In this document: piece by piece, positions 1 to 48,216 of the stretch
How positions within the stretch are numbered: the first letter of the stretch is position 1
Layout of the letters: every line of letters starts with the position of its first letter
NCBI GenBank assembly: GCA_050178385.1
Contig: JBFXGD010000006.1
Span: 1 to 48,216 of the forward strand
Direction of reading: 5' to 3'
Length of the DNA stretch: 48,216 nt
Source of the DNA: Calditrichaceae bacterium
GTDB taxonomy: Bacteria > Calditrichota > Calditrichia > Calditrichales > JBFXGD01
Made by a program: the position numbers and the translations under genes
Notes under the pieces: model-generated
What the model saw: only the letters and a program-made list of their open reading frames with translations
Databases searched by the model: none
Told to the model about the DNA's origin: nothing

Positions 1-681
1 TGAAAATATTGAATCAGCCGCCGTTACATCACCATGCGCTGAAAAATTGCCGTCATTGTACATGGCAAGCGTGCTGAGTACAAAAGTGTTCTCCGCGTCT
101 TTTGTATTAAAATATACGCTCCCGGCTGAAGGCGCGCCTATGCTGTCCACGGCCGTGACATACAAATATTCTGCAGTAATCCCACTTTTTAATGTATCCG
201 GGAGCACTGTATTTGTGATACGGATATTCCCGCTGAAATCGAAAACGACTTCTCTTGACAACGGAATGGAAGTATTGCCGTTTTTATCTTTTGCTAGAAA
301 AATGAATTTGTACAGCCCCGCTCCGGTTGTCATTTGAGACGGTGTAAAACGGTTGCTGAATATCCCGTCTTTTGCCAGCACATCTCCGGATGCCTGATGA
401 TAGTAGGCGCCGTCATCATAAAGAGAATCCCGAAAAACCACAGATCCTGAAATATTTTGCAGTTCAAGGGTTACACTTTCAAGCTCATTGAGACCCTGTG
501 GATCATAAACCTGAACCTCAACAAGATTCTGATTTTGTGATGATAAATTCCAGCTTTCATTTAGCCAGGCAGCAAGAATTTCCGGATCACTCCCGGTTTG
601 AACCCCATTTTCATCATCCGAACATGAAAACAGCAGAACCATTCCTGAAAAAATAATAAATAATAATCTATTTCTGATCAT
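1..681 (-). CDS. Lipoprotein (partial, runs off window start) with two DDG...GD..A.D(G/S)IFS repeats resembling choice-of-anchor X domains
   Basis: Absent from the ORF track because it has no stop in the window. My translation from ATG 681 gives MIRNRLLFIIFSGMVLLFS-C-SDDENG (lipobox LFSC), then LYDDGAYYHQASGDVLAKDGIFS, and at the edge MYNDGNFSAHGDVTAADSIFS. GGTGA lies upstream. Confidence 0.8.
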   Translation of the reverse strand, partial: MIRNRLLFIIFSGMVLLFSCSDDENGVQTGSDPEILAAWLNESWNLSSQNQNLVEVQVYDPQGLNELESVTLELQNISGSVVFRDSLYDDGAYYHQASGDVLAKDGIFSNRFTPSQMTTGAGLYKFIFLAKDKNGNTSIPLSREVVFDFSGNIRITNTVLPDTLKSGITAEYLYVTAVDSIGAPSAGSVYFNTKDAENTFVLSTLAMYNDGNFSAHGDVTAADSIFS

Positions 682-759
682 TGAATCACCTGTCCGTTTT
701 GTTTTCGGCATTCAATTTTCCGATGGTCAATCGAACCATACTTAAATTTATCTCAGTAC

Positions 760-1692
760 TTAAAATACCCTACCAGCCATTCTCTTTAACATTCCATAGC
801 GAATGCCCCGGTCGCTGACAATAACTGTCTCTATTCTCCTGAGCTCCAGCATCGTCAGATAAATTAATAATCCATAAAGAATGACATCTTCACGGCCTGA
901 TTCGAGACCAGGCAAACCTTTACGTTCTTCGATGGTCATCCCGTTAAGCGTATAGTACATCTTCCATATTTCGTCTCTGCTGAGTCTGTAACCGTTAATT
1001 TTTAATGGATCGTACTCAATCATTTTCTCACGGATGGCGGCAATCGATGACATTGTTCCGCCAGTGGCCACAAATTTTATATCACCGGCTATATCCCCAA
1101 GAAATTTCAACTCTTCGAGTTTTAGCTTTATATACGCGATTGCCTTAAGCCTGTCACCGCTGCAGAGTGTATCTTTCATTCCCATGATTTCTCTGAGCGT
1201 GACAACACCAAGAGACAATGATTGATACTTATGAATACTGTCGTTGTCTCCGATGGTCAATTCTGTACTTCCTCCGCCCACATCCATAACCAGAATTTTT
1301 TCGTTCACATGCCTCAGTCCGTCCAACGCTCCAAAATACCCGTATTTTGCTTCATCTTCGCTGCTGATAATTTCAATTTTAATCCCCAATTCATTTACGA
1401 CCCTTTGAATGAAATCATCACTGTTTGATGCCGTTCGCAGAGCCGCTGTGGCGATTATTTTCACCTGAAAAGGATTGAATCGCTTAATAATTTTCAGATA
1501 TTCGGCCAGCACATTTATTGTGCGATTCATCGCGGCGTCCGATAAGCGACCGGTTAGTTGTAGTCCTTCTCCTATTCGCGTTACTCTGAATGCATGATGC
1601 AGAGCTTCAACCCGTTTATCAGCACCAATGTTACCGATTAACAGTAGAACTGAATTTGTTCCAAGATCTATTACCGCGTAAGTCTGACTCAT
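760..1692 (-). CDS. ppx: Ppx/GppA family phosphatase (short form, no HD domain)
   Basis: AVIDLGTNSVLL, IATAALRTASN, EDEAKY, MDVGGGSTEL and DRGIRYG are Ppx/GppA (ASKHA) motifs; 310 aa. Confidence 0.92.
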   Translation of the reverse strand: MSQTYAVIDLGTNSVLLLIGNIGADKRVEALHHAFRVTRIGEGLQLTGRLSDAAMNRTINVLAEYLKIIKRFNPFQVKIIATAALRTASNSDDFIQRVVNELGIKIEIISSEDEAKYGYFGALDGLRHVNEKILVMDVGGGSTELTIGDNDSIHKYQSLSLGVVTLREIMGMKDTLCSGDRLKAIAYIKLKLEELKFLGDIAGDIKFVATGGTMSSIAAIREKMIEYDPLKINGYRLSRDEIWKMYYTLNGMTIEERKGLPGLESGREDVILYGLLIYLTMLELRRIETVIVSDRGIRYGMLKRMAGRVF

Positions 1693-1693
1693 A

Positions 1694-2551
1694 TTATTTT
1701 CTGTCTAAAACGAGTGCCATCCACTCTTTACGCTGTTCCTTATGAATCATAGTCCAGCCATTTTTTCTGTAGGCATCCATAATGACATCTTCGTCGACAA
1801 TAAGTAATCCGGATAAGATTAATTTGCCTCCGGGCTTCAGAAATCCGAAAAAACCAGAAGCGAGATCGAGCAACACGTTCCGGTTAATATTCGCCACAAT
1901 CATATCAAACCGATCCTTCCCCGCATCTATCAGCTCTCCGGTAAAACATGTAATTTTTTCAGAAACACCATTCAATCCCGCGTTTTCGAGAGTGTTTTCG
2001 GTCGCCACATGATCATTATCGAAGGCTACCACCGGATTCGCGCCCAGCATAGCACCGTAAATAGCAAGAATTCCGCTGCCCGTTCCCGCGTCCAGCAGAC
2101 TCTGATCCGCCCGGAGATATTTTTCGAGCATCATTAGAATGAGCTGAGTAGTTTCATGATGACCCGTTCCGAATGCCATTTTTGGAGCAATAGTGATGAC
2201 TGTTTCACCGGGATTAGGCGAATATGAATCCCAATCCGGTTTGACTACAATATTTTCGCCGAGATGAAATGTCTTAAAGCTCTCCTTCCAGGCTTCATTC
2301 CAGTCTTCATCCGGCAAGTCTAATGTTTCAATATTCGTTTCACCATGCTCAGGGGAACTTTCTGCCAGATATTGCTTGAGCAGGTAAAATTTCTCCTGAT
2401 TCCATTCCCCCGTTTTAAAATATACAAAAAAATCATTTTCACGTTCGAAAATACCCTCTGAACCCAGCGCGAACAAATATGGAGAAAGCCATTCCAGATT
2501 TTCCGGATTCAGGTAAATTTTTATTTCAAGCCAGTCTTGTTTGTTTTTCAT
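1694..2551 (-). CDS. prmA: 50S ribosomal protein L11 methyltransferase
   Basis: EDWNEAWK, PKMAFGTGHHETT, LDAGTGSGILAI, DMIVANI and LILSGLL. Confidence 0.95.
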   Translation of the reverse strand: MKNKQDWLEIKIYLNPENLEWLSPYLFALGSEGIFERENDFFVYFKTGEWNQEKFYLLKQYLAESSPEHGETNIETLDLPDEDWNEAWKESFKTFHLGENIVVKPDWDSYSPNPGETVITIAPKMAFGTGHHETTQLILMMLEKYLRADQSLLDAGTGSGILAIYGAMLGANPVVAFDNDHVATENTLENAGLNGVSEKITCFTGELIDAGKDRFDMIVANINRNVLLDLASGFFGFLKPGGKLILSGLLIVDEDVIMDAYRKNGWTMIHKEQRKEWMALVLDRK

Positions 2552-2596
2552 TAAGAATCAAATCCTGTATATGATTATTAAATTAATCTAATTAAA

Positions 2597-3502
2597 TTAT
2601 TTTTCATTGTATATGACCTCGAGCATAACCTGGCCGACCGTTTTAAGACTCTCTGAACTGCATTTATCTGGTGTATCTTCCCGGGTATGCCAGTAACCGT
2701 GATTTTCATCAGGATAAGCAAAGTCGATCACATCGATACATGGAATCCCGCCTTCAATCAATATTACGTGGTCATCATTGATATATTGTCCAATGGTTCG
2801 TTCAAACTGATAAGCGCCGATACTTTCGGCAGCCGACCATACTTTGTCCACGATATGGGGCGCGGACTGTTGTGAAAAGCCTTCAATCGGTATATTCAGA
2901 TTAGCGTCCCCTATCATATCCAGCAGGATTCCGTAACGCGGTCTGTAATTACCTTTATTCTGAACAAAATAACGCGATCCCAGGAAATATTCTTCAAGAT
3001 GACCTTCAGGCCCATAGTCCTCGCCGTCAAATAAAATCAAATCCACCCCGATTTGCGGAGGATTACTCTTCAGGTGATTCGCGATTTCCAACAGCACAGC
3101 AACTCCACTCGCGCCGTCGTTAGCCCCTGGTATCGGGCGGTCCTTATCACCCTTCCGATCCATATCGGCAAACGGCCGCGTATCCCAGTGTGCCGCGAAA
3201 AATATTCTTTTGCCGGCTTTACTGTTGTAGGATGCAATTATATTTGTTAACGGTACATTTTTATTGTTAAGACGGTCGTAATGAATAAATGGCTGTAAAA
3301 TTACACTGTCAGCGGTTTTTTCCAGCTCCGTTTTCAGATAATTCAGGCATTCTTTATGGCCTTTGCTTCCGGGATTCCGCGGACCGAAATCAACCTGTCT
3401 GACCAGATATTCAAATGCCCTTTGACCATCAAATTGAGGCAGCGCCGGTGAACAAAATGTGAGATTGCCTAGAAGGAACAGAAAAAAAATACGCCTGGAC
3501 AT
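2597..3502 (-). CDS. M28 family Zn-peptidase, probably glutaminyl-peptide cyclotransferase (animal-type QC fold)
   Basis: Signal peptide, AHWDTRP, PGANDGASGVAVLLEIA, FDGEDYG, LLDMIG, DDH and YWHTREDT. Confidence 0.85.
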   Translation of the reverse strand: MSRRIFFLFLLGNLTFCSPALPQFDGQRAFEYLVRQVDFGPRNPGSKGHKECLNYLKTELEKTADSVILQPFIHYDRLNNKNVPLTNIIASYNSKAGKRIFFAAHWDTRPFADMDRKGDKDRPIPGANDGASGVAVLLEIANHLKSNPPQIGVDLILFDGEDYGPEGHLEEYFLGSRYFVQNKGNYRPRYGILLDMIGDANLNIPIEGFSQQSAPHIVDKVWSAAESIGAYQFERTIGQYINDDHVILIEGGIPCIDVIDFAYPDENHGYWHTREDTPDKCSSESLKTVGQVMLEVIYNEK

Positions 3503-3530
3503 GTCATCACTCCTTAAACTTTAGAAAGGT

Positions 3531-6500
3531 CTAATCCCTGATCGCAATATTTACATTCATTCCAAATTCACTATGCGTATAGGTACCTGAAATTTTGTTT
3601 TCGGTGGCGCCGGTTTCAAAGAACAAGCTGCCCTGTACTTTGGTATTAAAACGGTAGCTGGCTGAGGGTCTCAGTTTCCAGGACTTATTATCCTGTTTTT
3701 CCTCAAAATTGTCCTGATCAAACTGTTTCTGGAATGTTGTATTTTGTGAACGGTCAAAGGTTAAACTAAAATTCACTTCATTTTTGAACGATTTCGACTT
3801 GAATGGCCAGATCGGTATTCTGAACCCGGCTGTTTTAGCGTAACTCATGGTGATTGTAAGAGAACTTGTTTCCGTTTTTGTCGCGCCGGCACCGGTATTA
3901 TACGAGTAACTTGTGCTCTGTGTGGTTCTGATATTCCCGGAAACTCCCCAGACGGTGCGTATGTTAAATCCGACTAATGGCTGCCAGTTGCTGCTGAAAG
4001 ATTGCGATGTTGGCACAAAACTGCCATCCAGTTTAAGAGATTTGTTTTCTGTATATTTACCGGAATGTCCGTGATCAACAGTCACCGATTGAGCAAAAGT
4101 TGGGAAGAACAGATATTTTTCCACACCTGACACTTGCACATTCCAATCCGGTACAAACCGTCGTAAATCAGCATTCAACCCTTTAAAATCGGTGAGTGGA
4201 TCATCACCCAAAGCCAGGAATGAAATAGACCGGTTTCCTGAGCGGTTATTTCCGTAATCGGAACTGGATTCCGATTCTGAAAAATCATGATTAAATGACG
4301 CCTTTATATTTTTAGTAAAATTGTAACTTGTTGATGTTCTTATAGAGCGGGTCTGACTTAGGCTTGGACCTATCAAATTAATACCGTCATCCAACAAACT
4401 TGAATCCTGGCCAACTCCTGTGTTGCTAGATAACCCGAACTGATATTGCCAGTCGGGTATATCATTCAGATATGGATTTGAGATATTATCGTCTATTGAA
4501 TAGTTCATCTGGATGCTCTGCCAAGAATCAAAAAACTTATAAATAAGAATCAATGGATTCGGGAAACTTTTTTTGTCACCTTCATCTTTTTTATCTTTTT
4601 CGGGATCAGTCTGCGATTGCGGGGTGGGCCTGCCTCTGCCCGCGGTTGTCTGTTTCCTGGAATTTGGAGTATAGATACTGTTCACAAGCACGCTTGGGTT
4701 CAGGGTCAGTCCAATACGCTTTCCGACTCTGCTCGTACTTTGCTTGTATTGATAATTATTTGTCAGAGAATAACTAAAATTCGAATTGTAAGAAAGATCC
4801 GTTTTCAACCATTTGATAAGGTTCGGTCTATAATCCGCGCCAAAGCTCTGGTTAATATCGGTATCAAGGCCAAAATTGAATTTTGTAAAAATTTCTTTAA
4901 ACATTTCCTCATGTTTCAATCCGACATAATCGGCATCTGCCCGGTGTGATCTTGAATATGTAAAATTCAGACTGCTAAACATCCGGTAACCTGTATTAAC
5001 CGATCTTGTAGATGAGGTACTTATTGTCCGCTTGTTCTCTGCGGAGGACCTACGGAGAAGATCCGTTTCCACATCTGAAATATCAAGAGATAAATTAATA
5101 TCATTTGGTGAATAATAGAATTTCTCATCGCTCAGTTTACCAAGCAGCGGAATTTTTTGAGTAAACTTAAACGGAGAAACAAAATTATTCTTTCCAAATG
5201 GTATTTTATAGCGAACCGACTCTTTATACTGCTCCGAGTCATTATATTTTGTTTCCCAGTCGCTGCTGTGTTTTTTTGAATAATCAAAATCAAGCACAAT
5301 CTCATCAACCGTATAACGATAATACCAGGATTTAGATTTCGATCTTTTACGGATCGTGGTACCGACGCCGAGAACCTCGCTGTATGAAACCTGATCCTCC
5401 AGTTCCGGTGGCAGATCGCGGACACCGAACAGTGATTTTAATTTTTTGTCAAAAGAGTCATTCTTATACCCGGTAAGAATATCCGTTCTTGGGTAGTACT
5501 TTGGCACATTTCTACTGTATGACGCGCGCGCGTCAATGGGGATTGAAATATCCCACGCGTCCGGAAGAAATTTATCGAGGGTGAGCGATCCTGAATAATT
5601 TTGTCTCTCAAGGGTATTGCCCCCTCCGAACTGAGTACCGATATCATGATAATCCGCGTCTTTACTTTCCCACTCAGCGTTGAACCGTAAAAGATCCGCT
5701 AATTTAATATCAGTCTTTAGGCGCATTGCTGTGGCGTTTTCCCTGCGCACCTCGGAGAGACGCATTTCATCGAGCCAAATCTCACCGCTAAAATCGAATG
5801 AATCCTTATTCTTGACACCGATTATAAAATACCTGATCGTGTTGAGACTCGGGGCCCCTTTTACCTTATAATACCCTCCCGGAGATGACCCAACCAGAGC
5901 ATAATTATTTTCCGTGAATTTTACTTGCGAAAGTTCATCGAGATCTATATCCAGTTGATTAAGGGTACTCCATCCCTTGTAAACATCCTGGCCATATTCA
6001 TAATAGTTGTTGGCATCCGAGCCGAATCTCAAATAAAAGCGGATATTCGAGCTGTCTCCATCATCGGGATTTAACGGTAAACTTCGATCTCCGTGAATAA
6101 ACATTTTTAATCGCTTATAATTCACAAGCTCCATCGCGCCGTACAATGTCTTTTTAGCTTCGGCAACATAACCACCGGGAAAATCAGTAAATTTAAGCAC
6201 AAGTGACTGCTCTTTTGAAATCGCGTCGGTAATGCGGTCACGCTCTCCCGCCACTCCCGGTGGTGATGTGTATGGTTCTGGCCCGCCCGGAATCTCATCA
6301 ACATTCTCTTCGGTATTATAGGTGGCAAGCGTAAAAACCGAATCTGATTTAACAAAAGCAGCGGAATCATTTTCCGCGATACCGGTTTCTTCCCACTCAT
6401 TTCCGACAAAATCAAAAGTTGCTATAAGAATTCGTGTCCTCTCAGCCGGAATATCACTGACCCAAAGACGTGTATAAAAAATTTGCTGAAAATCAGGATC

Positions 6501-9500
6501 GGGATTACCGATCATCCTGGTAAAATCTTTAATTGGAATTCTGAACTGCCGCCAGCCTTTTTCCGTTGTTCCAACAACCCATCCCCTTGCTTTTAAATCA
6601 TTCGGATCGAGGGAAAAGGAATATTCAAAATAATCGTTAAACAGATTTAACTGGCCGTCTCCATCAAGATCCTCCGTGTCAGGATATCTCGCGCCCTGAG
6701 CATTTCCATTACCTTCCGTTCCATTAATGCCGTCATAGAGGACACCGTCGAAGACATTTGTCGCGCCGGTTCTTGGTTCACTCCAGTTATCAAAAGGATC
6801 ATCACCCGGCAAACCATCTTTTATACCGTCAATACCGATATCTTCTCCGTCATCAAGCAAGCCGTTATTATTGTCATCCTCCGTATTCAGCCCACCCCTG
6901 CTGTATTCACTATCTATCGTATTGCCCTTTAGATACCAGTCTTCGGATATACGGCCAATATCGATATTGATGGTACCCTCCGTTCCCTGAATCCATAATT
7001 CGATATACTTTGTCTTTTGCTGATCGGCAAAACTGGCTGTGGTCCGCATCACCCCTGCCCAGGCGCTGTCCGGATCGCTGGACGAATCACGCCAGTATTC
7101 CATTCCCAACACATCTGTTGTCTGTCCTGTTTGCGAGTTGACATCCCGGTCAGGCCATATATCCTGAATGGCAACCTGAGTGTACGGATTAAACCAGACA
7201 AGGCGCGACCGGGCATTATTCACCACCGTATCGATCTGTGTGACGCCCTCTCCGAGATTTGGTAAAACTACCGGAGGGCTCGCCATAGTCCATGTCTTAT
7301 AACGGATTCCAAGCGTTGTTGTCCGCTTGCTCGCTTCAAAATCGTCAATATAGGCAACACCGTCTTTATCGCCCGTACTCTCATTATTCAGAGTATTCGG
7401 ATCTGGCAGTACCTGAGCAAACTCTGTTTCTATATTAACATAAGAGTCTTCATTGGTTTCGACCAGCGGAAGAGCGTCGACCATTTTTGTCAAAAAACGA
7501 GGCCGGAATTTAAACGCCGCGTTGATATCCCATACCAGATTACTGAAAGGTTCCTGCCCGACTCGTACACGCTGATCGATCGTCGATTTATTTAAATACA
7601 ATCCTGTGAAACCGATAAACGAATCATCCCAAAACCGATATTCCGCGCGGCCTCCGAGAATGGTTTTTTTATCTAATTGAAACAGATTCGCTCGTTCATA
7701 CTTTATTTCAATATTTGAGCTGCTGCGCTTGGCTTCATCCGATAGCAGAGTTAACTGACCGCTGAAATAATCGATCATATAATCTGTGTCCCGCTGGAGT
7801 GTCCGTCCATTAAGAGTGACAACTTCGCTGCCCTCTAGTACATAAAAACCAAGATCATATGTCGAACGTGTACTTTTGGATGTAACAATCATTTCGAACT
7901 TACTTTGTGTAAGCAGTTCCTGTGTATTGGTATAGCTCGTATTATATATGTCAACCTTGTATTTTTCAGCAAGGGATTCTACGTTAAACGGGCTTTCTTC
8001 GTCAGGATTATAGGGTTTTAAGGAGGGGAATATAATCACACCGTCAGCCGAGTATATTGTATTCGTATTCCAATCCGCTTTCTCATCACCTCCGTCAACC
8101 GGATTTCCGTTTTCATCAGCCAGATCCAACCCCATCAGGTTCAGAAAAGAACGATCTATACCTTCCGGATAGGCTTCCTGATTTCCGGTTACATTGTATT
8201 GTATTCTAAGATCGAATCCTTCGCGCTGTATATTGCTTCCCCCAAGCGAATAGACATTGCGCATCATAAGTGGCCACGTATCCGCGTAAACATCTGTGGG
8301 TTGCATGGCCCGGGGTTTTATCATTTTCAGGATGACAGACTGACTGGTATCGGCAAGATCTTCATTGAGAGTTCCTACCTTTAAACCATTCGAAGTTGCA
8401 TAGGCAACCGCCAGAATCTCATTTGATTCAACAGCCTGATTAAGAGTAAAATAGCCCTTGTACTTGTGGAAAGTATAGTCCTTATCCGGATCAAGCCGCT
8501 TAAAATAACCCTTATCTGTTTTACCATCGACAATCTGAATCGTATCTGTGTTCGCGTTTAAATATTCATTGGGATTGAGGACTGCCCATCCGCTTCGGGC
8601 ATCATTATCGGAAAGGGCGGTCGATTTATAAATATCCAGCTGGCGAAGGTCTGTCCCGGCGATATATGTGAATGGCTCATTCCCGTTAAAACCTTCTTCA
8701 AACTGCTCTAAATATGATTTATCAACAAAAAAGTATCGGTTCTTAATGAATTCATAATCCTTTACGGTCGTCTTAGATTCACTTGCGTTACCCGATATTT
8801 TAAGTTCCTGTTGTTGCCCTTTTTCGAGAGAGGCGATAGTCGTTACATATAAATTTCCGATCTTCAGATCGGCTTTCAGACCAAACAAGCCCTTGTTTGA
8901 ACCTCCAAATATAACATATTTCGTAGAAGGCAGAGATAAAGAAACATTCCCGGCTTCTATTTTCTGTACTATTTCATCTTCATCACCGTCATACCGCAAT
9001 TTAAGAGTGTTTTCGATATCCGTTACGGCTTCACTATTCTGATCAACAGAGACCGTGACTTTTTCACCGATTTTACCCTCAACCGTGAATTGTTGAGTTT
9101 GATTGAACTTGGGACTGAATGACGTCTTGTTTTCGGATGCAGAAGTTGCTGAACCTGATCTCTTCTCGGTTCTACCGGAAAGATCAAAAGTGATATTACC
9201 GGTCACACGTAAACCGATGCGGTCCGAACCGAATATTCTGGTAAATGTTTTGCTCTTGATCCTTATGGGTATATCCAGCTTGATCGCCCCAAATTCCTGC
9301 TCGGTCTGTTGCTGGAATTTATTCAAAACGGATTTTTTCCACTGTTCCCGACGGTCAAATTCAATCCTTAAGCGGATATAGCCATCCAGATCGACAACCG
9401 CGGGAAGATAAAACTCAACCCCATCCAGAGCTTCCATGATTGAAATATACTCTGCGGTAGAATCCATTTTTACTTTCCGAACATACGATTTGGGGGCATG

Positions 9501-9686
9501 CGCAAAAAAGGTGGAATCGGCTGTATACCCTTCCAACCCGAATAATTCAGATTCAAAGAGTGTTACCGTTTTAGGCGGAGGCGGGACCCGAAGCCCCGGC
9601 TGAGTATAACCGTTTACTGTAAGAAAGATCAGAATAACGGTTAAAATGACGAAGGATAGAAGCCCACATCTTTTTTTGTTGCTCAT
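3531..9686 (-). CDS. sprA: Type IX secretion system outer-membrane translocon SprA (Sov)
   Basis: About 2050 aa. SprA-like segments include KLRYDGDEDEIVQKIEAGNVSLSLP...GLFGLK, LMMRNVYSLG, DYMIDYFSGQL, GVAYIDDFE, TEDLDGDG, GEIWLDEMRL and a beta-rich C-terminus. The start is placed at ATG 9686 (MSNKKR plus signal peptide); the ORF-track start at 9731 is possible. Confidence 0.93.
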   Translation of the reverse strand: MSNKKRCGLLSFVILTVILIFLTVNGYTQPGLRVPPPPKTVTLFESELFGLEGYTADSTFFAHAPKSYVRKVKMDSTAEYISIMEALDGVEFYLPAVVDLDGYIRLRIEFDRREQWKKSVLNKFQQQTEQEFGAIKLDIPIRIKSKTFTRIFGSDRIGLRVTGNITFDLSGRTEKRSGSATSASENKTSFSPKFNQTQQFTVEGKIGEKVTVSVDQNSEAVTDIENTLKLRYDGDEDEIVQKIEAGNVSLSLPSTKYVIFGGSNKGLFGLKADLKIGNLYVTTIASLEKGQQQELKISGNASESKTTVKDYEFIKNRYFFVDKSYLEQFEEGFNGNEPFTYIAGTDLRQLDIYKSTALSDNDARSGWAVLNPNEYLNANTDTIQIVDGKTDKGYFKRLDPDKDYTFHKYKGYFTLNQAVESNEILAVAYATSNGLKVGTLNEDLADTSQSVILKMIKPRAMQPTDVYADTWPLMMRNVYSLGGSNIQREGFDLRIQYNVTGNQEAYPEGIDRSFLNLMGLDLADENGNPVDGGDEKADWNTNTIYSADGVIIFPSLKPYNPDEESPFNVESLAEKYKVDIYNTSYTNTQELLTQSKFEMIVTSKSTRSTYDLGFYVLEGSEVVTLNGRTLQRDTDYMIDYFSGQLTLLSDEAKRSSSNIEIKYERANLFQLDKKTILGGRAEYRFWDDSFIGFTGLYLNKSTIDQRVRVGQEPFSNLVWDINAAFKFRPRFLTKMVDALPLVETNEDSYVNIETEFAQVLPDPNTLNNESTGDKDGVAYIDDFEASKRTTTLGIRYKTWTMASPPVVLPNLGEGVTQIDTVVNNARSRLVWFNPYTQVAIQDIWPDRDVNSQTGQTTDVLGMEYWRDSSSDPDSAWAGVMRTTASFADQQKTKYIELWIQGTEGTINIDIGRISEDWYLKGNTIDSEYSRGGLNTEDDNNNGLLDDGEDIGIDGIKDGLPGDDPFDNWSEPRTGATNVFDGVLYDGINGTEGNGNAQGARYPDTEDLDGDGQLNLFNDYFEYSFSLDPNDLKARGWVVGTTEKGWRQFRIPIKDFTRMIGNPDPDFQQIFYTRLWVSDIPAERTRILIATFDFVGNEWEETGIAENDSAAFVKSDSVFTLATYNTEENVDEIPGGPEPYTSPPGVAGERDRITDAISKEQSLVLKFTDFPGGYVAEAKKTLYGAMELVNYKRLKMFIHGDRSLPLNPDDGDSSNIRFYLRFGSDANNYYEYGQDVYKGWSTLNQLDIDLDELSQVKFTENNYALVGSSPGGYYKVKGAPSLNTIRYFIIGVKNKDSFDFSGEIWLDEMRLSEVRRENATAMRLKTDIKLADLLRFNAEWESKDADYHDIGTQFGGGNTLERQNYSGSLTLDKFLPDAWDISIPIDARASYSRNVPKYYPRTDILTGYKNDSFDKKLKSLFGVRDLPPELEDQVSYSEVLGVGTTIRKRSKSKSWYYRYTVDEIVLDFDYSKKHSSDWETKYNDSEQYKESVRYKIPFGKNNFVSPFKFTQKIPLLGKLSDEKFYYSPNDINLSLDISDVETDLLRRSSAENKRTISTSSTRSVNTGYRMFSSLNFTYSRSHRADADYVGLKHEEMFKEIFTKFNFGLDTDINQSFGADYRPNLIKWLKTDLSYNSNFSYSLTNNYQYKQSTSRVGKRIGLTLNPSVLVNSIYTPNSRKQTTAGRGRPTPQSQTDPEKDKKDEGDKKSFPNPLILIYKFFDSWQSIQMNYSIDDNISNPYLNDIPDWQYQFGLSSNTGVGQDSSLLDDGINLIGPSLSQTRSIRTSTSYNFTKNIKASFNHDFSESESSSDYGNNRSGNRSISFLALGDDPLTDFKGLNADLRRFVPDWNVQVSGVEKYLFFPTFAQSVTVDHGHSGKYTENKSLKLDGSFVPTSQSFSSNWQPLVGFNIRTVWGVSGNIRTTQSTSYSYNTGAGATKTETSSLTITMSYAKTAGFRIPIWPFKSKSFKNEVNFSLTFDRSQNTTFQKQFDQDNFEEKQDNKSWKLRPSASYRFNTKVQGSLFFETGATENKISGTYTHSEFGMNVNIAIRD

Positions 9687-9793
9687 TAAATACAAGTTTC
9701 GATCACCAGGAGTTTGTTTTAATAAAGGCAATTAACCGTAGCAATAGATGTCTATGGGCTACCTCGTTTTATATACTACCATAAAAAGTAAAA

Positions 9794-9822
9794 AATATAC
9801 GCTGACCAGTCATTTAATTCAA
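9794..9822 (-). promoter_or_regulatory. Putative sigma70 promoter of the sprA operon
   Basis: Minus strand TTGAAT-N17-TATATT, about 110 nt upstream of ATG 9686. Confidence 0.55.
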
Positions 9823-10088
9823 GTTAAATTTACGTTCTGCTCTCTCTGTTTCACAAATAGTATCGATTCTATAACCTTTTAACACCTCTTCTGATCGGCA
9901 TAAAATCAAATTTATTTAACGAATATACGGAAATATACCCTAAACGGAAAATGGGCCTGACAGACCAATATAATAATAATTTTTGAAAACACCCGGTATC
10001 TTTTATAAATAAAATCGTCCATTCAAAGCAAATAAAATCATAAATTTAACGCAAAGGGACAATAGACTGATGCAGGAAATTGTTTAGT

Positions 10089-10117
10089 TTGGATTTTAAT
10101 GTGAGATTTCTTAAAAT
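10089..10117 (+). promoter_or_regulatory. Putative sigma70 promoter of lptF
   Basis: TTGGAT-N17-TAAAAT ending 9 nt before ATG 10127. Confidence 0.45.
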
Positions 10118-10126
10118 ATCAGTTAT

Positions 10127-11605
10127 ATGAAAATACTAACCCGATATATCATTAAAGAACATATAGGTCCTTTTTTCTTTGCTCTTTCGGTTATCATGTT
10201 TATTCTGCTGATGAATTTTCTGGTAAAATACATCGGACAGATTTTTGGAAAAGGACTGGAGATCTTCACAATTTTTAAACTGATTGCCCTTAATCTGGCC
10301 TGGATGCTTGCTCTTGCAGTACCGATGGCAACTCTTGTGGCTGTGCTTATGGCTTACGGACGATTCTCGGCTGACAATGAAATAACCATTTTGAAATCAA
10401 GCGGCATAAGTATCTTCAAAATTATGCGACCTTCACTTTATCTGGGAATTATTCTGACTCTGATCATGGTCTATTTCAGCGATCAGATTCTGCCCGAGTC
10501 AAATCATGAAGCACGCAGAATGTTTCAGGCTATCAGGCGTAAAAAACCGACCCTGCAGCTTGAAGAACATATATTTTATGATCTTTCCCGATTTTCATTT
10601 GTAGTTGATCAGATTGAAAAACCTTTAGAGGATGAGTGGCTGGGTTTAAACAGCCTGCTTGGCCCGGAATACCGAAATCCTGATGATCTTGAGAGACTGC
10701 GAAACATTACCATATTTGACCGGACCGATCAGGGAAAAACAACGACAATCATTGCAGAAGAAGGATATATGGTTTACTCAAGGCCGAGAAAATCATTGGT
10801 ATTCACTCTTTTCAACGGTGAGTTTCACGAGATCGATAATGAGAAATTAGGTGAATATCAACGGTCAAGCTTCAGCAAACATATCGTTTATATACCGGCT
10901 GATGATTTTGAGCTGGAACAGGAAGAAGACAGTTACCGCGGCGACCGGGAAATGAATATAAAAATGATGCAGGCAAAGATTGAAGAAACCAGACAGCAAA
11001 TGATGGAACAGAAAAACAAGATCGGTGAAAACATAGATAAAAATTCAGAAAGCGCCATCAGTCTGATCAAAAAGATGGAATCAGATCCCGGTATCCTTCC
11101 CGCAGACAGCGCGATGATTGCCTCAATCGACACGGTAAAATGGAAAATAGCCCACAGGAAGGCTCTCAACCAGACTGACCGGTATTATCAGAGAATGCGC
11201 ACCAATCAAAATCTTGTCAAAAATAATGAGCAAACGATCAATAAATTCAGTGTCGAAGTTCATAAAAAAATATCCATCCCGTTTGCAAGCATCGTGTTTG
11301 TCCTTATCGGAGCGCCGCTTGGGATTATGGCCAGAAAAGGCAGTATGGGTATCGCCATCAGTATGAGTATCGGTTTCTTTTTGTTGTATTGGGTGTTTCT
11401 CATCGGAGGAGAAGATCTTGCCGACAGACAGCTGCTGACACCTTTTTTCGCCATGTGGGCCGCCAACATTATCGTAGGCATCGGAGGGATTTATCTGACA
11501 TGGAGAGCAATAAAAGAAACATCGTTTATTAACTGGGGAAAACTGCAATCCTTTTTCAAATGGGGCAAAACGCCGCCGCAGAAATCCGGGGAGACGAGCA
11601 TTTAA
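10127..11605 (+). CDS. lptF: LPS export ABC transporter permease LptF (LptF/LptG family)
   Basis: ILTRYIIKE, LAVPMATLVAVLMAYGRFSADNEITILKSSGIS, EVHKKISIPFAS and GAPLG; 6-TM pattern; paired with a second family member. Confidence 0.9.
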   Translation: MKILTRYIIKEHIGPFFFALSVIMFILLMNFLVKYIGQIFGKGLEIFTIFKLIALNLAWMLALAVPMATLVAVLMAYGRFSADNEITILKSSGISIFKIMRPSLYLGIILTLIMVYFSDQILPESNHEARRMFQAIRRKKPTLQLEEHIFYDLSRFSFVVDQIEKPLEDEWLGLNSLLGPEYRNPDDLERLRNITIFDRTDQGKTTTIIAEEGYMVYSRPRKSLVFTLFNGEFHEIDNEKLGEYQRSSFSKHIVYIPADDFELEQEEDSYRGDREMNIKMMQAKIEETRQQMMEQKNKIGENIDKNSESAISLIKKMESDPGILPADSAMIASIDTVKWKIAHRKALNQTDRYYQRMRTNQNLVKNNEQTINKFSVEVHKKISIPFASIVFVLIGAPLGIMARKGSMGIAISMSIGFFLLYWVFLIGGEDLADRQLLTPFFAMWAANIIVGIGGIYLTWRAIKETSFINWGKLQSFFKWGKTPPQKSGETSI

Positions 11606-12684
11606 TGTTTTATCTTACAGACAGATACCTGACACGTCAGTTTGCGATCAATCTATTTATAGCAATTGTGACCTGGATTATTATTTTTCTTGTTGTGGAT
11701 ATTATTGAGCATATCTCAAAATTTCTTGACCGCGGCGCGACACTCGGTCAGTTTACCTTATATTATTTATATTATACTCCATATATCATCAGTCTTACCT
11801 TACCTGTAGCCATGCTGCTTGCTACATTATTTTCACTCAGCACTTTTGCCCAGAACAACGAAATTGTCGCTCAGCTCTCTTCAGGGATCAGTCTGTACCG
11901 GATATTAAGTCCGTTGTTTATTCTTGCCTTTTTGATAAGTATAGCAGCCGGTTTTTTTAATGAAATTGTGGTTCCCGAAGCGAACCAGCGACGATACGAT
12001 ATTTACCGTTATGAGATTTCCAAGAATCCGAGAACATCCGGCACGTCGCGGTCAAATATTTATATTCAGGATTCCGCCAATCGAAAATTTGTAATCAAAT
12101 ATTTTAACAGTAAATCCAACGAAGCCAGCACTGTCAGCATTCAGACTTTTAAAGGCGCTGTTCTCGTCGAAAGACTGGATGCAAAAAAGATGACGTGGAA
12201 AGACAGTCACTGGGTGTTAAATGACGGAATAGTGCGCGACTTTTCGAAGGATCAGGAAACAATCTATACTTTCACGGATTCGACTCTCAACGAATCGAGG
12301 ATCACACCGGAAAATTTAATTGACATACAGAAAAAACCCGAAGAAATGAGTTTCGCTGAGCTTAATCGGTTTATCTCCGAGCTTAAGTCCATTGGCGCGG
12401 ATGTCAGAAAATGGCTTGTTGAAAGACATTTGAAAATAGCCATGCCGTTTACTAATTTTATTGTAGTATTGCTGGGGGCACCGCTCGCGTCGAGAAAAAG
12501 ACGCGGAGGCATTGGTTTAAATTTCGGTCTGAGTCTTCTGGTCAGCTTTATTTATTTTATTATCATACGGACCGGACAGGTATTTGGACATCAGGGTACT
12601 CTTGATCCATTCATCGGCGCCTGGCTGGGAAATTTAATTTTTGTATCATTGGGCCTGGTTTCATTGTTTTCAGTGCAAAAATAA
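11605..12684 (+). CDS. lptG: LPS export ABC transporter permease LptG
   Basis: TDRYLTRQF, LPVAMLLATL, NEIVAQLSSGIS, PEEMSFAEL and KIAMPFTN. ATG 11605 overlaps the lptF stop (TAATG). Confidence 0.9.
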   Translation: MFYLTDRYLTRQFAINLFIAIVTWIIIFLVVDIIEHISKFLDRGATLGQFTLYYLYYTPYIISLTLPVAMLLATLFSLSTFAQNNEIVAQLSSGISLYRILSPLFILAFLISIAAGFFNEIVVPEANQRRYDIYRYEISKNPRTSGTSRSNIYIQDSANRKFVIKYFNSKSNEASTVSIQTFKGAVLVERLDAKKMTWKDSHWVLNDGIVRDFSKDQETIYTFTDSTLNESRITPENLIDIQKKPEEMSFAELNRFISELKSIGADVRKWLVERHLKIAMPFTNFIVVLLGAPLASRKRRGGIGLNFGLSLLVSFIYFIIIRTGQVFGHQGTLDPFIGAWLGNLIFVSLGLVSLFSVQK

Positions 12685-12723
12685 TCTAATTCATATATAT
12701 CAAAACGAAAAGAGATTTACGAA

Positions 12724-14949
12724 TTGTTGAAACATAAACGCGTGCTTTCTCTTCAGTGCTTATATTTATTTTTGCTGTTGCTGAGCATGCCGGGACATGC
12801 AAATAACCCAAAGTTTATATTGGAACCTGTGTATTTTGATTCCGGGATAAATATTGACGGTTACCTGAATGAAGAAATCTGGAAATCGGCCGCGCAAATC
12901 AGGAATTTTTATACATATCAGCCGGTGGACGGACATCCCGCTCAAGATCACACGGCCGCCTTATTCGGATATGACCGTAATAATCTTTATATCGCATTAA
13001 TCTGTTTCGACAGGGAACCGGAAAAAATACGCGCTACTCTCAGTAAACGCGATGATATTTTTACCGATGATCTTATTCTGATTTATATCGATACATTTAA
13101 TGAAGGTAAAACCGCGTATCAATTCGCATTCAACCCTTATGGGATTCAGGCGGACGGCATTCTGACTGAATACACCAGCGAGGATTTTAATCCGGATTTT
13201 ATCCTGGAATCAAAAGGCAGAATTATCAAAAACGGTTACATTATTGAAGCAAAAATACCTTTTAAAAGCCTTCGGTTCCCTGAAAAAAATATCATGGACT
13301 GGAAGATCGGAATTTTAAGAATCATTCAACACAGCGGACAGGTGTTGGTCTGGCCGGCTATTTCACTTGATTCCCCTATGTTCATCGGGCAATTCGGAAC
13401 ATTAAAAAATATTTCTCATATTAAGGCCGGCAGCCGTATTGAAATTTTACCGGAAATCGCCGCGATTCAGGATGGTTCGCTCGAAGACAACCGGTTTAAA
13501 GATCACCCCGCTCAGGTTGAAGCGGGTCTAAACATCCGTTACGGTCTTGCTTCGGATTTGAGTCTTGGCCTCACGGTAAACCCGGACTTCAGTCAGGTGG
13601 AAGCAGATGCCAACAAGATTGATGTTAATCGCCGTTTCCCGCTCCGGTACAATGAAAAACGACCGTTTTTTCTGGAAGGGATTGACCTTTTTCAGACTCC
13701 GATTGAAGCTGTATATACCAGACAGATGCTCAATCCGCTTTGCGGCGCTAAAATTACCGGCCGGATGGGCGATTACTCCATTGGTTTTTTAAGCGAAGCC
13801 GATCAATATGAAGGTAGCGATGATTTTCTGAATTCGCTTGACAATGATCCGGCTCGTTATAATAAGTATCGTGATAAATATACATCTAACCATATTTTGA
13901 GAGTGAAACGCAACATAACGCATAGTTCATTTATAGGATTACTTGTCACTGACAGGGAATTTAGTGATACTTATAACCGTGTCTATGGTGCAGATGGACA
14001 ATTCGCATTTAATGGAAATTATGTTTTTACTTTGCAGGGTCTGTTTTCACAATCACTGCCTGTCACGGGATCCGGCTATATCGAAGATCCCGCATTTTTC
14101 GCGTCTCTTTACCGGGGCAGCCGCAATTTTAATTTCCAGTTATATTATAATGACATATATCCGGATTTTATTGCCGCTAATGGTTTTATTGAACGGACTG
14201 ATGTAAGGGAAGCCGGTCTGCAAATGTGGTATGATTTTTTATGGCATGACCAATTCCTGCAGACAGTCACTCCTTTAATCTATTACAGCCAGATGTTCGA
14301 TCATGACAACAATTTAATCGAAAACAGTATCGCTCCATCTGTTTCTGTTGATATCAGATCACAGACAGCTCTTAAAATTCAATATTACTATCACATGGAA
14401 GAATATCTTCTCAAGGAGTTTGATAAAAACTATTATTCTGTCACTTTTGACAGCAAATCATTATCATGGCTTCACGCTAATATTTACGCGGGCGCCGGAG
14501 ATGAAATTTATTATTACGGAAGTCCCGCGTTTATGGGAGAATCAATCTATCTCACAGCCGATTTCACACTAAAGCCGGTCCGAAATATTTCCAATGAAAT
14601 TAGTTTTAAAACTTATCAGTTTGACGGCACTCAAAACAACATCGATCTGTATCTAAGGCAAAACATTTACAGATTGCGTTCAAACTGGCAAATAACACGT
14701 GATTTATCCCTGAGATTAATTATAGAAAACGTCGATATAAAGGAATCGAACACCGTCTATTCCGAATCGAATACGATAGATTTTAATTTGCTTTTTAGTT
14801 ACAATCCATCACCGGGGACAGTTTTTTTCCTTGGGTACAATGATCAGCAATACCTCAAAGATCATTACACAGGCGGTTGGATTCTAAAAGATTATCAGCG
14901 GTTTGAACGAGGCTTGTTTGCAAAATTTTCGTACCTGTTTCGTTTCTAG
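12724..14949 (+). CDS. Outer-membrane protein with N-terminal CBM9-like (DOMON) domain and DUF5916-type barrel
   Basis: IDGYLNEEIW, FAFNPYGIQAD, EAKIPFKSLRF, LTVNPDFSQVEAD, EKRPFFLEG and C-terminal KFSYLFRF. Start uncertain (TTG 12724). Confidence 0.85.
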   Translation: MLKHKRVLSLQCLYLFLLLLSMPGHANNPKFILEPVYFDSGINIDGYLNEEIWKSAAQIRNFYTYQPVDGHPAQDHTAALFGYDRNNLYIALICFDREPEKIRATLSKRDDIFTDDLILIYIDTFNEGKTAYQFAFNPYGIQADGILTEYTSEDFNPDFILESKGRIIKNGYIIEAKIPFKSLRFPEKNIMDWKIGILRIIQHSGQVLVWPAISLDSPMFIGQFGTLKNISHIKAGSRIEILPEIAAIQDGSLEDNRFKDHPAQVEAGLNIRYGLASDLSLGLTVNPDFSQVEADANKIDVNRRFPLRYNEKRPFFLEGIDLFQTPIEAVYTRQMLNPLCGAKITGRMGDYSIGFLSEADQYEGSDDFLNSLDNDPARYNKYRDKYTSNHILRVKRNITHSSFIGLLVTDREFSDTYNRVYGADGQFAFNGNYVFTLQGLFSQSLPVTGSGYIEDPAFFASLYRGSRNFNFQLYYNDIYPDFIAANGFIERTDVREAGLQMWYDFLWHDQFLQTVTPLIYYSQMFDHDNNLIENSIAPSVSVDIRSQTALKIQYYYHMEEYLLKEFDKNYYSVTFDSKSLSWLHANIYAGAGDEIYYYGSPAFMGESIYLTADFTLKPVRNISNEISFKTYQFDGTQNNIDLYLRQNIYRLRSNWQITRDLSLRLIIENVDIKESNTVYSESNTIDFNLLFSYNPSPGTVFFLGYNDQQYLKDHYTGGWILKDYQRFERGLFAKFSYLFRF

Positions 14950-14974
14950 TTAATTATTTACCGACGGAGGTTTC

Positions 14975-15544
14975 ATGATGCGCTCATCAAATGCGGGTTT
15001 GATTCTCATTACATTGGGATTGTTATTTTTACTCGACAATATGGGATATCTCGATTTCGGAGAGATCATTAGCACTTATTGGCCATTAATTCTGGTCTTA
15101 ATCGGCATCAGAATCATCCTGCGGCATAAACGTGATGAGCCGGAAAGAGATAGATATAAAGGTACTGAACAGGCACACAGTCATGGAAAATATGATTCCG
15201 ATTATAGCAATATTATGGGTGATGTACACATGAATTTCGCAAACAAAGAAATTTCCTATCAGACAGTGAATAATATTTTCGGAGACATGGATCTTGATTT
15301 TTCGGAAAGTAAATTTCTCGCGGACGCTTCAGTAAAAGTTTCGGCGATATTCGGGACCATTCGCATAAGACTTCCTAAAAAAATGAACGCGGATATAGAG
15401 GGGAGCAATATCGCGGGAGATATTCAAATCTTTGAGCAAGTCGAAAGCGGATTATTCAAAAATATACGTTACGGGGAAAAGGGCGCGGGAAATGCCAGAT
15501 TCAAAATATCCGTAATTTTTGGTGATATTCGGGTAACTGATTAA
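14975..15544 (+). CDS. LiaF/LiaI-like envelope-stress membrane protein (DUF5668 N-terminus, LiaF C-terminal beta-solenoid)
   Basis: GLILITLGLLFLLDN...YWPLILVLIG hairpin and repeated (I/F)G(D/T)(V/I/M) strands; GGAGG RBS. Confidence 0.8.
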   Translation: MMRSSNAGLILITLGLLFLLDNMGYLDFGEIISTYWPLILVLIGIRIILRHKRDEPERDRYKGTEQAHSHGKYDSDYSNIMGDVHMNFANKEISYQTVNNIFGDMDLDFSESKFLADASVKVSAIFGTIRIRLPKKMNADIEGSNIAGDIQIFEQVESGLFKNIRYGEKGAGNARFKISVIFGDIRVTD

Positions 15545-15576
15545 AAAACTTTTTTACTTGCCCGGCTTTAAATCTC

Positions 15577-15615
15577 AAAAACAACCGGGGTCTGCAAACA
15601 GACCCCGGTTTTTTT
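15577..15615. terminator. Bidirectional intrinsic terminator
   Basis: AACCGGGGTCTG-CAAA-CAGACCCCGGTT flanked by A and T runs, between convergent genes. Confidence 0.85.
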
Positions 15616-17071
15616 ATCTTCCCTTCTCAATAATTTTAATTGGAGTATCAGCAGGAATGTTTTCATCCAACTCCTTCCCGTTCATCAGGGCGAGTTCTTT
15701 CCAAAGGGACTCATCAATTCCAAAATCCTGAAACGCCAACTGCAGTATACCAGCTTTTTTTGTTCTTTTTATACGGATCCTGTCCGGCTTCACATCAAGT
15801 TTTGAGCGGTCTCTTAAAACATCGAAACCTTTCATCGTATTTTCAAAGTTGCTGCTGTATTTTTCATAGTCCTGCTGAGACGTCAACCCATGAAATATGT
15901 AAATCTGATTGTCTTTCATGATGAAATATGACATTACCTGGATTACCTCCTGATCCGTGGTTATTTTCGAGACAACTTTGTAAGCCCGGAAATCATTGAC
16001 CTTCACATCATTTTGATAAATGACTACCGCCTTGTTTTTTGATATGAATTTTTGCGCTGCCGCAAGCGGAGATGTAGCTTCATCCAGTGTAAATAAAATG
16101 ACCGCTTCTCCCTTACCCGCGACTATCTGGACCTGAGTGGGCAGATTATTCACCTTCCATCCGGCAGGAGCCGGAAACCGGAACTTTAACCCGGGATGAT
16201 AAAAAACACTGCCTTCTAAAAATCCCTGACGGGGATCATCACCATAGACAAGACCGTCAATCTTACTCATGTACTCATCGCGATTTATTTTAAAATCCGG
16301 TCTGTTTACTTTTTTCTGCCATAGAGCCGCTTCTTTCCGGATATCCCCTACACGGTTTTCAGGATTAGGGTGAGTTGAAAACCAGTTTGGCAGCCCTTTT
16401 TCGTCCTCTTTTTCTGACATTCTATCGAGAGTGACAAAGAAATTCGCCATTTCTCTGGCATCATATCCTGTTTTGGTGGAGTATTCAACACCGAGATCAT
16501 CCGACTGTCTTTCATTGTCCCTGCTGAACTTCAGAAAAAGCACACCGACTCCCATTTCAGCGAGTCCGGCGTATTTACTAAATTCTTCAGAAAACACCGA
16601 CCCCAACCCCAAACCTAATTGCGCCAGCTGTCCCTTGCTATACTGTTTTGCCGAATGACGGGCGGTAATATGCCCTATCTCATGTCCGACCACCCCGGCA
16701 AACTCCGCTTCATTGTTCAGATAAGCGAGTATACCCCTTGTAATATAGACAAAACCTCCAGGAACCGCGAATGCATTAATAACAGGACTATCCATTAATT
16801 TGAATTCATATTTCAATTCAGGGCGATGTGATACTTTTGCCATTTCCTGTCCCATCCGGTCCAGATAGTCATGAAGTTCCTTATCATCATAAACACCGTA
16901 TGTTTCCACCACCTGTTTATCCGACTGAATTCCCATTTTAACTTCATCAGAATCGCTAAGCAGCATCAGCTCCCTTTTCCCGGTAACGGGATTGACCGCG
17001 CAGGAAGCCATCCACAAGACTAAATTGAACAGAATAAATATTTTCAGTGAATTTAGGGTGAGACCTGACAT
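15614..17071 (-). CDS. M48 family Zn-metalloprotease lipoprotein (BepA-like N-terminus, degenerate LysM-like C-terminus)
   Basis: Lipobox MASC, NAFAVPGGFVYITRG, HEIGH, FSRDNERQSD and STHP. Confidence 0.92.
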   Translation of the reverse strand: MSGLTLNSLKIFILFNLVLWMASCAVNPVTGKRELMLLSDSDEVKMGIQSDKQVVETYGVYDDKELHDYLDRMGQEMAKVSHRPELKYEFKLMDSPVINAFAVPGGFVYITRGILAYLNNEAEFAGVVGHEIGHITARHSAKQYSKGQLAQLGLGLGSVFSEEFSKYAGLAEMGVGVLFLKFSRDNERQSDDLGVEYSTKTGYDAREMANFFVTLDRMSEKEDEKGLPNWFSTHPNPENRVGDIRKEAALWQKKVNRPDFKINRDEYMSKIDGLVYGDDPRQGFLEGSVFYHPGLKFRFPAPAGWKVNNLPTQVQIVAGKGEAVILFTLDEATSPLAAAQKFISKNKAVVIYQNDVKVNDFRAYKVVSKITTDQEVIQVMSYFIMKDNQIYIFHGLTSQQDYEKYSSNFENTMKGFDVLRDRSKLDVKPDRIRIKRTKKAGILQLAFQDFGIDESLWKELALMNGKELDENIPADTPIKIIEKGR

Positions 17072-17377
17072 TATTATCTCCTGATTTATGTGTTCCCTAT
17101 TCTATCTCTATCGGGCACTTTGTGATAATTTATAATAATCAAAAAAAGTCCGCAAAATTTTAAGAACGATTTTACAGCGCCAAAAAGAATGCTGTAAAAC
17201 AAACGGTCAATATAACTTCAATATTCCGGTGAACAAATCGTCGACGCGCATAGATTAATCCAGAAAATATTTAATGAATCAAGATACATAAAAAGTCTTA
17301 AAGCTCCGTAAAAACCATCATCACATACATTTAACTTTAGTAATGCGATAATATGCCGAAAATAATTCATAAAATTG

Positions 17378-17406
17378 TTGACAAATTAATTTTGCCTGTT
17401 TATATT
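17378..17406 (+). promoter_or_regulatory. Sigma70 promoter of the tetR-exporter operon
   Basis: TTGACA-N17-TATATT, close to consensus. Confidence 0.8.
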
Positions 17407-17419
17407 GAATCATGATTCA
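17406..17419. promoter_or_regulatory. Putative TetR operator (perfect 14-bp palindrome TGAATCATGATTCA)
   Basis: Overlaps the -10 element and predicted start site. Related copies lie at 17275-17288 and 18057-18070. Confidence 0.75.
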
Positions 17420-17437
17420 TTAATCAAAGGAAAAAAC

Positions 17438-18028
17438 ATGAGAACGCGTGAAGGAAACAAAGAAAACGACATTCTTGAAGCTGCCATACAGATTTTCGCT
17501 GAAGCCGGATATCATGGTTCAAAAATTTCTAAAATTGCAGAGGTCGCCGGAGTGGCAAACGGAAGCGTCTATCTTTATTTCCGGAACAAACAGGATATCC
17601 TGGTGAGGATCCTTGAAAAACTTTGGGAACAACTGGCAAATGAAATCCAGAAACTGGTCGATCGGACAGATTTAGATCCACTTGAAAAAATTGACGGCAT
17701 GGTGGATAAAGTTTTTGACACTTTTACTTCAAATCCCAATCTGGCCATCGTGGTCATTAATGAGCACAACCAGATGATACAAAGGGGCGTTGATGATTTC
17801 GCCAAACAGTATGAAAAGTTTCTCGATGCCTGTCGAAAAGTGTTTTCTGAAGGCGTTGATCACGCTTATATCAATCCCGATCTCGATGTCAAAGTGTTTT
17901 TGCATTTCGTTGTCGGGGGACTTCGTCATCTGATTAATTTATGGGCGGGCAATCCGGATATGATGCCATTGGAAAAAATGCGCGAGAATATAAAATATCT
18001 TATCCGTCACGGTGTGATAAAATGGTAA
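17438..18028 (+). CDS. TetR/AcrR family regulator, FadR(YsiA)-like
   Basis: HTH ILEAAIQIFAEAGYHGSKISKIAEVAGVANGSVYLYFRNKQDIL; ATG 17438 follows AAGGA. Confidence 0.93.
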   Translation: MRTREGNKENDILEAAIQIFAEAGYHGSKISKIAEVAGVANGSVYLYFRNKQDILVRILEKLWEQLANEIQKLVDRTDLDPLEKIDGMVDKVFDTFTSNPNLAIVVINEHNQMIQRGVDDFAKQYEKFLDACRKVFSEGVDHAYINPDLDVKVFLHFVVGGLRHLINLWAGNPDMMPLEKMRENIKYLIRHGVIKW

Positions 18029-18056
18029 TATCAGACTAATTTTTTTTAATATTTAA

Positions 18057-18070
18057 TGAACTTTGAGTCA
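18057..18070. promoter_or_regulatory. Second putative TetR operator, upstream of tolC
   Basis: TGAACTTTGAGTCATTAATCAA matches 18 of 22 nt of TGAATCATGATTCATTAATCAA at 17406 and sits inside the inverted repeat TTAATGA-N8-TCATTAA. Confidence 0.6.
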
Positions 18071-18092
18071 TTAATCAATTTTGGAGATCTTA

Positions 18093-19589
18093 ATGCGTTT
18101 TAAGACTGAATTTAGCATCATCGTTGGGCTGTTATTTCTCTTTGGCATATATCCTACTCAACTGGACGCGGGAACACTTTCACTAAGCGCCGCGATCGAT
18201 ATTGCTCTGGAAAACAACAAAAAAGTCCAACAATATAATGAGCGCTTTGAACAAAAACGCTATGCGGAAAAGGAAGCATGGGGTAATTTTTTCCCAACTG
18301 TAAAAATACAAGCGACTTATAACCATCTTAACGACCCGCTGCAAATTGACCTTGAGCCGATCCGCCAGGCAATGATCCAGATTCAATCCGGTAATCAGGT
18401 GGAATTTGCAAATGCCTATTCCCTTTTTCAGGGTAATCCGGCTTTAACAAATACTGAACGCAGTGCCTTGTATGACCAGTATTACGGGCAATTAGACAGC
18501 GCAATTCCGCCCTTTGTCGATACATTCAAAAATCAGGATTATCGAACTGCGTCTATTCAGGCGACACAACCCTTATTTGCCGGTGGAAAAATCATAGCGG
18601 CCAAACGTTATGCCACCGCCGAGTTAAACGCATCGAAAGAGGAACTGCGGCAGACACAAAACGGGGTCGTACAGGACGTTATTAATCAATATATGAATGT
18701 GCTTTTATTAAAAAACGTCGTTCAGACAAGAATAGAAGTCCTAAAAGGTATGACACAGCACCAGAAAAACGCTCAGCTTCTTTATGACGAAGGACTTATC
18801 GCGCGGTATGATTTGTTCCGGGCTAAAGTGGCTGTATCCGATGCTGAACGCGCTTTATTCGATGACAAAAACAATTTATCACTCTCGATGATTGCTCTTA
18901 AAAATACTTTGGGACTGGAAGATGATCTTGAATCCGCTGCCGTCTCCGACTCACTCTTGTACAGATTAATGGACAGAGATATTGACTCATTCATCAACCA
19001 GGCGAATCTGGATCAGCCAGTGCTTCAAATATTGAACTATAAAGGGGTCAGCGCTCAGCAGAACTACGCCGCGCAGCGGGCTGATTTCCTCCCCACCGTC
19101 GCCGGTTTTGCAAAATATGAAATGATCCCGGAAGATCTTTCAAGTCTGGAACCAAGATGGGTAGCCGGTATACAGTTAAATTATACGCTTTTTGAAGGAT
19201 TTAAAAAAAGTAACCGGCTGCAATCCGCGAAACACCTTAAAGCGGAAGTAGAATATCTTGAGCAGGATACAAAACGGCAGATTAATCTTTGGGTTGAAAA
19301 GTCATACAGAGATCTCCGCAACTCCGAGACCCGCTATATCAAACTTGAATCTGATATTGCCCTGGCCAAAGAGAATCTGAGACTAAACCAGAAAAGATTT
19401 GAAACGGGACTTGGGACATCCCTCGAAGTCATAGATGCGAATCTCTCCCTGCAAAAAAATCAGATTGAGCGCTTACTCTCGCTCCATAACTATTATCAAT
19501 CCATGTCATCATTATACACGGCAGCCGGGAATCCCATACAATTTCTTGAATTCTGGAACACCGAAGGGGTACAAAATGAAGCTCACTAA
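18093..19589 (+). CDS. TolC family outer-membrane efflux protein
   Basis: LSLSAAIDIALENN, TQPLFAGGKI, QRADFLPTV and RFETGLGTSLEVIDA; ATG 18093 follows GGAG. Confidence 0.92.
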   Translation: MRFKTEFSIIVGLLFLFGIYPTQLDAGTLSLSAAIDIALENNKKVQQYNERFEQKRYAEKEAWGNFFPTVKIQATYNHLNDPLQIDLEPIRQAMIQIQSGNQVEFANAYSLFQGNPALTNTERSALYDQYYGQLDSAIPPFVDTFKNQDYRTASIQATQPLFAGGKIIAAKRYATAELNASKEELRQTQNGVVQDVINQYMNVLLLKNVVQTRIEVLKGMTQHQKNAQLLYDEGLIARYDLFRAKVAVSDAERALFDDKNNLSLSMIALKNTLGLEDDLESAAVSDSLLYRLMDRDIDSFINQANLDQPVLQILNYKGVSAQQNYAAQRADFLPTVAGFAKYEMIPEDLSSLEPRWVAGIQLNYTLFEGFKKSNRLQSAKHLKAEVEYLEQDTKRQINLWVEKSYRDLRNSETRYIKLESDIALAKENLRLNQKRFETGLGTSLEVIDANLSLQKNQIERLLSLHNYYQSMSSLYTAAGNPIQFLEFWNTEGVQNEAH

Positions 19590-20568
19590 AAACAAACTAA
19601 TCCTGTCAATACCATTAATAATAACCTTGATTTCTGTTCTTGTTCTGAGCATTCAGGCGCTTTCAATTGACACGGTAATCATGACCGGTCTGGTGGAAAC
19701 AACAGAAATTGATATCGCATCTAAAATTCCGGGCCGCATTGAAAGTGTTTATGTAAGTGAGGGAGACGCTGTCACAAAAGGCCAACTGATCGCCAATTTG
19801 GAAAGCAAAGAAATTGATGCCAAAGTCGGGCAGGCCCGCGGTATGATGCAGGCTGCCGCCGCTAAACTGGAAATGGCCAGAAACGGAGCTCGTCCGGAGG
19901 AACGTGAGGCCGTTGAAAAAATGTACATGCAGGCGGTACATCAGTTTGAACTGGCTGAAAAAACATGGAGAAGAGTGGAAAGTGTTTACAAAGACAGTGT
20001 GATTTCTACCCAGGAGCGTGACCAGGTGGAATTTCAATTTAAAGCGGCAAAAGAACAGATGGATGCTGCCCGGGCCAAATTTGATATGGTCAAAAAAGGC
20101 GCCCGGTATGAAGAAATCGCGGCCGCCGAGGGACTATTTCTCCAGGCTCAAAGCGCGTATCAGGAAGCATTGGCTTATCAGGAAGAAACCAGGCTGGTTA
20201 GTCCCATTTCAGGAGAACTATCCGCCAGGATTACCGATCCGGGTGAAATTATCGCAGCCGGCTATCCTGTTTTTTCCGTGACCGATACTTCTGATGTCTG
20301 GGTGGTTCTGCAGATTCGGGAAGATATGATGAGTCTTATTATAAAAGATCTGCTTGTTAAGGGAGAAATTCCGGCTCTTGGGATTGATAATGCGGGCTTT
20401 AAGGTGAGCCATATCGCCACCATGGCGGACTTTGCTACCTGGCGAGCGACAAATCAGAAGGGCGATTTTGATCTTAAAACATTTGAAATTCATCTGCGCC
20501 CGGCTGAGAAGATATCCGGATTACGGGCGGGTATGACGGTCCGCCTTAACTTTATAGAAAATAATTGA
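19576..20568 (+). CDS. HlyD family periplasmic adaptor
   Basis: N-terminal TM, IASKIPGRIESVYVSEGDAVTKGQ, NGARPEE, SPISGE, FATWRAT and GLRAGMTV. Confidence 0.92.
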   Translation: MKLTKNKLILSIPLIITLISVLVLSIQALSIDTVIMTGLVETTEIDIASKIPGRIESVYVSEGDAVTKGQLIANLESKEIDAKVGQARGMMQAAAAKLEMARNGARPEEREAVEKMYMQAVHQFELAEKTWRRVESVYKDSVISTQERDQVEFQFKAAKEQMDAARAKFDMVKKGARYEEIAAAEGLFLQAQSAYQEALAYQEETRLVSPISGELSARITDPGEIIAAGYPVFSVTDTSDVWVVLQIREDMMSLIIKDLLVKGEIPALGIDNAGFKVSHIATMADFATWRATNQKGDFDLKTFEIHLRPAEKISGLRAGMTVRLNFIENN

Positions 20569-20576
20569 GACACGAA

Positions 20577-21770
20577 ATGTTGACTATCTACTCAAAAGCC
20601 ATTCTAAATGTCATGAAACGCGAAATCACAAGGATTGCAGAACGCAAGTCTTTGTATTCCTTGATGATTATACTCCCGCTGATCCTGTTTCTGCTTTTCG
20701 CGTTCATCTATAAAAACGGTAGTATAGAAAATCTTCCGGTAGCGGTGTTCGACGAAGACAATTCTGCCCTTTCCAGATTGGTTATTCAATCGGTTGAGTC
20801 AACTAAGTCGATGAAAATTGACCGGTATGTTCATTCCATTGATGAGATCCGTGACGCGATGCTGTCCGGGAAAATACAAGCGGGATTTTATATTCCGGAT
20901 GATTTTTCCGGTAAGATAAGAAGCGGTAAAGCCGCCCGTGTGGTTGTTTATAAAAACACCAACAATCTCATCATTGGAAATTTGATATATAAAGATGTCA
21001 TTACCATCACAAAAACAATTTCGGGGGGCGTACTGCTAAAAAAACTGCGCTCTGAGGGGATGCATGAAGACCAGGCAATGAATATTGTTAGCCCGATCCG
21101 GCTGGAAACACAGTCCTTGTTCAACCCGGCATACAACTACGAAAATTACCTTGTTCCCGGTCTGATGCCTGTAATGCTCCAGATGATCATTATGATATCC
21201 GGTGTGCTTATTATCAGCTCCGAATACACGCACCGCACAATGGATGACTTGTTTAAAACAGCAGACAACCTTGTTCTGGCCGTTTTTCTGGGAAAATCCA
21301 TTCCTCATCTGCTGATCTATACGGCCATATCTTTAAGTATGATCGGAATCATATTTCCGCTTTTCGGCATACCGTACTCAGGTTCTGCAGTCACCGGTCT
21401 CCTTTTTTTGATATATTTTATATCCGCCAACTTCTTTTTGGCCATGTTTTTATCCACGCTTATCCATGACCAGCTGCTGGCTACGGAAATTGCCGTATTC
21501 TTTAACACACCGGCATTTATTTTCAGCGGGTACACTTTTCCTCTTTCAAGTATGCCCGGCGTTCACAGTGTCTATGGCCAGATGATGCCGTTTACACATT
21601 TTCTGAGCGGCTTTCTGAAAATCTATCAGATGAACGCGCCCATCAGCTATTTGTGGCCTGAAATCAAAATACTTTCGTTTTTTGTTTGGGGATTCATCGC
21701 ATTAAGCATCATCGCCATCAAATACAGAAAAAGCCATTTGCCGGCACTGACCGGAGGGGTGACGGTATGA
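20577..21770 (+). CDS. ABC-2 type transporter permease (YbhS/YhhJ-like)
   Basis: LPVAVFDEDNSALSR, FNPAYNYENYLVPG and FIFSGYTFP. Start may be TTG 20565 or ATG 20577. Confidence 0.9.
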   Translation: MLTIYSKAILNVMKREITRIAERKSLYSLMIILPLILFLLFAFIYKNGSIENLPVAVFDEDNSALSRLVIQSVESTKSMKIDRYVHSIDEIRDAMLSGKIQAGFYIPDDFSGKIRSGKAARVVVYKNTNNLIIGNLIYKDVITITKTISGGVLLKKLRSEGMHEDQAMNIVSPIRLETQSLFNPAYNYENYLVPGLMPVMLQMIIMISGVLIISSEYTHRTMDDLFKTADNLVLAVFLGKSIPHLLIYTAISLSMIGIIFPLFGIPYSGSAVTGLLFLIYFISANFFLAMFLSTLIHDQLLATEIAVFFNTPAFIFSGYTFPLSSMPGVHSVYGQMMPFTHFLSGFLKIYQMNAPISYLWPEIKILSFFVWGFIALSIIAIKYRKSHLPALTGGVTV

Positions 21771-23002
21771 CTAATCTGAATTTAAAAATCACAGGCTTTT
21801 ACCGGGTGTTTCTGCGCGAGATTCAGTTGATTAAAAGTGATATCAATATCATCATGGTCATTCTGCTGGCGCCTTTATTTTATGCATTTTTCTATCCTTC
21901 TATCTATGTGCATAAAACTGAACATGATGTGCCAATAGTTGTTGTTGATCATGACAAATCCGCGCTTTCAGCTGAACTGATCCGTTATCTCGATGTCCAT
22001 CAGCTTACAAAAGTGACTGAAACGGTGACCGATCTGGAACAGGCCAGCGACCGGATATACAAGATGGCCGCCGAAGGAGTTATTTACATCCCCGACGGCT
22101 TCGAAAACAATCTCAAAAGCGGCGACGGAACTGATCTGAAAGTTTATATCAACACTGACCGTTTTTTGATCTCGAACGACATCAACAAAGCGGTAAACGA
22201 AGTGATCGGTACAATGGGCGCCGGAATTCGTCTAAGCTACTTCCGGACAAACGGCAACAGCTTTGAACAGGCCATCGAATTGATGGAGCCGGTACATGGT
22301 GATATCAGACCGATGTTTAATCCATCTGAAAGCTACGGTGATTTTCTAATTCCCGGGCTCATGGTTCTGATTATACAGCAAACCTTATTGATCGGACTTT
22401 CTGAGAGCATGGCCAAAGAACGTGAGACACATACTCTCGGTACTCTTTTTGAGACCGCAAACCGGAGTATCTGGGCAACAATCGCCGGTAAAGCTTCATT
22501 TTATATTCTGCTGTTCGGATCATATAGTTTTTTCATGTTTACCGTACTTTTCAGGGTTTTTAAGCTGAATTTCGGAGGCAGTAAAAGCGCGCTCTTTGTC
22601 CTTACTTTTCTCTTTCTGCTCTCGGTCATTTTTCTGAGTCTTTTTGTTTCATCATTCTTTAAGCGAAAAATACTGTCAATGCAGTTTTTCGTATTTACAT
22701 CCTATCCGGTTTTTCTTTTGTCCGGTTACAGCTGGCCCCTGCAATCCATGCCGGCAATGTTGAGGACATTCGCTTATATGTTACCGGGAACGCCCTACCT
22801 GAGCGCTTTTGTAAGAATTACTCAAATGGACGCAGGCTGGAACCATATTTTACCCGAACTCCTGCTTCTTGCGGTACTTACTCTATCTGGTCTTCTTCTC
22901 ACGCGGTTCAGAATGAAGCAGCTGATAAATCAGGAACTGGATGAGAATCTCCACTCTCCGGTCTCTGGAGTAATGTCATTGTTCAGATTGAAGAGGGGTT
23001 AA
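21767..23002 (+). CDS. ABC-2 type transporter permease (YbhR/YhhJ-like)
   Basis: PIVVVDHDKSALS, FNPSESYGDFLIPG and LLSGYSWP; ATGA overlap with the upstream stop. Confidence 0.9.
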   Translation: MTNLNLKITGFYRVFLREIQLIKSDINIIMVILLAPLFYAFFYPSIYVHKTEHDVPIVVVDHDKSALSAELIRYLDVHQLTKVTETVTDLEQASDRIYKMAAEGVIYIPDGFENNLKSGDGTDLKVYINTDRFLISNDINKAVNEVIGTMGAGIRLSYFRTNGNSFEQAIELMEPVHGDIRPMFNPSESYGDFLIPGLMVLIIQQTLLIGLSESMAKERETHTLGTLFETANRSIWATIAGKASFYILLFGSYSFFMFTVLFRVFKLNFGGSKSALFVLTFLFLLSVIFLSLFVSSFFKRKILSMQFFVFTSYPVFLLSGYSWPLQSMPAMLRTFAYMLPGTPYLSAFVRITQMDAGWNHILPELLLLAVLTLSGLLLTRFRMKQLINQELDENLHSPVSGVMSLFRLKRG

Positions 23003-23112
23003 TTATCATGAATCCAAGACTAAATAAATTTACAACAATTCTGCCGACTCAGGTTGCAGGGTCTGCGGGATATACATTCAATAAACGCAATAAACACTTA
23101 AAGGAGGTCGTT

Positions 23113-23643
23113 ATGAAACGCCTTGTATTATTTTTCAACATTTTTATGATGGCATTTGCATCATCTTTATTCGCCCAGGACGGCAAGTTTTCTGTTGGTG
23201 TCGTTACATCCCATTACAGTGATTATGATTCAGACAGTCACTTTTCGGCTCTTGATAATCCTACAGGGATGGGCATACTCGTTGGATACCGGATTAGTGA
23301 AGATGTTTCCCTGGCATTGACCACTGAATTTTTCACGGGAGACATGGAAAACAACAGCGGATCGGAAGATGTGATCCGTACATCCTTATCCGGTTTTTTC
23401 TTCCCGTTCAATTACAGTACTGTTAATCCTTATCTTACGGCAGGAGCAGTTTTAAGCAATAGTAATAAGGATTATGATAACCGTGATTCTATCAGTAATT
23501 CTAAACTGATGAGCAGGCTTGGCGCGGGTATTGATGTGCCTCTTGTACAGAGATTAAGTCTGAATACCGATCTCGCTTTTTATGGCCATAATTTTGAATA
23601 TACAGGCTGGGTCCAGAGTCTCGGCTTACGTTTTGCCTTCTAA
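23113..23643 (+). CDS. Small (8-strand type) outer-membrane beta-barrel protein
   Basis: AAGGAGG RBS before ATG 23113, signal peptide, NPYLTAG, GAGIDV and terminal GLRFAF. Confidence 0.85.
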   Translation: MKRLVLFFNIFMMAFASSLFAQDGKFSVGVVTSHYSDYDSDSHFSALDNPTGMGILVGYRISEDVSLALTTEFFTGDMENNSGSEDVIRTSLSGFFFPFNYSTVNPYLTAGAVLSNSNKDYDNRDSISNSKLMSRLGAGIDVPLVQRLSLNTDLAFYGHNFEYTGWVQSLGLRFAF

Positions 23644-23663
23644 CGAAACCGGAAGAGTTAAGG

Positions 23664-23699
23664 AATTCCTCTCTGCGCATGCAGGGAGGAATTTTTTTT
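23664..23699 (+). terminator. Intrinsic terminator (between convergent genes)
   Basis: AATTCCTCTCTGC-GCAT-GCAGGGAGGAATT followed by a T run. Confidence 0.8.
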
Positions 23700-25809
23700 A
23701 TTTAAATATTTTTTGTTCCTCAGATTGCTTCTCATAATACTTTTTCAAGCCATTATAGAGCCATTGGGCCATATCCTCAGGAGACGGAAAATTAATCATC
23801 CGCAACTCAATCGCAACAGCCGCTTTATTTGTATTTCTGATTTCCGGGATATCCATATTCTGTTTCACTGATATCTCAAATCCCGGCTTCTTAAATTCAT
23901 CCAGCAGAGCTTCTGCAATATCAACACCCTTCATATTTCCTGGATATGTTGTCGCCTGTATCAGATCAGGGAAATTTGATGTTTTTGTTACACCGAATCT
24001 CAGATACCACCCATCCGGAAATTTATTTATCTTTTTGATCCTGTCATTGACAGAAAGTACAAAATTGCTATCCCTGACCGTGTAAACTGTCATTCCTGCA
24101 AATATTAATTTTTCACTCAAACGTTTTACAACCCTAAAATTATAGTCAGCGGCCGTCATTGAATCATTAATACCGGCGCTTTTTTCTGAACCTCCGTCCT
24201 GTGCGTCGAGAACAATGCTTTGATCAAAAAACAAACCATCATCCACTTCTTCAAGCGAGACATTCAAAATGGTCGTTTTATTACTGTCAATCGAGGCATG
24301 AGTATCCCGCGGGAAATAGCCGTTTTTTGTTACCTGGATATTGTGATTCCCGCCAGAAAACCCGGTCAGGAAAAAACGACCGTCAAAATCCGTTCGCGTC
24401 AGCAGGCTGTCACCCGAATATATTTCAGCATCCGCAAGAATCGAGCCTGCTTTAAGACGGCGAATTTCACCCTGTAAAATAGTCATCCCATCAGAAACAA
24501 ACCTGATCATAAGGGAATCAACCGCGCTGTCCGCCTCGGCATAAAGCCACATAACTGAGTCAAATGGCGTACTGTGCAGATAGACGCGCGCTTTTCCTTC
24601 CCGGAGCGGCCCTTCTTTGGTTTCAAGACTGCCACCGTAATGGGAAAATCCGAAATTCGTGCCATCCCATACCGGCTGACTGTCTTTGTCAAGAAACAAG
24701 ACATCGACAGGCAGATAAGAAATCCCGTCCGCGAGGATAGCGGCCGTGGGGATTGAAAAACGGATACTTTTAGCCGGGGATGACACGAAAAAATTAATTG
24801 GGCGCGGTAAATTACTGTTTTTAAATATATTGACGAGATCAACATCCACCGCGTGTTTTCCATTTGTCAGGGAAGAATCTACCTTTATGGTTATTCTGGC
24901 GGAATCCGGTTCAAAGGTGAAGGGCACTTTACGACCATCCACCCGGACATCCATCAGGCTGCTAAACAATCTGAGTCTTGCCGAATCACGTCCGTTGCGC
25001 CCTTTTAATCCGTCATCCACCGTTAATTTCAACAGGGGCGTTTTCGAAATGCTGACTGAATCTTTGCCAAACAGCCTGGCGGATGGGATCCCACTCTTAG
25101 CGTATTTGGCAAGCCCCAGAAAAATTCCATATGCTTCTCTCTTATTGTAATCTTTATTCTTGAGCCGTTTTTCCTCATCCCGGTTTGAATGGAAAGAACT
25201 TTCGCATAAAATAGCCGGGATTTTTACCGTTCGGAGCAACCCGAATCCTTCAGGATAAATCTGTTGATCGGAATGAAGACCGTCCGGGGAAATTTGCGGC
25301 AGATGCAGCGCGTCCACCAAACCGAAATATACATTTCTCGCGATATCCATACTCGCAGGCGAAAGATCGGGATGGATGTGATAGTAAACAGATACAAAGT
25401 TCGTATTTGGATTTGCAGAGGCGTTATGATGAAGTGAGATCAGGAAATCAGCACCGGATGTATTCGTCATTTCTGCCCGGTCAGCAAGGCTCATATAAAC
25501 ATCATCGTTTCTGGTCAGAGCAACCTTTGCACCGGCTTTTTCCAAAAATGATTTTAGATATATAGCGACACGCAGATTCACTTCTGCTTCCCGGAGCCCT
25601 GAGGGGCCGCGTTTGTAGTCCTTTAGCTGACTCAGTCCTCCGTGCCCCGGATCAATTACAATATTGAATCCCAGCAAATATTTAGCATAAACCGGCATGG
25701 CGTAATACTCATCAGGAAGATCCGTCCAGACCTTCTCTTTCGAACCCGGCCAGGCGCAGGATGAAACTAATAATCCGATAGATAGAATTATGATGAATCT
25801 GAATTTCAT
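23698..25809 (-). CDS. N-acetylmuramoyl-L-alanine amidase (Amidase_3) lipoprotein with Ig-like domains and a degenerate second amidase domain
   Basis: Lipobox VSSC, IDPGHGG, REAEVNL, SLHHNA and AILCESSF. A C-terminal copy reads IVLDAQDGG...TVRDSN...SVNDR...AVAIE. Confidence 0.88.
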   Translation of the reverse strand: MKFRFIIILSIGLLVSSCAWPGSKEKVWTDLPDEYYAMPVYAKYLLGFNIVIDPGHGGLSQLKDYKRGPSGLREAEVNLRVAIYLKSFLEKAGAKVALTRNDDVYMSLADRAEMTNTSGADFLISLHHNASANPNTNFVSVYYHIHPDLSPASMDIARNVYFGLVDALHLPQISPDGLHSDQQIYPEGFGLLRTVKIPAILCESSFHSNRDEEKRLKNKDYNKREAYGIFLGLAKYAKSGIPSARLFGKDSVSISKTPLLKLTVDDGLKGRNGRDSARLRLFSSLMDVRVDGRKVPFTFEPDSARITIKVDSSLTNGKHAVDVDLVNIFKNSNLPRPINFFVSSPAKSIRFSIPTAAILADGISYLPVDVLFLDKDSQPVWDGTNFGFSHYGGSLETKEGPLREGKARVYLHSTPFDSVMWLYAEADSAVDSLMIRFVSDGMTILQGEIRRLKAGSILADAEIYSGDSLLTRTDFDGRFFLTGFSGGNHNIQVTKNGYFPRDTHASIDSNKTTILNVSLEEVDDGLFFDQSIVLDAQDGGSEKSAGINDSMTAADYNFRVVKRLSEKLIFAGMTVYTVRDSNFVLSVNDRIKKINKFPDGWYLRFGVTKTSNFPDLIQATTYPGNMKGVDIAEALLDEFKKPGFEISVKQNMDIPEIRNTNKAAVAIELRMINFPSPEDMAQWLYNGLKKYYEKQSEEQKIFK

Positions 25810-25882
25810 ACGTCCTTTCGGGTCATTTTAAAGTTCTAAACGCATAATAACATGTGCATATCATCCGGATTGAATCTCCGGT

Positions 25883-28800
25883 CTATATTTTTAGAGCATC
25901 ATCATCTGTTTTTGGTAAAATCGTCCGCAAATCTTTTACAAGACCGGAATATTTTTTTTCTACCTTAAATCCAAACCGGTAGAAATATTCAGGCCGCAGA
26001 AAAGCAGTTGTCACCAATTCAACATACTCATCCCGCAGGCGGTTAAAGAATTCGTTCATGATGCCTTCACTGATGCCTTTCCGGCGGTAGCGATTCGAAA
26101 CTACAATTTTTTCCATATATACTGTTTTTTCATCTATATAGCTGTAAAAAAGTCCGCCGATAATGTGTCCGCGTTCAGAAACGGATACCAGAAAACGATG
26201 CTCAGGCCGGAAATTCACCGGAAGACTTGCTTCGAGGAACAACTGATGCAGCCGCGATATTTCTTTTGGTGAAACCGGCCGCCTGACCTGAAAGGGTACT
26301 CCGTCATAATCATCCATACGCACTACCACATCCGCCATGGAGCCGCCGTCACTGAGTGTACTCACGAGAACCGCTGAATCTGTGGGTCTGAGATGCGGGT
26401 AACTCAGACGCGTAAGGAAAAAAGCTTCTTTTTCATTTAAGGTATATTCTTTCTGCACACTGGACAACAGGGAGAGCGTCTCTTCTGTAGAGATATGTTT
26501 TTTATGCTGCTTTCGCACGATATCCATCATTTCTTCCTTCAACTGTTCAGATGAATCGGCAAAAACTGTTTCCAGGAAAAACCGGGTCCGGGTTTCCGGG
26601 TATTGACGGTCGAGTTCCTGGAGCTGATATGTATCCGAGAGTTCATTGAGTGTCCTTGCCTGCGCGGTAAACGCGGCATCCCTGCTCAGGTTGAACCAGC
26701 GGTGAAATCGTTTTATCGCGAAATACAATTTTTTGGGAACAAACCCGTTCTTTCTGGTATGGTTTATAAACTCATTCAGTGAATCGGCGAGGTCGTTTGT
26801 GGGACATGGTATTTCTGAATTTTTTACTTCGCGGTAAATTTTTTTCAGCAGTTTAAGACCATTCTCTTCACCCAGCGCGTCCAGTATACCTGAAAAGACA
26901 TAAAAACAAAATGATTCTCTTTTTATAAAAGGAAAATGCTCCTCGGAAGTTTTAATAAACTGATCCGAAAAATCATTCAGCAGCTCAACGGCATTTGTCG
27001 TAGCTGCGCGCTCTGCTATGGATATAAATCTCACCCCTGTTTGATAATCATGGGATGGTACTATGATATTATTAATAGATTTATCCGTTAATGACATTTT
27101 ATAGCCGGTTCTTCTCCAAAAACTTATATGGGCGGCCATCGCGGTCCAGACAAAGAACGGCCATAAATAGTATAACCTTCTGTTCATCTCATCATTCTTC
27201 TTACGGATTCCTCTCTGCATTATTTTTCCGACGGAATCTCCCGAAGCAAATTCCTCGCTCCAAAGATCAAATTCTCTCCAGTATCCTCCAAAATCATCCA
27301 CAAGACTCAATCCGTCTTTTGTCGCCCCGGCATGGATCAACCAGTTCATTTCAGAGAGAATTTGCTCGGTGGGATAATTTTTATTTAAGTTCAAAGTGAT
27401 ATCGTATCCGCCCTGATATCTTGTTTGAACTGAAACACGGTAAACAGATTTCGCGTTTGAACTGCTCAACTGACTTATCCAGATTCCACCCGCCGGTATA
27501 TCATACAAACGTATCATGTTTCCGTTTGAGAAGAGAAAAATCGCTTCTCTCAGAATGGATGTATTCGTAATGGCATCTAACTGACGCTGTCTGTCAGAGT
27601 CGGGGATGTCCTGTTCAAAAATGATCACATCAGACCAGCGGTATTCTTCACCGGTTTCCACATCAACCGCCACAGTCTGATTGCTTCCCAGCCAGTCTCT
27701 AAAACCGTCAAGAAGTTTTTTCCTTGCTTCCGAGGCTAATTCGGCAAGCTGTGGCCAGTCATCACGAAGCTGATACTTAACAATGAGCTGCCGCACACGT
27801 TTGTAGCGCGTAGGATGAAAAATACCGTAGGTTGCCAACAGTTCAAACAAAGAAGGAAGAGCGGTTTTTTGCAGATTCACTTTTTTTGACAATCCGGTCA
27901 GTTCGCTTTTGATAGCCGCGTAAATCGCATTTAGATTCTCATCGCCTCTGCTTGCTTTCACTATGGATTCTATAAGCTCATTGTCGATAATTTCCGGATC
28001 ATCACGAATAAATATTTTTAGAAACCATTCGAAGCTCTTGCCTTTAAAAATCGGCAGACCAAGTTTGAATAATTGTCTGCGGATCCCTGCATGAATGCTA
28101 AAATTCGGCCGTGAAATTAAATCGAGCGCCAGGCTGTAAAACGGAAGATTTTCATCTTCAAAAATCATGGCAAGATATTTTACTCCGTAAACGGCCTCTT
28201 CTAAATCCCGGGACCGTAAATGAATCGCGGCAAGATTTAGCCCCATCAGTGATTTTTCTCCACCGGACAACACCTTGCCCATAAGATCCATTAAGCGGCC
28301 GTTCAGTTCAATCGGCCCGGTCGTCGAATAATATTGAACATGTTCATGCGATCCATCCAGGCGGTACCATTGAAATATGGCATCTCCCGCGAATTCAATG
28401 AGTTTTGTATTCCCCAGCCAATAAAGAGGATTGGCGAGAAATATCTGAAAATCAATATAATTCCGTTCAATTTTATAATTAAAATCTCCGATCCGAAGTA
28501 TGTCCGGATGTCCGTCAATCTGTTTTATAGTCAGCACCTGATCATATTTCGGTATGGTGAGGCCGTCGGCGGTAGTTTTGATATCACCTTTGAGACAGCC
28601 TTTCTCTCTCAGGAACCAGTTCGGGATGCGTATTTCGGTCTCTCCCCACAATAAAGATGTATAATTTTTAGTGTACATCAAATTGATGATTTCATTAAAA
28701 TTATTTTCGATCACGCGGCGCTTATAAGTGCCTTTTGGCGTTAGTTCCCCGGCTTCTGCCGTAAATGGCCGGTCAGTGATCCTGAAATCGACAATACGTT

Positions 28801-30751
28801 CATAGGGAGCGAGAAATTTATTCACAGTGACAACAACGGATGAAAAGTACGCCTGTTTTTCAGCTTCGTTCATGCTTTTTAAAGCTGTGACTACTTTCTC
28901 CTCATCGGGATATATGAGAACGGTATTATACTGCCGGTGATCGCCCACCAAAAAGACCTGTTTGATAAATTCAAAATCCCGGAAGTAGTTTTCAATTTTC
29001 TGCGGCGCGATCGTTTCGCCTTTGATGTTTTTATAAATTTCTTTTTTACGGTCAATTATCTCATAAAATTTATTCTCATCCTGTTTCATCACGTCACCCG
29101 TTGGAAACCAGCCGTCAATGAAGGCATCCTGACCGGATTTTAATCCATAATATCCCATCATCACATAAGCGCCCTTGATCAGGAGTTCTCCGTCTTCGCC
29201 AAGTTTCACATCAATTCCTGGAAGCGGCCGGCCAAGGGAGTTTGGAATATATTGTCCCGGTGGGGTCATGGTGATCCCTCCTGTGGCCTCGGTCATACCA
29301 AAACCGCTCATGATTTCAACTCCGTATTGCTGAAAGAACTGGAATACATCCGGTTCCAGATACCCTGCCGCTGAAAGTCCCCAGGCCAGCTTTCCGCCGG
29401 TTGCTTTTTTCACTGCTCTTTTAATAATCTTTTCATCATCAAATTCAATATCCGTTTTTTGAGAAATATATTCATAAAGCTGATACCATTTTTTGGGAAT
29501 GCTGATAAATACGGTGGGTTTTAGCCGTTCCATATTATCAAGCATTGTCTCCAGCGCGGGATTCTCCATAAAACCGTATTTCGCTCCCCAAAAAATGGAC
29601 CCAAGCATCTCGAGATATCTTCCGAATGTGTGGAATAGAGGCAAATAGGCCAGAAATCGATCCTCATGTCCTATTTTCGGCAATGCCATCGCGCGGCAAA
29701 ATCGTTTATAAACAAGATTTATGTTTGAAAACATTATGCCTTTAGGGTCACCTGTAGTGCCTGAAGTGTACATGATGGTCGCCAGTTCATCTATCTTTGT
29801 GTTTTTTTGCAGAGTTAAATAACTTTTTTCAGGAAAACTGACACCCTGCGCCACCATTTCCTGAAATGTCATCACCCAGTCTTCTAGGCTGCTGCCTTCC
29901 ATGAGAACAACATTTTTAAGATGCTTAAGATTTTTTCTGACCGATTTTACTTTTGCCAGCTGTTTGTCATTCCCTACAAAAATGATGGAGGCTTCCGTCT
30001 GATTGAGAATAAATTCCACATGCTGTTCTACCGAATTGGCCGGTATCATAATGTTTACGATCCCGGTTGTCAGGCAGGCCAGATCAAGAAGAGCCATATT
30101 AAGGCTGTTTTCCATCAGAAATGCTACTTTTCCGGGTTTATCACCATCCTGAAGCGCCAGTTTTGCCGCGCCAAACGCATATCCTTTGACAAGCTCATCA
30201 ATCTGATTCCATGAATAATCCGTCTCAGTAGCGCCATGGAACACCTTAAAAAGAATTTTTTTATTGTATTCCTTCACACGCTGCCTGAACATCGCGGCCA
30301 CATTAAAATTACTGATTAGAACAAGTTTATGAATTAATATTTCCCATTTTTTCTGTTCATAAATCTTGATTAAAAATTCAGACTGCCGAAAAACATCGAG
30401 ATAACTGTGAATCAATTTACAGGCTGCTGTTTGCCGGTCATGTTCTCTTTCCGAAACAGCACTTATCAGATAATCACCAAAACGGTAATAGATATCCGGG
30501 TCCAGCTTTTGCGCCAATAGCGTGATCATCTCGTTGAGTCCGGCTGATTCAAAAATTTCGTTCCAGGTATGCATGAGCTCGGGATAATGATTAAAGAGAT
30601 CCGCTTCCACTACCTGATTAACCGATTCATTTATAGATTTGGTAAAACCGCGCTTATTCTCAACTGACAAAGCTTCAACACCGGCCTGTACTGTTTCATT
30701 GATAAAATTAGCGTGGCTCATTATTTCCGCTTTTTTTTCTCTTGTAGTCAT
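25883..30751 (-). CDS. Multidomain protein: long-chain acyl-CoA synthetase-like AMP-binding domain + helical region + putative pseudokinase fold + C-terminal GNAT
   Basis: IMYTSGTTGDPKG, YLPLFHTF, GFGMTE, WFPTGD and IDRKKE (ANL family); VYMEKIVVSNRYRRKGIS and YFYRFGF (GNAT motifs); uninterrupted 1622-aa frame. Confidence 0.88.
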   Translation of the reverse strand: MTTREKKAEIMSHANFINETVQAGVEALSVENKRGFTKSINESVNQVVEADLFNHYPELMHTWNEIFESAGLNEMITLLAQKLDPDIYYRFGDYLISAVSEREHDRQTAACKLIHSYLDVFRQSEFLIKIYEQKKWEILIHKLVLISNFNVAAMFRQRVKEYNKKILFKVFHGATETDYSWNQIDELVKGYAFGAAKLALQDGDKPGKVAFLMENSLNMALLDLACLTTGIVNIMIPANSVEQHVEFILNQTEASIIFVGNDKQLAKVKSVRKNLKHLKNVVLMEGSSLEDWVMTFQEMVAQGVSFPEKSYLTLQKNTKIDELATIMYTSGTTGDPKGIMFSNINLVYKRFCRAMALPKIGHEDRFLAYLPLFHTFGRYLEMLGSIFWGAKYGFMENPALETMLDNMERLKPTVFISIPKKWYQLYEYISQKTDIEFDDEKIIKRAVKKATGGKLAWGLSAAGYLEPDVFQFFQQYGVEIMSGFGMTEATGGITMTPPGQYIPNSLGRPLPGIDVKLGEDGELLIKGAYVMMGYYGLKSGQDAFIDGWFPTGDVMKQDENKFYEIIDRKKEIYKNIKGETIAPQKIENYFRDFEFIKQVFLVGDHRQYNTVLIYPDEEKVVTALKSMNEAEKQAYFSSVVVTVNKFLAPYERIVDFRITDRPFTAEAGELTPKGTYKRRVIENNFNEIINLMYTKNYTSLLWGETEIRIPNWFLREKGCLKGDIKTTADGLTIPKYDQVLTIKQIDGHPDILRIGDFNYKIERNYIDFQIFLANPLYWLGNTKLIEFAGDAIFQWYRLDGSHEHVQYYSTTGPIELNGRLMDLMGKVLSGGEKSLMGLNLAAIHLRSRDLEEAVYGVKYLAMIFEDENLPFYSLALDLISRPNFSIHAGIRRQLFKLGLPIFKGKSFEWFLKIFIRDDPEIIDNELIESIVKASRGDENLNAIYAAIKSELTGLSKKVNLQKTALPSLFELLATYGIFHPTRYKRVRQLIVKYQLRDDWPQLAELASEARKKLLDGFRDWLGSNQTVAVDVETGEEYRWSDVIIFEQDIPDSDRQRQLDAITNTSILREAIFLFSNGNMIRLYDIPAGGIWISQLSSSNAKSVYRVSVQTRYQGGYDITLNLNKNYPTEQILSEMNWLIHAGATKDGLSLVDDFGGYWREFDLWSEEFASGDSVGKIMQRGIRKKNDEMNRRLYYLWPFFVWTAMAAHISFWRRTGYKMSLTDKSINNIIVPSHDYQTGVRFISIAERAATTNAVELLNDFSDQFIKTSEEHFPFIKRESFCFYVFSGILDALGEENGLKLLKKIYREVKNSEIPCPTNDLADSLNEFINHTRKNGFVPKKLYFAIKRFHRWFNLSRDAAFTAQARTLNELSDTYQLQELDRQYPETRTRFFLETVFADSSEQLKEEMMDIVRKQHKKHISTEETLSLLSSVQKEYTLNEKEAFFLTRLSYPHLRPTDSAVLVSTLSDGGSMADVVVRMDDYDGVPFQVRRPVSPKEISRLHQLFLEASLPVNFRPEHRFLVSVSERGHIIGGLFYSYIDEKTVYMEKIVVSNRYRRKGISEGIMNEFFNRLRDEYVELVTTAFLRPEYFYRFGFKVEKKYSGLVKDLRTILPKTDDDALKI

Positions 30752-30834
30752 AAAACAGACCCTTCTGTTTTTGAAGGAATAAATACTGAATTTTTATAGG
30801 AAGAACTCGTTTTGAAGTTAAGAATAAACTAAGC

Positions 30835-30871
30835 AAAAAAAAACGGGATTGAAATAATTCAACCCCGTTTT
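30835..30871 (-). terminator. Intrinsic terminator after the DUF4097 gene
   Basis: Minus strand AAACGGGGTTGAA-TTAT-TTCAATCCCGTTT followed by a T run (one G-U pair). Confidence 0.8.
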
Positions 30872-30893
30872 CCGGTGTTATTTGGTTTGGTAG

Positions 30894-31697
30894 CTATTTT
30901 TTATACAATTTTATGGATCCGTTGGTCGTTTTTAAATATATCTGCGCCCCGCCCTCGTTAATCATACCGGATACTGTTCTCTTTGACTGACTGTAATACT
31001 CCGTTACAGGCAGCTCGCAATTAATACTCCCGTTAGTAGTCTGAGCCTTGAAGTCAGCATTCAGATTCTCAGGCAGATAGATTTTAATGGAACCGTTTGT
31101 GGATGTGAAAGTCATATCATCATCCGGATACACTTTTCCGAATGACGCATTGATTGCGCCGTTAGTCGTTTTACTGCGAATCAATCCGCTCACTTCCTCA
31201 GCTTTAATGTTTCCGTTGGTCGTCTCCAGCCTTAACCGACCTTCGCAGCCTGCCAGATTAATCGAGCCGTTCGTTGACTGGATGTTCAGATCCAGTTTCT
31301 CGGGTACATTAATTTCGTAATTTATAGAGTAATTGTTGTCTCCGCCGCTTAGAAGCCATGAAAAGAATCCGCTGCTTCCATGCTCTTTATCAGGCCGACC
31401 GGTAATGATCTCAACCTTACTGCCGGTCATAAGAATTTCGATCTCCAATTCCTTCATCATCTCGCGGGCACTATCCATATCCGATGAGCGTACTTTTTTA
31501 TAGGCAATGATTTCTATTTCATTTTTATCCCATGTGCGGATATCGATATTACCATTTTTATTTTCAAGAATCAGTAATTCCTTCCCTTCGGAAGGGACTC
31601 TTTTTTTGAACGTCTCTTCAAGTGTTGCGGCATTAAGCAAAGATGTCAGTAAAATTATATTCAAGACAAAGAATATGATAATCGTTAATCGTTTCAT
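30894..31697 (-). CDS. DUF4097 family beta-strand-repeat exported protein
   Basis: Signal peptide, repeated (S/T)TNG(S/N/A)I motifs and YEINVP. Confidence 0.88.
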   Translation of the reverse strand: MKRLTIIIFFVLNIILLTSLLNAATLEETFKKRVPSEGKELLILENKNGNIDIRTWDKNEIEIIAYKKVRSSDMDSAREMMKELEIEILMTGSKVEIITGRPDKEHGSSGFFSWLLSGGDNNYSINYEINVPEKLDLNIQSTNGSINLAGCEGRLRLETTNGNIKAEEVSGLIRSKTTNGAINASFGKVYPDDDMTFTSTNGSIKIYLPENLNADFKAQTTNGSINCELPVTEYYSQSKRTVSGMINEGGAQIYLKTTNGSIKLYKK

Positions 31698-31715
31698 GAC
31701 ACACCCCTGATTTTG

Positions 31716-33476
31716 TTATTTATCAAGACGAAAAACAGTAATACCCCAATTTGTAGGATCGTGAGGCTGCGTTGCATTCCAATTGTAATAGGAATGGCTG
31801 TCATCAGAACTGAAGTGAACGCGATAAGTACCGGAATCTAAATTGATAACTGTATCGATTTTTCTGTTCTTTTTCGCTCCACCTGCGTTTTCAGTATCCC
31901 TGTATCTCATTTTCCAGACAGTATTACCAGTATTTACATCCTCAATCCACCCGTAATCATACATCTCGTCCCAATCACCTTCGCCGATAGCGTAAATACG
32001 TACGCGCGTTTTTTTCTTGAGTGTAAACTGCTTTTTTACATGCTCATCATCACCAATCCTGGTTAGTTCAGCCAGAATATTTTCATTCTTTGTCGTAAAA
32101 CTGTCTATACGTTCTGCCGCTTTATTGTCATTTACCGGGTAAATGGCTACTCCCCATGATTCGGCATCGATGGGCGGACTGGTATTCCAGTCTTCGTATG
32201 AATGTGAATCGTCACTCTGATAGTGAAGCATATATTCCCCGGGACTGAGCTCAACAACCTGATCCAACATCCTGTTTTTACTGGCGCCTCCTGCCGCGAT
32301 CGTATCTTTAAATCGCATTTTCCAGATGATTTGTCCGGTTTTTACGTCCGTAATCCACCCATAATCAAACATTTCTCCGTCGCGGCCTTCTCCAAGAGCG
32401 TATATCCTAAAGTTTGATTTTCTGTTTACCCTGAAACCTTCTTCCCTGTAGTCATTATCACGCACCCGTGAAATTTTAACCACTGAGTTTTTCTCAGAAT
32501 CTTCAAATTTTTTCACCACAGCGCGGTCAAAATCCGGATTGTCCGGCTGGATCGAAATACCCCAGAAAAAAGGATCATAAGGAGGATTCGCGTTCCAGCG
32601 CGCGTCGGAATGATTATCATCTGATTTATAATAGACGATATAATTTCCCGGCGCAAGCACGAGTTTCTTTTCAAATACGCGGTTTTTAACAGCACCCCCG
32701 GCGTATTCCGAATCCTGTTCCCTCATTTCCCAGATTTTTTCCCTTGTTTTCGCGTCCACAATCCACCCGGAATCGTACATTTCCCCCTTAAAGCCTTCCC
32801 CTATCGCGTAAACGACAACATTAAGCTGCTTAGTCAGGGTAAATCCTCTGCTCTCATAAGCGCGATCCCCTATATCGGTCAAACTGATAATAGCCGTTTC
32901 TTTGAGCGCTTTTTGATATTTTCGGACGGCCTGTTCATTTAATACGGCATCTGCTCCGCTCACCTGAATCAGCCATTTATTTGAATGATCTTCCCACCAG
33001 GTATCGGATCCGAAAATTTTATCCATCAAGCGGCCAAAACTTAAAAATCCATCCCCCAGACTAAAATAAGTCGGTTCGACGGCGGCAAAATATAGTTCAT
33101 ACTCTCCTGCGGGTAACTTGACTTCCCCCATGAATTCCCTGTTCCATTTATCCCACCAGTCTGTCTTTGAATTATCCTGGGTCATCCTCCAGACCAATTT
33201 TCTTGATTTCGCGTCAATAATCCAGGCATAGGCAAACAGATTAAATTTATCTTCCTGAAAGCTGTGAATTCTTTTAATCGTCTTATCCGCGCCTGCTCCG
33301 ATCGCGTGTATTTTTACAGTCCTGGCTGAATTAAGCGTAAATCCCGCCAGATTTATCTGCCCTGTATCCTTGTCAAAATCTTTTAACTCAACCGATTGAT
33401 TTTGGGCAGGCAGTTGATGTGCAGCCAGTGCAATGACCAGAAAACCGGCGAATAGTATGATAAAATTCTTATTCAT
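31716..33476 (-). CDS. Exported hypothetical protein made of four tandem ~136-aa repeats
   Basis: Signal peptide; repeated YA(I/L)GEG, M(Y/F)DxGWI, WxM, AGGAxKNR, SDD(S/N)HS and WG motifs. Confidence 0.85.
   Translation of the reverse strand: MNKNFIILFAGFLVIALAAHQLPAQNQSVELKDFDKDTGQINLAGFTLNSARTVKIHAIGAGADKTIKRIHSFQEDKFNLFAYAWIIDAKSRKLVWRMTQDNSKTDWWDKWNREFMGEVKLPAGEYELYFAAVEPTYFSLGDGFLSFGRLMDKIFGSDTWWEDHSNKWLIQVSGADAVLNEQAVRKYQKALKETAIISLTDIGDRAYESRGFTLTKQLNVVVYAIGEGFKGEMYDSGWIVDAKTREKIWEMREQDSEYAGGAVKNRVFEKKLVLAPGNYIVYYKSDDNHSDARWNANPPYDPFFWGISIQPDNPDFDRAVVKKFEDSEKNSVVKISRVRDNDYREEGFRVNRKSNFRIYALGEGRDGEMFDYGWITDVKTGQIIWKMRFKDTIAAGGASKNRMLDQVVELSPGEYMLHYQSDDSHSYEDWNTSPPIDAESWGVAIYPVNDNKAAERIDSFTTKNENILAELTRIGDDEHVKKQFTLKKKTRVRIYAIGEGDWDEMYDYGWIEDVNTGNTVWKMRYRDTENAGGAKKNRKIDTVINLDSGTYRVHFSSDDSHSYYNWNATQPHDPTNWGITVFRLDK
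31725..33400 (-). repeat. Intragenic tandem domain repeat (three conserved units and one degenerate unit)
   Basis: AGGA codons start at 32702, 32294 and 31886, an exact 408-nt (136-aa) period. Outer boundaries are approximate. Confidence 0.85.
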
Positions 33477-33491
33477 AAAGTCCCATCCTTG

Positions 33492-35084
33492 TTAAAATGG
33501 CTTTGTCAATCTGAATATGACTTCGATGGGTTCATTATTTGTATCCAGTCTCTTCGCGAAGCTTAAACGGTATTCACCGGACCAGCTCGTTAGCGCTAAA
33601 CCGATATCAGATTTTAGATTATTTATCGTAAGAGAAGAAAATCCTTCATACCACTTATCATCTTCAGGATTGTTTGCAAACCATGCCTTGCCCGCGTCGA
33701 AGAAAAGAATGTAGCGCATTCTGTCAAAAAACAAAAAATTCGCCGACACTGTTTTTGGGCTGATATTATATTCAAAATTGGCCAGTACCATCCGGTCACC
33801 CGAGTATTCTTTATGATCAAAACCGCGCAATGTGCTTAAACCGCCGATTTCATACCATTTCTGTATCGGCAATTCTCCCTCGGATGAGCCAATCTTCAGA
33901 CGCATGTCAAGACGTTCATTCCCTCCAAATTTTTGATAACGCCGTAATTCAAAAATATATTGATTAAAATAGAAATCACTCTCAAGATCGGAATTTGACA
34001 TTTCCATCGATACCAATCCATACCAACCGCGGCGTGGAAGCTTTTTGTTATCCCTTGTGTCCAGATACAGTTCACCGTAAATACTTCTCATATTTCCTTC
34101 ATCTATGAAAGGGTTGGGCTGAAAATCTTTATCCCCGCCAAAAAGCGCCCAGTTTGTATTTCTTTTAACTGATTCATAATCATCGTTACGATATGCCAGC
34201 GTTCCCTTGAAAAAAATGGAAATATTCTGACTCATGTGAAATTCATACCCTGTACGGCGGAAATAGTCCTGGAAATCCTCATGCATCAGGAATGACGCGA
34301 GACTGTTTTCCATGGGAGTGATCAGCCAGTTATCTTTTGTATCAGTTAAATCATGCACCTTGGCGCCAATTTCAAAACGGTAATCTTTCTGATTGATCAG
34401 CCAGCGATCCAAACCGATCTCATAACGCCATTTTTTTTCTTTAAAACCATACCCACCAAATCCGTGTATGGAAAAATATCTGTTTTTACCGCTGATCTTT
34501 TTGGGAACTCCCAGACCCAGAAAAACACCCTGCACACGATTGTAACTCAGAAGGAACTCATCATCCCAGCCGCCCAGGGGCAAAGTACTGTATGAACCGT
34601 AGAATCGTCTCGACCAGTTCCAGTCCCACCAGTCATCATTACCCACATCATATTGTTCATCCCATTCGGTGCGCGGGAACAGATTTTTTGCCCGGGTTTC
34701 GACCTGATTCCCTGTAATCGTACTATTTTCACTCTGATAGATGCGGCCGTTTATACTGGTTACATTCCCGTAAATCCTTCCTGTCTGACCGGTTCTTACA
34801 TCTCCCAGAATTACAATCACATCACCGTTGATCTGTCCATTTACTGATAAATCACCTTTTACGACTACCACATTTCCATCAATAGTATCGACTTCAGCGA
34901 TAACCTTATCTTCTGTAAAGCGGTATTCGTCTTTTGTTTCATCGCTAAAATATTTTTCCTTCGCCCGTTTTTCAACCTTATTAATATTTGGAATATCTTC
35001 ATCAAAATCCTGTGTAAAGCCGGTCCCATAACAGAGAAAAACCACTGCAGTCAATAAAAAAAGTCTTTTGGTCACAAAAAACAT
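33492..35084 (-). CDS. Omp85/BamA-TamA family beta-barrel with N-terminal bactofilin-like beta-helix
   Basis: GGAGG RBS before ATG 35084; signal peptide; IDGNVVVVKGDLSVNGQINGDVIVILGDV repeats; YNRVQG, DTRD, GGLSTLRGF, FFDAGKAW and terminal F. Confidence 0.8.
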   Translation of the reverse strand: MFFVTKRLFLLTAVVFLCYGTGFTQDFDEDIPNINKVEKRAKEKYFSDETKDEYRFTEDKVIAEVDTIDGNVVVVKGDLSVNGQINGDVIVILGDVRTGQTGRIYGNVTSINGRIYQSENSTITGNQVETRAKNLFPRTEWDEQYDVGNDDWWDWNWSRRFYGSYSTLPLGGWDDEFLLSYNRVQGVFLGLGVPKKISGKNRYFSIHGFGGYGFKEKKWRYEIGLDRWLINQKDYRFEIGAKVHDLTDTKDNWLITPMENSLASFLMHEDFQDYFRRTGYEFHMSQNISIFFKGTLAYRNDDYESVKRNTNWALFGGDKDFQPNPFIDEGNMRSIYGELYLDTRDNKKLPRRGWYGLVSMEMSNSDLESDFYFNQYIFELRRYQKFGGNERLDMRLKIGSSEGELPIQKWYEIGGLSTLRGFDHKEYSGDRMVLANFEYNISPKTVSANFLFFDRMRYILFFDAGKAWFANNPEDDKWYEGFSSLTINNLKSDIGLALTSWSGEYRLSFAKRLDTNNEPIEVIFRLTKPF

Positions 35085-35131
35085 ATCTGCCTCCGTCGAC
35101 ATTGCGATATGGGTATTTTATTTCGTATATG

Positions 35132-35159
35132 TTTACGCAGTATCATTTAAAAAGTTACA
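35132..35159 (-). promoter_or_regulatory. Putative ECF-sigma promoter of the Omp85/repeat/DUF4097 operon
   Basis: Minus strand TGTAAC-N16-CGTAAA, matching the SigW/SigX-type AAC...CGT consensus. Confidence 0.65.
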
Positions 35160-35315
35160 TCAACCCTCAATAATCCGGACTTTTTGTATAATAGTACGTG
35201 TAATTTTCTTGAATTGTTTTAATTTTCTTTTAAACCGCTTCATTTTTATTTTTTATCAGTCAATAAAAAACTTATTTTAGAAATTCTGAAAATATACAGA
35301 CCGTTAAAGGGGAAC

Positions 35316-36473
35316 ATGAATCCGCTAAGAAAAGACCCGATGTACAGATTTCTGATGGTACTGACAATCGCTTCGGTTTCGGGACTTCAAACATGGCGTA
35401 CTCTGTTTAACAATTTCGCCGTCGATGTCGCTAATCTGGATGGTAATCATATAGGAATGATCCAGGCTTTCCGGGAAATACCGGGATTCCTGGCTTTGCT
35501 TGCCATTTTCGTGATGCTGTTAATCCGGGAACATAAACTTTCCGCTTTTTCTATTGTTATTCTCGGGACAGGTGTGGCGCTGACAGGTTTTTTCCCTTCC
35601 TATACGGGATTGCTTATAACAACACTTATAATGAGTTTCGGATTTCATTACTATGAAACTACGAATCAATCGCTTACTCTGCAGTACTTTGACACAGGTG
35701 TATCTCCCTGGGTTTTCGGTAAGCTACGAAGTCTGGCGGCGGCATCCAATATCGCCATAGGTATCATAATATATTTTATTTCACCGATTTTATCTTTCCT
35801 TCAATTGTTTCTGCTTGTCGGCGGTCTCATTGTGTTGATGGGGTTATGGGGCCTAAATCAGGATCCGGTGAATGAGACCATAATTCCACAGCGCAAAAAA
35901 ATTGTTTTTAGAAAAAAATACACGTTGTATTATTTTTTGACTTTCATGGCCGGAGCGCGGAGGCAGATTTTTGTGGCTTTCGCGGTCTTCCTGCTTGTGA
36001 AAAAGTTTAATTACACTGTCCGGGAAGTCACGATTTTGTTTGTTATCAACAATATTGTAAATTTCTTTTTAAGTCCTGCCATTGGAAAGGCGATAATCCG
36101 GTTTGGTGAACGCAAAGTGCTGTCACTGGAATATTTTAGCCTGATTTTTATTTTTATTGCCTATGCTGTGATAGAATCAAAAATACTGGTGGCCGGATTG
36201 TACATACTTGATCATATTTTCTTCAACTTTGCCATTGCCATCCGGACATATTTTCAAAAAGTGGGAGATTCTGCCGATATCGCTTCCGGTATGGCAGTGG
36301 GTTTCACCGTTAATCATATCGCAGCGGTCTTTATACCGGTTTTTGGCGGATTGTTGTGGATGATTGATTACAGAATTCCGTTTCTGGCGGGTGCTTTCAT
36401 GAGCGCAATTTCACTGACTGCCGCACAGTTTATAAAAACAGGTGTACATGGGAGAGAACAGATTCCCTCGTGA
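35316..36473 (+). CDS. MFS transporter
   Basis: About 12 hydrophobic segments, REIPGFLA, GARRQIF, RFGERK and NHIAAV. Confidence 0.9.
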   Translation: MNPLRKDPMYRFLMVLTIASVSGLQTWRTLFNNFAVDVANLDGNHIGMIQAFREIPGFLALLAIFVMLLIREHKLSAFSIVILGTGVALTGFFPSYTGLLITTLIMSFGFHYYETTNQSLTLQYFDTGVSPWVFGKLRSLAAASNIAIGIIIYFISPILSFLQLFLLVGGLIVLMGLWGLNQDPVNETIIPQRKKIVFRKKYTLYYFLTFMAGARRQIFVAFAVFLLVKKFNYTVREVTILFVINNIVNFFLSPAIGKAIIRFGERKVLSLEYFSLIFIFIAYAVIESKILVAGLYILDHIFFNFAIAIRTYFQKVGDSADIASGMAVGFTVNHIAAVFIPVFGGLLWMIDYRIPFLAGAFMSAISLTAAQFIKTGVHGREQIPS

Positions 36474-36514
36474 TTCCTGAAAATAACCGGCATTTAAAAC
36501 CATAATCGCAAATT

Positions 36515-36543
36515 TGAAACTATTGAGACAAAATTTGCGTTCA
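36515..36543 (+). promoter_or_regulatory. Putative ECF-sigma promoter upstream of prc
   Basis: TGAAAC-N17-CGTTCA, about 100 nt before ATG 36642. Confidence 0.55.
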
Positions 36544-36641
36544 TCAAAAAGCAAAAGCAGTCACCAATAAACAGAACCCTTAAAAACTACAACATTTATT
36601 TGGAGTGGTAAATTAAGAATTACATACATGGGAAAATCTCA

Positions 36642-38657
36642 ATGAAAAGAACATGCTATATTCTGATTTTTATTCTCAGCGCGGGGGTTTTATTCGCAAA
36701 TCCCTCGTCAAACACTGATTTGCATTTTAAATTTCTCCAGCCGGAATCATTCCATCCGCGTGTAGAGCAGCTGACAACGCACCTGCTGATGAGAAATCAT
36801 TATAAAAAAACAGCGCTTGATGATTCGCTGTCTTCTAAAATATTTGATGAATACATCAAAACTCTTGACTTTAACCGAAGTCATTTTCTCGCTTCGGATA
36901 TCGAAAAATTTGAAAAATACCGGTATCTTTTTGACGATTTTCTTCAGGACGGAAATCTTGATGTGGCCTTCGAAATTTTTAATCAATTTCAGATACGATT
37001 AGATAACCGGATGGAATACGCGATTAAACGTCTGCATGAAAATTTTGATTTTACCATTGACGAAGATTATTATCCCGACCGCGAAAATGCTCCCTGGGCC
37101 ACGACCGAGGATCAGCTTAATAAAATATGGGACATGAGATTAAAATCGGAAGCGCTCAATTTAAAATTAACCGGCAAGGAATGGGATTCGATCGTCGAAA
37201 TCCTTGAAAAAAGATATAAAAATATCCAGAACATGTTGAGTAAATATCAAAGCGAAGATGTGTTTCAGTTGTATATGAATTCCTTTGCGGCAACACTGGA
37301 TCCTCATACCAATTATTTTTCACCAAAAGCAAGCGATGATTTTAAGATTCAGATGAGTCTCTCTTTGGAGGGAATAGGCGCTGTTCTAAGGAATGATAAT
37401 GACTATACCCAGGTTGTTGAAATCGTCCCCGGAGGACCGGCGGACAAAACCGGCCGGCTCCACCCGAATGACCGGATTACGGGAGTCGCCCAGGATACAG
37501 ACGGTGAAATGGTGGATGTGATCGGTTGGCGCGTTGATGATGTGGTCCAGCTTATTCGCGGACCAAAGGCATCAACAGTACGACTCCAGGTTCTGCCTGT
37601 CGATGCCGATCCGCATGCTCCGCCAATCACGATTAAAATCGTACGCGATAAAATCAAACTTGAAGACCGCGCCGCAAAAAGCGATACATTGGAATTAATG
37701 CACAATGGGAAACCTTTCCGGCTGGGAATTATAGATGTTCCCGCATTTTATTTCGACTACGAAGCTCAGCAGCGGGGAGACAAATCTTACAAAAGCACTA
37801 CCCGTGATGTTGAGCGTCTGATAAAGGACCTTAAGCTTGCAGGTATCGACGGATTAATTATAGATCTGAGAAAAAACGGGGGCGGGTTTTTGAGTGAGGC
37901 AGTAGAATTAAGCGGATTATTTATTAAGGACGGCCCTGTCGTTCAGGTACGCGATTCAGGTGGAATGGTAAAGGTTGAAAGGGATACTGATCCTGAGATT
38001 GCCTATGACGGCCCTTTGGCGGTAATCGTCGATCAATTCAGCGCGTCCGCTTCTGAGATTTTTGCAGCGGCGATTCAGGATTACGGCCGCGGAATTGTTT
38101 TGGGGAGCCAGACTTTTGGTAAGGGAACCGTTCAGAACGCTATCGATCTAAACCGGTTTTTCCCCCACAGCACAACAAAATACGGACAATTAAAGCTTAC
38201 AATCGCAAAATTCTACCGGATTAATGGCGGAAGTACGCAGCATATCGGTGTGTTACCGGATATTACACTCCCAAGCCGATATAAACATGAGGAAATCGGT
38301 GAAAGTTCTCAGCAGAATGCCCTGCTATGGGATAAAATAGCTCCTGTGACTTTTCGCGCTTATAATTCTCACATTGCTTCATTATTGCCCGACCTGAAAA
38401 GGAAACACCAAATCAGAATATCCGGCAACCCAGATTTCAAAAATTTTATGGATGAGATAGAGAGATATAAGAAGAAACGCGAACAAAATTCTGTATCTTT
38501 ACTGGAATCCAGGAGATTAAAAGAGTTGGAAGAAACAAAAACCGATAAGAATTCTGCCGAGGATGATGAGGATTTACCTCAGGAGAAAAAAGACCTGATT
38601 CTTTTTGAGTCAGCGCATATTCTAAGTGACTTTATATTGCTTTCTCATACCAATTAA
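36642..38657 (+). CDS. prc: Carboxy-terminal processing (tail-specific) protease, S41 family
   Basis: DPHTNYFSP, SLEGIGAVL (PDZ), IIDLRKNGGG, SASASEIFAAAIQDYGR, TFGKGTVQ and KFYRINGGSTQ. Confidence 0.95.
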   Translation: MKRTCYILIFILSAGVLFANPSSNTDLHFKFLQPESFHPRVEQLTTHLLMRNHYKKTALDDSLSSKIFDEYIKTLDFNRSHFLASDIEKFEKYRYLFDDFLQDGNLDVAFEIFNQFQIRLDNRMEYAIKRLHENFDFTIDEDYYPDRENAPWATTEDQLNKIWDMRLKSEALNLKLTGKEWDSIVEILEKRYKNIQNMLSKYQSEDVFQLYMNSFAATLDPHTNYFSPKASDDFKIQMSLSLEGIGAVLRNDNDYTQVVEIVPGGPADKTGRLHPNDRITGVAQDTDGEMVDVIGWRVDDVVQLIRGPKASTVRLQVLPVDADPHAPPITIKIVRDKIKLEDRAAKSDTLELMHNGKPFRLGIIDVPAFYFDYEAQQRGDKSYKSTTRDVERLIKDLKLAGIDGLIIDLRKNGGGFLSEAVELSGLFIKDGPVVQVRDSGGMVKVERDTDPEIAYDGPLAVIVDQFSASASEIFAAAIQDYGRGIVLGSQTFGKGTVQNAIDLNRFFPHSTTKYGQLKLTIAKFYRINGGSTQHIGVLPDITLPSRYKHEEIGESSQQNALLWDKIAPVTFRAYNSHIASLLPDLKRKHQIRISGNPDFKNFMDEIERYKKKREQNSVSLLESRRLKELEETKTDKNSAEDDEDLPQEKKDLILFESAHILSDFILLSHTN

Positions 38658-38661
38658 TGAT

Positions 38662-38692
38662 AAAAACCGCTGAATCTTCAGCGGTTTTTTTT
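38662..38692. terminator. Bidirectional intrinsic terminator
   Basis: AAAAACCGCTGA-ATCT-TCAGCGGTTTTTTTT between convergent prc and ogt. Confidence 0.88.
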
Positions 38693-38699
38693 GTTCTTT

Positions 38700-39173
38700 T
38701 CAAATCAGAATGGCTTTTTCATGCCGGAGAAGCCATTCTTTACGATGGATGCCGCCGGCGTATCCAATTAATCTTCCGTCTGTTCCGATCACACGGTGAC
38801 AGGGAATGATGATTGCTATAGGATTTTTTTTATTTGCCAGTCCCACCGCGCGGACTGCCCCCTTATCTCCTAAACGCAGAGCAATATCTGAATATGATAC
38901 CGTCTTTCCGTATGGGATTTCTGATAATTTTTCCCACACCCTCTTTTGAAACGGCGTTCCCCGCGGATCCAAATCCAAATCAAAATCATGACGCATACCT
39001 GAAAAATATTGATTCAATTGATCAATCGTTTTTTCAATGATCCGGTTTGATTTAGCCGGTTCCGGCTTCGTCGTGGCATTGACGAAATCAAGGCTGACCA
39101 ATGCGTCTTCCGATGCTGTTATTTTTAGGATACCGATCTCTGACTGATAATAAGCTGAATATAAATTATCCAT
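38700..39173 (-). CDS. ogt: Methylated-DNA-protein-cysteine S-methyltransferase
   Basis: GTPFQKRVW, IPYGKTVSY, RAVG, IIPCHRVIG and LLRHE. Confidence 0.95.
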   Translation of the reverse strand: MDNLYSAYYQSEIGILKITASEDALVSLDFVNATTKPEPAKSNRIIEKTIDQLNQYFSGMRHDFDLDLDPRGTPFQKRVWEKLSEIPYGKTVSYSDIALRLGDKGAVRAVGLANKKNPIAIIIPCHRVIGTDGRLIGYAGGIHRKEWLLRHEKAILI

Positions 39174-39203
39174 GGCGTGCAATATACCGGTTTTTAAAAT
39201 TTA

Positions 39204-40493
39204 TTACGATTCTTTTCTTTCAATTTCTCTGATTTTAAAATATATCGCGACAACCAGCAAGGTGATTACAGCGGTCGCGAATCCCAATCCCATTCTTCTT
39301 GTTTTACTTTCCTTTATCTCTGAATCCGCTAGAATAATGGCATCCCGGGATTTCTTAATTCCCTCTCCTGTTTTCAAACCTATACGGCCCGGATCAAATG
39401 TATGGACCAATGTTCTGGCTTCGATGAGATTCTGATGCGCTTCCTGAAGAAGGAAAGATATATCCACATCATCCATACCAATTTTTTGAACTTCTCGCAT
39501 TTTTGACTCAGCCGAATCATAAGCGCTTGTTGTATGGGTGAGGTGTTCATGAATTTTTTGAGCTGATATGTACCCAGCATCTCCCTTTGTATGGCAATTA
39601 ACGCAAACAGAACCGGCTCCGACACCCGCCATGGCATCCGACGTTTTTTCGATTTTATGATTTCCGTGGCATTCCTCACAGGCATGAAGCTGCAGATTTT
39701 CAAACTCCGCGGCCATTTTTGTTGAAGAAAAGTACTGCATGTTATTTACATGACATAGCCCGCAAACATGGCTGATTGAGGAAATACCCGGCGGCATGGC
39801 GCCATGATTACCATGACAGTCATTACATGCCGGCGCCCCTGTATCCTGATTTTCCAAAAGCGCTTTACCATGAACGCTGCCTGCAAATTCATCATACTGA
39901 TTTACCGGAATTTTATATTCCTTCATGTAATTTTCATCACCATGGCATTTTTTACAGGTCCCCGGAACATTCAGCGCGTAAACCCAGGAACGGGAATCAT
40001 CAACCGCAAAAATGGAATGAGCGCTGTGACAGCTTACACAATCAGCAACCTTTTTGTCACCCTTCTTTAGCTTTTGACCATGGACGCTTGTATAATATTG
40101 CGCTTCCTGTTCCGTGGGACTCTGCGGTTTATATTTTCTCATAAATTTTATTTCTGAATGACATTTTCCGCAAAAACCCGGAATGTCTCTTTTGTCAGGG
40201 ACTCCCCGATATCCGGCTTTTGTTGACATCGCCTCGTCCATATCATCTTTTGACGCATCCCCACCGTGACATCCGGAACAGGATAATCCCGATTGAAGGT
40301 GAATATCTTTCAAATTATAATCTTCCGGCAGGACTTCTGATTCAATATGACATTTAATGCACTGATCATCACTTATCCTCAGCGAAACATCCTGAGTGTA
40401 TAAATCCTGACTCATCAGAACTGTTAAAAATATCAGAAAACATAGACAATTAAGGACTCGTTTATTAAAAAAATGCATCGTCGCACTCCTCAT
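39204..40493 (-). CDS. Nonaheme cytochrome c with C-terminal membrane anchor (c subunit of the Rieske/cytochrome b complex)
   Basis: Nine CxxCH motifs (CIKCH, CSGCH, CGKCH, CVSCH, CKKCH, CNDCH, CGLCH, CEECH, CVNCH); signal peptide; C-terminal TM; ATGA overlap with cytochrome b. Confidence 0.92.
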
Positions 40494-41572
40494 ACTAAAT
40501 AACCGTATATGGTCAGGGAGATAATATAGATGATCGCCGTAACACCGATTGTCATGATTATTCTGCGGTGCTTTTTCGAATCAGATGAGAATCCAAAAAA
40601 TGGCAGCAATAACCAGATCAATGCTATGATGGCAAAAAACATGACTCCAACGATTTCCCCCTCAATAAACCAGATATGTCCCGGCAAAACCTTTAAGGTT
40701 TGAAACATAAACATAAAATACCACTCCGGTCGTATCCCTTCCGGCGCGGACGCGAAAGCATCAGCCTTCTGACCAAGTTCCCACGGGAAAAAAACAGCAA
40801 GAAATAGAAGAATATCCAGAACAACTAACCATAATAAGGCGTCTCTCAGAAAAAAATTCGGAAAGAAAGCGATGGTTTTTTTATTAGAATCAGGCAGATT
40901 CCGGTAATAATCCGGTTCATGCATACCCTGTCTTTGTACAAATAAAAGATGAATACCAAGAAAAATGGTAAAAATCGCCGGTATCAAAGCAACATGAAAA
41001 CCATAGAAGCGCAGAAGGGTCGCCCCGGTTACGTCCTCTCCGCCGCGTAAAACGATTTTTGCGGCATTGCCGATAACCGGCATGGCTCCGACGATATCTG
41101 TTCCAACTTTTGTCGCGAAAAATGCCAGTTCATTCCATGGCAGCAGATATCCGCTGAACCCAAATCCCATCACCAGAATCAGCATTATAAAACCCGTCAC
41201 CCATGTCAACTCGCGGGGCTTTTGGAAAGCGCCAGTAAAAAAGGTACTGAACATGTGAATAAATACAAAAAGAACCATCAGATTTGCCGACCAGCTGTGT
41301 ATCGATCTCACCAGCCAGCCGAAATTAACCTTTATCATTAAAAATCTCACACTCTCAAACGCGCTGTCAACGCCCGGCTGATAATATAGCAGCAGCAATA
41401 TCCCTGAAAATACCTGCACAATAAACAAAAAGAGTGATACGCCTCCCATATAGTACCAGATACTATGACGGTGAACTGGCACCCGTTTGTGTTTCATATA
41501 ATCCACAAGCGGACTCAGAGTGAATCGCTCATCCAGCCATTTAAATACACTTTTTGTATTTTTATTTCCCAT
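40490..41572 (-). CDS. petB: Cytochrome b of a Rieske/cytochrome b complex (b6-like domain fused to subunit IV)
   Basis: RSIHSWSAN...[25 protein letters not shown]...IH and IRPEWY. Confidence 0.93.
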
Positions 41573-41573
41573 A

Positions 41574-42011
41574 TCAGCCTGCCTTCGGAGTTGAAATAAC
41601 GATTTCATCCTTGACCAGATTAACGGTCAGTTCGTCCAGCGGCCTTGGAGGCGGCCCGGAAATATTTCTTCCGCGCAAATCATAATGCCCGTTATGACAG
41701 GCGCACCAGATATGTTTTAAATCAGTGCGGTACTGAACAATACAATCAAGATGGGTACATGTTGCGGCGAACGCCCGGAAATCTCCTGACTCAAGACGTA
41801 TAAGAATGACCGGCTTCCTGCCGAATTTGATGATCTTGCTGCTGTTCTTCGGAAATTCAGATATCATTCCCGCCTTTACAGAGTTGACATTCGCCTCCGA
41901 CACCTCCGGCGGTTTGAGATATGAAGTGATCGGGTAAAATATACTGCCCAGCCATGCCAGAAAACTTCCCCCAATCAGCACATTTAAAAACTTTCGTCGG
42001 TCAGTAGCCAT
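41574..42011 (-). CDS. Rieske [2Fe-2S] subunit of a Rieske/cytochrome b complex
   Basis: Tat-like DRRKFL plus [16 protein letters not shown] and GPPPRPL. Confidence 0.94.
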
Positions 42012-42147
42012 GATTCTTTCCTTACTGTTATGGATTAACTGACTGTTGATATTATTACCCCGAATTCAGTCCGGCCATTTCCATATTTCACTTTTCCTGT
42101 CATTTCAACCGGCTTATCCTGTTGAGTATATGAATACTATTTTTCTT

Positions 42148-43800
42148 TCAGCTTGTTTTTAACTTTCCCTGCCCCCCTCTTGCCCTGATTCGCGTGTAAA
42201 TAATCGATATGGCAATCAGAACCAGTCCAAGTACTATAAATGAGATAATTCTAAACACGGGCTCAAGTTTTACAATCCCTATGATAAATACATACATAAC
42301 AGTCAGCGCAAGCGTCATCACGGCCATCCAACGGTATTTTCTGTTGTTCAGAATCAGACTCATGACATAGTAGAATATGGCCACAAGCACCCATGATAGA
42401 CTCACAAATCCTGTCGGAACTGTGTGGTAAAGGGCGTATGGGAATATGACAAAGGCCGCGCCCAGATAAGTAATTCTCATTCGTTCAGTCTTAATCTCAA
42501 GGCGATGTCGCTGCCAGTTCATAACTCTCGCGCTTAGAAGCGCTACAAATCCAAAACTGAGGCTGATAGTGCTGAACTCTTCTGCATTTAGTAAATAACC
42601 GAGAAATATCATCAGGTATATGATAAAATTTGCGACAATAATGATCCGGGACCTGAACCAGATAGCGGCAACCACTACAACAAGACTTTGCCAGCACAGC
42701 CAGAGAAAATAATCCGGTTTATCAAACTGTGATATAATGGCCGTGCTCATCGCGGCAAATCCCAGAATCGAGTAAAGAAATGTTGAATACTTACTCTCTT
42801 CTCGCAGCCAGAAAGCCACACCAAGAGACAAGAAAACTAATGTTGCCACAAGGTGATATGCCGGTACGTTCAACTTAATGCCGGCCAGCGTGATCAGAAG
42901 AAACAATGTGTAACATCCGAGACAATTTAAAAAAGTACTCAAAACTAAACGGTCATCTTCTTTTTCATCCCTGCTTCTAAAAATATTACCCATTGCAAAA
43001 ATAACGGCATAAAGTAAAATGAATAATACATTTACAGCCGGTGAATCCACCAGTTCAATTTTATTTCCCATAAAGGGATTATTGATAAACCATATAAAGT
43101 GGGTCAGATATGTAAGAAAAATTCCCCATAGATAGATGCTCTGCCGGTGATGCCTGATTTTATAATAAACCGCGACCGCCGACACTAACACCAGTATGGT
43201 AAAAATTTGAAATGGTTCCTTACTTACAATCGCCGTGATATAACCGAGAGTCAGCCCCATACCCGTAAGAAAAACTGAATCACGTTTTGTCGAAGTTACC
43301 AACACTAACGCCACCACCGCGAGCAGTAAAGCAAGAACAACGGTTTCATTATTAATACCCGGATGTGCGGTAAAAAAGAAGAGACGCAACGTAGAAAAAT
43401 ACAGCAGCACCAAAGCACCGCCAAGAAAGTACTGGGAGATAAACGGAAGGGACTTTCTTGTGTAATGTGAAAATCCGAAAAATCCGGCTACAATAAAATA
43501 GCCAAATATGCTGGGGAGAATAGCTGGCAGGTTTTGATATGGGAAAGTAAGTAAGAACACAATACCCAGCGCCAGAACAATGATACCGATTTTTGCAAAC
43601 CAGAACTGACCGATCTGAAATTCCAGGTTTTCGCTTTCCTCCTCTGACCTGGCATGAATGGCTTCTTCCGACTCAAATATTTCCGCTTCAGAGGAAGGAA
43701 TAGCCAGATATGATTCAATTTTTGTGATCCTGTCTTCCAGACGATCCAACTGTTTTTTGATTCCGGTGAGGCCCGGTGGCCGGCCATTTGGCTGTTCCAT
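42148..43800 (-). CDS. Polytopic membrane protein, DUF2339-like
   Basis: AAGGAG RBS before ATG 43800; short coiled coil, LEFQIGQFWFAKIG, about 17 TM segments and C-terminal RIISFIVLGLVLIAISIIY. Confidence 0.8.
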   Translation of the reverse strand: MEQPNGRPPGLTGIKKQLDRLEDRITKIESYLAIPSSEAEIFESEEAIHARSEEESENLEFQIGQFWFAKIGIIVLALGIVFLLTFPYQNLPAILPSIFGYFIVAGFFGFSHYTRKSLPFISQYFLGGALVLLYFSTLRLFFFTAHPGINNETVVLALLLAVVALVLVTSTKRDSVFLTGMGLTLGYITAIVSKEPFQIFTILVLVSAVAVYYKIRHHRQSIYLWGIFLTYLTHFIWFINNPFMGNKIELVDSPAVNVLFILLYAVIFAMGNIFRSRDEKEDDRLVLSTFLNCLGCYTLFLLITLAGIKLNVPAYHLVATLVFLSLGVAFWLREESKYSTFLYSILGFAAMSTAIISQFDKPDYFLWLCWQSLVVVVAAIWFRSRIIIVANFIIYLMIFLGYLLNAEEFSTISLSFGFVALLSARVMNWQRHRLEIKTERMRITYLGAAFVIFPYALYHTVPTGFVSLSWVLVAIFYYVMSLILNNRKYRWMAVMTLALTVMYVFIIGIVKLEPVFRIISFIVLGLVLIAISIIYTRIRARGGQGKLKTS

Positions 43801-44472
43801 GAGCTTTCTCCTTGAATTTATTTGACAAATTAATACAATTTTCCCATCATAAAACAGCGATGCGGATGGCCGGGGAATCAATTCATCCCCATCTTTGATA
43901 ATTTGATGCCCCTGGAGGGAAGCCGGATTCTCAGCTGCTATTTTCTGTTATTTCTGAACAACGCTTGTCCAAAACATTTCGGAACGCAAAATTAAATAAT
44001 GTCAGTATTCTGAATATAAAAAATCAGATGCCTATGCAGTTGGAATTGGAATTTGAAAAAGTAAAGTAATAGTATTACAGGTTAGCCCTAAACAATTGAA
44101 TCAAATGATTCACAAGAGAAATTGTCTCATTAAGAATCCCCCCCATAATCATAATGTAAGCGAAAATAAACCCATCAAAATTCATAAGAATCGGTTCTTC
44201 TTACGCTTATTAAGATTTTAAACGATTCAACATTGGTTGTCAATAAAAAAATTTATCTCTGGTTTATTGCCGTATTTATACTCAATCAGGCTTCACCAAG
44301 GGTACAAATTAATGAATTCTCCGAATGATTTTCATCCAATTTAATCTGATACAATCTAATAGGTTTTAATATTGAAACTAACTAATTATATGTATAACTT
44401 TAGGCTGAATTTGAAATAAATTTCACTTTAACAATATCAGAGCACCTTATAAACCATCGAAAGGGGTAAATC

Positions 44473-45804
44473 ATGCGTTTTGTAGTATTTCTGGTGGTAT
44501 TTTTGATGACCGGGATCAGCCTGAGCCAGACGGCTCAGAATGATCAATCAAAATATGCGGGAAAATGTATGACCTGCCACAAGGAAAAAACACCCGGTCT
44601 CTACAAACAGTGGTATGAATCGGCTCACGCGCAGCACAACGTCACCTGTATCAGCTGCCACAGTGCCGAAAAAAGCGATGCGGATGCATTCATGCACGAA
44701 GGTGTCCGGATTGCAACGTTAGTGACACCTAAAGACTGCGGCCGTTGCCACGCCAAGGAAGCAAAGGAAGTTCAAAGCTCATATCACGCAACCGCCGGAG
44801 AGATTCTGGATTCTAACGACGCCTATCTCGCCCATGTTGCCGGAGGCGCACCGGTCGCCATTCAGGGATGTGAGAACTGTCATGGTGGAAAAGTAAAAAT
44901 AGACCCGGATTCCCCAAATAAGTTATCAAAGAAAAGCTGGCCTAATTCAGGTATAGGACGAATCAATCCCGATGGTTCAAAAGGATCCTGTAATGCCTGC
45001 CATACACGGCATTCTTTTTCAAAAGCGCAAGCCCGTCAACCGGAAGCCTGTTCTAAATGTCATTTAGGACCGGATCATCCGCAAAAAGAAGTATACGAAG
45101 AATCAAAACACGGAAATGCCTACTATACAAATATTCATAAAATGAATCTTGATTCTGACAAATGGGTTGTCGGAGAAGATTATTACGAAGCTCCCACCTG
45201 CGCGACCTGCCATATGACCGCCGCGCCCGGGATGAAATCCACACATGATGTGGGTGAACGCCTGAGCTGGACCCTGCGTCCGGCAGTCTCCGTCCATAAG
45301 GATAACTGGCAGCAAAAACGCAAGAATATGGGCAAGGTTTGTACATCCTGCCATGGAAACGCCTTTGTGGACGGTCATTTCTATCAATATGATGGTGTTG
45401 TAAGACTTTATAATGAAAAATTTGCCATCCCGGCGACTGAAATCATGAATCTTGTGAGAAAGAATAAACTCCTGGAAAATCCGGCAAGTTTTAGCAACAA
45501 CATTGAATGGACTTACTGGGAAATCTGGCATCATGAAGGCCGCCGCGCCCGTCACGGAGCTGCCATGATGGGTCCCGATTATACATGGTGGCACGGTATG
45601 TATGAAGTGGCCAAACATTTCTACTTCAAACTCATTCCCGAAGCCAGAGAGTTTAAAAACAAAGAGGTTGATGAGTACATCAATAATATGCTTCAAAACG
45701 ATCCAATGCATAAATGGATGCTGACCAATACCGATGAACTGAAAAAAGGCATCAAGTCCGGTAAAATTCAGGAAGTTTATGAAAAATTCTTCGAACAAAA
45801 ATAG
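44473..45804 (+). CDS. Octaheme cytochrome c of the hydroxylamine oxidoreductase (HAO) family, probably reductive type
   Basis: Signal peptide; eight CxxCH motifs; CHTRHSFS, CHLGPDHPQ, SKHG, APTCATCHM and GPDYTWWHG. Confidence 0.9.
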   Translation: MRFVVFLVVFLMTGISLSQTAQNDQSKYAGKCMTCHKEKTPGLYKQWYESAHAQHNVTCISCHSAEKSDADAFMHEGVRIATLVTPKDCGRCHAKEAKEVQSSYHATAGEILDSNDAYLAHVAGGAPVAIQGCENCHGGKVKIDPDSPNKLSKKSWPNSGIGRINPDGSKGSCNACHTRHSFSKAQARQPEACSKCHLGPDHPQKEVYEESKHGNAYYTNIHKMNLDSDKWVVGEDYYEAPTCATCHMTAAPGMKSTHDVGERLSWTLRPAVSVHKDNWQQKRKNMGKVCTSCHGNAFVDGHFYQYDGVVRLYNEKFAIPATEIMNLVRKNKLLENPASFSNNIEWTYWEIWHHEGRRARHGAAMMGPDYTWWHGMYEVAKHFYFKLIPEAREFKNKEVDEYINNMLQNDPMHKWMLTNTDELKKGIKSGKIQEVYEKFFEQK

Positions 45805-45813
45805 AGACGCAAA

Positions 45814-47316
45814 ATGTTAGCCAAATACAACGATTTTATTACAAAATTATCGATTAATATATATGGAAAGGCAGGCGTCGTCTTAACGACGTCTTCTTTT
45901 ATTACTTTCATCATTCTTGAGATTGCCCGTTTGGCGGGCGCGTTGACGAATTCGTATATCGGTCTGATCACTTATCTCTCACTTCCGACCCTGTTCGTCA
46001 TCGGTCTGGTTTTAATTCCAATCGGCTGGTATAAACAGAAGAAAGAATCCGGGAAACGCACCCGTGAACTTCTGAAGGAACGGTTTGATCCAAAGGATGT
46101 AAAGGAAAGCTTTTTCGGCTCGAAACTATTTTTGGGCATCTCTGTTCTGACACTCGCCAATGTCCTTTTCCTTGTCATCGCGAGCAGTCAGATGCTTCAT
46201 TTTATGGATGAACCGAAATTCTGCGGAACGGCTTGTCACAGTGTGATGAATCCTGAATGGGTCACGTACCAGCAGTCACCGCACGCCAGAGTTAAATGTG
46301 TGGAATGTCATGTGGGTGAGGGCGTTGACGCTCTCGTGGCCAGCAAACTAAACGGCGCCTATCAGATGATTTCCGTGACATTTGATTTACTCGAACGTCC
46401 CATTCCTACACCGGTGCATCAGCTGCGTCCGGCGCGTGAGACTTGCGAAAAGTGTCACTGGCCTGAAAAATTTTATGGCAATAAGCTTAAAACCATCGTC
46501 CACTATGAAAGAGATGAGGTATCAACTCCACTCTACACGACTCTTAACCTAAAAATTGATGACGGCAAAGGCAGAGAGCGAGCCGGCATTCACTGGCATA
46601 TTTCAAAAGAAAATGAAGTCAGATACGCCTCTGTTGACGATAAGCGCGAAGAAATGATTTGGGTGGAAGTGCGAAAACCTGACGGCAGCTATAAACGCTA
46701 TACTAATCAGCGCATTAAGAATGAAGCTGCAACTGTCGCCCCGGAAGATACCAGAATCATGGATTGCGTTGACTGTCATAACCGCGCCACCCATATTTAT
46801 GAAGATCCGGAAAATGCTCTTGATGAACGCATTTATAAGGGGCTTATCAACCGGACTCTTCCATACATAAAGAGAGAGGGTTTGAGCGCACTGACAAAGG
46901 ATTATCCTACAAAAAATGCCGGGATGGAAGCAATCGCCACTCATTTACGGGGATACTATCAATGGAATCATCCACAGCTAGCCTCTCAAAAAATGACAGA
47001 GATTGATTCCGCAATAACCGTTCTTCAGAGTATTTACGACAGAAATATTCACCAGGGAATGAATATCTCATGGGGAAGCTACCCTAATCATATCGGACAT
47101 CAGGATGGCGGTGGGTGTTTCCGGTGCCATAACTCGAACATGATCGCCGATGACGAGACAAGGATATCACAGGATTGCACAAAATGTCATTCGATTCTTT
47201 CAGATGGTGAAAACGAACCATTTAAATACTTGAAACCGGTCGATGAAAAAGACCGGGATTCTCAGATGCACCAGTATCTACAAGAAGAATTTTTAAATTC
47301 ATTTCAAAACAATTAG
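45814..47316 (+). CDS. NapC/NirT-family membrane-bound multiheme cytochrome c (6 hemes)
   Basis: Three N-terminal TMs; FCGTACHSVM (CX3CH), CVECH, CEKCH, CVDCH, CFRCH and CTKCH; starts 9 nt after the HAO-family stop. Confidence 0.9.
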   Translation: MLAKYNDFITKLSINIYGKAGVVLTTSSFITFIILEIARLAGALTNSYIGLITYLSLPTLFVIGLVLIPIGWYKQKKESGKRTRELLKERFDPKDVKESFFGSKLFLGISVLTLANVLFLVIASSQMLHFMDEPKFCGTACHSVMNPEWVTYQQSPHARVKCVECHVGEGVDALVASKLNGAYQMISVTFDLLERPIPTPVHQLRPARETCEKCHWPEKFYGNKLKTIVHYERDEVSTPLYTTLNLKIDDGKGRERAGIHWHISKENEVRYASVDDKREEMIWVEVRKPDGSYKRYTNQRIKNEAATVAPEDTRIMDCVDCHNRATHIYEDPENALDERIYKGLINRTLPYIKREGLSALTKDYPTKNAGMEAIATHLRGYYQWNHPQLASQKMTEIDSAITVLQSIYDRNIHQGMNISWGSYPNHIGHQDGGGCFRCHNSNMIADDETRISQDCTKCHSILSDGENEPFKYLKPVDEKDRDSQMHQYLQEEFLNSFQNN

Positions 47317-47324
47317 AAAATTTT

Positions 47325-47365
47325 AATAAAAATGGCGCCGGTTTGAAGGCGCCATTTTTATTTTT
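47325..47365 (+). terminator. Intrinsic terminator after the HAO/NapC pair
   Basis: AATAAAAATGGCGCC-N8-GGCGCCATTTTTATT. Confidence 0.85.
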
Positions 47366-47654
47366 AATATCATCTCTTCATAAGACTGTCTTTCTTTTTC
47401 CCCGGACAAAACTTCCCCATGCAATAAAATATTAAATTTATTTTAGCCGGATTATAATTATATAAAAATCGTATCCCCGTAAACCGCATCCTGATGGGCA
47501 TTCGTACAAATTTTATAAAATTCTGTAGTTTTTCATCAAACTTTTTTCGCGAAACCGAGTTAAAGAATAGAAATAAAAGAATAATATGCAATACGTTTAT
47601 GTTAAAACATATGTATCATCCAATCAGTAACCCTTTATTCCAAAAGGAGGAATT

Positions 47655-47858
47655 ATGGCAAGAATTTTCCGGGATACCAGATCCGATAAAAAGCAGCTTT
47701 TTCGCTCTTTATTGCGAAAGGGTCATGCGAAAAGTTCAAACCGTAGTGATATATGGAACAATATTCATTTTAAGTCCATTATCACCATTGGAAGAGGCGG
47801 TAAAGGCCACGGCATGACACAGGGAATTCATTCCTGGAACCGGAAAGGACGCTGGTAG
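47655..47858 (+). CDS. Small, highly basic hypothetical protein (67 aa)
   Basis: AAGGAGG at 47644-47650 just before the ATG; terminator 23 nt after the stop; fills an otherwise empty gap. Confidence 0.7.
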   Translation: MARIFRDTRSDKKQLFRSLLRKGHAKSSNRSDIWNNIHFKSIITIGRGGKGHGMTQGIHSWNRKGRW

Positions 47859-47881
47859 ATTTGATTATTTGATTTTTTAAT

Positions 47882-47918
47882 AAAAAAGCCTTCTGAAAAA
47901 ATTCAGAAGGCTTTTTTT
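47882..47918. terminator. Bidirectional intrinsic terminator
   Basis: AAAAAAGCCTTCTGAA-AAAA-TTCAGAAGGCTTTTTTT between convergent ORFs. Confidence 0.88.
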
Positions 47919-47934
47919 ATTTGTCATAATTTAC

Positions 47935-48216
47935 TTATTTCATCAGAATAAGTTTCTTTGTTATCATTCTATCCGAAGTTTTTACCTTGTAAAAATATAA
48001 CCCGGAAGCAAAACCGGAGGCATTCCATTTCACCTGATGCGTCCCGGCCGTGACTTCATTGTCGAGCAAGGTAGCCACAAGTTTTCCGGTGATGTCAAAA
48101 ACGGTTATCTCCACGTGTCCGCGCCCCGCCGTACCAAACTCGATTGTGGTTTCCGGATTAAACGGGTTAGGATAGTTTTGTCCCACATAAAATGTTTCGG
48201 GAATTATTTGATTGTC
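47935..48216 (-). CDS. C-terminal fragment of a T9SS type A sorting (CTD) domain protein (partial)
   Basis: Frame is open to the window end: IPETFYVGQNYPNPFNPETTIEF...VFDITGKLVATL...ASGLYFYK...TKKLILMK. Confidence 0.92.
   Translation of the reverse strand, partial: DNQIIPETFYVGQNYPNPFNPETTIEFGTAGRGHVEITVFDITGKLVATLLDNEVTAGTHQVKWNASGFASGLYFYKVKTSDRMITKKLILMK

Follow-up and report, generated by a model that had tools for sequence, protein, structure and literature searches.

A conserved, apparently uncharacterized protein family that carries a fatty acyl-CoA synthetase-like domain, a kinase-shaped fold and a GNAT domain in one chain

To our knowledge, the sole characterized fusion of a GNAT domain with a protein-kinase-like (PKL) fold is AAC(6′)-Ie-APH(2″)-Ia, a protein of ~480 aa in which the GNAT domain comes first, there is no ANL domain, and the two domains are independently active on drugs. 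A second kind of two-part enzyme is the Pat-type acetyltransferase, whose large domain is described, in the accessible text of a review, as an inactive homolog of the NDP-forming acyl-CoA synthetases. AMP-forming ligases are controlled by Pat-type GNATs, which acylate the lysine of the A10 motif, as described in PMC4053389 and PMC11619455. Lysine acetylation has also been linked to enzymes of the TCA cycle: excerpts of a review state that it alters the activity of Escherichia coli citrate synthase and that the lysine acetylation of isocitrate dehydrogenase has likewise been characterized. An ANL-fused type is absent from the accessible part of a 2024 review that classifies the bacterial GNAT acetyltransferases.

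We describe here a gene of a Calditrichaceae bacterium, located in a contiguous stretch of 48,216 nucleotides (the window), that encodes an ANL domain, a PKL fold and a GNAT domain in a single reading frame. The features of the locus are collected in Table 1. The protein has no transmembrane-like segment and is a soluble single chain of 187 kDa. Its gene is present in one copy in the genome and contains no internal stops, and a 93%-identical homolog (P0002; L001) aligns with it across residues 1-1622. The terminator-like hairpin lies between the upstream DUF4097 gene and the open reading frame, suggesting that the latter has its own promoter. The initial annotation, made from the letters of the DNA, had proposed exactly this reading frame and had divided it into an ACSL-type adenylation domain (~150-690), a long helical stretch (~820-1030), a kinase-like segment (~1090-1330) and a GNAT (~1490-1610) with RYRRKGIS; each of these assignments was borne out by the searches and models described below.

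Table 1. Features of the locus, with coordinates in the window
Feature	Residues	Coordinates	Strand	Basis or description
Whole ORF		25883..30751	(-)	ATG start, 1622 aa + stop, 187.3 kDa, pI 6.3
Terminator-like hairpin		30838..30873	(-)	16-bp stem + T run, pattern match only
N-terminal extension	1-155	30287..30751	(-)	Family alignments
ANL N-terminal domain	156-535	29147..30286	(-)	Pfam PF00501, motifs, family conservation
ANL C-terminal subdomain	576-695	28667..29026	(-)	Pfam PF23562, motifs
Beta-rich domain	696-815	28307..28666	(-)	AlphaFold2 model md1e48dced5d9
All-helical domain	818-1021	27689..28300	(-)	AlphaFold2 model
PKL fold	1022-1333	26753..27688	(-)	AlphaFold2 model m85b24f89b737, VIA-align, Foldseek
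Helical bundle	1334-1455	26387..26752	(-)	AlphaFold2 models, conservation
GNAT acyltransferase domain	1456-1622	25886..26386	(-)	Pfam PF00583, PDB profile, VIA-align

The N-terminal extension matched no Pfam family; it carries a conserved patch at about residues 117-147, and L118 and R122 are invariant in the alignments. The two parts of the ANL domain that follows were recognized by Pfam AMP-binding (E 5e-61; 207 bits against a gathering score of 29.9) and AMP-binding_C_3 (E 2.7e-11; 44.4 bits against a cut-off of 20.8). We found all of the core motifs: A3 (TSGTTGDPKG) at 329, A5 (GFGMTE) at 483, A7 (TGD) at 551, A8 (DRKK) at 567, slightly upstream of the C-terminal subdomain, and an A10-type TPKGTYKR that begins at 671 and has K677 as its lysine. 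These motifs, with the A10 lysine, are invariant in an alignment of 20 close homologs, and strict patterns for them matched in 66-79 of 80 full-length family members. Judged by its Pfam scores and its complete set of core motifs, the domain is a member of the ANL superfamily. NCBIfam matches to fatty acyl-CoA synthetase families cover residues 149-695, the best being FadD11 (197.2 bits against a curated cut-off of 950, E 4e-58), with PRK06187 at 192.1 bits against a cut-off of 476 (E 1.2e-56); none of the equivalog cut-offs (FadD, FadD11, FadD15, etc.) was reached. The nearest families are the medium/long-chain fatty acyl-CoA synthetases (ACSL/FadD-like).

At the other end of the chain, Pfam Acetyltransf_1 covers residues 1513-1595 (31.2 bits against a cut-off of 20.7). 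The motif RYRRKG occurs at 1554, and the CoA loop (motif A, R/Q-x-x-G-x-G/A) reads R1556-R-K-G1559-I-S1561; among 88 sequences, G1559 is kept in 80, R1556 in 58, and Ser, Gly or Ala at position 1561 in 85, and position 1547 is acidic in 83. When a profile of the domain was compared with the PDB, the best match was Tetrahymena GCN5 (1qst, E 5.5e-6). Comparison of folds with VIA-align, using a 927-residue model, gave GNATs for all 50 matches listed, among them 4rs2 with a Z of 15.8 (rmsd 2.4, 135 residues, over 1475-1612). The top matches include Ard1, RimI, Gcn5, Naa80, NatD and the Streptomyces lividans Pat GNAT (Z 13.3-14.7), and small-molecule GNATs also match the fold (N-acetylglutamate synthase, Z 13.8; AAC(2′)-Ia, Z 13.5). 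By Pfam score, modeled fold and CoA loop, the domain is a member of the GNAT superfamily. Judged by their motifs, both the ANL and the GNAT domains look catalytically competent.

To describe what lies between them, we used an AlphaFold2 model of residues 696-1622 (md1e48dced5d9; 88-sequence alignment, pLDDT 93.4, pTM 0.84), in which the C-terminal 927 residues fold as one confident body, and a domain-only model of residues 1022-1455 (m85b24f89b737; pLDDT 94.8, pTM 0.91); the confidence of both models is thus at pLDDT 93-95. The first model places a beta-rich domain directly after the ANL domain; this domain, which the initial annotation had passed over, has a conserved RIPNWFLREKG motif, in which P710 and W712 are kept in at least 90% of sequences family-wide. 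The all-helical domain comes next, and a profile of the beta-rich and helical region together (696-1021) found no match below E 0.09 among PDB sequences. With the 927-residue model, Vps34/PI3K helical-plus-kinase chains ranked first in Foldseek (E 1.2e-5, 600-660 columns), but the matches are weak (TM 0.17-0.30, rmsd ~20 Å), and PI3K is absent among the matches listed for the domain-only model by Foldseek or VIA-align; we regard a PI3K-like helical-plus-kinase arrangement as a weak lead from the models. These matches are also a weak hint that the helical stretch may be HEAT-like, a possibility raised in the initial annotation. The bundle between the kinase-like fold and the GNAT domain had also gone unmentioned; its W1352 is invariant in the 88 sequences.

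The kinase-like fold is invisible to sequence methods and was detected by structure only. A profile of 49 sequences of the domain gave 0 matches at E<=10 among PDB sequences, Pfam searches of the 49 members at E<=10 returned a kinase family in 0/49 and otherwise scattered chance-level matches, and hhalign comparison with the genome's own APH-family protein gave a probability of 0.2. In the domain-only model, by contrast with these sequence searches, all 50 VIA-align matches listed were PKL proteins (Z 9.4-11.9), mostly covering model residues 26-311 (protein residues 1047-1332), the best being homoserine kinase II (2ppq; Z 11.9, rmsd 3.6, 209 residues aligned); Foldseek counted 500 matches at E<=1e-3, and those listed were kinases. 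A bilobal protein-kinase-like fold is therefore present in the model at residues 1022-1333. When kinase residues were mapped by the order of strands and helices in the model rather than by residue-level superposition, the catalytic-loop position D1223 was Asp in 30 of 88 sequences, the catalytic-loop Asn position N1228 was kept in 73, the DFG position S1244 was Ser in 74, and the beta3 strand had no Lys, with K1124 found in 16. Other residues of the domain are strongly conserved (D1235 in the beta7-beta8 turn, 81/88; R1105, 79/88; G1155, 86/88). AceK, a PKL-fold regulator of isocitrate dehydrogenase, is absent among the matches listed by Foldseek and VIA-align.

Searched against 1.84 billion proteins, the middle region matched 335 representative clusters, all of the same family, and no relatives beyond it; an ESM Atlas search with residues 696-1455 gave top scores of 0.82-0.87, which we treat as leads, the Atlas being without structure here. 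Complete representatives of the family are about 1470-1710 aa long, and roughly 550 genomes carry the gene. The initial annotation had asked whether the homologs are normally separate genes, and we found instead that fusion is the normal state: 113 of the 120 close homologs listed are at least 1500 aa, and in all 61 representatives of at least 1400 aa the middle region is flanked by an ANL part on one side and a GNAT part on the other. Its statements that carrier, reductase and PlsC domains are missing and that no characterized protein has this architecture also held, the former in Pfam searches at E<=0.1 and the latter in full-text literature searches, which returned no description of the ANL–PKL–GNAT fusion family. 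The family is thus conserved and apparently uncharacterized.

Genomic context gave a possible clue to function. In the deep clade to which the window's protein belongs, 39 of 77 genome loci have a citrate synthase gene upstream in the same orientation, and in 32 of the 39 it is the gene at position -1. None of the 39 is from Calditrichota, the lineage of the window: a TCA gene was nearby in 0/14 non-Ignavibacteria (Calditrichota-type) rows of this clade with sufficient flank, the window itself has none nearby, and the genome's citrate synthase lies on a different contig. The neighbors in the window (DUF4097, an Omp85-like protein and an amidase) are common to close kin only. In a second deep clade, which has about 20-25% identity to the first in the middle region, 76 metagenome loci were compared: aconitase is the divergent neighbor at -1 in 16, NADP-isocitrate dehydrogenase follows at +1 in the same orientation in 15, and citrate synthase occupies -2 in 9. 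NCBIfam places the citrate synthases of the two clades in different subfamilies, one as citrate (Si)-synthase PRK09569 (737 bits) and the other as citrate synthase PRK14032 (672 bits), and these scores, like those of the mitochondrial-type aconitase and the NADP-isocitrate dehydrogenase, are above the cut-offs. In a tree of 133 proteins, each of the two TCA associations occupies a subclade within its own deep clade; since the adjacency is confined to one subclade in each, it may go back to as few as two events. No recurring transporter, lipid or amino acid biosynthesis genes adjoin the family gene at the loci examined. We had also considered a methylcitrate cycle, with PrpC as the neighbor and a PrpE-like ANL domain, and rejected it because the neighbors score as citrate synthase, aconitase and NADP-isocitrate dehydrogenase.

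Our preferred reading, to which we give a probability of roughly 0.4, is that of an enzyme that generates acyl-CoA for its own use and transfers the acyl moiety to an amine, most likely on lysines of the enzymes of TCA entry. The ANL domain would use ATP to adenylate a carboxylic acid and then CoA to form the acyl-CoA, and the GCN5-like GNAT domain would take this acyl-CoA from the same chain and move the acyl group to an amine. The ~760 residues between them (the beta domain, the helical domain, the kinase-shaped domain, in which the kinase catalytic residues as mapped are not conserved, and the helical bundle) would serve as a rigid scaffold that sets the two active sites in place and is probably where the acceptor, or an effector containing adenine, is bound. 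The likeliest acceptors would be lysines in three enzymes, citrate synthase, aconitase and isocitrate dehydrogenase, such that the protein would couple the supply of carboxylate, ATP and CoA to TCA flux, in a working mode resembling that of a Pat-type lysine acetyltransferase, but with a self-made acyl donor. The domain folds, the intact motifs, the conserved fusion and the gene neighborhoods are observations; that the ANL and GNAT activities are coupled, which acyl chain and acceptor they use, and that the middle region acts as a scaffold are inferences. The intact motifs of the two catalytic domains fit both functions suggested in the initial annotation, namely an enzyme that activates a fatty acid and hands it to an amine, and a protein acyltransferase that senses lipids. 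A fuller version, in which a self-supplying protein acyltransferase senses a carboxylic or fatty acid through the acyl-CoA made on the same chain and then modifies citrate synthase, aconitase or isocitrate dehydrogenase by lysine acylation, the pseudokinase being a hub that binds substrate or adenine nucleotide, is in our estimate unlikely.

The small-molecule matches of the GNAT domain and the mostly small-molecule matches of the kinase-like domain make a small-molecule acceptor possible. On this rather doubtful alternative, the protein would be an N-acyltransferase whose ANL domain activates a fatty or other acid and whose GNAT domain joins it to a small amine (amino acid, amino sugar or polyamine) bound in the kinase-shaped domain; this would yield an N-acyl metabolite or lipid, and the TCA neighbors would supply 2-oxoglutarate/glutamate rather than mark regulation. 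The top folds of the kinase-like domain are consistent with it (homoserine kinase II, Z 11.9; amicoumacin kinase, 11.6; PsiK, 11.5; NahK, 11.3; APH and choline kinases also match), as are the N-acetylglutamate synthases and aminoglycoside acetyltransferases among the GNAT matches, and AAC(6′)-Ie-APH(2″)-Ia provides a precedent for a GNAT fused to a small-molecule PKL enzyme. Citrate synthase, aconitase and Icd jointly yield 2-oxoglutarate, so that the neighbors also fit. The Bud32 and Rio protein-kinase relatives, however, tie with the small-molecule kinases (Z within 1), the best solved sequence relative of the GNAT domain is GCN5, a protein acetyltransferase, many of its top fold matches are protein acetyltransferases too, and recurring neighbors for transport or for lipid or amino acid biosynthesis are missing at the examined loci.

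It is less probable still that the protein is a self-regulating acyl-CoA synthetase, in which the GNAT domain would acylate K677 of its own ANL domain to switch it off, the scaffold would sense a metabolite, and acyl-CoA itself would be the sole product, on the model of Pat/AcuA action on acetyl-CoA synthetase. The control of AMP-forming ligases by Pat-type GNATs through the A10 lysine, the invariance of that lysine in the 20 close homologs and the presence of 4u5y (the S. lividans Pat GNAT with the Acs C-terminal domain) among the fold matches, at Z 13.3, argue for such a switch. The substrate site of Pat is PX4GK, but the segment around K677 (P-K-G-T-Y-K) is without the glycine of that site; moreover, ~760 conserved residues with family-wide invariant positions would be costly for a simple off-switch, and self-regulation would leave the recurrent TCA neighbors unexplained.

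We consider it very improbable that the kinase-shaped domain is an active atypical phosphotransferase or AMPylase using non-canonical residues such as N1228 and D1235, which would turn the protein into a three-enzyme signaling device. PKL enzymes with rearranged active sites do exist, SelO being one, and the strong conservation of N1228, D1235, R1105 and G1155 would accord with activity of this kind; yet, as mapped by strand and helix order, Asp is infrequent at the catalytic-loop position, the beta3 Lys is missing and the DFG position is mostly Ser, and neither Pfam nor the PDB gave a kinase match by sequence. The lack of conserved canonical kinase residues makes kinase action unlikely. Finally, nothing speaks for separate genes having been wrongly joined by assembly or annotation, beyond a few short forms (P0138, P0165 and P0263) that start with Met at the ANL/beta-domain junction, and we dismiss misassembly because hundreds of independent assemblies, complete chromosomes included, show the 1590-1625-aa architecture, and L001 matches the uninterrupted frame from end to end.

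Returning to the preferred reading of a protein that makes and uses its own acyl donor, the family is of interest because it spans hundreds of species and several phyla, at 187 kDa, with no described function, and because a single rigid chain holds both a site for making acyl-CoA and a site for using it, linked through a kinase fold that sequence does not reveal. If the two sites are coupled, the protein would be the first known acyltransferase that makes its own donor, and the classification of the bacterial GNAT acetyltransferases would gain a type. The recurrence of TCA genes next to it, in two deep clades and with two types of citrate synthase, leads to a testable hypothesis of post-translational control at TCA entry; if it is true, Ignavibacteriota, Calditrichota and further phyla that have received little study would regulate the cycle at a point not described so far. 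The family can be approached directly, given the confident models and a homolog in Caldithrix abyssi, which is in culture.

Set against known systems, the ANL domain resembles ACSL, FadD15 and FadD11 in that residues 149-695 align and all core motifs are present, but its scores fall far under the family cut-offs (197 against 950 and 192 against 476), and the protein has extra extensions of 150 aa at the N terminus and 930 aa at the C terminus. The kinase-like domain shares its bilobal fold with Bud32, Rio1/Rio2 and the APH/choline kinases (Z 10-11.9, 195-240 residues, rmsd 3.6-4.8 Å) and retains the catalytic-loop Asn position; it differs from them in having 8-15% sequence identity and no kinase-family sequence match, in the lack of conservation, as mapped by strand and helix order, at the beta3 Lys, catalytic Asp and DFG Asp positions, and in being embedded between helical domains. 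The APH(2″) domain of AAC(6′)-Ie-APH(2″)-Ia is among its fold matches (4ork, Z 9.5), but in that enzyme the order of the domains is reversed and the ANL domain is missing. For the GNAT domain, GCN5/PCAF provides the best solved relative, yeast Gcn5 matches the fold with a Z of 13.7, and the acidic position 1547 lies on the same strand as the catalytic Glu of Gcn5 (E122 in tGCN5), two positions downstream of it in the alignment; however, the protein is bacterial and has no bromodomain or other chromatin modules, and E. coli YhbS (Z 15.8) and archaeal Ard1 (Z 14.7) fit the fold at least equally well. In the type I/II bacterial protein lysine acetyltransferases (Salmonella Pat, E. coli PatZ/YfiQ and S. 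lividans PatA), as in the protein described here, one chain holds a large domain related to acyl-CoA synthetases and a GNAT of ~160-200 aa, and the S. lividans Pat GNAT (4u5y) matches the fold of the present one. The large domain here is instead an AMP-forming ANL domain in which every catalytic motif is present, Pfam at E<=0.1 found no Pat-type NDP-forming domain family, and ~760 residues, including the kinase-like fold, separate the ANL and GNAT domains. As far as the domain comparisons go, the protein would be analogous to the Pat-type acetyltransferases and is not a member of the Pat family, and both hint that acyl-CoA metabolism and the acylation of proteins are connected.

Pfam recognized AMP-binding, AMP-binding_C_3, and Acetyltransf_1 in the giant protein, in agreement with the adenylate-forming (ANL) and GNAT domains proposed in the initial annotation, whose single reading frame also held up in its extent, strand, and ATG start (see the table). 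Between them, residues 696 to 1500 gave no further Pfam match at an E value of 0.1, and at the same threshold Pfam found none of the carrier, reductase, and PlsC families that the protein had been said to lack. The ANL part was closest to the FadD11 and long-chain fatty-acid-CoA ligase models of NCBIfam and scored far under all curated cut-offs (197 bits versus 950; 192 versus 476). The most hydrophobic 19-residue window of the protein (residues 219 to 237, mean 1.7) lies within the ANL core, and therefore no membrane segment is suggested.

The initial annotation had itself raised the possibility that the fusion is a misassembly of normally separate genes, but the homologs are normally fused. 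A word-indexed search with residues 700 to 1500 scored 8,000 candidates, of which 432 clusters reached E ≤ 1e-3; 113 of the 120 clusters listed are at least 1,500 aa long, nearly all with the same AMP-binding and GNAT families, and the best match (93% identity) is likewise 1,622 aa long. HMMER, run in full with these 801 residues against 1.84 billion representatives, gave 335 matches at E ≤ 1e-3 and 137 at ≤ 1e-30. Among the 150 matches listed, 61 are at least 1,400 aa long, each matching at about the same internal position, and the remainder are mostly fragments; all are in register with the query, and none is a relative of the middle region outside the family. The family proteins P0131 and P0244 and the cluster of P0214, annotated as AMP-binding or GNAT proteins, have the same architecture. 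We concluded that the fusion is genuine and that family members normally have it. A few short forms (P0138, P0165, and P0263, the first of 923 aa and on a 1.68-Mb contig) start with Met exactly at the ANL/beta-domain junction, and therefore split versions may exist, though rarely; in these possible natural split forms, the ligase would be a polypeptide of its own.

At least 550 stretches of one-genome-per-species contigs encode a relative, the nearest among those listed being from a Calditrichaceae MAG (L001, 93% identity), which places the window in that lineage. The gene is present, nearly always in single copy, in 41 of 81 genomes sampled from the window's phylum, being common in the window's order and absent from the searched genomes of several other families; a single copy is present in the window's genome. 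Source names of relatives include Ignavibacteria, Melioribacteraceae, and Calditrichota (among them the cultured Caldithrix abyssi), as well as MAGs labelled Bacteroidetes, Myxococcota, and Pseudomonadota. The second of the family's two deep clades (~1,530 aa; loci L086 to L165 and the P0214 cluster) was found also in Ignavibacteriaceae MAGs.

Features of the giant gene and its protein (residue numbers refer to the protein; counts are over 88 sequences)
Feature	Position	Details
Giant ORF	25883-30751, minus	ATG start; 1,622 residues; 187.3 kDa; pI 6.3
Hairpin, 16-bp stem and T tail	30873-30838	Between DUF4097 gene and giant gene; pattern match only
AMP-binding	156-535	Pfam, E 5e-61
ANL motif A3	329	TSGTTGDPKG
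ANL motif A5	483	GFGMTE
ANL motif A7	551	TGD
ANL motif A8	567	DRKK
AMP-binding_C_3	576-695	Pfam, E 2.7e-11
ANL A10-type motif	671-678	TPKGTYKR
Beta-rich domain	696-815	Predicted structure
All-helical domain	818-1021	Predicted structure
Mixed alpha/beta domain	~1022-1333	Predicted structure
Putative beta3 Lys		None on beta3 (1115-1123); K1124 next, 16/88
Putative alphaC Glu	E1134	45/88
Putative catalytic-loop Asp	D1223	After beta6 (1219-1221); Asp in 30/88
Putative catalytic-loop Asn	N1228	73/88
Putative DFG Asp	S1244	Ser in 74/88
Helical bundle	1334-1455	Predicted structure
GNAT	~1459-1612	Predicted structure
GNAT (Acetyltransf_1)	1513-1595	Pfam, 31.2 bits (cut-off 20.7)

A model of residues 696 to 1622, built on an 88-sequence alignment with identities down to ~20%, had a mean pLDDT of 93.4 and a pTM of 0.84. 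As modelled, the beta domain and the helical bundle belong to one confident 927-residue body, and the long helical stretch of the initial annotation appears as an all-helical domain. VIA-align rows for this model were all GNATs, with YhbS (4rs2) on top (Z 15.8) and further matches to Ard1 (14.7), RimI (14.2), the SAGA HAT module (13.9), Naa80, NAGS, yeast Gcn5 (13.7), and the S. lividans Pat GNAT (13.3). Foldseek placed Vps34/PI3K helical-plus-kinase chains first (E ~1e-5, 600 to 660 columns) with TM scores of just 0.17 to 0.30, which hints weakly that the helical domain combined with the kinase fold resembles the Vps34/PI3K arrangement.

Folded alone, residues 1022 to 1455 gave a pLDDT of 94.8 and a pTM of 0.91, and the best 50 VIA-align rows against 48,161 PDB representatives were exclusively protein-kinase-like folds, the majority covering model residues 26 to 311 (1047 to 1332 of the protein). 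Homoserine kinase II came first (2ppq; Z 11.9, rmsd 3.6, 209 aligned); Bud32 (4ww5) and amicoumacin kinase (6sum), both at Z 11.6, and PsiK, NahK, APH enzymes, choline kinases, and Rio1 were also among the top matches. Foldseek was concordant (JAK, PsiK, Rio, and Bud32 at E 3e-5 to 2e-4). The kinase-like segment that had been proposed is thus seen by structure, without a sequence-level kinase match: a 49-sequence profile of the domain matched no PDB sequence at E ≤ 10, at E ≤ 10 none of the 49 members had a kinase family among its Pfam matches, and hhalign against the APH protein of the same genome gave nothing. On contig C68 (L085:793-2223), that genome encodes a protein of 476 aa in which an APH-type kinase domain with intact catalytic-loop motifs is accompanied by a C-terminal extension of ~150 aa.

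The canonical kinase positions in the table were placed by strand and helix order in the model, not by superposition; so placed, they make it unlikely that the domain acts as a conventional kinase. R1105 (79/88), G1155 (86/88), W1212 (80/88), and D1235 in the beta7-beta8 turn (81/88) are strongly conserved, as is W1352 in the following helical bundle (88/88), and the kinase-like domain is therefore under strong constraint. The ANL motifs A3, A5, A7, A8, and A10-type are invariant in 20 close homologs, and strict patterns recover them from 66 to 79 of the 80 full-length sequences in the wide alignment. For the GNAT part, a profile search gave Tetrahymena GCN5 as the best solved relative (E 5.5e-6). 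In the CoA loop, G1559 is kept in 80 and R1556 in 58 of 88 sequences, and 85 to 87 retain the residues D1481, R1490, and E1497 from the opening part of the domain. Position 1547, Glu or Asp in 83 of 88, is on the same strand as the Gcn5 catalytic Glu (E122 in tGCN5); the printed alignment puts it two residues further downstream.

The giant gene lies fourth in a run of five minus-strand genes, from 35102 down to 23698, after genes for an Omp85/DUF5686 protein, an ORF without a Pfam family, and a DUF4097 protein and before one for an Amidase_3 protein. Because a terminator-like hairpin lies upstream of it, the giant gene may have its own promoter; pattern matching found no minus-strand terminator in the 73 bp ahead of the amidase gene. 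Elsewhere, the window holds a 2,066-aa ORF with an SprA_N domain (type IX secretion/gliding component; 3531-9731, minus), followed on the opposite strand by two LptF/LptG permease genes (10127-12684). Genes for a TetR regulator, an outer-membrane efflux protein, an HlyD-type adaptor, and two ABC-2 permeases share one direction (17405-23002, plus); ORFs 18081-19589 and 19435-20568 share 155 bases, so that one of the starts has probably been called too early. Two redox regions (39204-42011, minus; 44473-47316, plus) include consecutive genes for a Rieske protein, cytochrome b, and a multihaem c-type cytochrome, which correspond to a bc-type complex and its multihaem partner, with two more multihaem cytochrome genes nearby, one NapC/NirT-like.

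The giant gene's neighbours in the window are common only to L001 and, partly, to locus L004, and the citrate synthase of the window's genome is on a different contig. In the window's deep clade, citrate synthase is upstream on the same strand in 39 of 77 genome loci (directly adjacent in 32), in records labelled Ignavibacteria, Melioribacteraceae, or Bacteroidetes, with one labelled Actinomycetota. For the second clade, an alignment of ~1,530-aa members, ~20 to 25% identical to the window's middle region, retrieved 80 metagenome loci, 76 with a usable gene: aconitase is at -1 on the opposite strand in 16/76, isocitrate dehydrogenase is present in 16/76 (15 at +1, same strand), and citrate synthase is at -2 in 9/76. 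A methylcitrate-cycle identity of these neighbours is excluded, since NCBIfam names all of them, over cut-offs, as true TCA enzymes: citrate (Si)-synthase PRK09569 both for the neighbour of Ignavibacteria type and for the enzyme of the window's genome (68 to 75% identical to it), and PRK14032, a mitochondrial-type aconitase, and an NADP-dependent Icd for the second clade. A second short citrate-synthase-like frame (276 aa, two Pfam Citrate_synt matches) on contig C7 of genome G000 (~28272-28967; L082/L083) could represent either a truncated gene or a protein of the citryl-CoA-lyase type. Downstream of the giant gene, 16 to 25 loci of the Ignavibacteria type share a conserved series (L011 12749-18115 and relatives) comprising an esterase-like protein, a PAP2-like protein, a small ORF, and a 1,136-aa protein without a Pfam family.

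The two locus sets correspond to two deep clades on a FastTree of 133 full-length proteins, a tree with local support only and many rows of odd composition. The citrate-synthase label covers 29 rows of a 50-row subclade in the window's clade and is absent from all 14 rows of Calditrichota type whose flanks are long enough. In the other clade, the aconitase/Icd/citrate-synthase label fills a single subclade of 16 rows. After masking of 36 short-flank rows, the label needs at least nine changes, which we read as the gene having become associated with TCA-entry genes on two or more separate occasions, with losses after each. Adjacency is not universal, and the window's lineage lacks it.

Taken together, the overall domain reading of the initial annotation was right and the finding is real. 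Most likely, acyl activation by the ANL part and N-acyl transfer by the GNAT would be coupled on a single chain, with a pseudokinase-containing scaffold joining the two activities. As acceptors, protein lysines of the TCA-entry enzymes are the best-supported candidates, though weakly so; in the excerpts of a 2024 review (PMC11254643), lysine acetylation is described as altering the activity of the E. coli citrate synthase, and the review's references include a study of this modification in the isocitrate dehydrogenase of the same species. Two rivals to such acceptors are live, namely, that the acyl group goes to a small molecule or that the GNAT serves self-regulation of the ligase. Full-text literature searches, at the level of the opening of abstracts, returned no description of an ANL-GNAT or ANL-kinase-like-GNAT protein, consistent with the earlier remark that no characterized protein is known to have this architecture. 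The excerpted classification of bacterial GNATs (PMC11254643) gives types I and II an inactive homolog of NDP-forming acyl-CoA synthetases as a domain, type III small domains that bind effectors, and types IV and V no additional domain; an AMP-forming ligase belongs to no type. The giant protein would work like the Pat-type acetyltransferases, yet it is not a member of the Pat family.

Follow-up and report, generated by a model that had tools for sequence, protein, structure and literature searches.

An octaheme HAO-family protein lacking the cross-link tyrosine is encoded with its own ImcH-family quinol oxidase and probably reduces nitrogen oxides

What reaction is served by an octaheme protein of the HAO family whose gene lies directly ahead of that of a multiheme quinol oxidase in a Calditrichaceae bacterium? 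The window analyzed here, a 48,216-nucleotide stretch of contig JBFXGD010000006.1, contains such a pair, ORF A and ORF B (Table 1). A sequence-only reading had described it as a reductive-type HAO with an extended hexaheme NapC/NirT quinol dehydrogenase and had proposed NrfA-independent reduction of nitrite, hydroxylamine, or NO. Judged from their sequences, A and B probably do reduce nitrite or related nitrogen oxides.

Table 1. Positions of the features of the Hao-ImcH locus in the window
Feature	Position	Strand	Description
Shine-Dalgarno-like AAGGGG	44461..44466	+	ahead of ORF A; sequence; kept in same-genus genome G043
ORF A	44473..45804	+	443-aa octaheme cytochrome c of the HAO family, exported, reductive type
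Heme-1 patch of A (residues 26-39)	44548..44589	+	predicted docking face for B
Heme-4 motif CENCH of A	44869..44883	+	aligned with fourth NeHAO motif; catalytic heme by motif order in NeHAO
D201-H202 of A	45073..45078	+	aligned with Asp-His after NeHAO motif 6; invariant in 120/120 rows of alignment A1
R269 of A	45277..45279	+	aligned with NeHAO Tyr334 (mature numbering); invariant in alignment A1
M365 of A	45565..45567	+	replaces NeHAO His459, axial heme ligand
W372-W373 of A	45586..45591	+	at Tyr467 cross-link position of N. europaea HAO (NeHAO); two alignments
ORF B	45814..47316	+	500-aa hexaheme membrane quinol oxidase of the ImcH family, 3 TM, CX3CH + 5 CX2CH; function predicted
Quinol-site region of B	46207..46365	+	D132, heme-1 CX3CH (137-142), M145, K178, Q184; matches ImcH E127, H137, K173, Q179
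C-terminal helix of B (481-498)	47254..47307	+	sits where ImcH has heme 7; predicted docking helix
Intrinsic-terminator-like hairpin, bidirectional	47325..47362		15 pairs, T tails on both strands

The features by which ORF A had been recognized are all present in its sequence: eight CxxCH motifs (at C32, C59, C89, C133, C173, C193, C243, and C290), which account for all 16 cysteines, CHLGPDH with D201-H202 after motif 6, and GPDYTWWHG at residues 367–375. The N terminus carries a hydrophobic, signal-like stretch. ORF A matches PF13447 (profile search, E 4e-27), with its CxxCH motifs in HAO order, the distal ligands kept, and three long C-terminal helices. The closest structure is IhOCC from Ignicoccus hospitalis (PDB 4qo5; E 1.2e-43, profile E 3e-101), and the top 10 Foldseek matches of the ORF A model, in which region 175–219 has pLDDT < 50, are all HAO, HDH, or IhOCC. 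Structural alignment of the model with NeHAO gives a VIA Z of 11.0 and an rmsd of 3.8 for 189 aligned residues. Of the named homologues, a Calditrichaceae protein comes nearest, at 96% identity. By analogy with the HAO family, ORF A may be a homotrimer.

The earlier reading had left open whether W372, W373, or Y370 is the equivalent of the cross-link tyrosine of NeHAO, Tyr467. In an HMMER profile alignment that is gapless from I344 (L438 in NeHAO), W373 corresponds to Tyr467; in a MAFFT alignment with a Tyr-bearing Ruegeria Hao, which serves as a control and has Tyr in the cross-link column, W372 does. The end points alone of the structural alignment, model residue 398 and NeHAO 492, give an offset of 94, the same as for 373 and 467. 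Both tryptophans are invariant across the 120 rows of the ORF A alignment. Y370 was rejected as the cross-link residue, as it aligns with NeHAO G464 or with a neighboring Trp or Phe. A tryptophan is presumably also found at the cross-link site of epsilon-Hao. Because Trp occupies the Tyr467 site in two alignments, the assignment of ORF A by sequence to the reductive type, an HAO core without the cross-link Tyr, holds. HAOs lacking this Tyr reduce nitrite, NO, and NH2OH, with no oxidation (PMC8042395, partial text).

The HAO-core ligand positions and the Asp-His pair are all invariant in alignment A1 (120 rows). We take the Asp-His after NeHAO motif 6, the equivalent of D201-H202, to have a role in the distal pocket. 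R269 is a possible anion-binding distal residue; its column holds Gln in the Nap-linked Hao of Calditrichota. The active site of HAO is heme 4 (PMC8840924, partial text), and H459 of NeHAO is named as an axial ligand (PMC2628731, Fig. S1 legend). A Met at the His459 site is common to ORF A and IhOCC, which also share the order of the eight CxxCH motifs and the absence of a cross-link Tyr; IhOCC, however, is archaeal, has large insertions, and carries Phe at the Tyr site, where ORF A has Trp, and Asp-Val after motif 6, where ORF A has Asp-His.

ORF B likewise agrees with its first description in having three hydrophobic segments (about residues 20–41, 47–73, and 100–130), a first motif CGTACH at 137–142 followed by M145, and five CxxCH motifs, with all 12 cysteines within heme motifs. 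The label of extended hexaheme NapC/NirT protein stands as to the NapC/NirT region (PF03264 match) and the six hemes, but the protein belongs to a family already described, ImcH, defined by the 3 TM, one CX3CH, and 5–9 CX2CH motifs of its homologues (PMC6295460, partial text). The helices of the ORF B model agree with the three N-terminal TM of this definition, within which ORF B falls, and 121/121 homologue rows have one CX3CH and five CX2CH. ORF B is 38% identical (E 8e-108) to a 507-aa heptaheme protein, the orthologue in a Geobacter sp. MAG that stood in for GSU3259 itself in the ImcH comparison; Foldseek places NrfH first (E 0.07, prob 0.98), with nothing at E<=0.001. ORF B shares with Geobacter sulfurreducens ImcH (GSU3259) the three TM, the leading CX3CH, the NapC/NirT region, a length of about 500 aa, and the quinol-site acid, Lys, and Gln; it differs in its six hemes, in a conserved helix that replaces heme 7, and in its co-location with a catalytic octaheme. 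The imcH gene is monocistronic, and its product passes electrons to Ppc cytochromes in extracellular electron transfer (PMC4251993, PMC6295460, bioRxiv 2023.05.03.539133, partial texts).

The quinol-site residues of ImcH are E127, H137, K173, and Q179 (bioRxiv 2023.05.03.539133); the acid, Lys, and Gln are kept in all 121 ORF B homologues, which suggests that ORF B oxidizes menaquinol. The ImcH Y188 site is Leu in ORF B; 53 of the 121 have Tyr there and 5 have Phe. The Met after the first motif is not distinctive, as the Geobacter orthologue also has it; heme 1 in the ImcH model is ligated by His/Gln, and menadiol reduces only about 2 of the 7 ImcH hemes (bioRxiv 2023.05.03.539133). ORF B lacks heme 7, the seventh, solvent-exposed heme of the Geobacter-type heptaheme ImcH. 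In the helix at this place, L489, E492, and F493 are at least 90% conserved, whereas standalone B paralogues align only as far as about residues 465–474. By these sequence features, ORF B is an ImcH-family protein, not a new NapC variant.

ORF B begins 9 bp past ORF A, and the two form a two-gene unit, as had been described, because the gene upstream of ORF A, a DUF2339 gene, is divergent and 591 bp away. That the unit has its own terminator is likewise borne out: the call is made because the hairpin sits 9 bp after the ORF B stop, and not from the number of terminator-like sites, which is within chance (6 observed versus 3.8 ± 2.2 in shuffles). A 16-bp palindrome at 44097–44112, an exact match to which is found nowhere else in the genome, was rejected as an operator, being neither kept in G043 nor present in any of the 38 other upstream regions. 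Boxes matching consensus patterns for Fnr, Crp, and NsrR occur in 3, 1, and 0 of 39 upstream regions, compared with shuffle means of 1.3, 0.6, and 0.9 (maximum 4); the window locus has no such box above chance and no stress genes nearby.

The pairing recurs beyond this genome and marks ORF B as a dedicated paralogue. ORF B lies directly downstream of ORF A in 29/37 assessable close-clade loci versus 0/30 distant loci, and in all 11 further Calditrichota close-clade loci, to which is added G038, whose gene is split over two contigs and which is counted as a carrier. In a panel of 80 genomes (39 carriers and 41 controls), strong B matches (E<1e-150) are confined to the carriers. One genome, G104, holds two extra strong B copies. 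Most Calditrichota have a separate, more distant ImcH, a heptaheme in G043. Genomes with the pair span Calditrichota, Zixibacteria, Ignavibacteria, Acidobacteriota, Marinimicrobia, and others. Among the 32 largest neighbor clusters, NO/ROS-stress genes (Hcp, Crp/Fnr, FrdX-like, NapH-like, hemerythrin-DUF438, DUF1858, Fur/PerR) lie within 6 kb in 7/29 paired loci, versus 0/36 distant loci and 0/8 unpaired close relatives, the last representing about two lineages.

Structure prediction points to a direct contact between the two proteins. Folded 1:1, without hemes, from custom alignments, the A-B complex scores 0.62 (best control, 0.00), with contact agreement between runs of at least 95% and partner pLDDT of at least 81; in the benchmark, the score mark is reached by 116/157 solved complexes and by 2/215 mismatches. 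In the predicted complex, B heme 6 faces A heme 1. The A residues G30, M33, T34, and K37 are kept in 38, 36, 38, and 38 of 38 paired relatives versus 0, 0, 1, and 2 of the 8 close unpaired relatives (again about two lineages). Where the partner is present, the interface residues of A are thus fixed; where it is missing, they drift. In the model, B appears shaped to dock on A.

The proposal that the pair acts independently of NrfA agrees with the gene content. The 94%-complete genome has no PF02335 match, and the pair itself neither matches PF02335 nor contains the CxxCK active-site motif of NrfA/ONR. No NapA was found with TIGR01706 at E<=1e-150 or, since this threshold misses the 765-aa NapM-type NapA, with a NapM-type query. 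In the panel, NrfA occurs in 0/39 carriers versus 10/41 controls, an exclusivity that is partly kinship, as 7 of the 10 NrfA-bearing genomes belong to one family. OTR is reported to reduce nitrite and is encoded in 25/39 carriers, this genome included; the absence of NrfA therefore does not force a nitrite role onto the pair. Nitrate reductase is present in 11/39 carriers and stands beside the pair in none of the 11.

Several other activities have to be weighed. That A is an HAO/HDH-like oxidase passing hydroxylamine electrons to the quinone pool via B is suggested by its fold and heme order and by the coupling of AOB HAO to the NapC-family cM552 (PMC2628731, partial text), but the cross-link Tyr is absent in either alignment register, and the HDH model scores ORF A at 73 against a cut-off of 900, which makes this highly improbable. 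An NO-forming nitrite reductase like the anammox HAOr (Kustc0458) would fill the nitrite-to-NO gap and permit denitrification without NirS or NirK. Here the genome offers NarG/H/J/I, NarK, qNor, and clade II NosZ with NosD, with no match at 94% completeness to NirK, NirS, or Hcp (PF03063), and in G043 a single cluster holds nar together with ACIII-like genes, qNor, and an Rrf2 regulator. A mild donor yields NO from HAOr (PMC8042395, partial text), and menaquinol via ImcH would likewise be mild (bioRxiv 2023.05.03.539133). Because Nar, qNor, and NosZ are encoded and NrfA, NirK, and NirS are not matched, this activity stays in play. As a clade-wide rule, however, it is unsupported by the carrier counts: NOR is matched in only 13/39 carriers (11 qNor, 2 cNor-like) and is missing from 4 of the 9 that are at least 90% complete, where NO would be harmful, and NosZ is no commoner in carriers (13/39) than in controls (19/41). 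NirK is missing throughout the 80-genome panel, which makes the gap a feature of the phylum rather than of the pair; a NirS search, run without a positive control, matched no genome, controls included. A side activity of OTR or NarG could also supply NO. We regard an HAOr-like role as unlikely, and give no better odds to Hao-ImcH being a third type of NO-forming nitrite reductase, fed by menaquinol and found outside anammox, that would make denitrification complete in this organism.

Reduction of nitrite only as far as hydroxylamine, with Hcp finishing, as proposed in the reverse-HURM scheme for Nautilia profundicola, follows the same logic of a Tyr-less Hao with a NapC-family donor (PMC2628731, PMC3701875, partial texts), and hcp is directly upstream of the pair in two loci (L018 and L047). 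It is nevertheless improbable, with Hcp in only 6/39 carriers and 0/13 Calditrichota carriers and not found here. The substrate might instead be sulfite, another sulfur oxyanion, or peroxide/oxygen, or A might relay or take up electrons in extracellular electron transfer of the ImcH type. Consistent with this are the lack of a detected nitrate reductase in most carriers, the peroxiredoxin, superoxide reductase, rubrerythrin, ferritin, and flavodiiron protein genes around some pair loci, the outer-membrane porin gene adjoining the pair in 9/29 paired loci, the abundance of multihemes in the genome, and a distal Arg269 unlike characterized HAOs. The invariant HAO-core ligands and Asp-His pair speak against it, as do the reduction of N-oxides by all characterized relatives (PMC9250108, partial text) and the separate full-length ImcH available for electron export; such a role seems rather unlikely.

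On balance, it is likely that the pair is an NrfHA-like menaquinol:nitrite/NO/hydroxylamine reductase, often serving detoxification. It would be a dedicated two-subunit, membrane-anchored enzyme, functionally analogous to NrfHA but with other components. Menaquinol would be oxidized at heme 1 of B on the periplasmic side, as in ImcH, whose site residues are conserved; electrons would pass through B hemes 1–6 and, in the predicted model, from B heme 6 to A heme 1, and then reach heme 4 of A, the putative catalytic heme, un-cross-linked by alignment, in a presumed homotrimer. There nitrite, NO, or hydroxylamine would be reduced, most likely to ammonium, as the in vitro behavior of Tyr-less HAOs suggests. 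In most carriers the pair would probably scavenge or detoxify nitrite and NO and recycle the quinol pool rather than complete nitrate respiration; here, nitrite produced by Nar could be a further substrate.

Known systems resemble the pair in part. NrfHA (PDB 2j7a) and the Nautilia reverse-HURM also join a NapC-family quinol oxidase to a periplasmic multiheme N-oxide reductase, but the five-heme NrfA carries CxxCK, NrfH has four hemes and a single helix, and in N. profundicola the cM552 gene is unlinked (loci 0536 versus 1248) and Hcp is needed (PMC2628731, partial text). Kustc0458/HAOr of Kuenenia stuttgartiensis (PDB 6h5l), which was shown to reduce nitrite (PMC8042395, partial text), is Tyr-less with Trp-Trp in the same late helix, but it is about 21% identical, has a soluble diheme cytochrome partner, and makes NO that serves anammox. 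The epsilon-Hao of Campylobacterota and Caldithrix abyssi, the latter of the same phylum (Nap-linked Cabys_2556; PMC5317091, partial text), is a Tyr-less octaheme proposed as an NrfA substitute. The Hao of a Calditrichota locus with the Cabys_2556 gene order (L145) shares 34% identity with A and also has Trp in the column of W373. Nap-linked Hao forms a branch separate from A in a tree built without Campylobacterota sequences, lies within about 7 kb of NapM-type napA in 13/15 such genomes, and receives its electrons from Rieske/cyt b or NapGH, whereas A has its own ImcH and adjoins no nitrate reductase. In one genome (G007), NrfA occurs together with a Nap-linked Hao that is cut off by the contig end.

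We found no description of the pair in titles and abstract openings of the ImcH and HAO literature, although the imcH neighbors in Table S3 of PMC6295460 may list it, or in the available portions of PMC6896113 and PMC11492766. A nitrogen-oxide route by the Hao-ImcH pair would be widespread. Marker surveys count nrfA, nirK, and nirS and would miss the nitrite or NO consumed by a Tyr-less Hao that has its own quinol oxidase; proteins of the ORF A type are at risk of the label "hydroxylamine dehydrogenase," and an imcH match alone is no marker of extracellular electron transfer. If the NO-forming reading were true, genomes now classed as truncated denitrifiers would in fact carry the complete pathway. 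So far the physiological electron donor of reductive HAOs has been a matter of guesswork, and a two-gene unit with an interface predicted at the residue level makes the product, NO, NH2OH, or ammonium, directly testable.

Both open reading frames proposed in the sequence-only reading, ORF A (the octaheme HAO-family protein A) and ORF B (the membrane hexaheme B), were recovered with the motifs and helices claimed for them, and the terminator that it had placed after the pair corresponds to a 15-pair hairpin 3′ of B. The two genes are 9 bp apart. The gene upstream of A (DUF2339) is divergent and is probably driven by a strong sigma-70-like site.

Features of the window (C6:1-48216 of G000), the source genome (G000), the same-genus genome G043 and the panel genome G104 (C, contig; L, fetched locus)
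Feature	Location	Strand	Description
ORF A	window 44473-45804	+	eight CxxCH taking up all 16 Cys; signal-like N-terminus
ORF B	window 45814-47316	+	three hydrophobic helices, CGTACH, five CxxCH
Hairpin	window 47325-47362		15 pairs; terminator-like
Sigma-70-like site	window 44215-44243	-	11/12; inside block conserved in G043
Rieske operon	window 39204-42011	-	Rieske, cytochrome b, membrane-anchored nonaheme
1622-aa protein	window 25883-30751	-	AMP-binding and C-terminal GNAT domains; no Pfam match in the ~800 residues between
Octaheme tetrathionate reductase (OTR)	G000:C45:2790-4174 (L094)		TIGR04315 over cut-off
nar-qNor cluster	G000:C80 end + C32:1000-15600; G043:C3:58828-78000 (L149, L150)		diheme cytochrome, narGHJI, narK, alternative-complex-III-like genes, Rrf2 regulator, qNor; no nitrite reductase gene
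nos locus	G000:C40 (L093:88-9871)		clade II nosZ + nosD; before nosZ, FeS-flavoprotein, Rieske-like protein, cytochrome b, pentaheme cytochrome
Multiheme clusters	G000:C4, C7, C14, C84 (L089, L090, L091, L098)		several, large; up to 22 CxxCH
Extra B-clade copies	G104:C137 + C85		two in one genome; 52-54% identity, residues 4-441

Among named homologues, a Calditrichaceae protein comes nearest to A (96%); the best solved relative of A is the Ignicoccus hospitalis octaheme IhOCC (E 1.2e-43), followed by Nitrosomonas europaea HAO (NeHAO), Kustc0458, KsHAO and HDH, a ranking with which fold searches agree. A profile of 50 relatives, picked from 270 proteins for length and spread, aligns gaplessly with the late helix of NeHAO and equates I344 with L438, M365 with H459, Y370 with G464 and W373 with Y467; the structural alignment of A with NeHAO ends at 398 = 492, the same offset as with HMMER. 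Alignment by MAFFT with the tyrosine-bearing Ruegeria Hao shifts the register by one and puts W372 at the tyrosine site. In either register (W373 by HMMER, W372 by MAFFT) the Tyr467 site holds a tryptophan and A has no cross-link tyrosine, as the proposed reductive type had predicted; Y370 was rejected for this role because it aligns with G464. The missing tyrosine is a mark of reductive HAOs (PMC8042395). R269, which is invariant and aligned to NeHAO Tyr334, may bind an anion. Also invariant in 120 close relatives are D201-H202, the six heme-ligand positions H52, H75, H105, H180, H213 and H258, and M365, which takes the place of the NeHAO axial ligand H459.

Protein B belongs to the ImcH family as defined in PMC6295460 and PMC4251993. 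Its residues 7-469 share 38% identity with a 507-aa heptaheme protein from a Geobacter sp. genome, in which E/H/K/Q/Y stand at +2 relative to the ImcH numbering in bioRxiv 2023.05.03.539133. The quinol-site acid, Lys and Gln are kept in 121/121 homologues, and exactly five non-motif histidines are invariant, for hemes 2-6. Unlike heptaheme ImcH, B lacks heme 7 and has a conserved helix (481-498) instead.

Of the best 80 among 593 loci found, the close clade accounts for 44: in 29 of these B is the next gene downstream of A, in 8 it is absent, and 7 are too short. B is next to a distant A homologue in none of the 30 assessable loci (6 more were too short). Further close-clade Calditrichota loci carry B in 11/11 cases, two of which are identical to records L015 and L076. 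A tree of A (103 rows; 2 duplicates and 4 other rows dropped, fragments <370 aa excluded) places the window in a 51-row clade (SH-aLRT 99) of 38 paired, 5 truncated and 8 unpaired rows, 7 of the latter falling within one branch that is mainly Desulfobacterota. Close relatives of A without an ImcH-like neighbour (L034, L036, L038, L039, L044, L045, L048, L031) also lack further multiheme genes up to 6 kb away; L045 comes from the cultured strain Desulfofustis glycolicus DSM 9705, in which the B query found no homologue. Across a panel of 80 genomes (39 carriers and 41 control Calditrichota at least 90% complete, drawn from 86), B is a dedicated paralogue, because strong B matches are confined to carriers and most Calditrichota have a separate ImcH (34-41% identity), which is heptaheme in G043 and a fragment at the end of contig C272 in the source genome.

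Modeled together, A(24-443) and B(98-500) gave a predicted complex with a score of 0.62, the best control reaching 0.00; the mark for this score is reached by 116/157 solved complexes and 2/215 mismatches, counts that are rough for our own alignments. Contact agreement between runs was at least 95% and partner pLDDT at least 81. In the predicted interface, the part of A around heme 1 meets the C-terminal helix of B and the part of B around heme 6, an arrangement that an electron wire would need. PDB searches found no solved Hao-ImcH complex. Paired relatives keep G30, M33, T34 and K37 of A in 38, 36, 38 and 38 of 38, and close unpaired relatives in 0, 0, 1 and 2 of 8, these 8 representing about two lineages. 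Together, the docking score and the partner-dependent conservation support A-B binding. ImcH in Calditrichota has already been published (PMC6295460), and no description of a Hao-ImcH pair was found in the literature covered, which took in neither paywalled articles nor the supplement by Zhong and Shi; new here are the docking model together with conservation that depends on the partner, the replacement of heme 7 by a helix, and the gene counts across genomes.

The source genome (3.9 Mb, 94% complete) encodes NarG, NarH/J/I, NarK, clade II NosZ with NosD, OTR, a Psr/Phs-like enzyme and qNor (E 8e-136 to 3ayf), and gave no match to NirS, NirK or Hcp, nor to NrfA or NapA, the two genes that the sequence-only reading had singled out for checking. 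Carriers and controls, respectively, contain NrfA in 0/39 and 10/41, any nitrate reductase in 11/39 and 24/41 (G112 included though under cut-off), qNor (E<1e-90) in 11/39 and 6/41, NosZ in 13/39 and 19/41, Hcp in 6/39 and 3/41, and OTR in 25/39 and 15/41 (13/13 in Calditrichota carriers); gene absences are weak in 30 carriers because completeness is unknown for 26 and <90% for 4. Of the other 9 carriers, which are well assembled, 4 contain a nitrate reductase and 5 a NOR. NirK was found in 0/80 panel genomes, including 54 Calditrichota, which have NosZ in 25 and NOR in many. The nitrite-reductase candidates found in the panel were Hao, OTR and NrfA only, with the NirS model unvalidated.

Tyr-less Hao as a substitute for NrfA has been published for Nautilia, Caldithrix abyssi and Deferribacter. 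The contrast between G041 (nap and a distant Hao, NrfA absent) and the same-genus G040 (nap and nrfHA, no Hao match) fits replacement of NrfA by Hao-family enzymes; G007 has both NrfA and Hao. In 13/15 genomes the Nap-linked type of Hao is found close to napA, whereas the pair stands beside a nitrate reductase in none of the 11 carriers that have one. NO/ROS-stress genes accompany 7/29 paired loci, that of the window not among them. The Rieske operon of the window, on the strand opposite to ORF A and 2.5 kb away from it, has close homologues (58-70%) directly after a nap-hao operon in G041 and ~2.4 kb from the standalone imcH in G025. This module shows synteny with the A-B pair in G043 but is on a different contig in G025 and G037; it might serve A as a second source of electrons. 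The multiheme clusters of the source genome, in which one nonaheme bears a T9SS-type C-terminal domain, suggest a capacity for extracellular electron transfer.

We favor a menaquinol-fed nitrite, NO or NH2OH reductase as the probable function of A-B. An NO-forming enzyme closing denitrification in the source genus seems rather unlikely, and a non-nitrogen substrate or an electron relay is likewise unlikely. Reverse-HURM is improbable, and oxidative HAO, with tryptophan at the cross-link site, very improbable indeed.

For the favored reductase, menaquinol would deliver electrons to heme 1 of B, from which they would pass along B to heme 6, on to heme 1 of A and to its un-cross-linked heme 4, where nitrite, NO or NH2OH would be reduced. 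Ammonium would be the probable product, and the role of the pair may be largely one of scavenging or detoxification.
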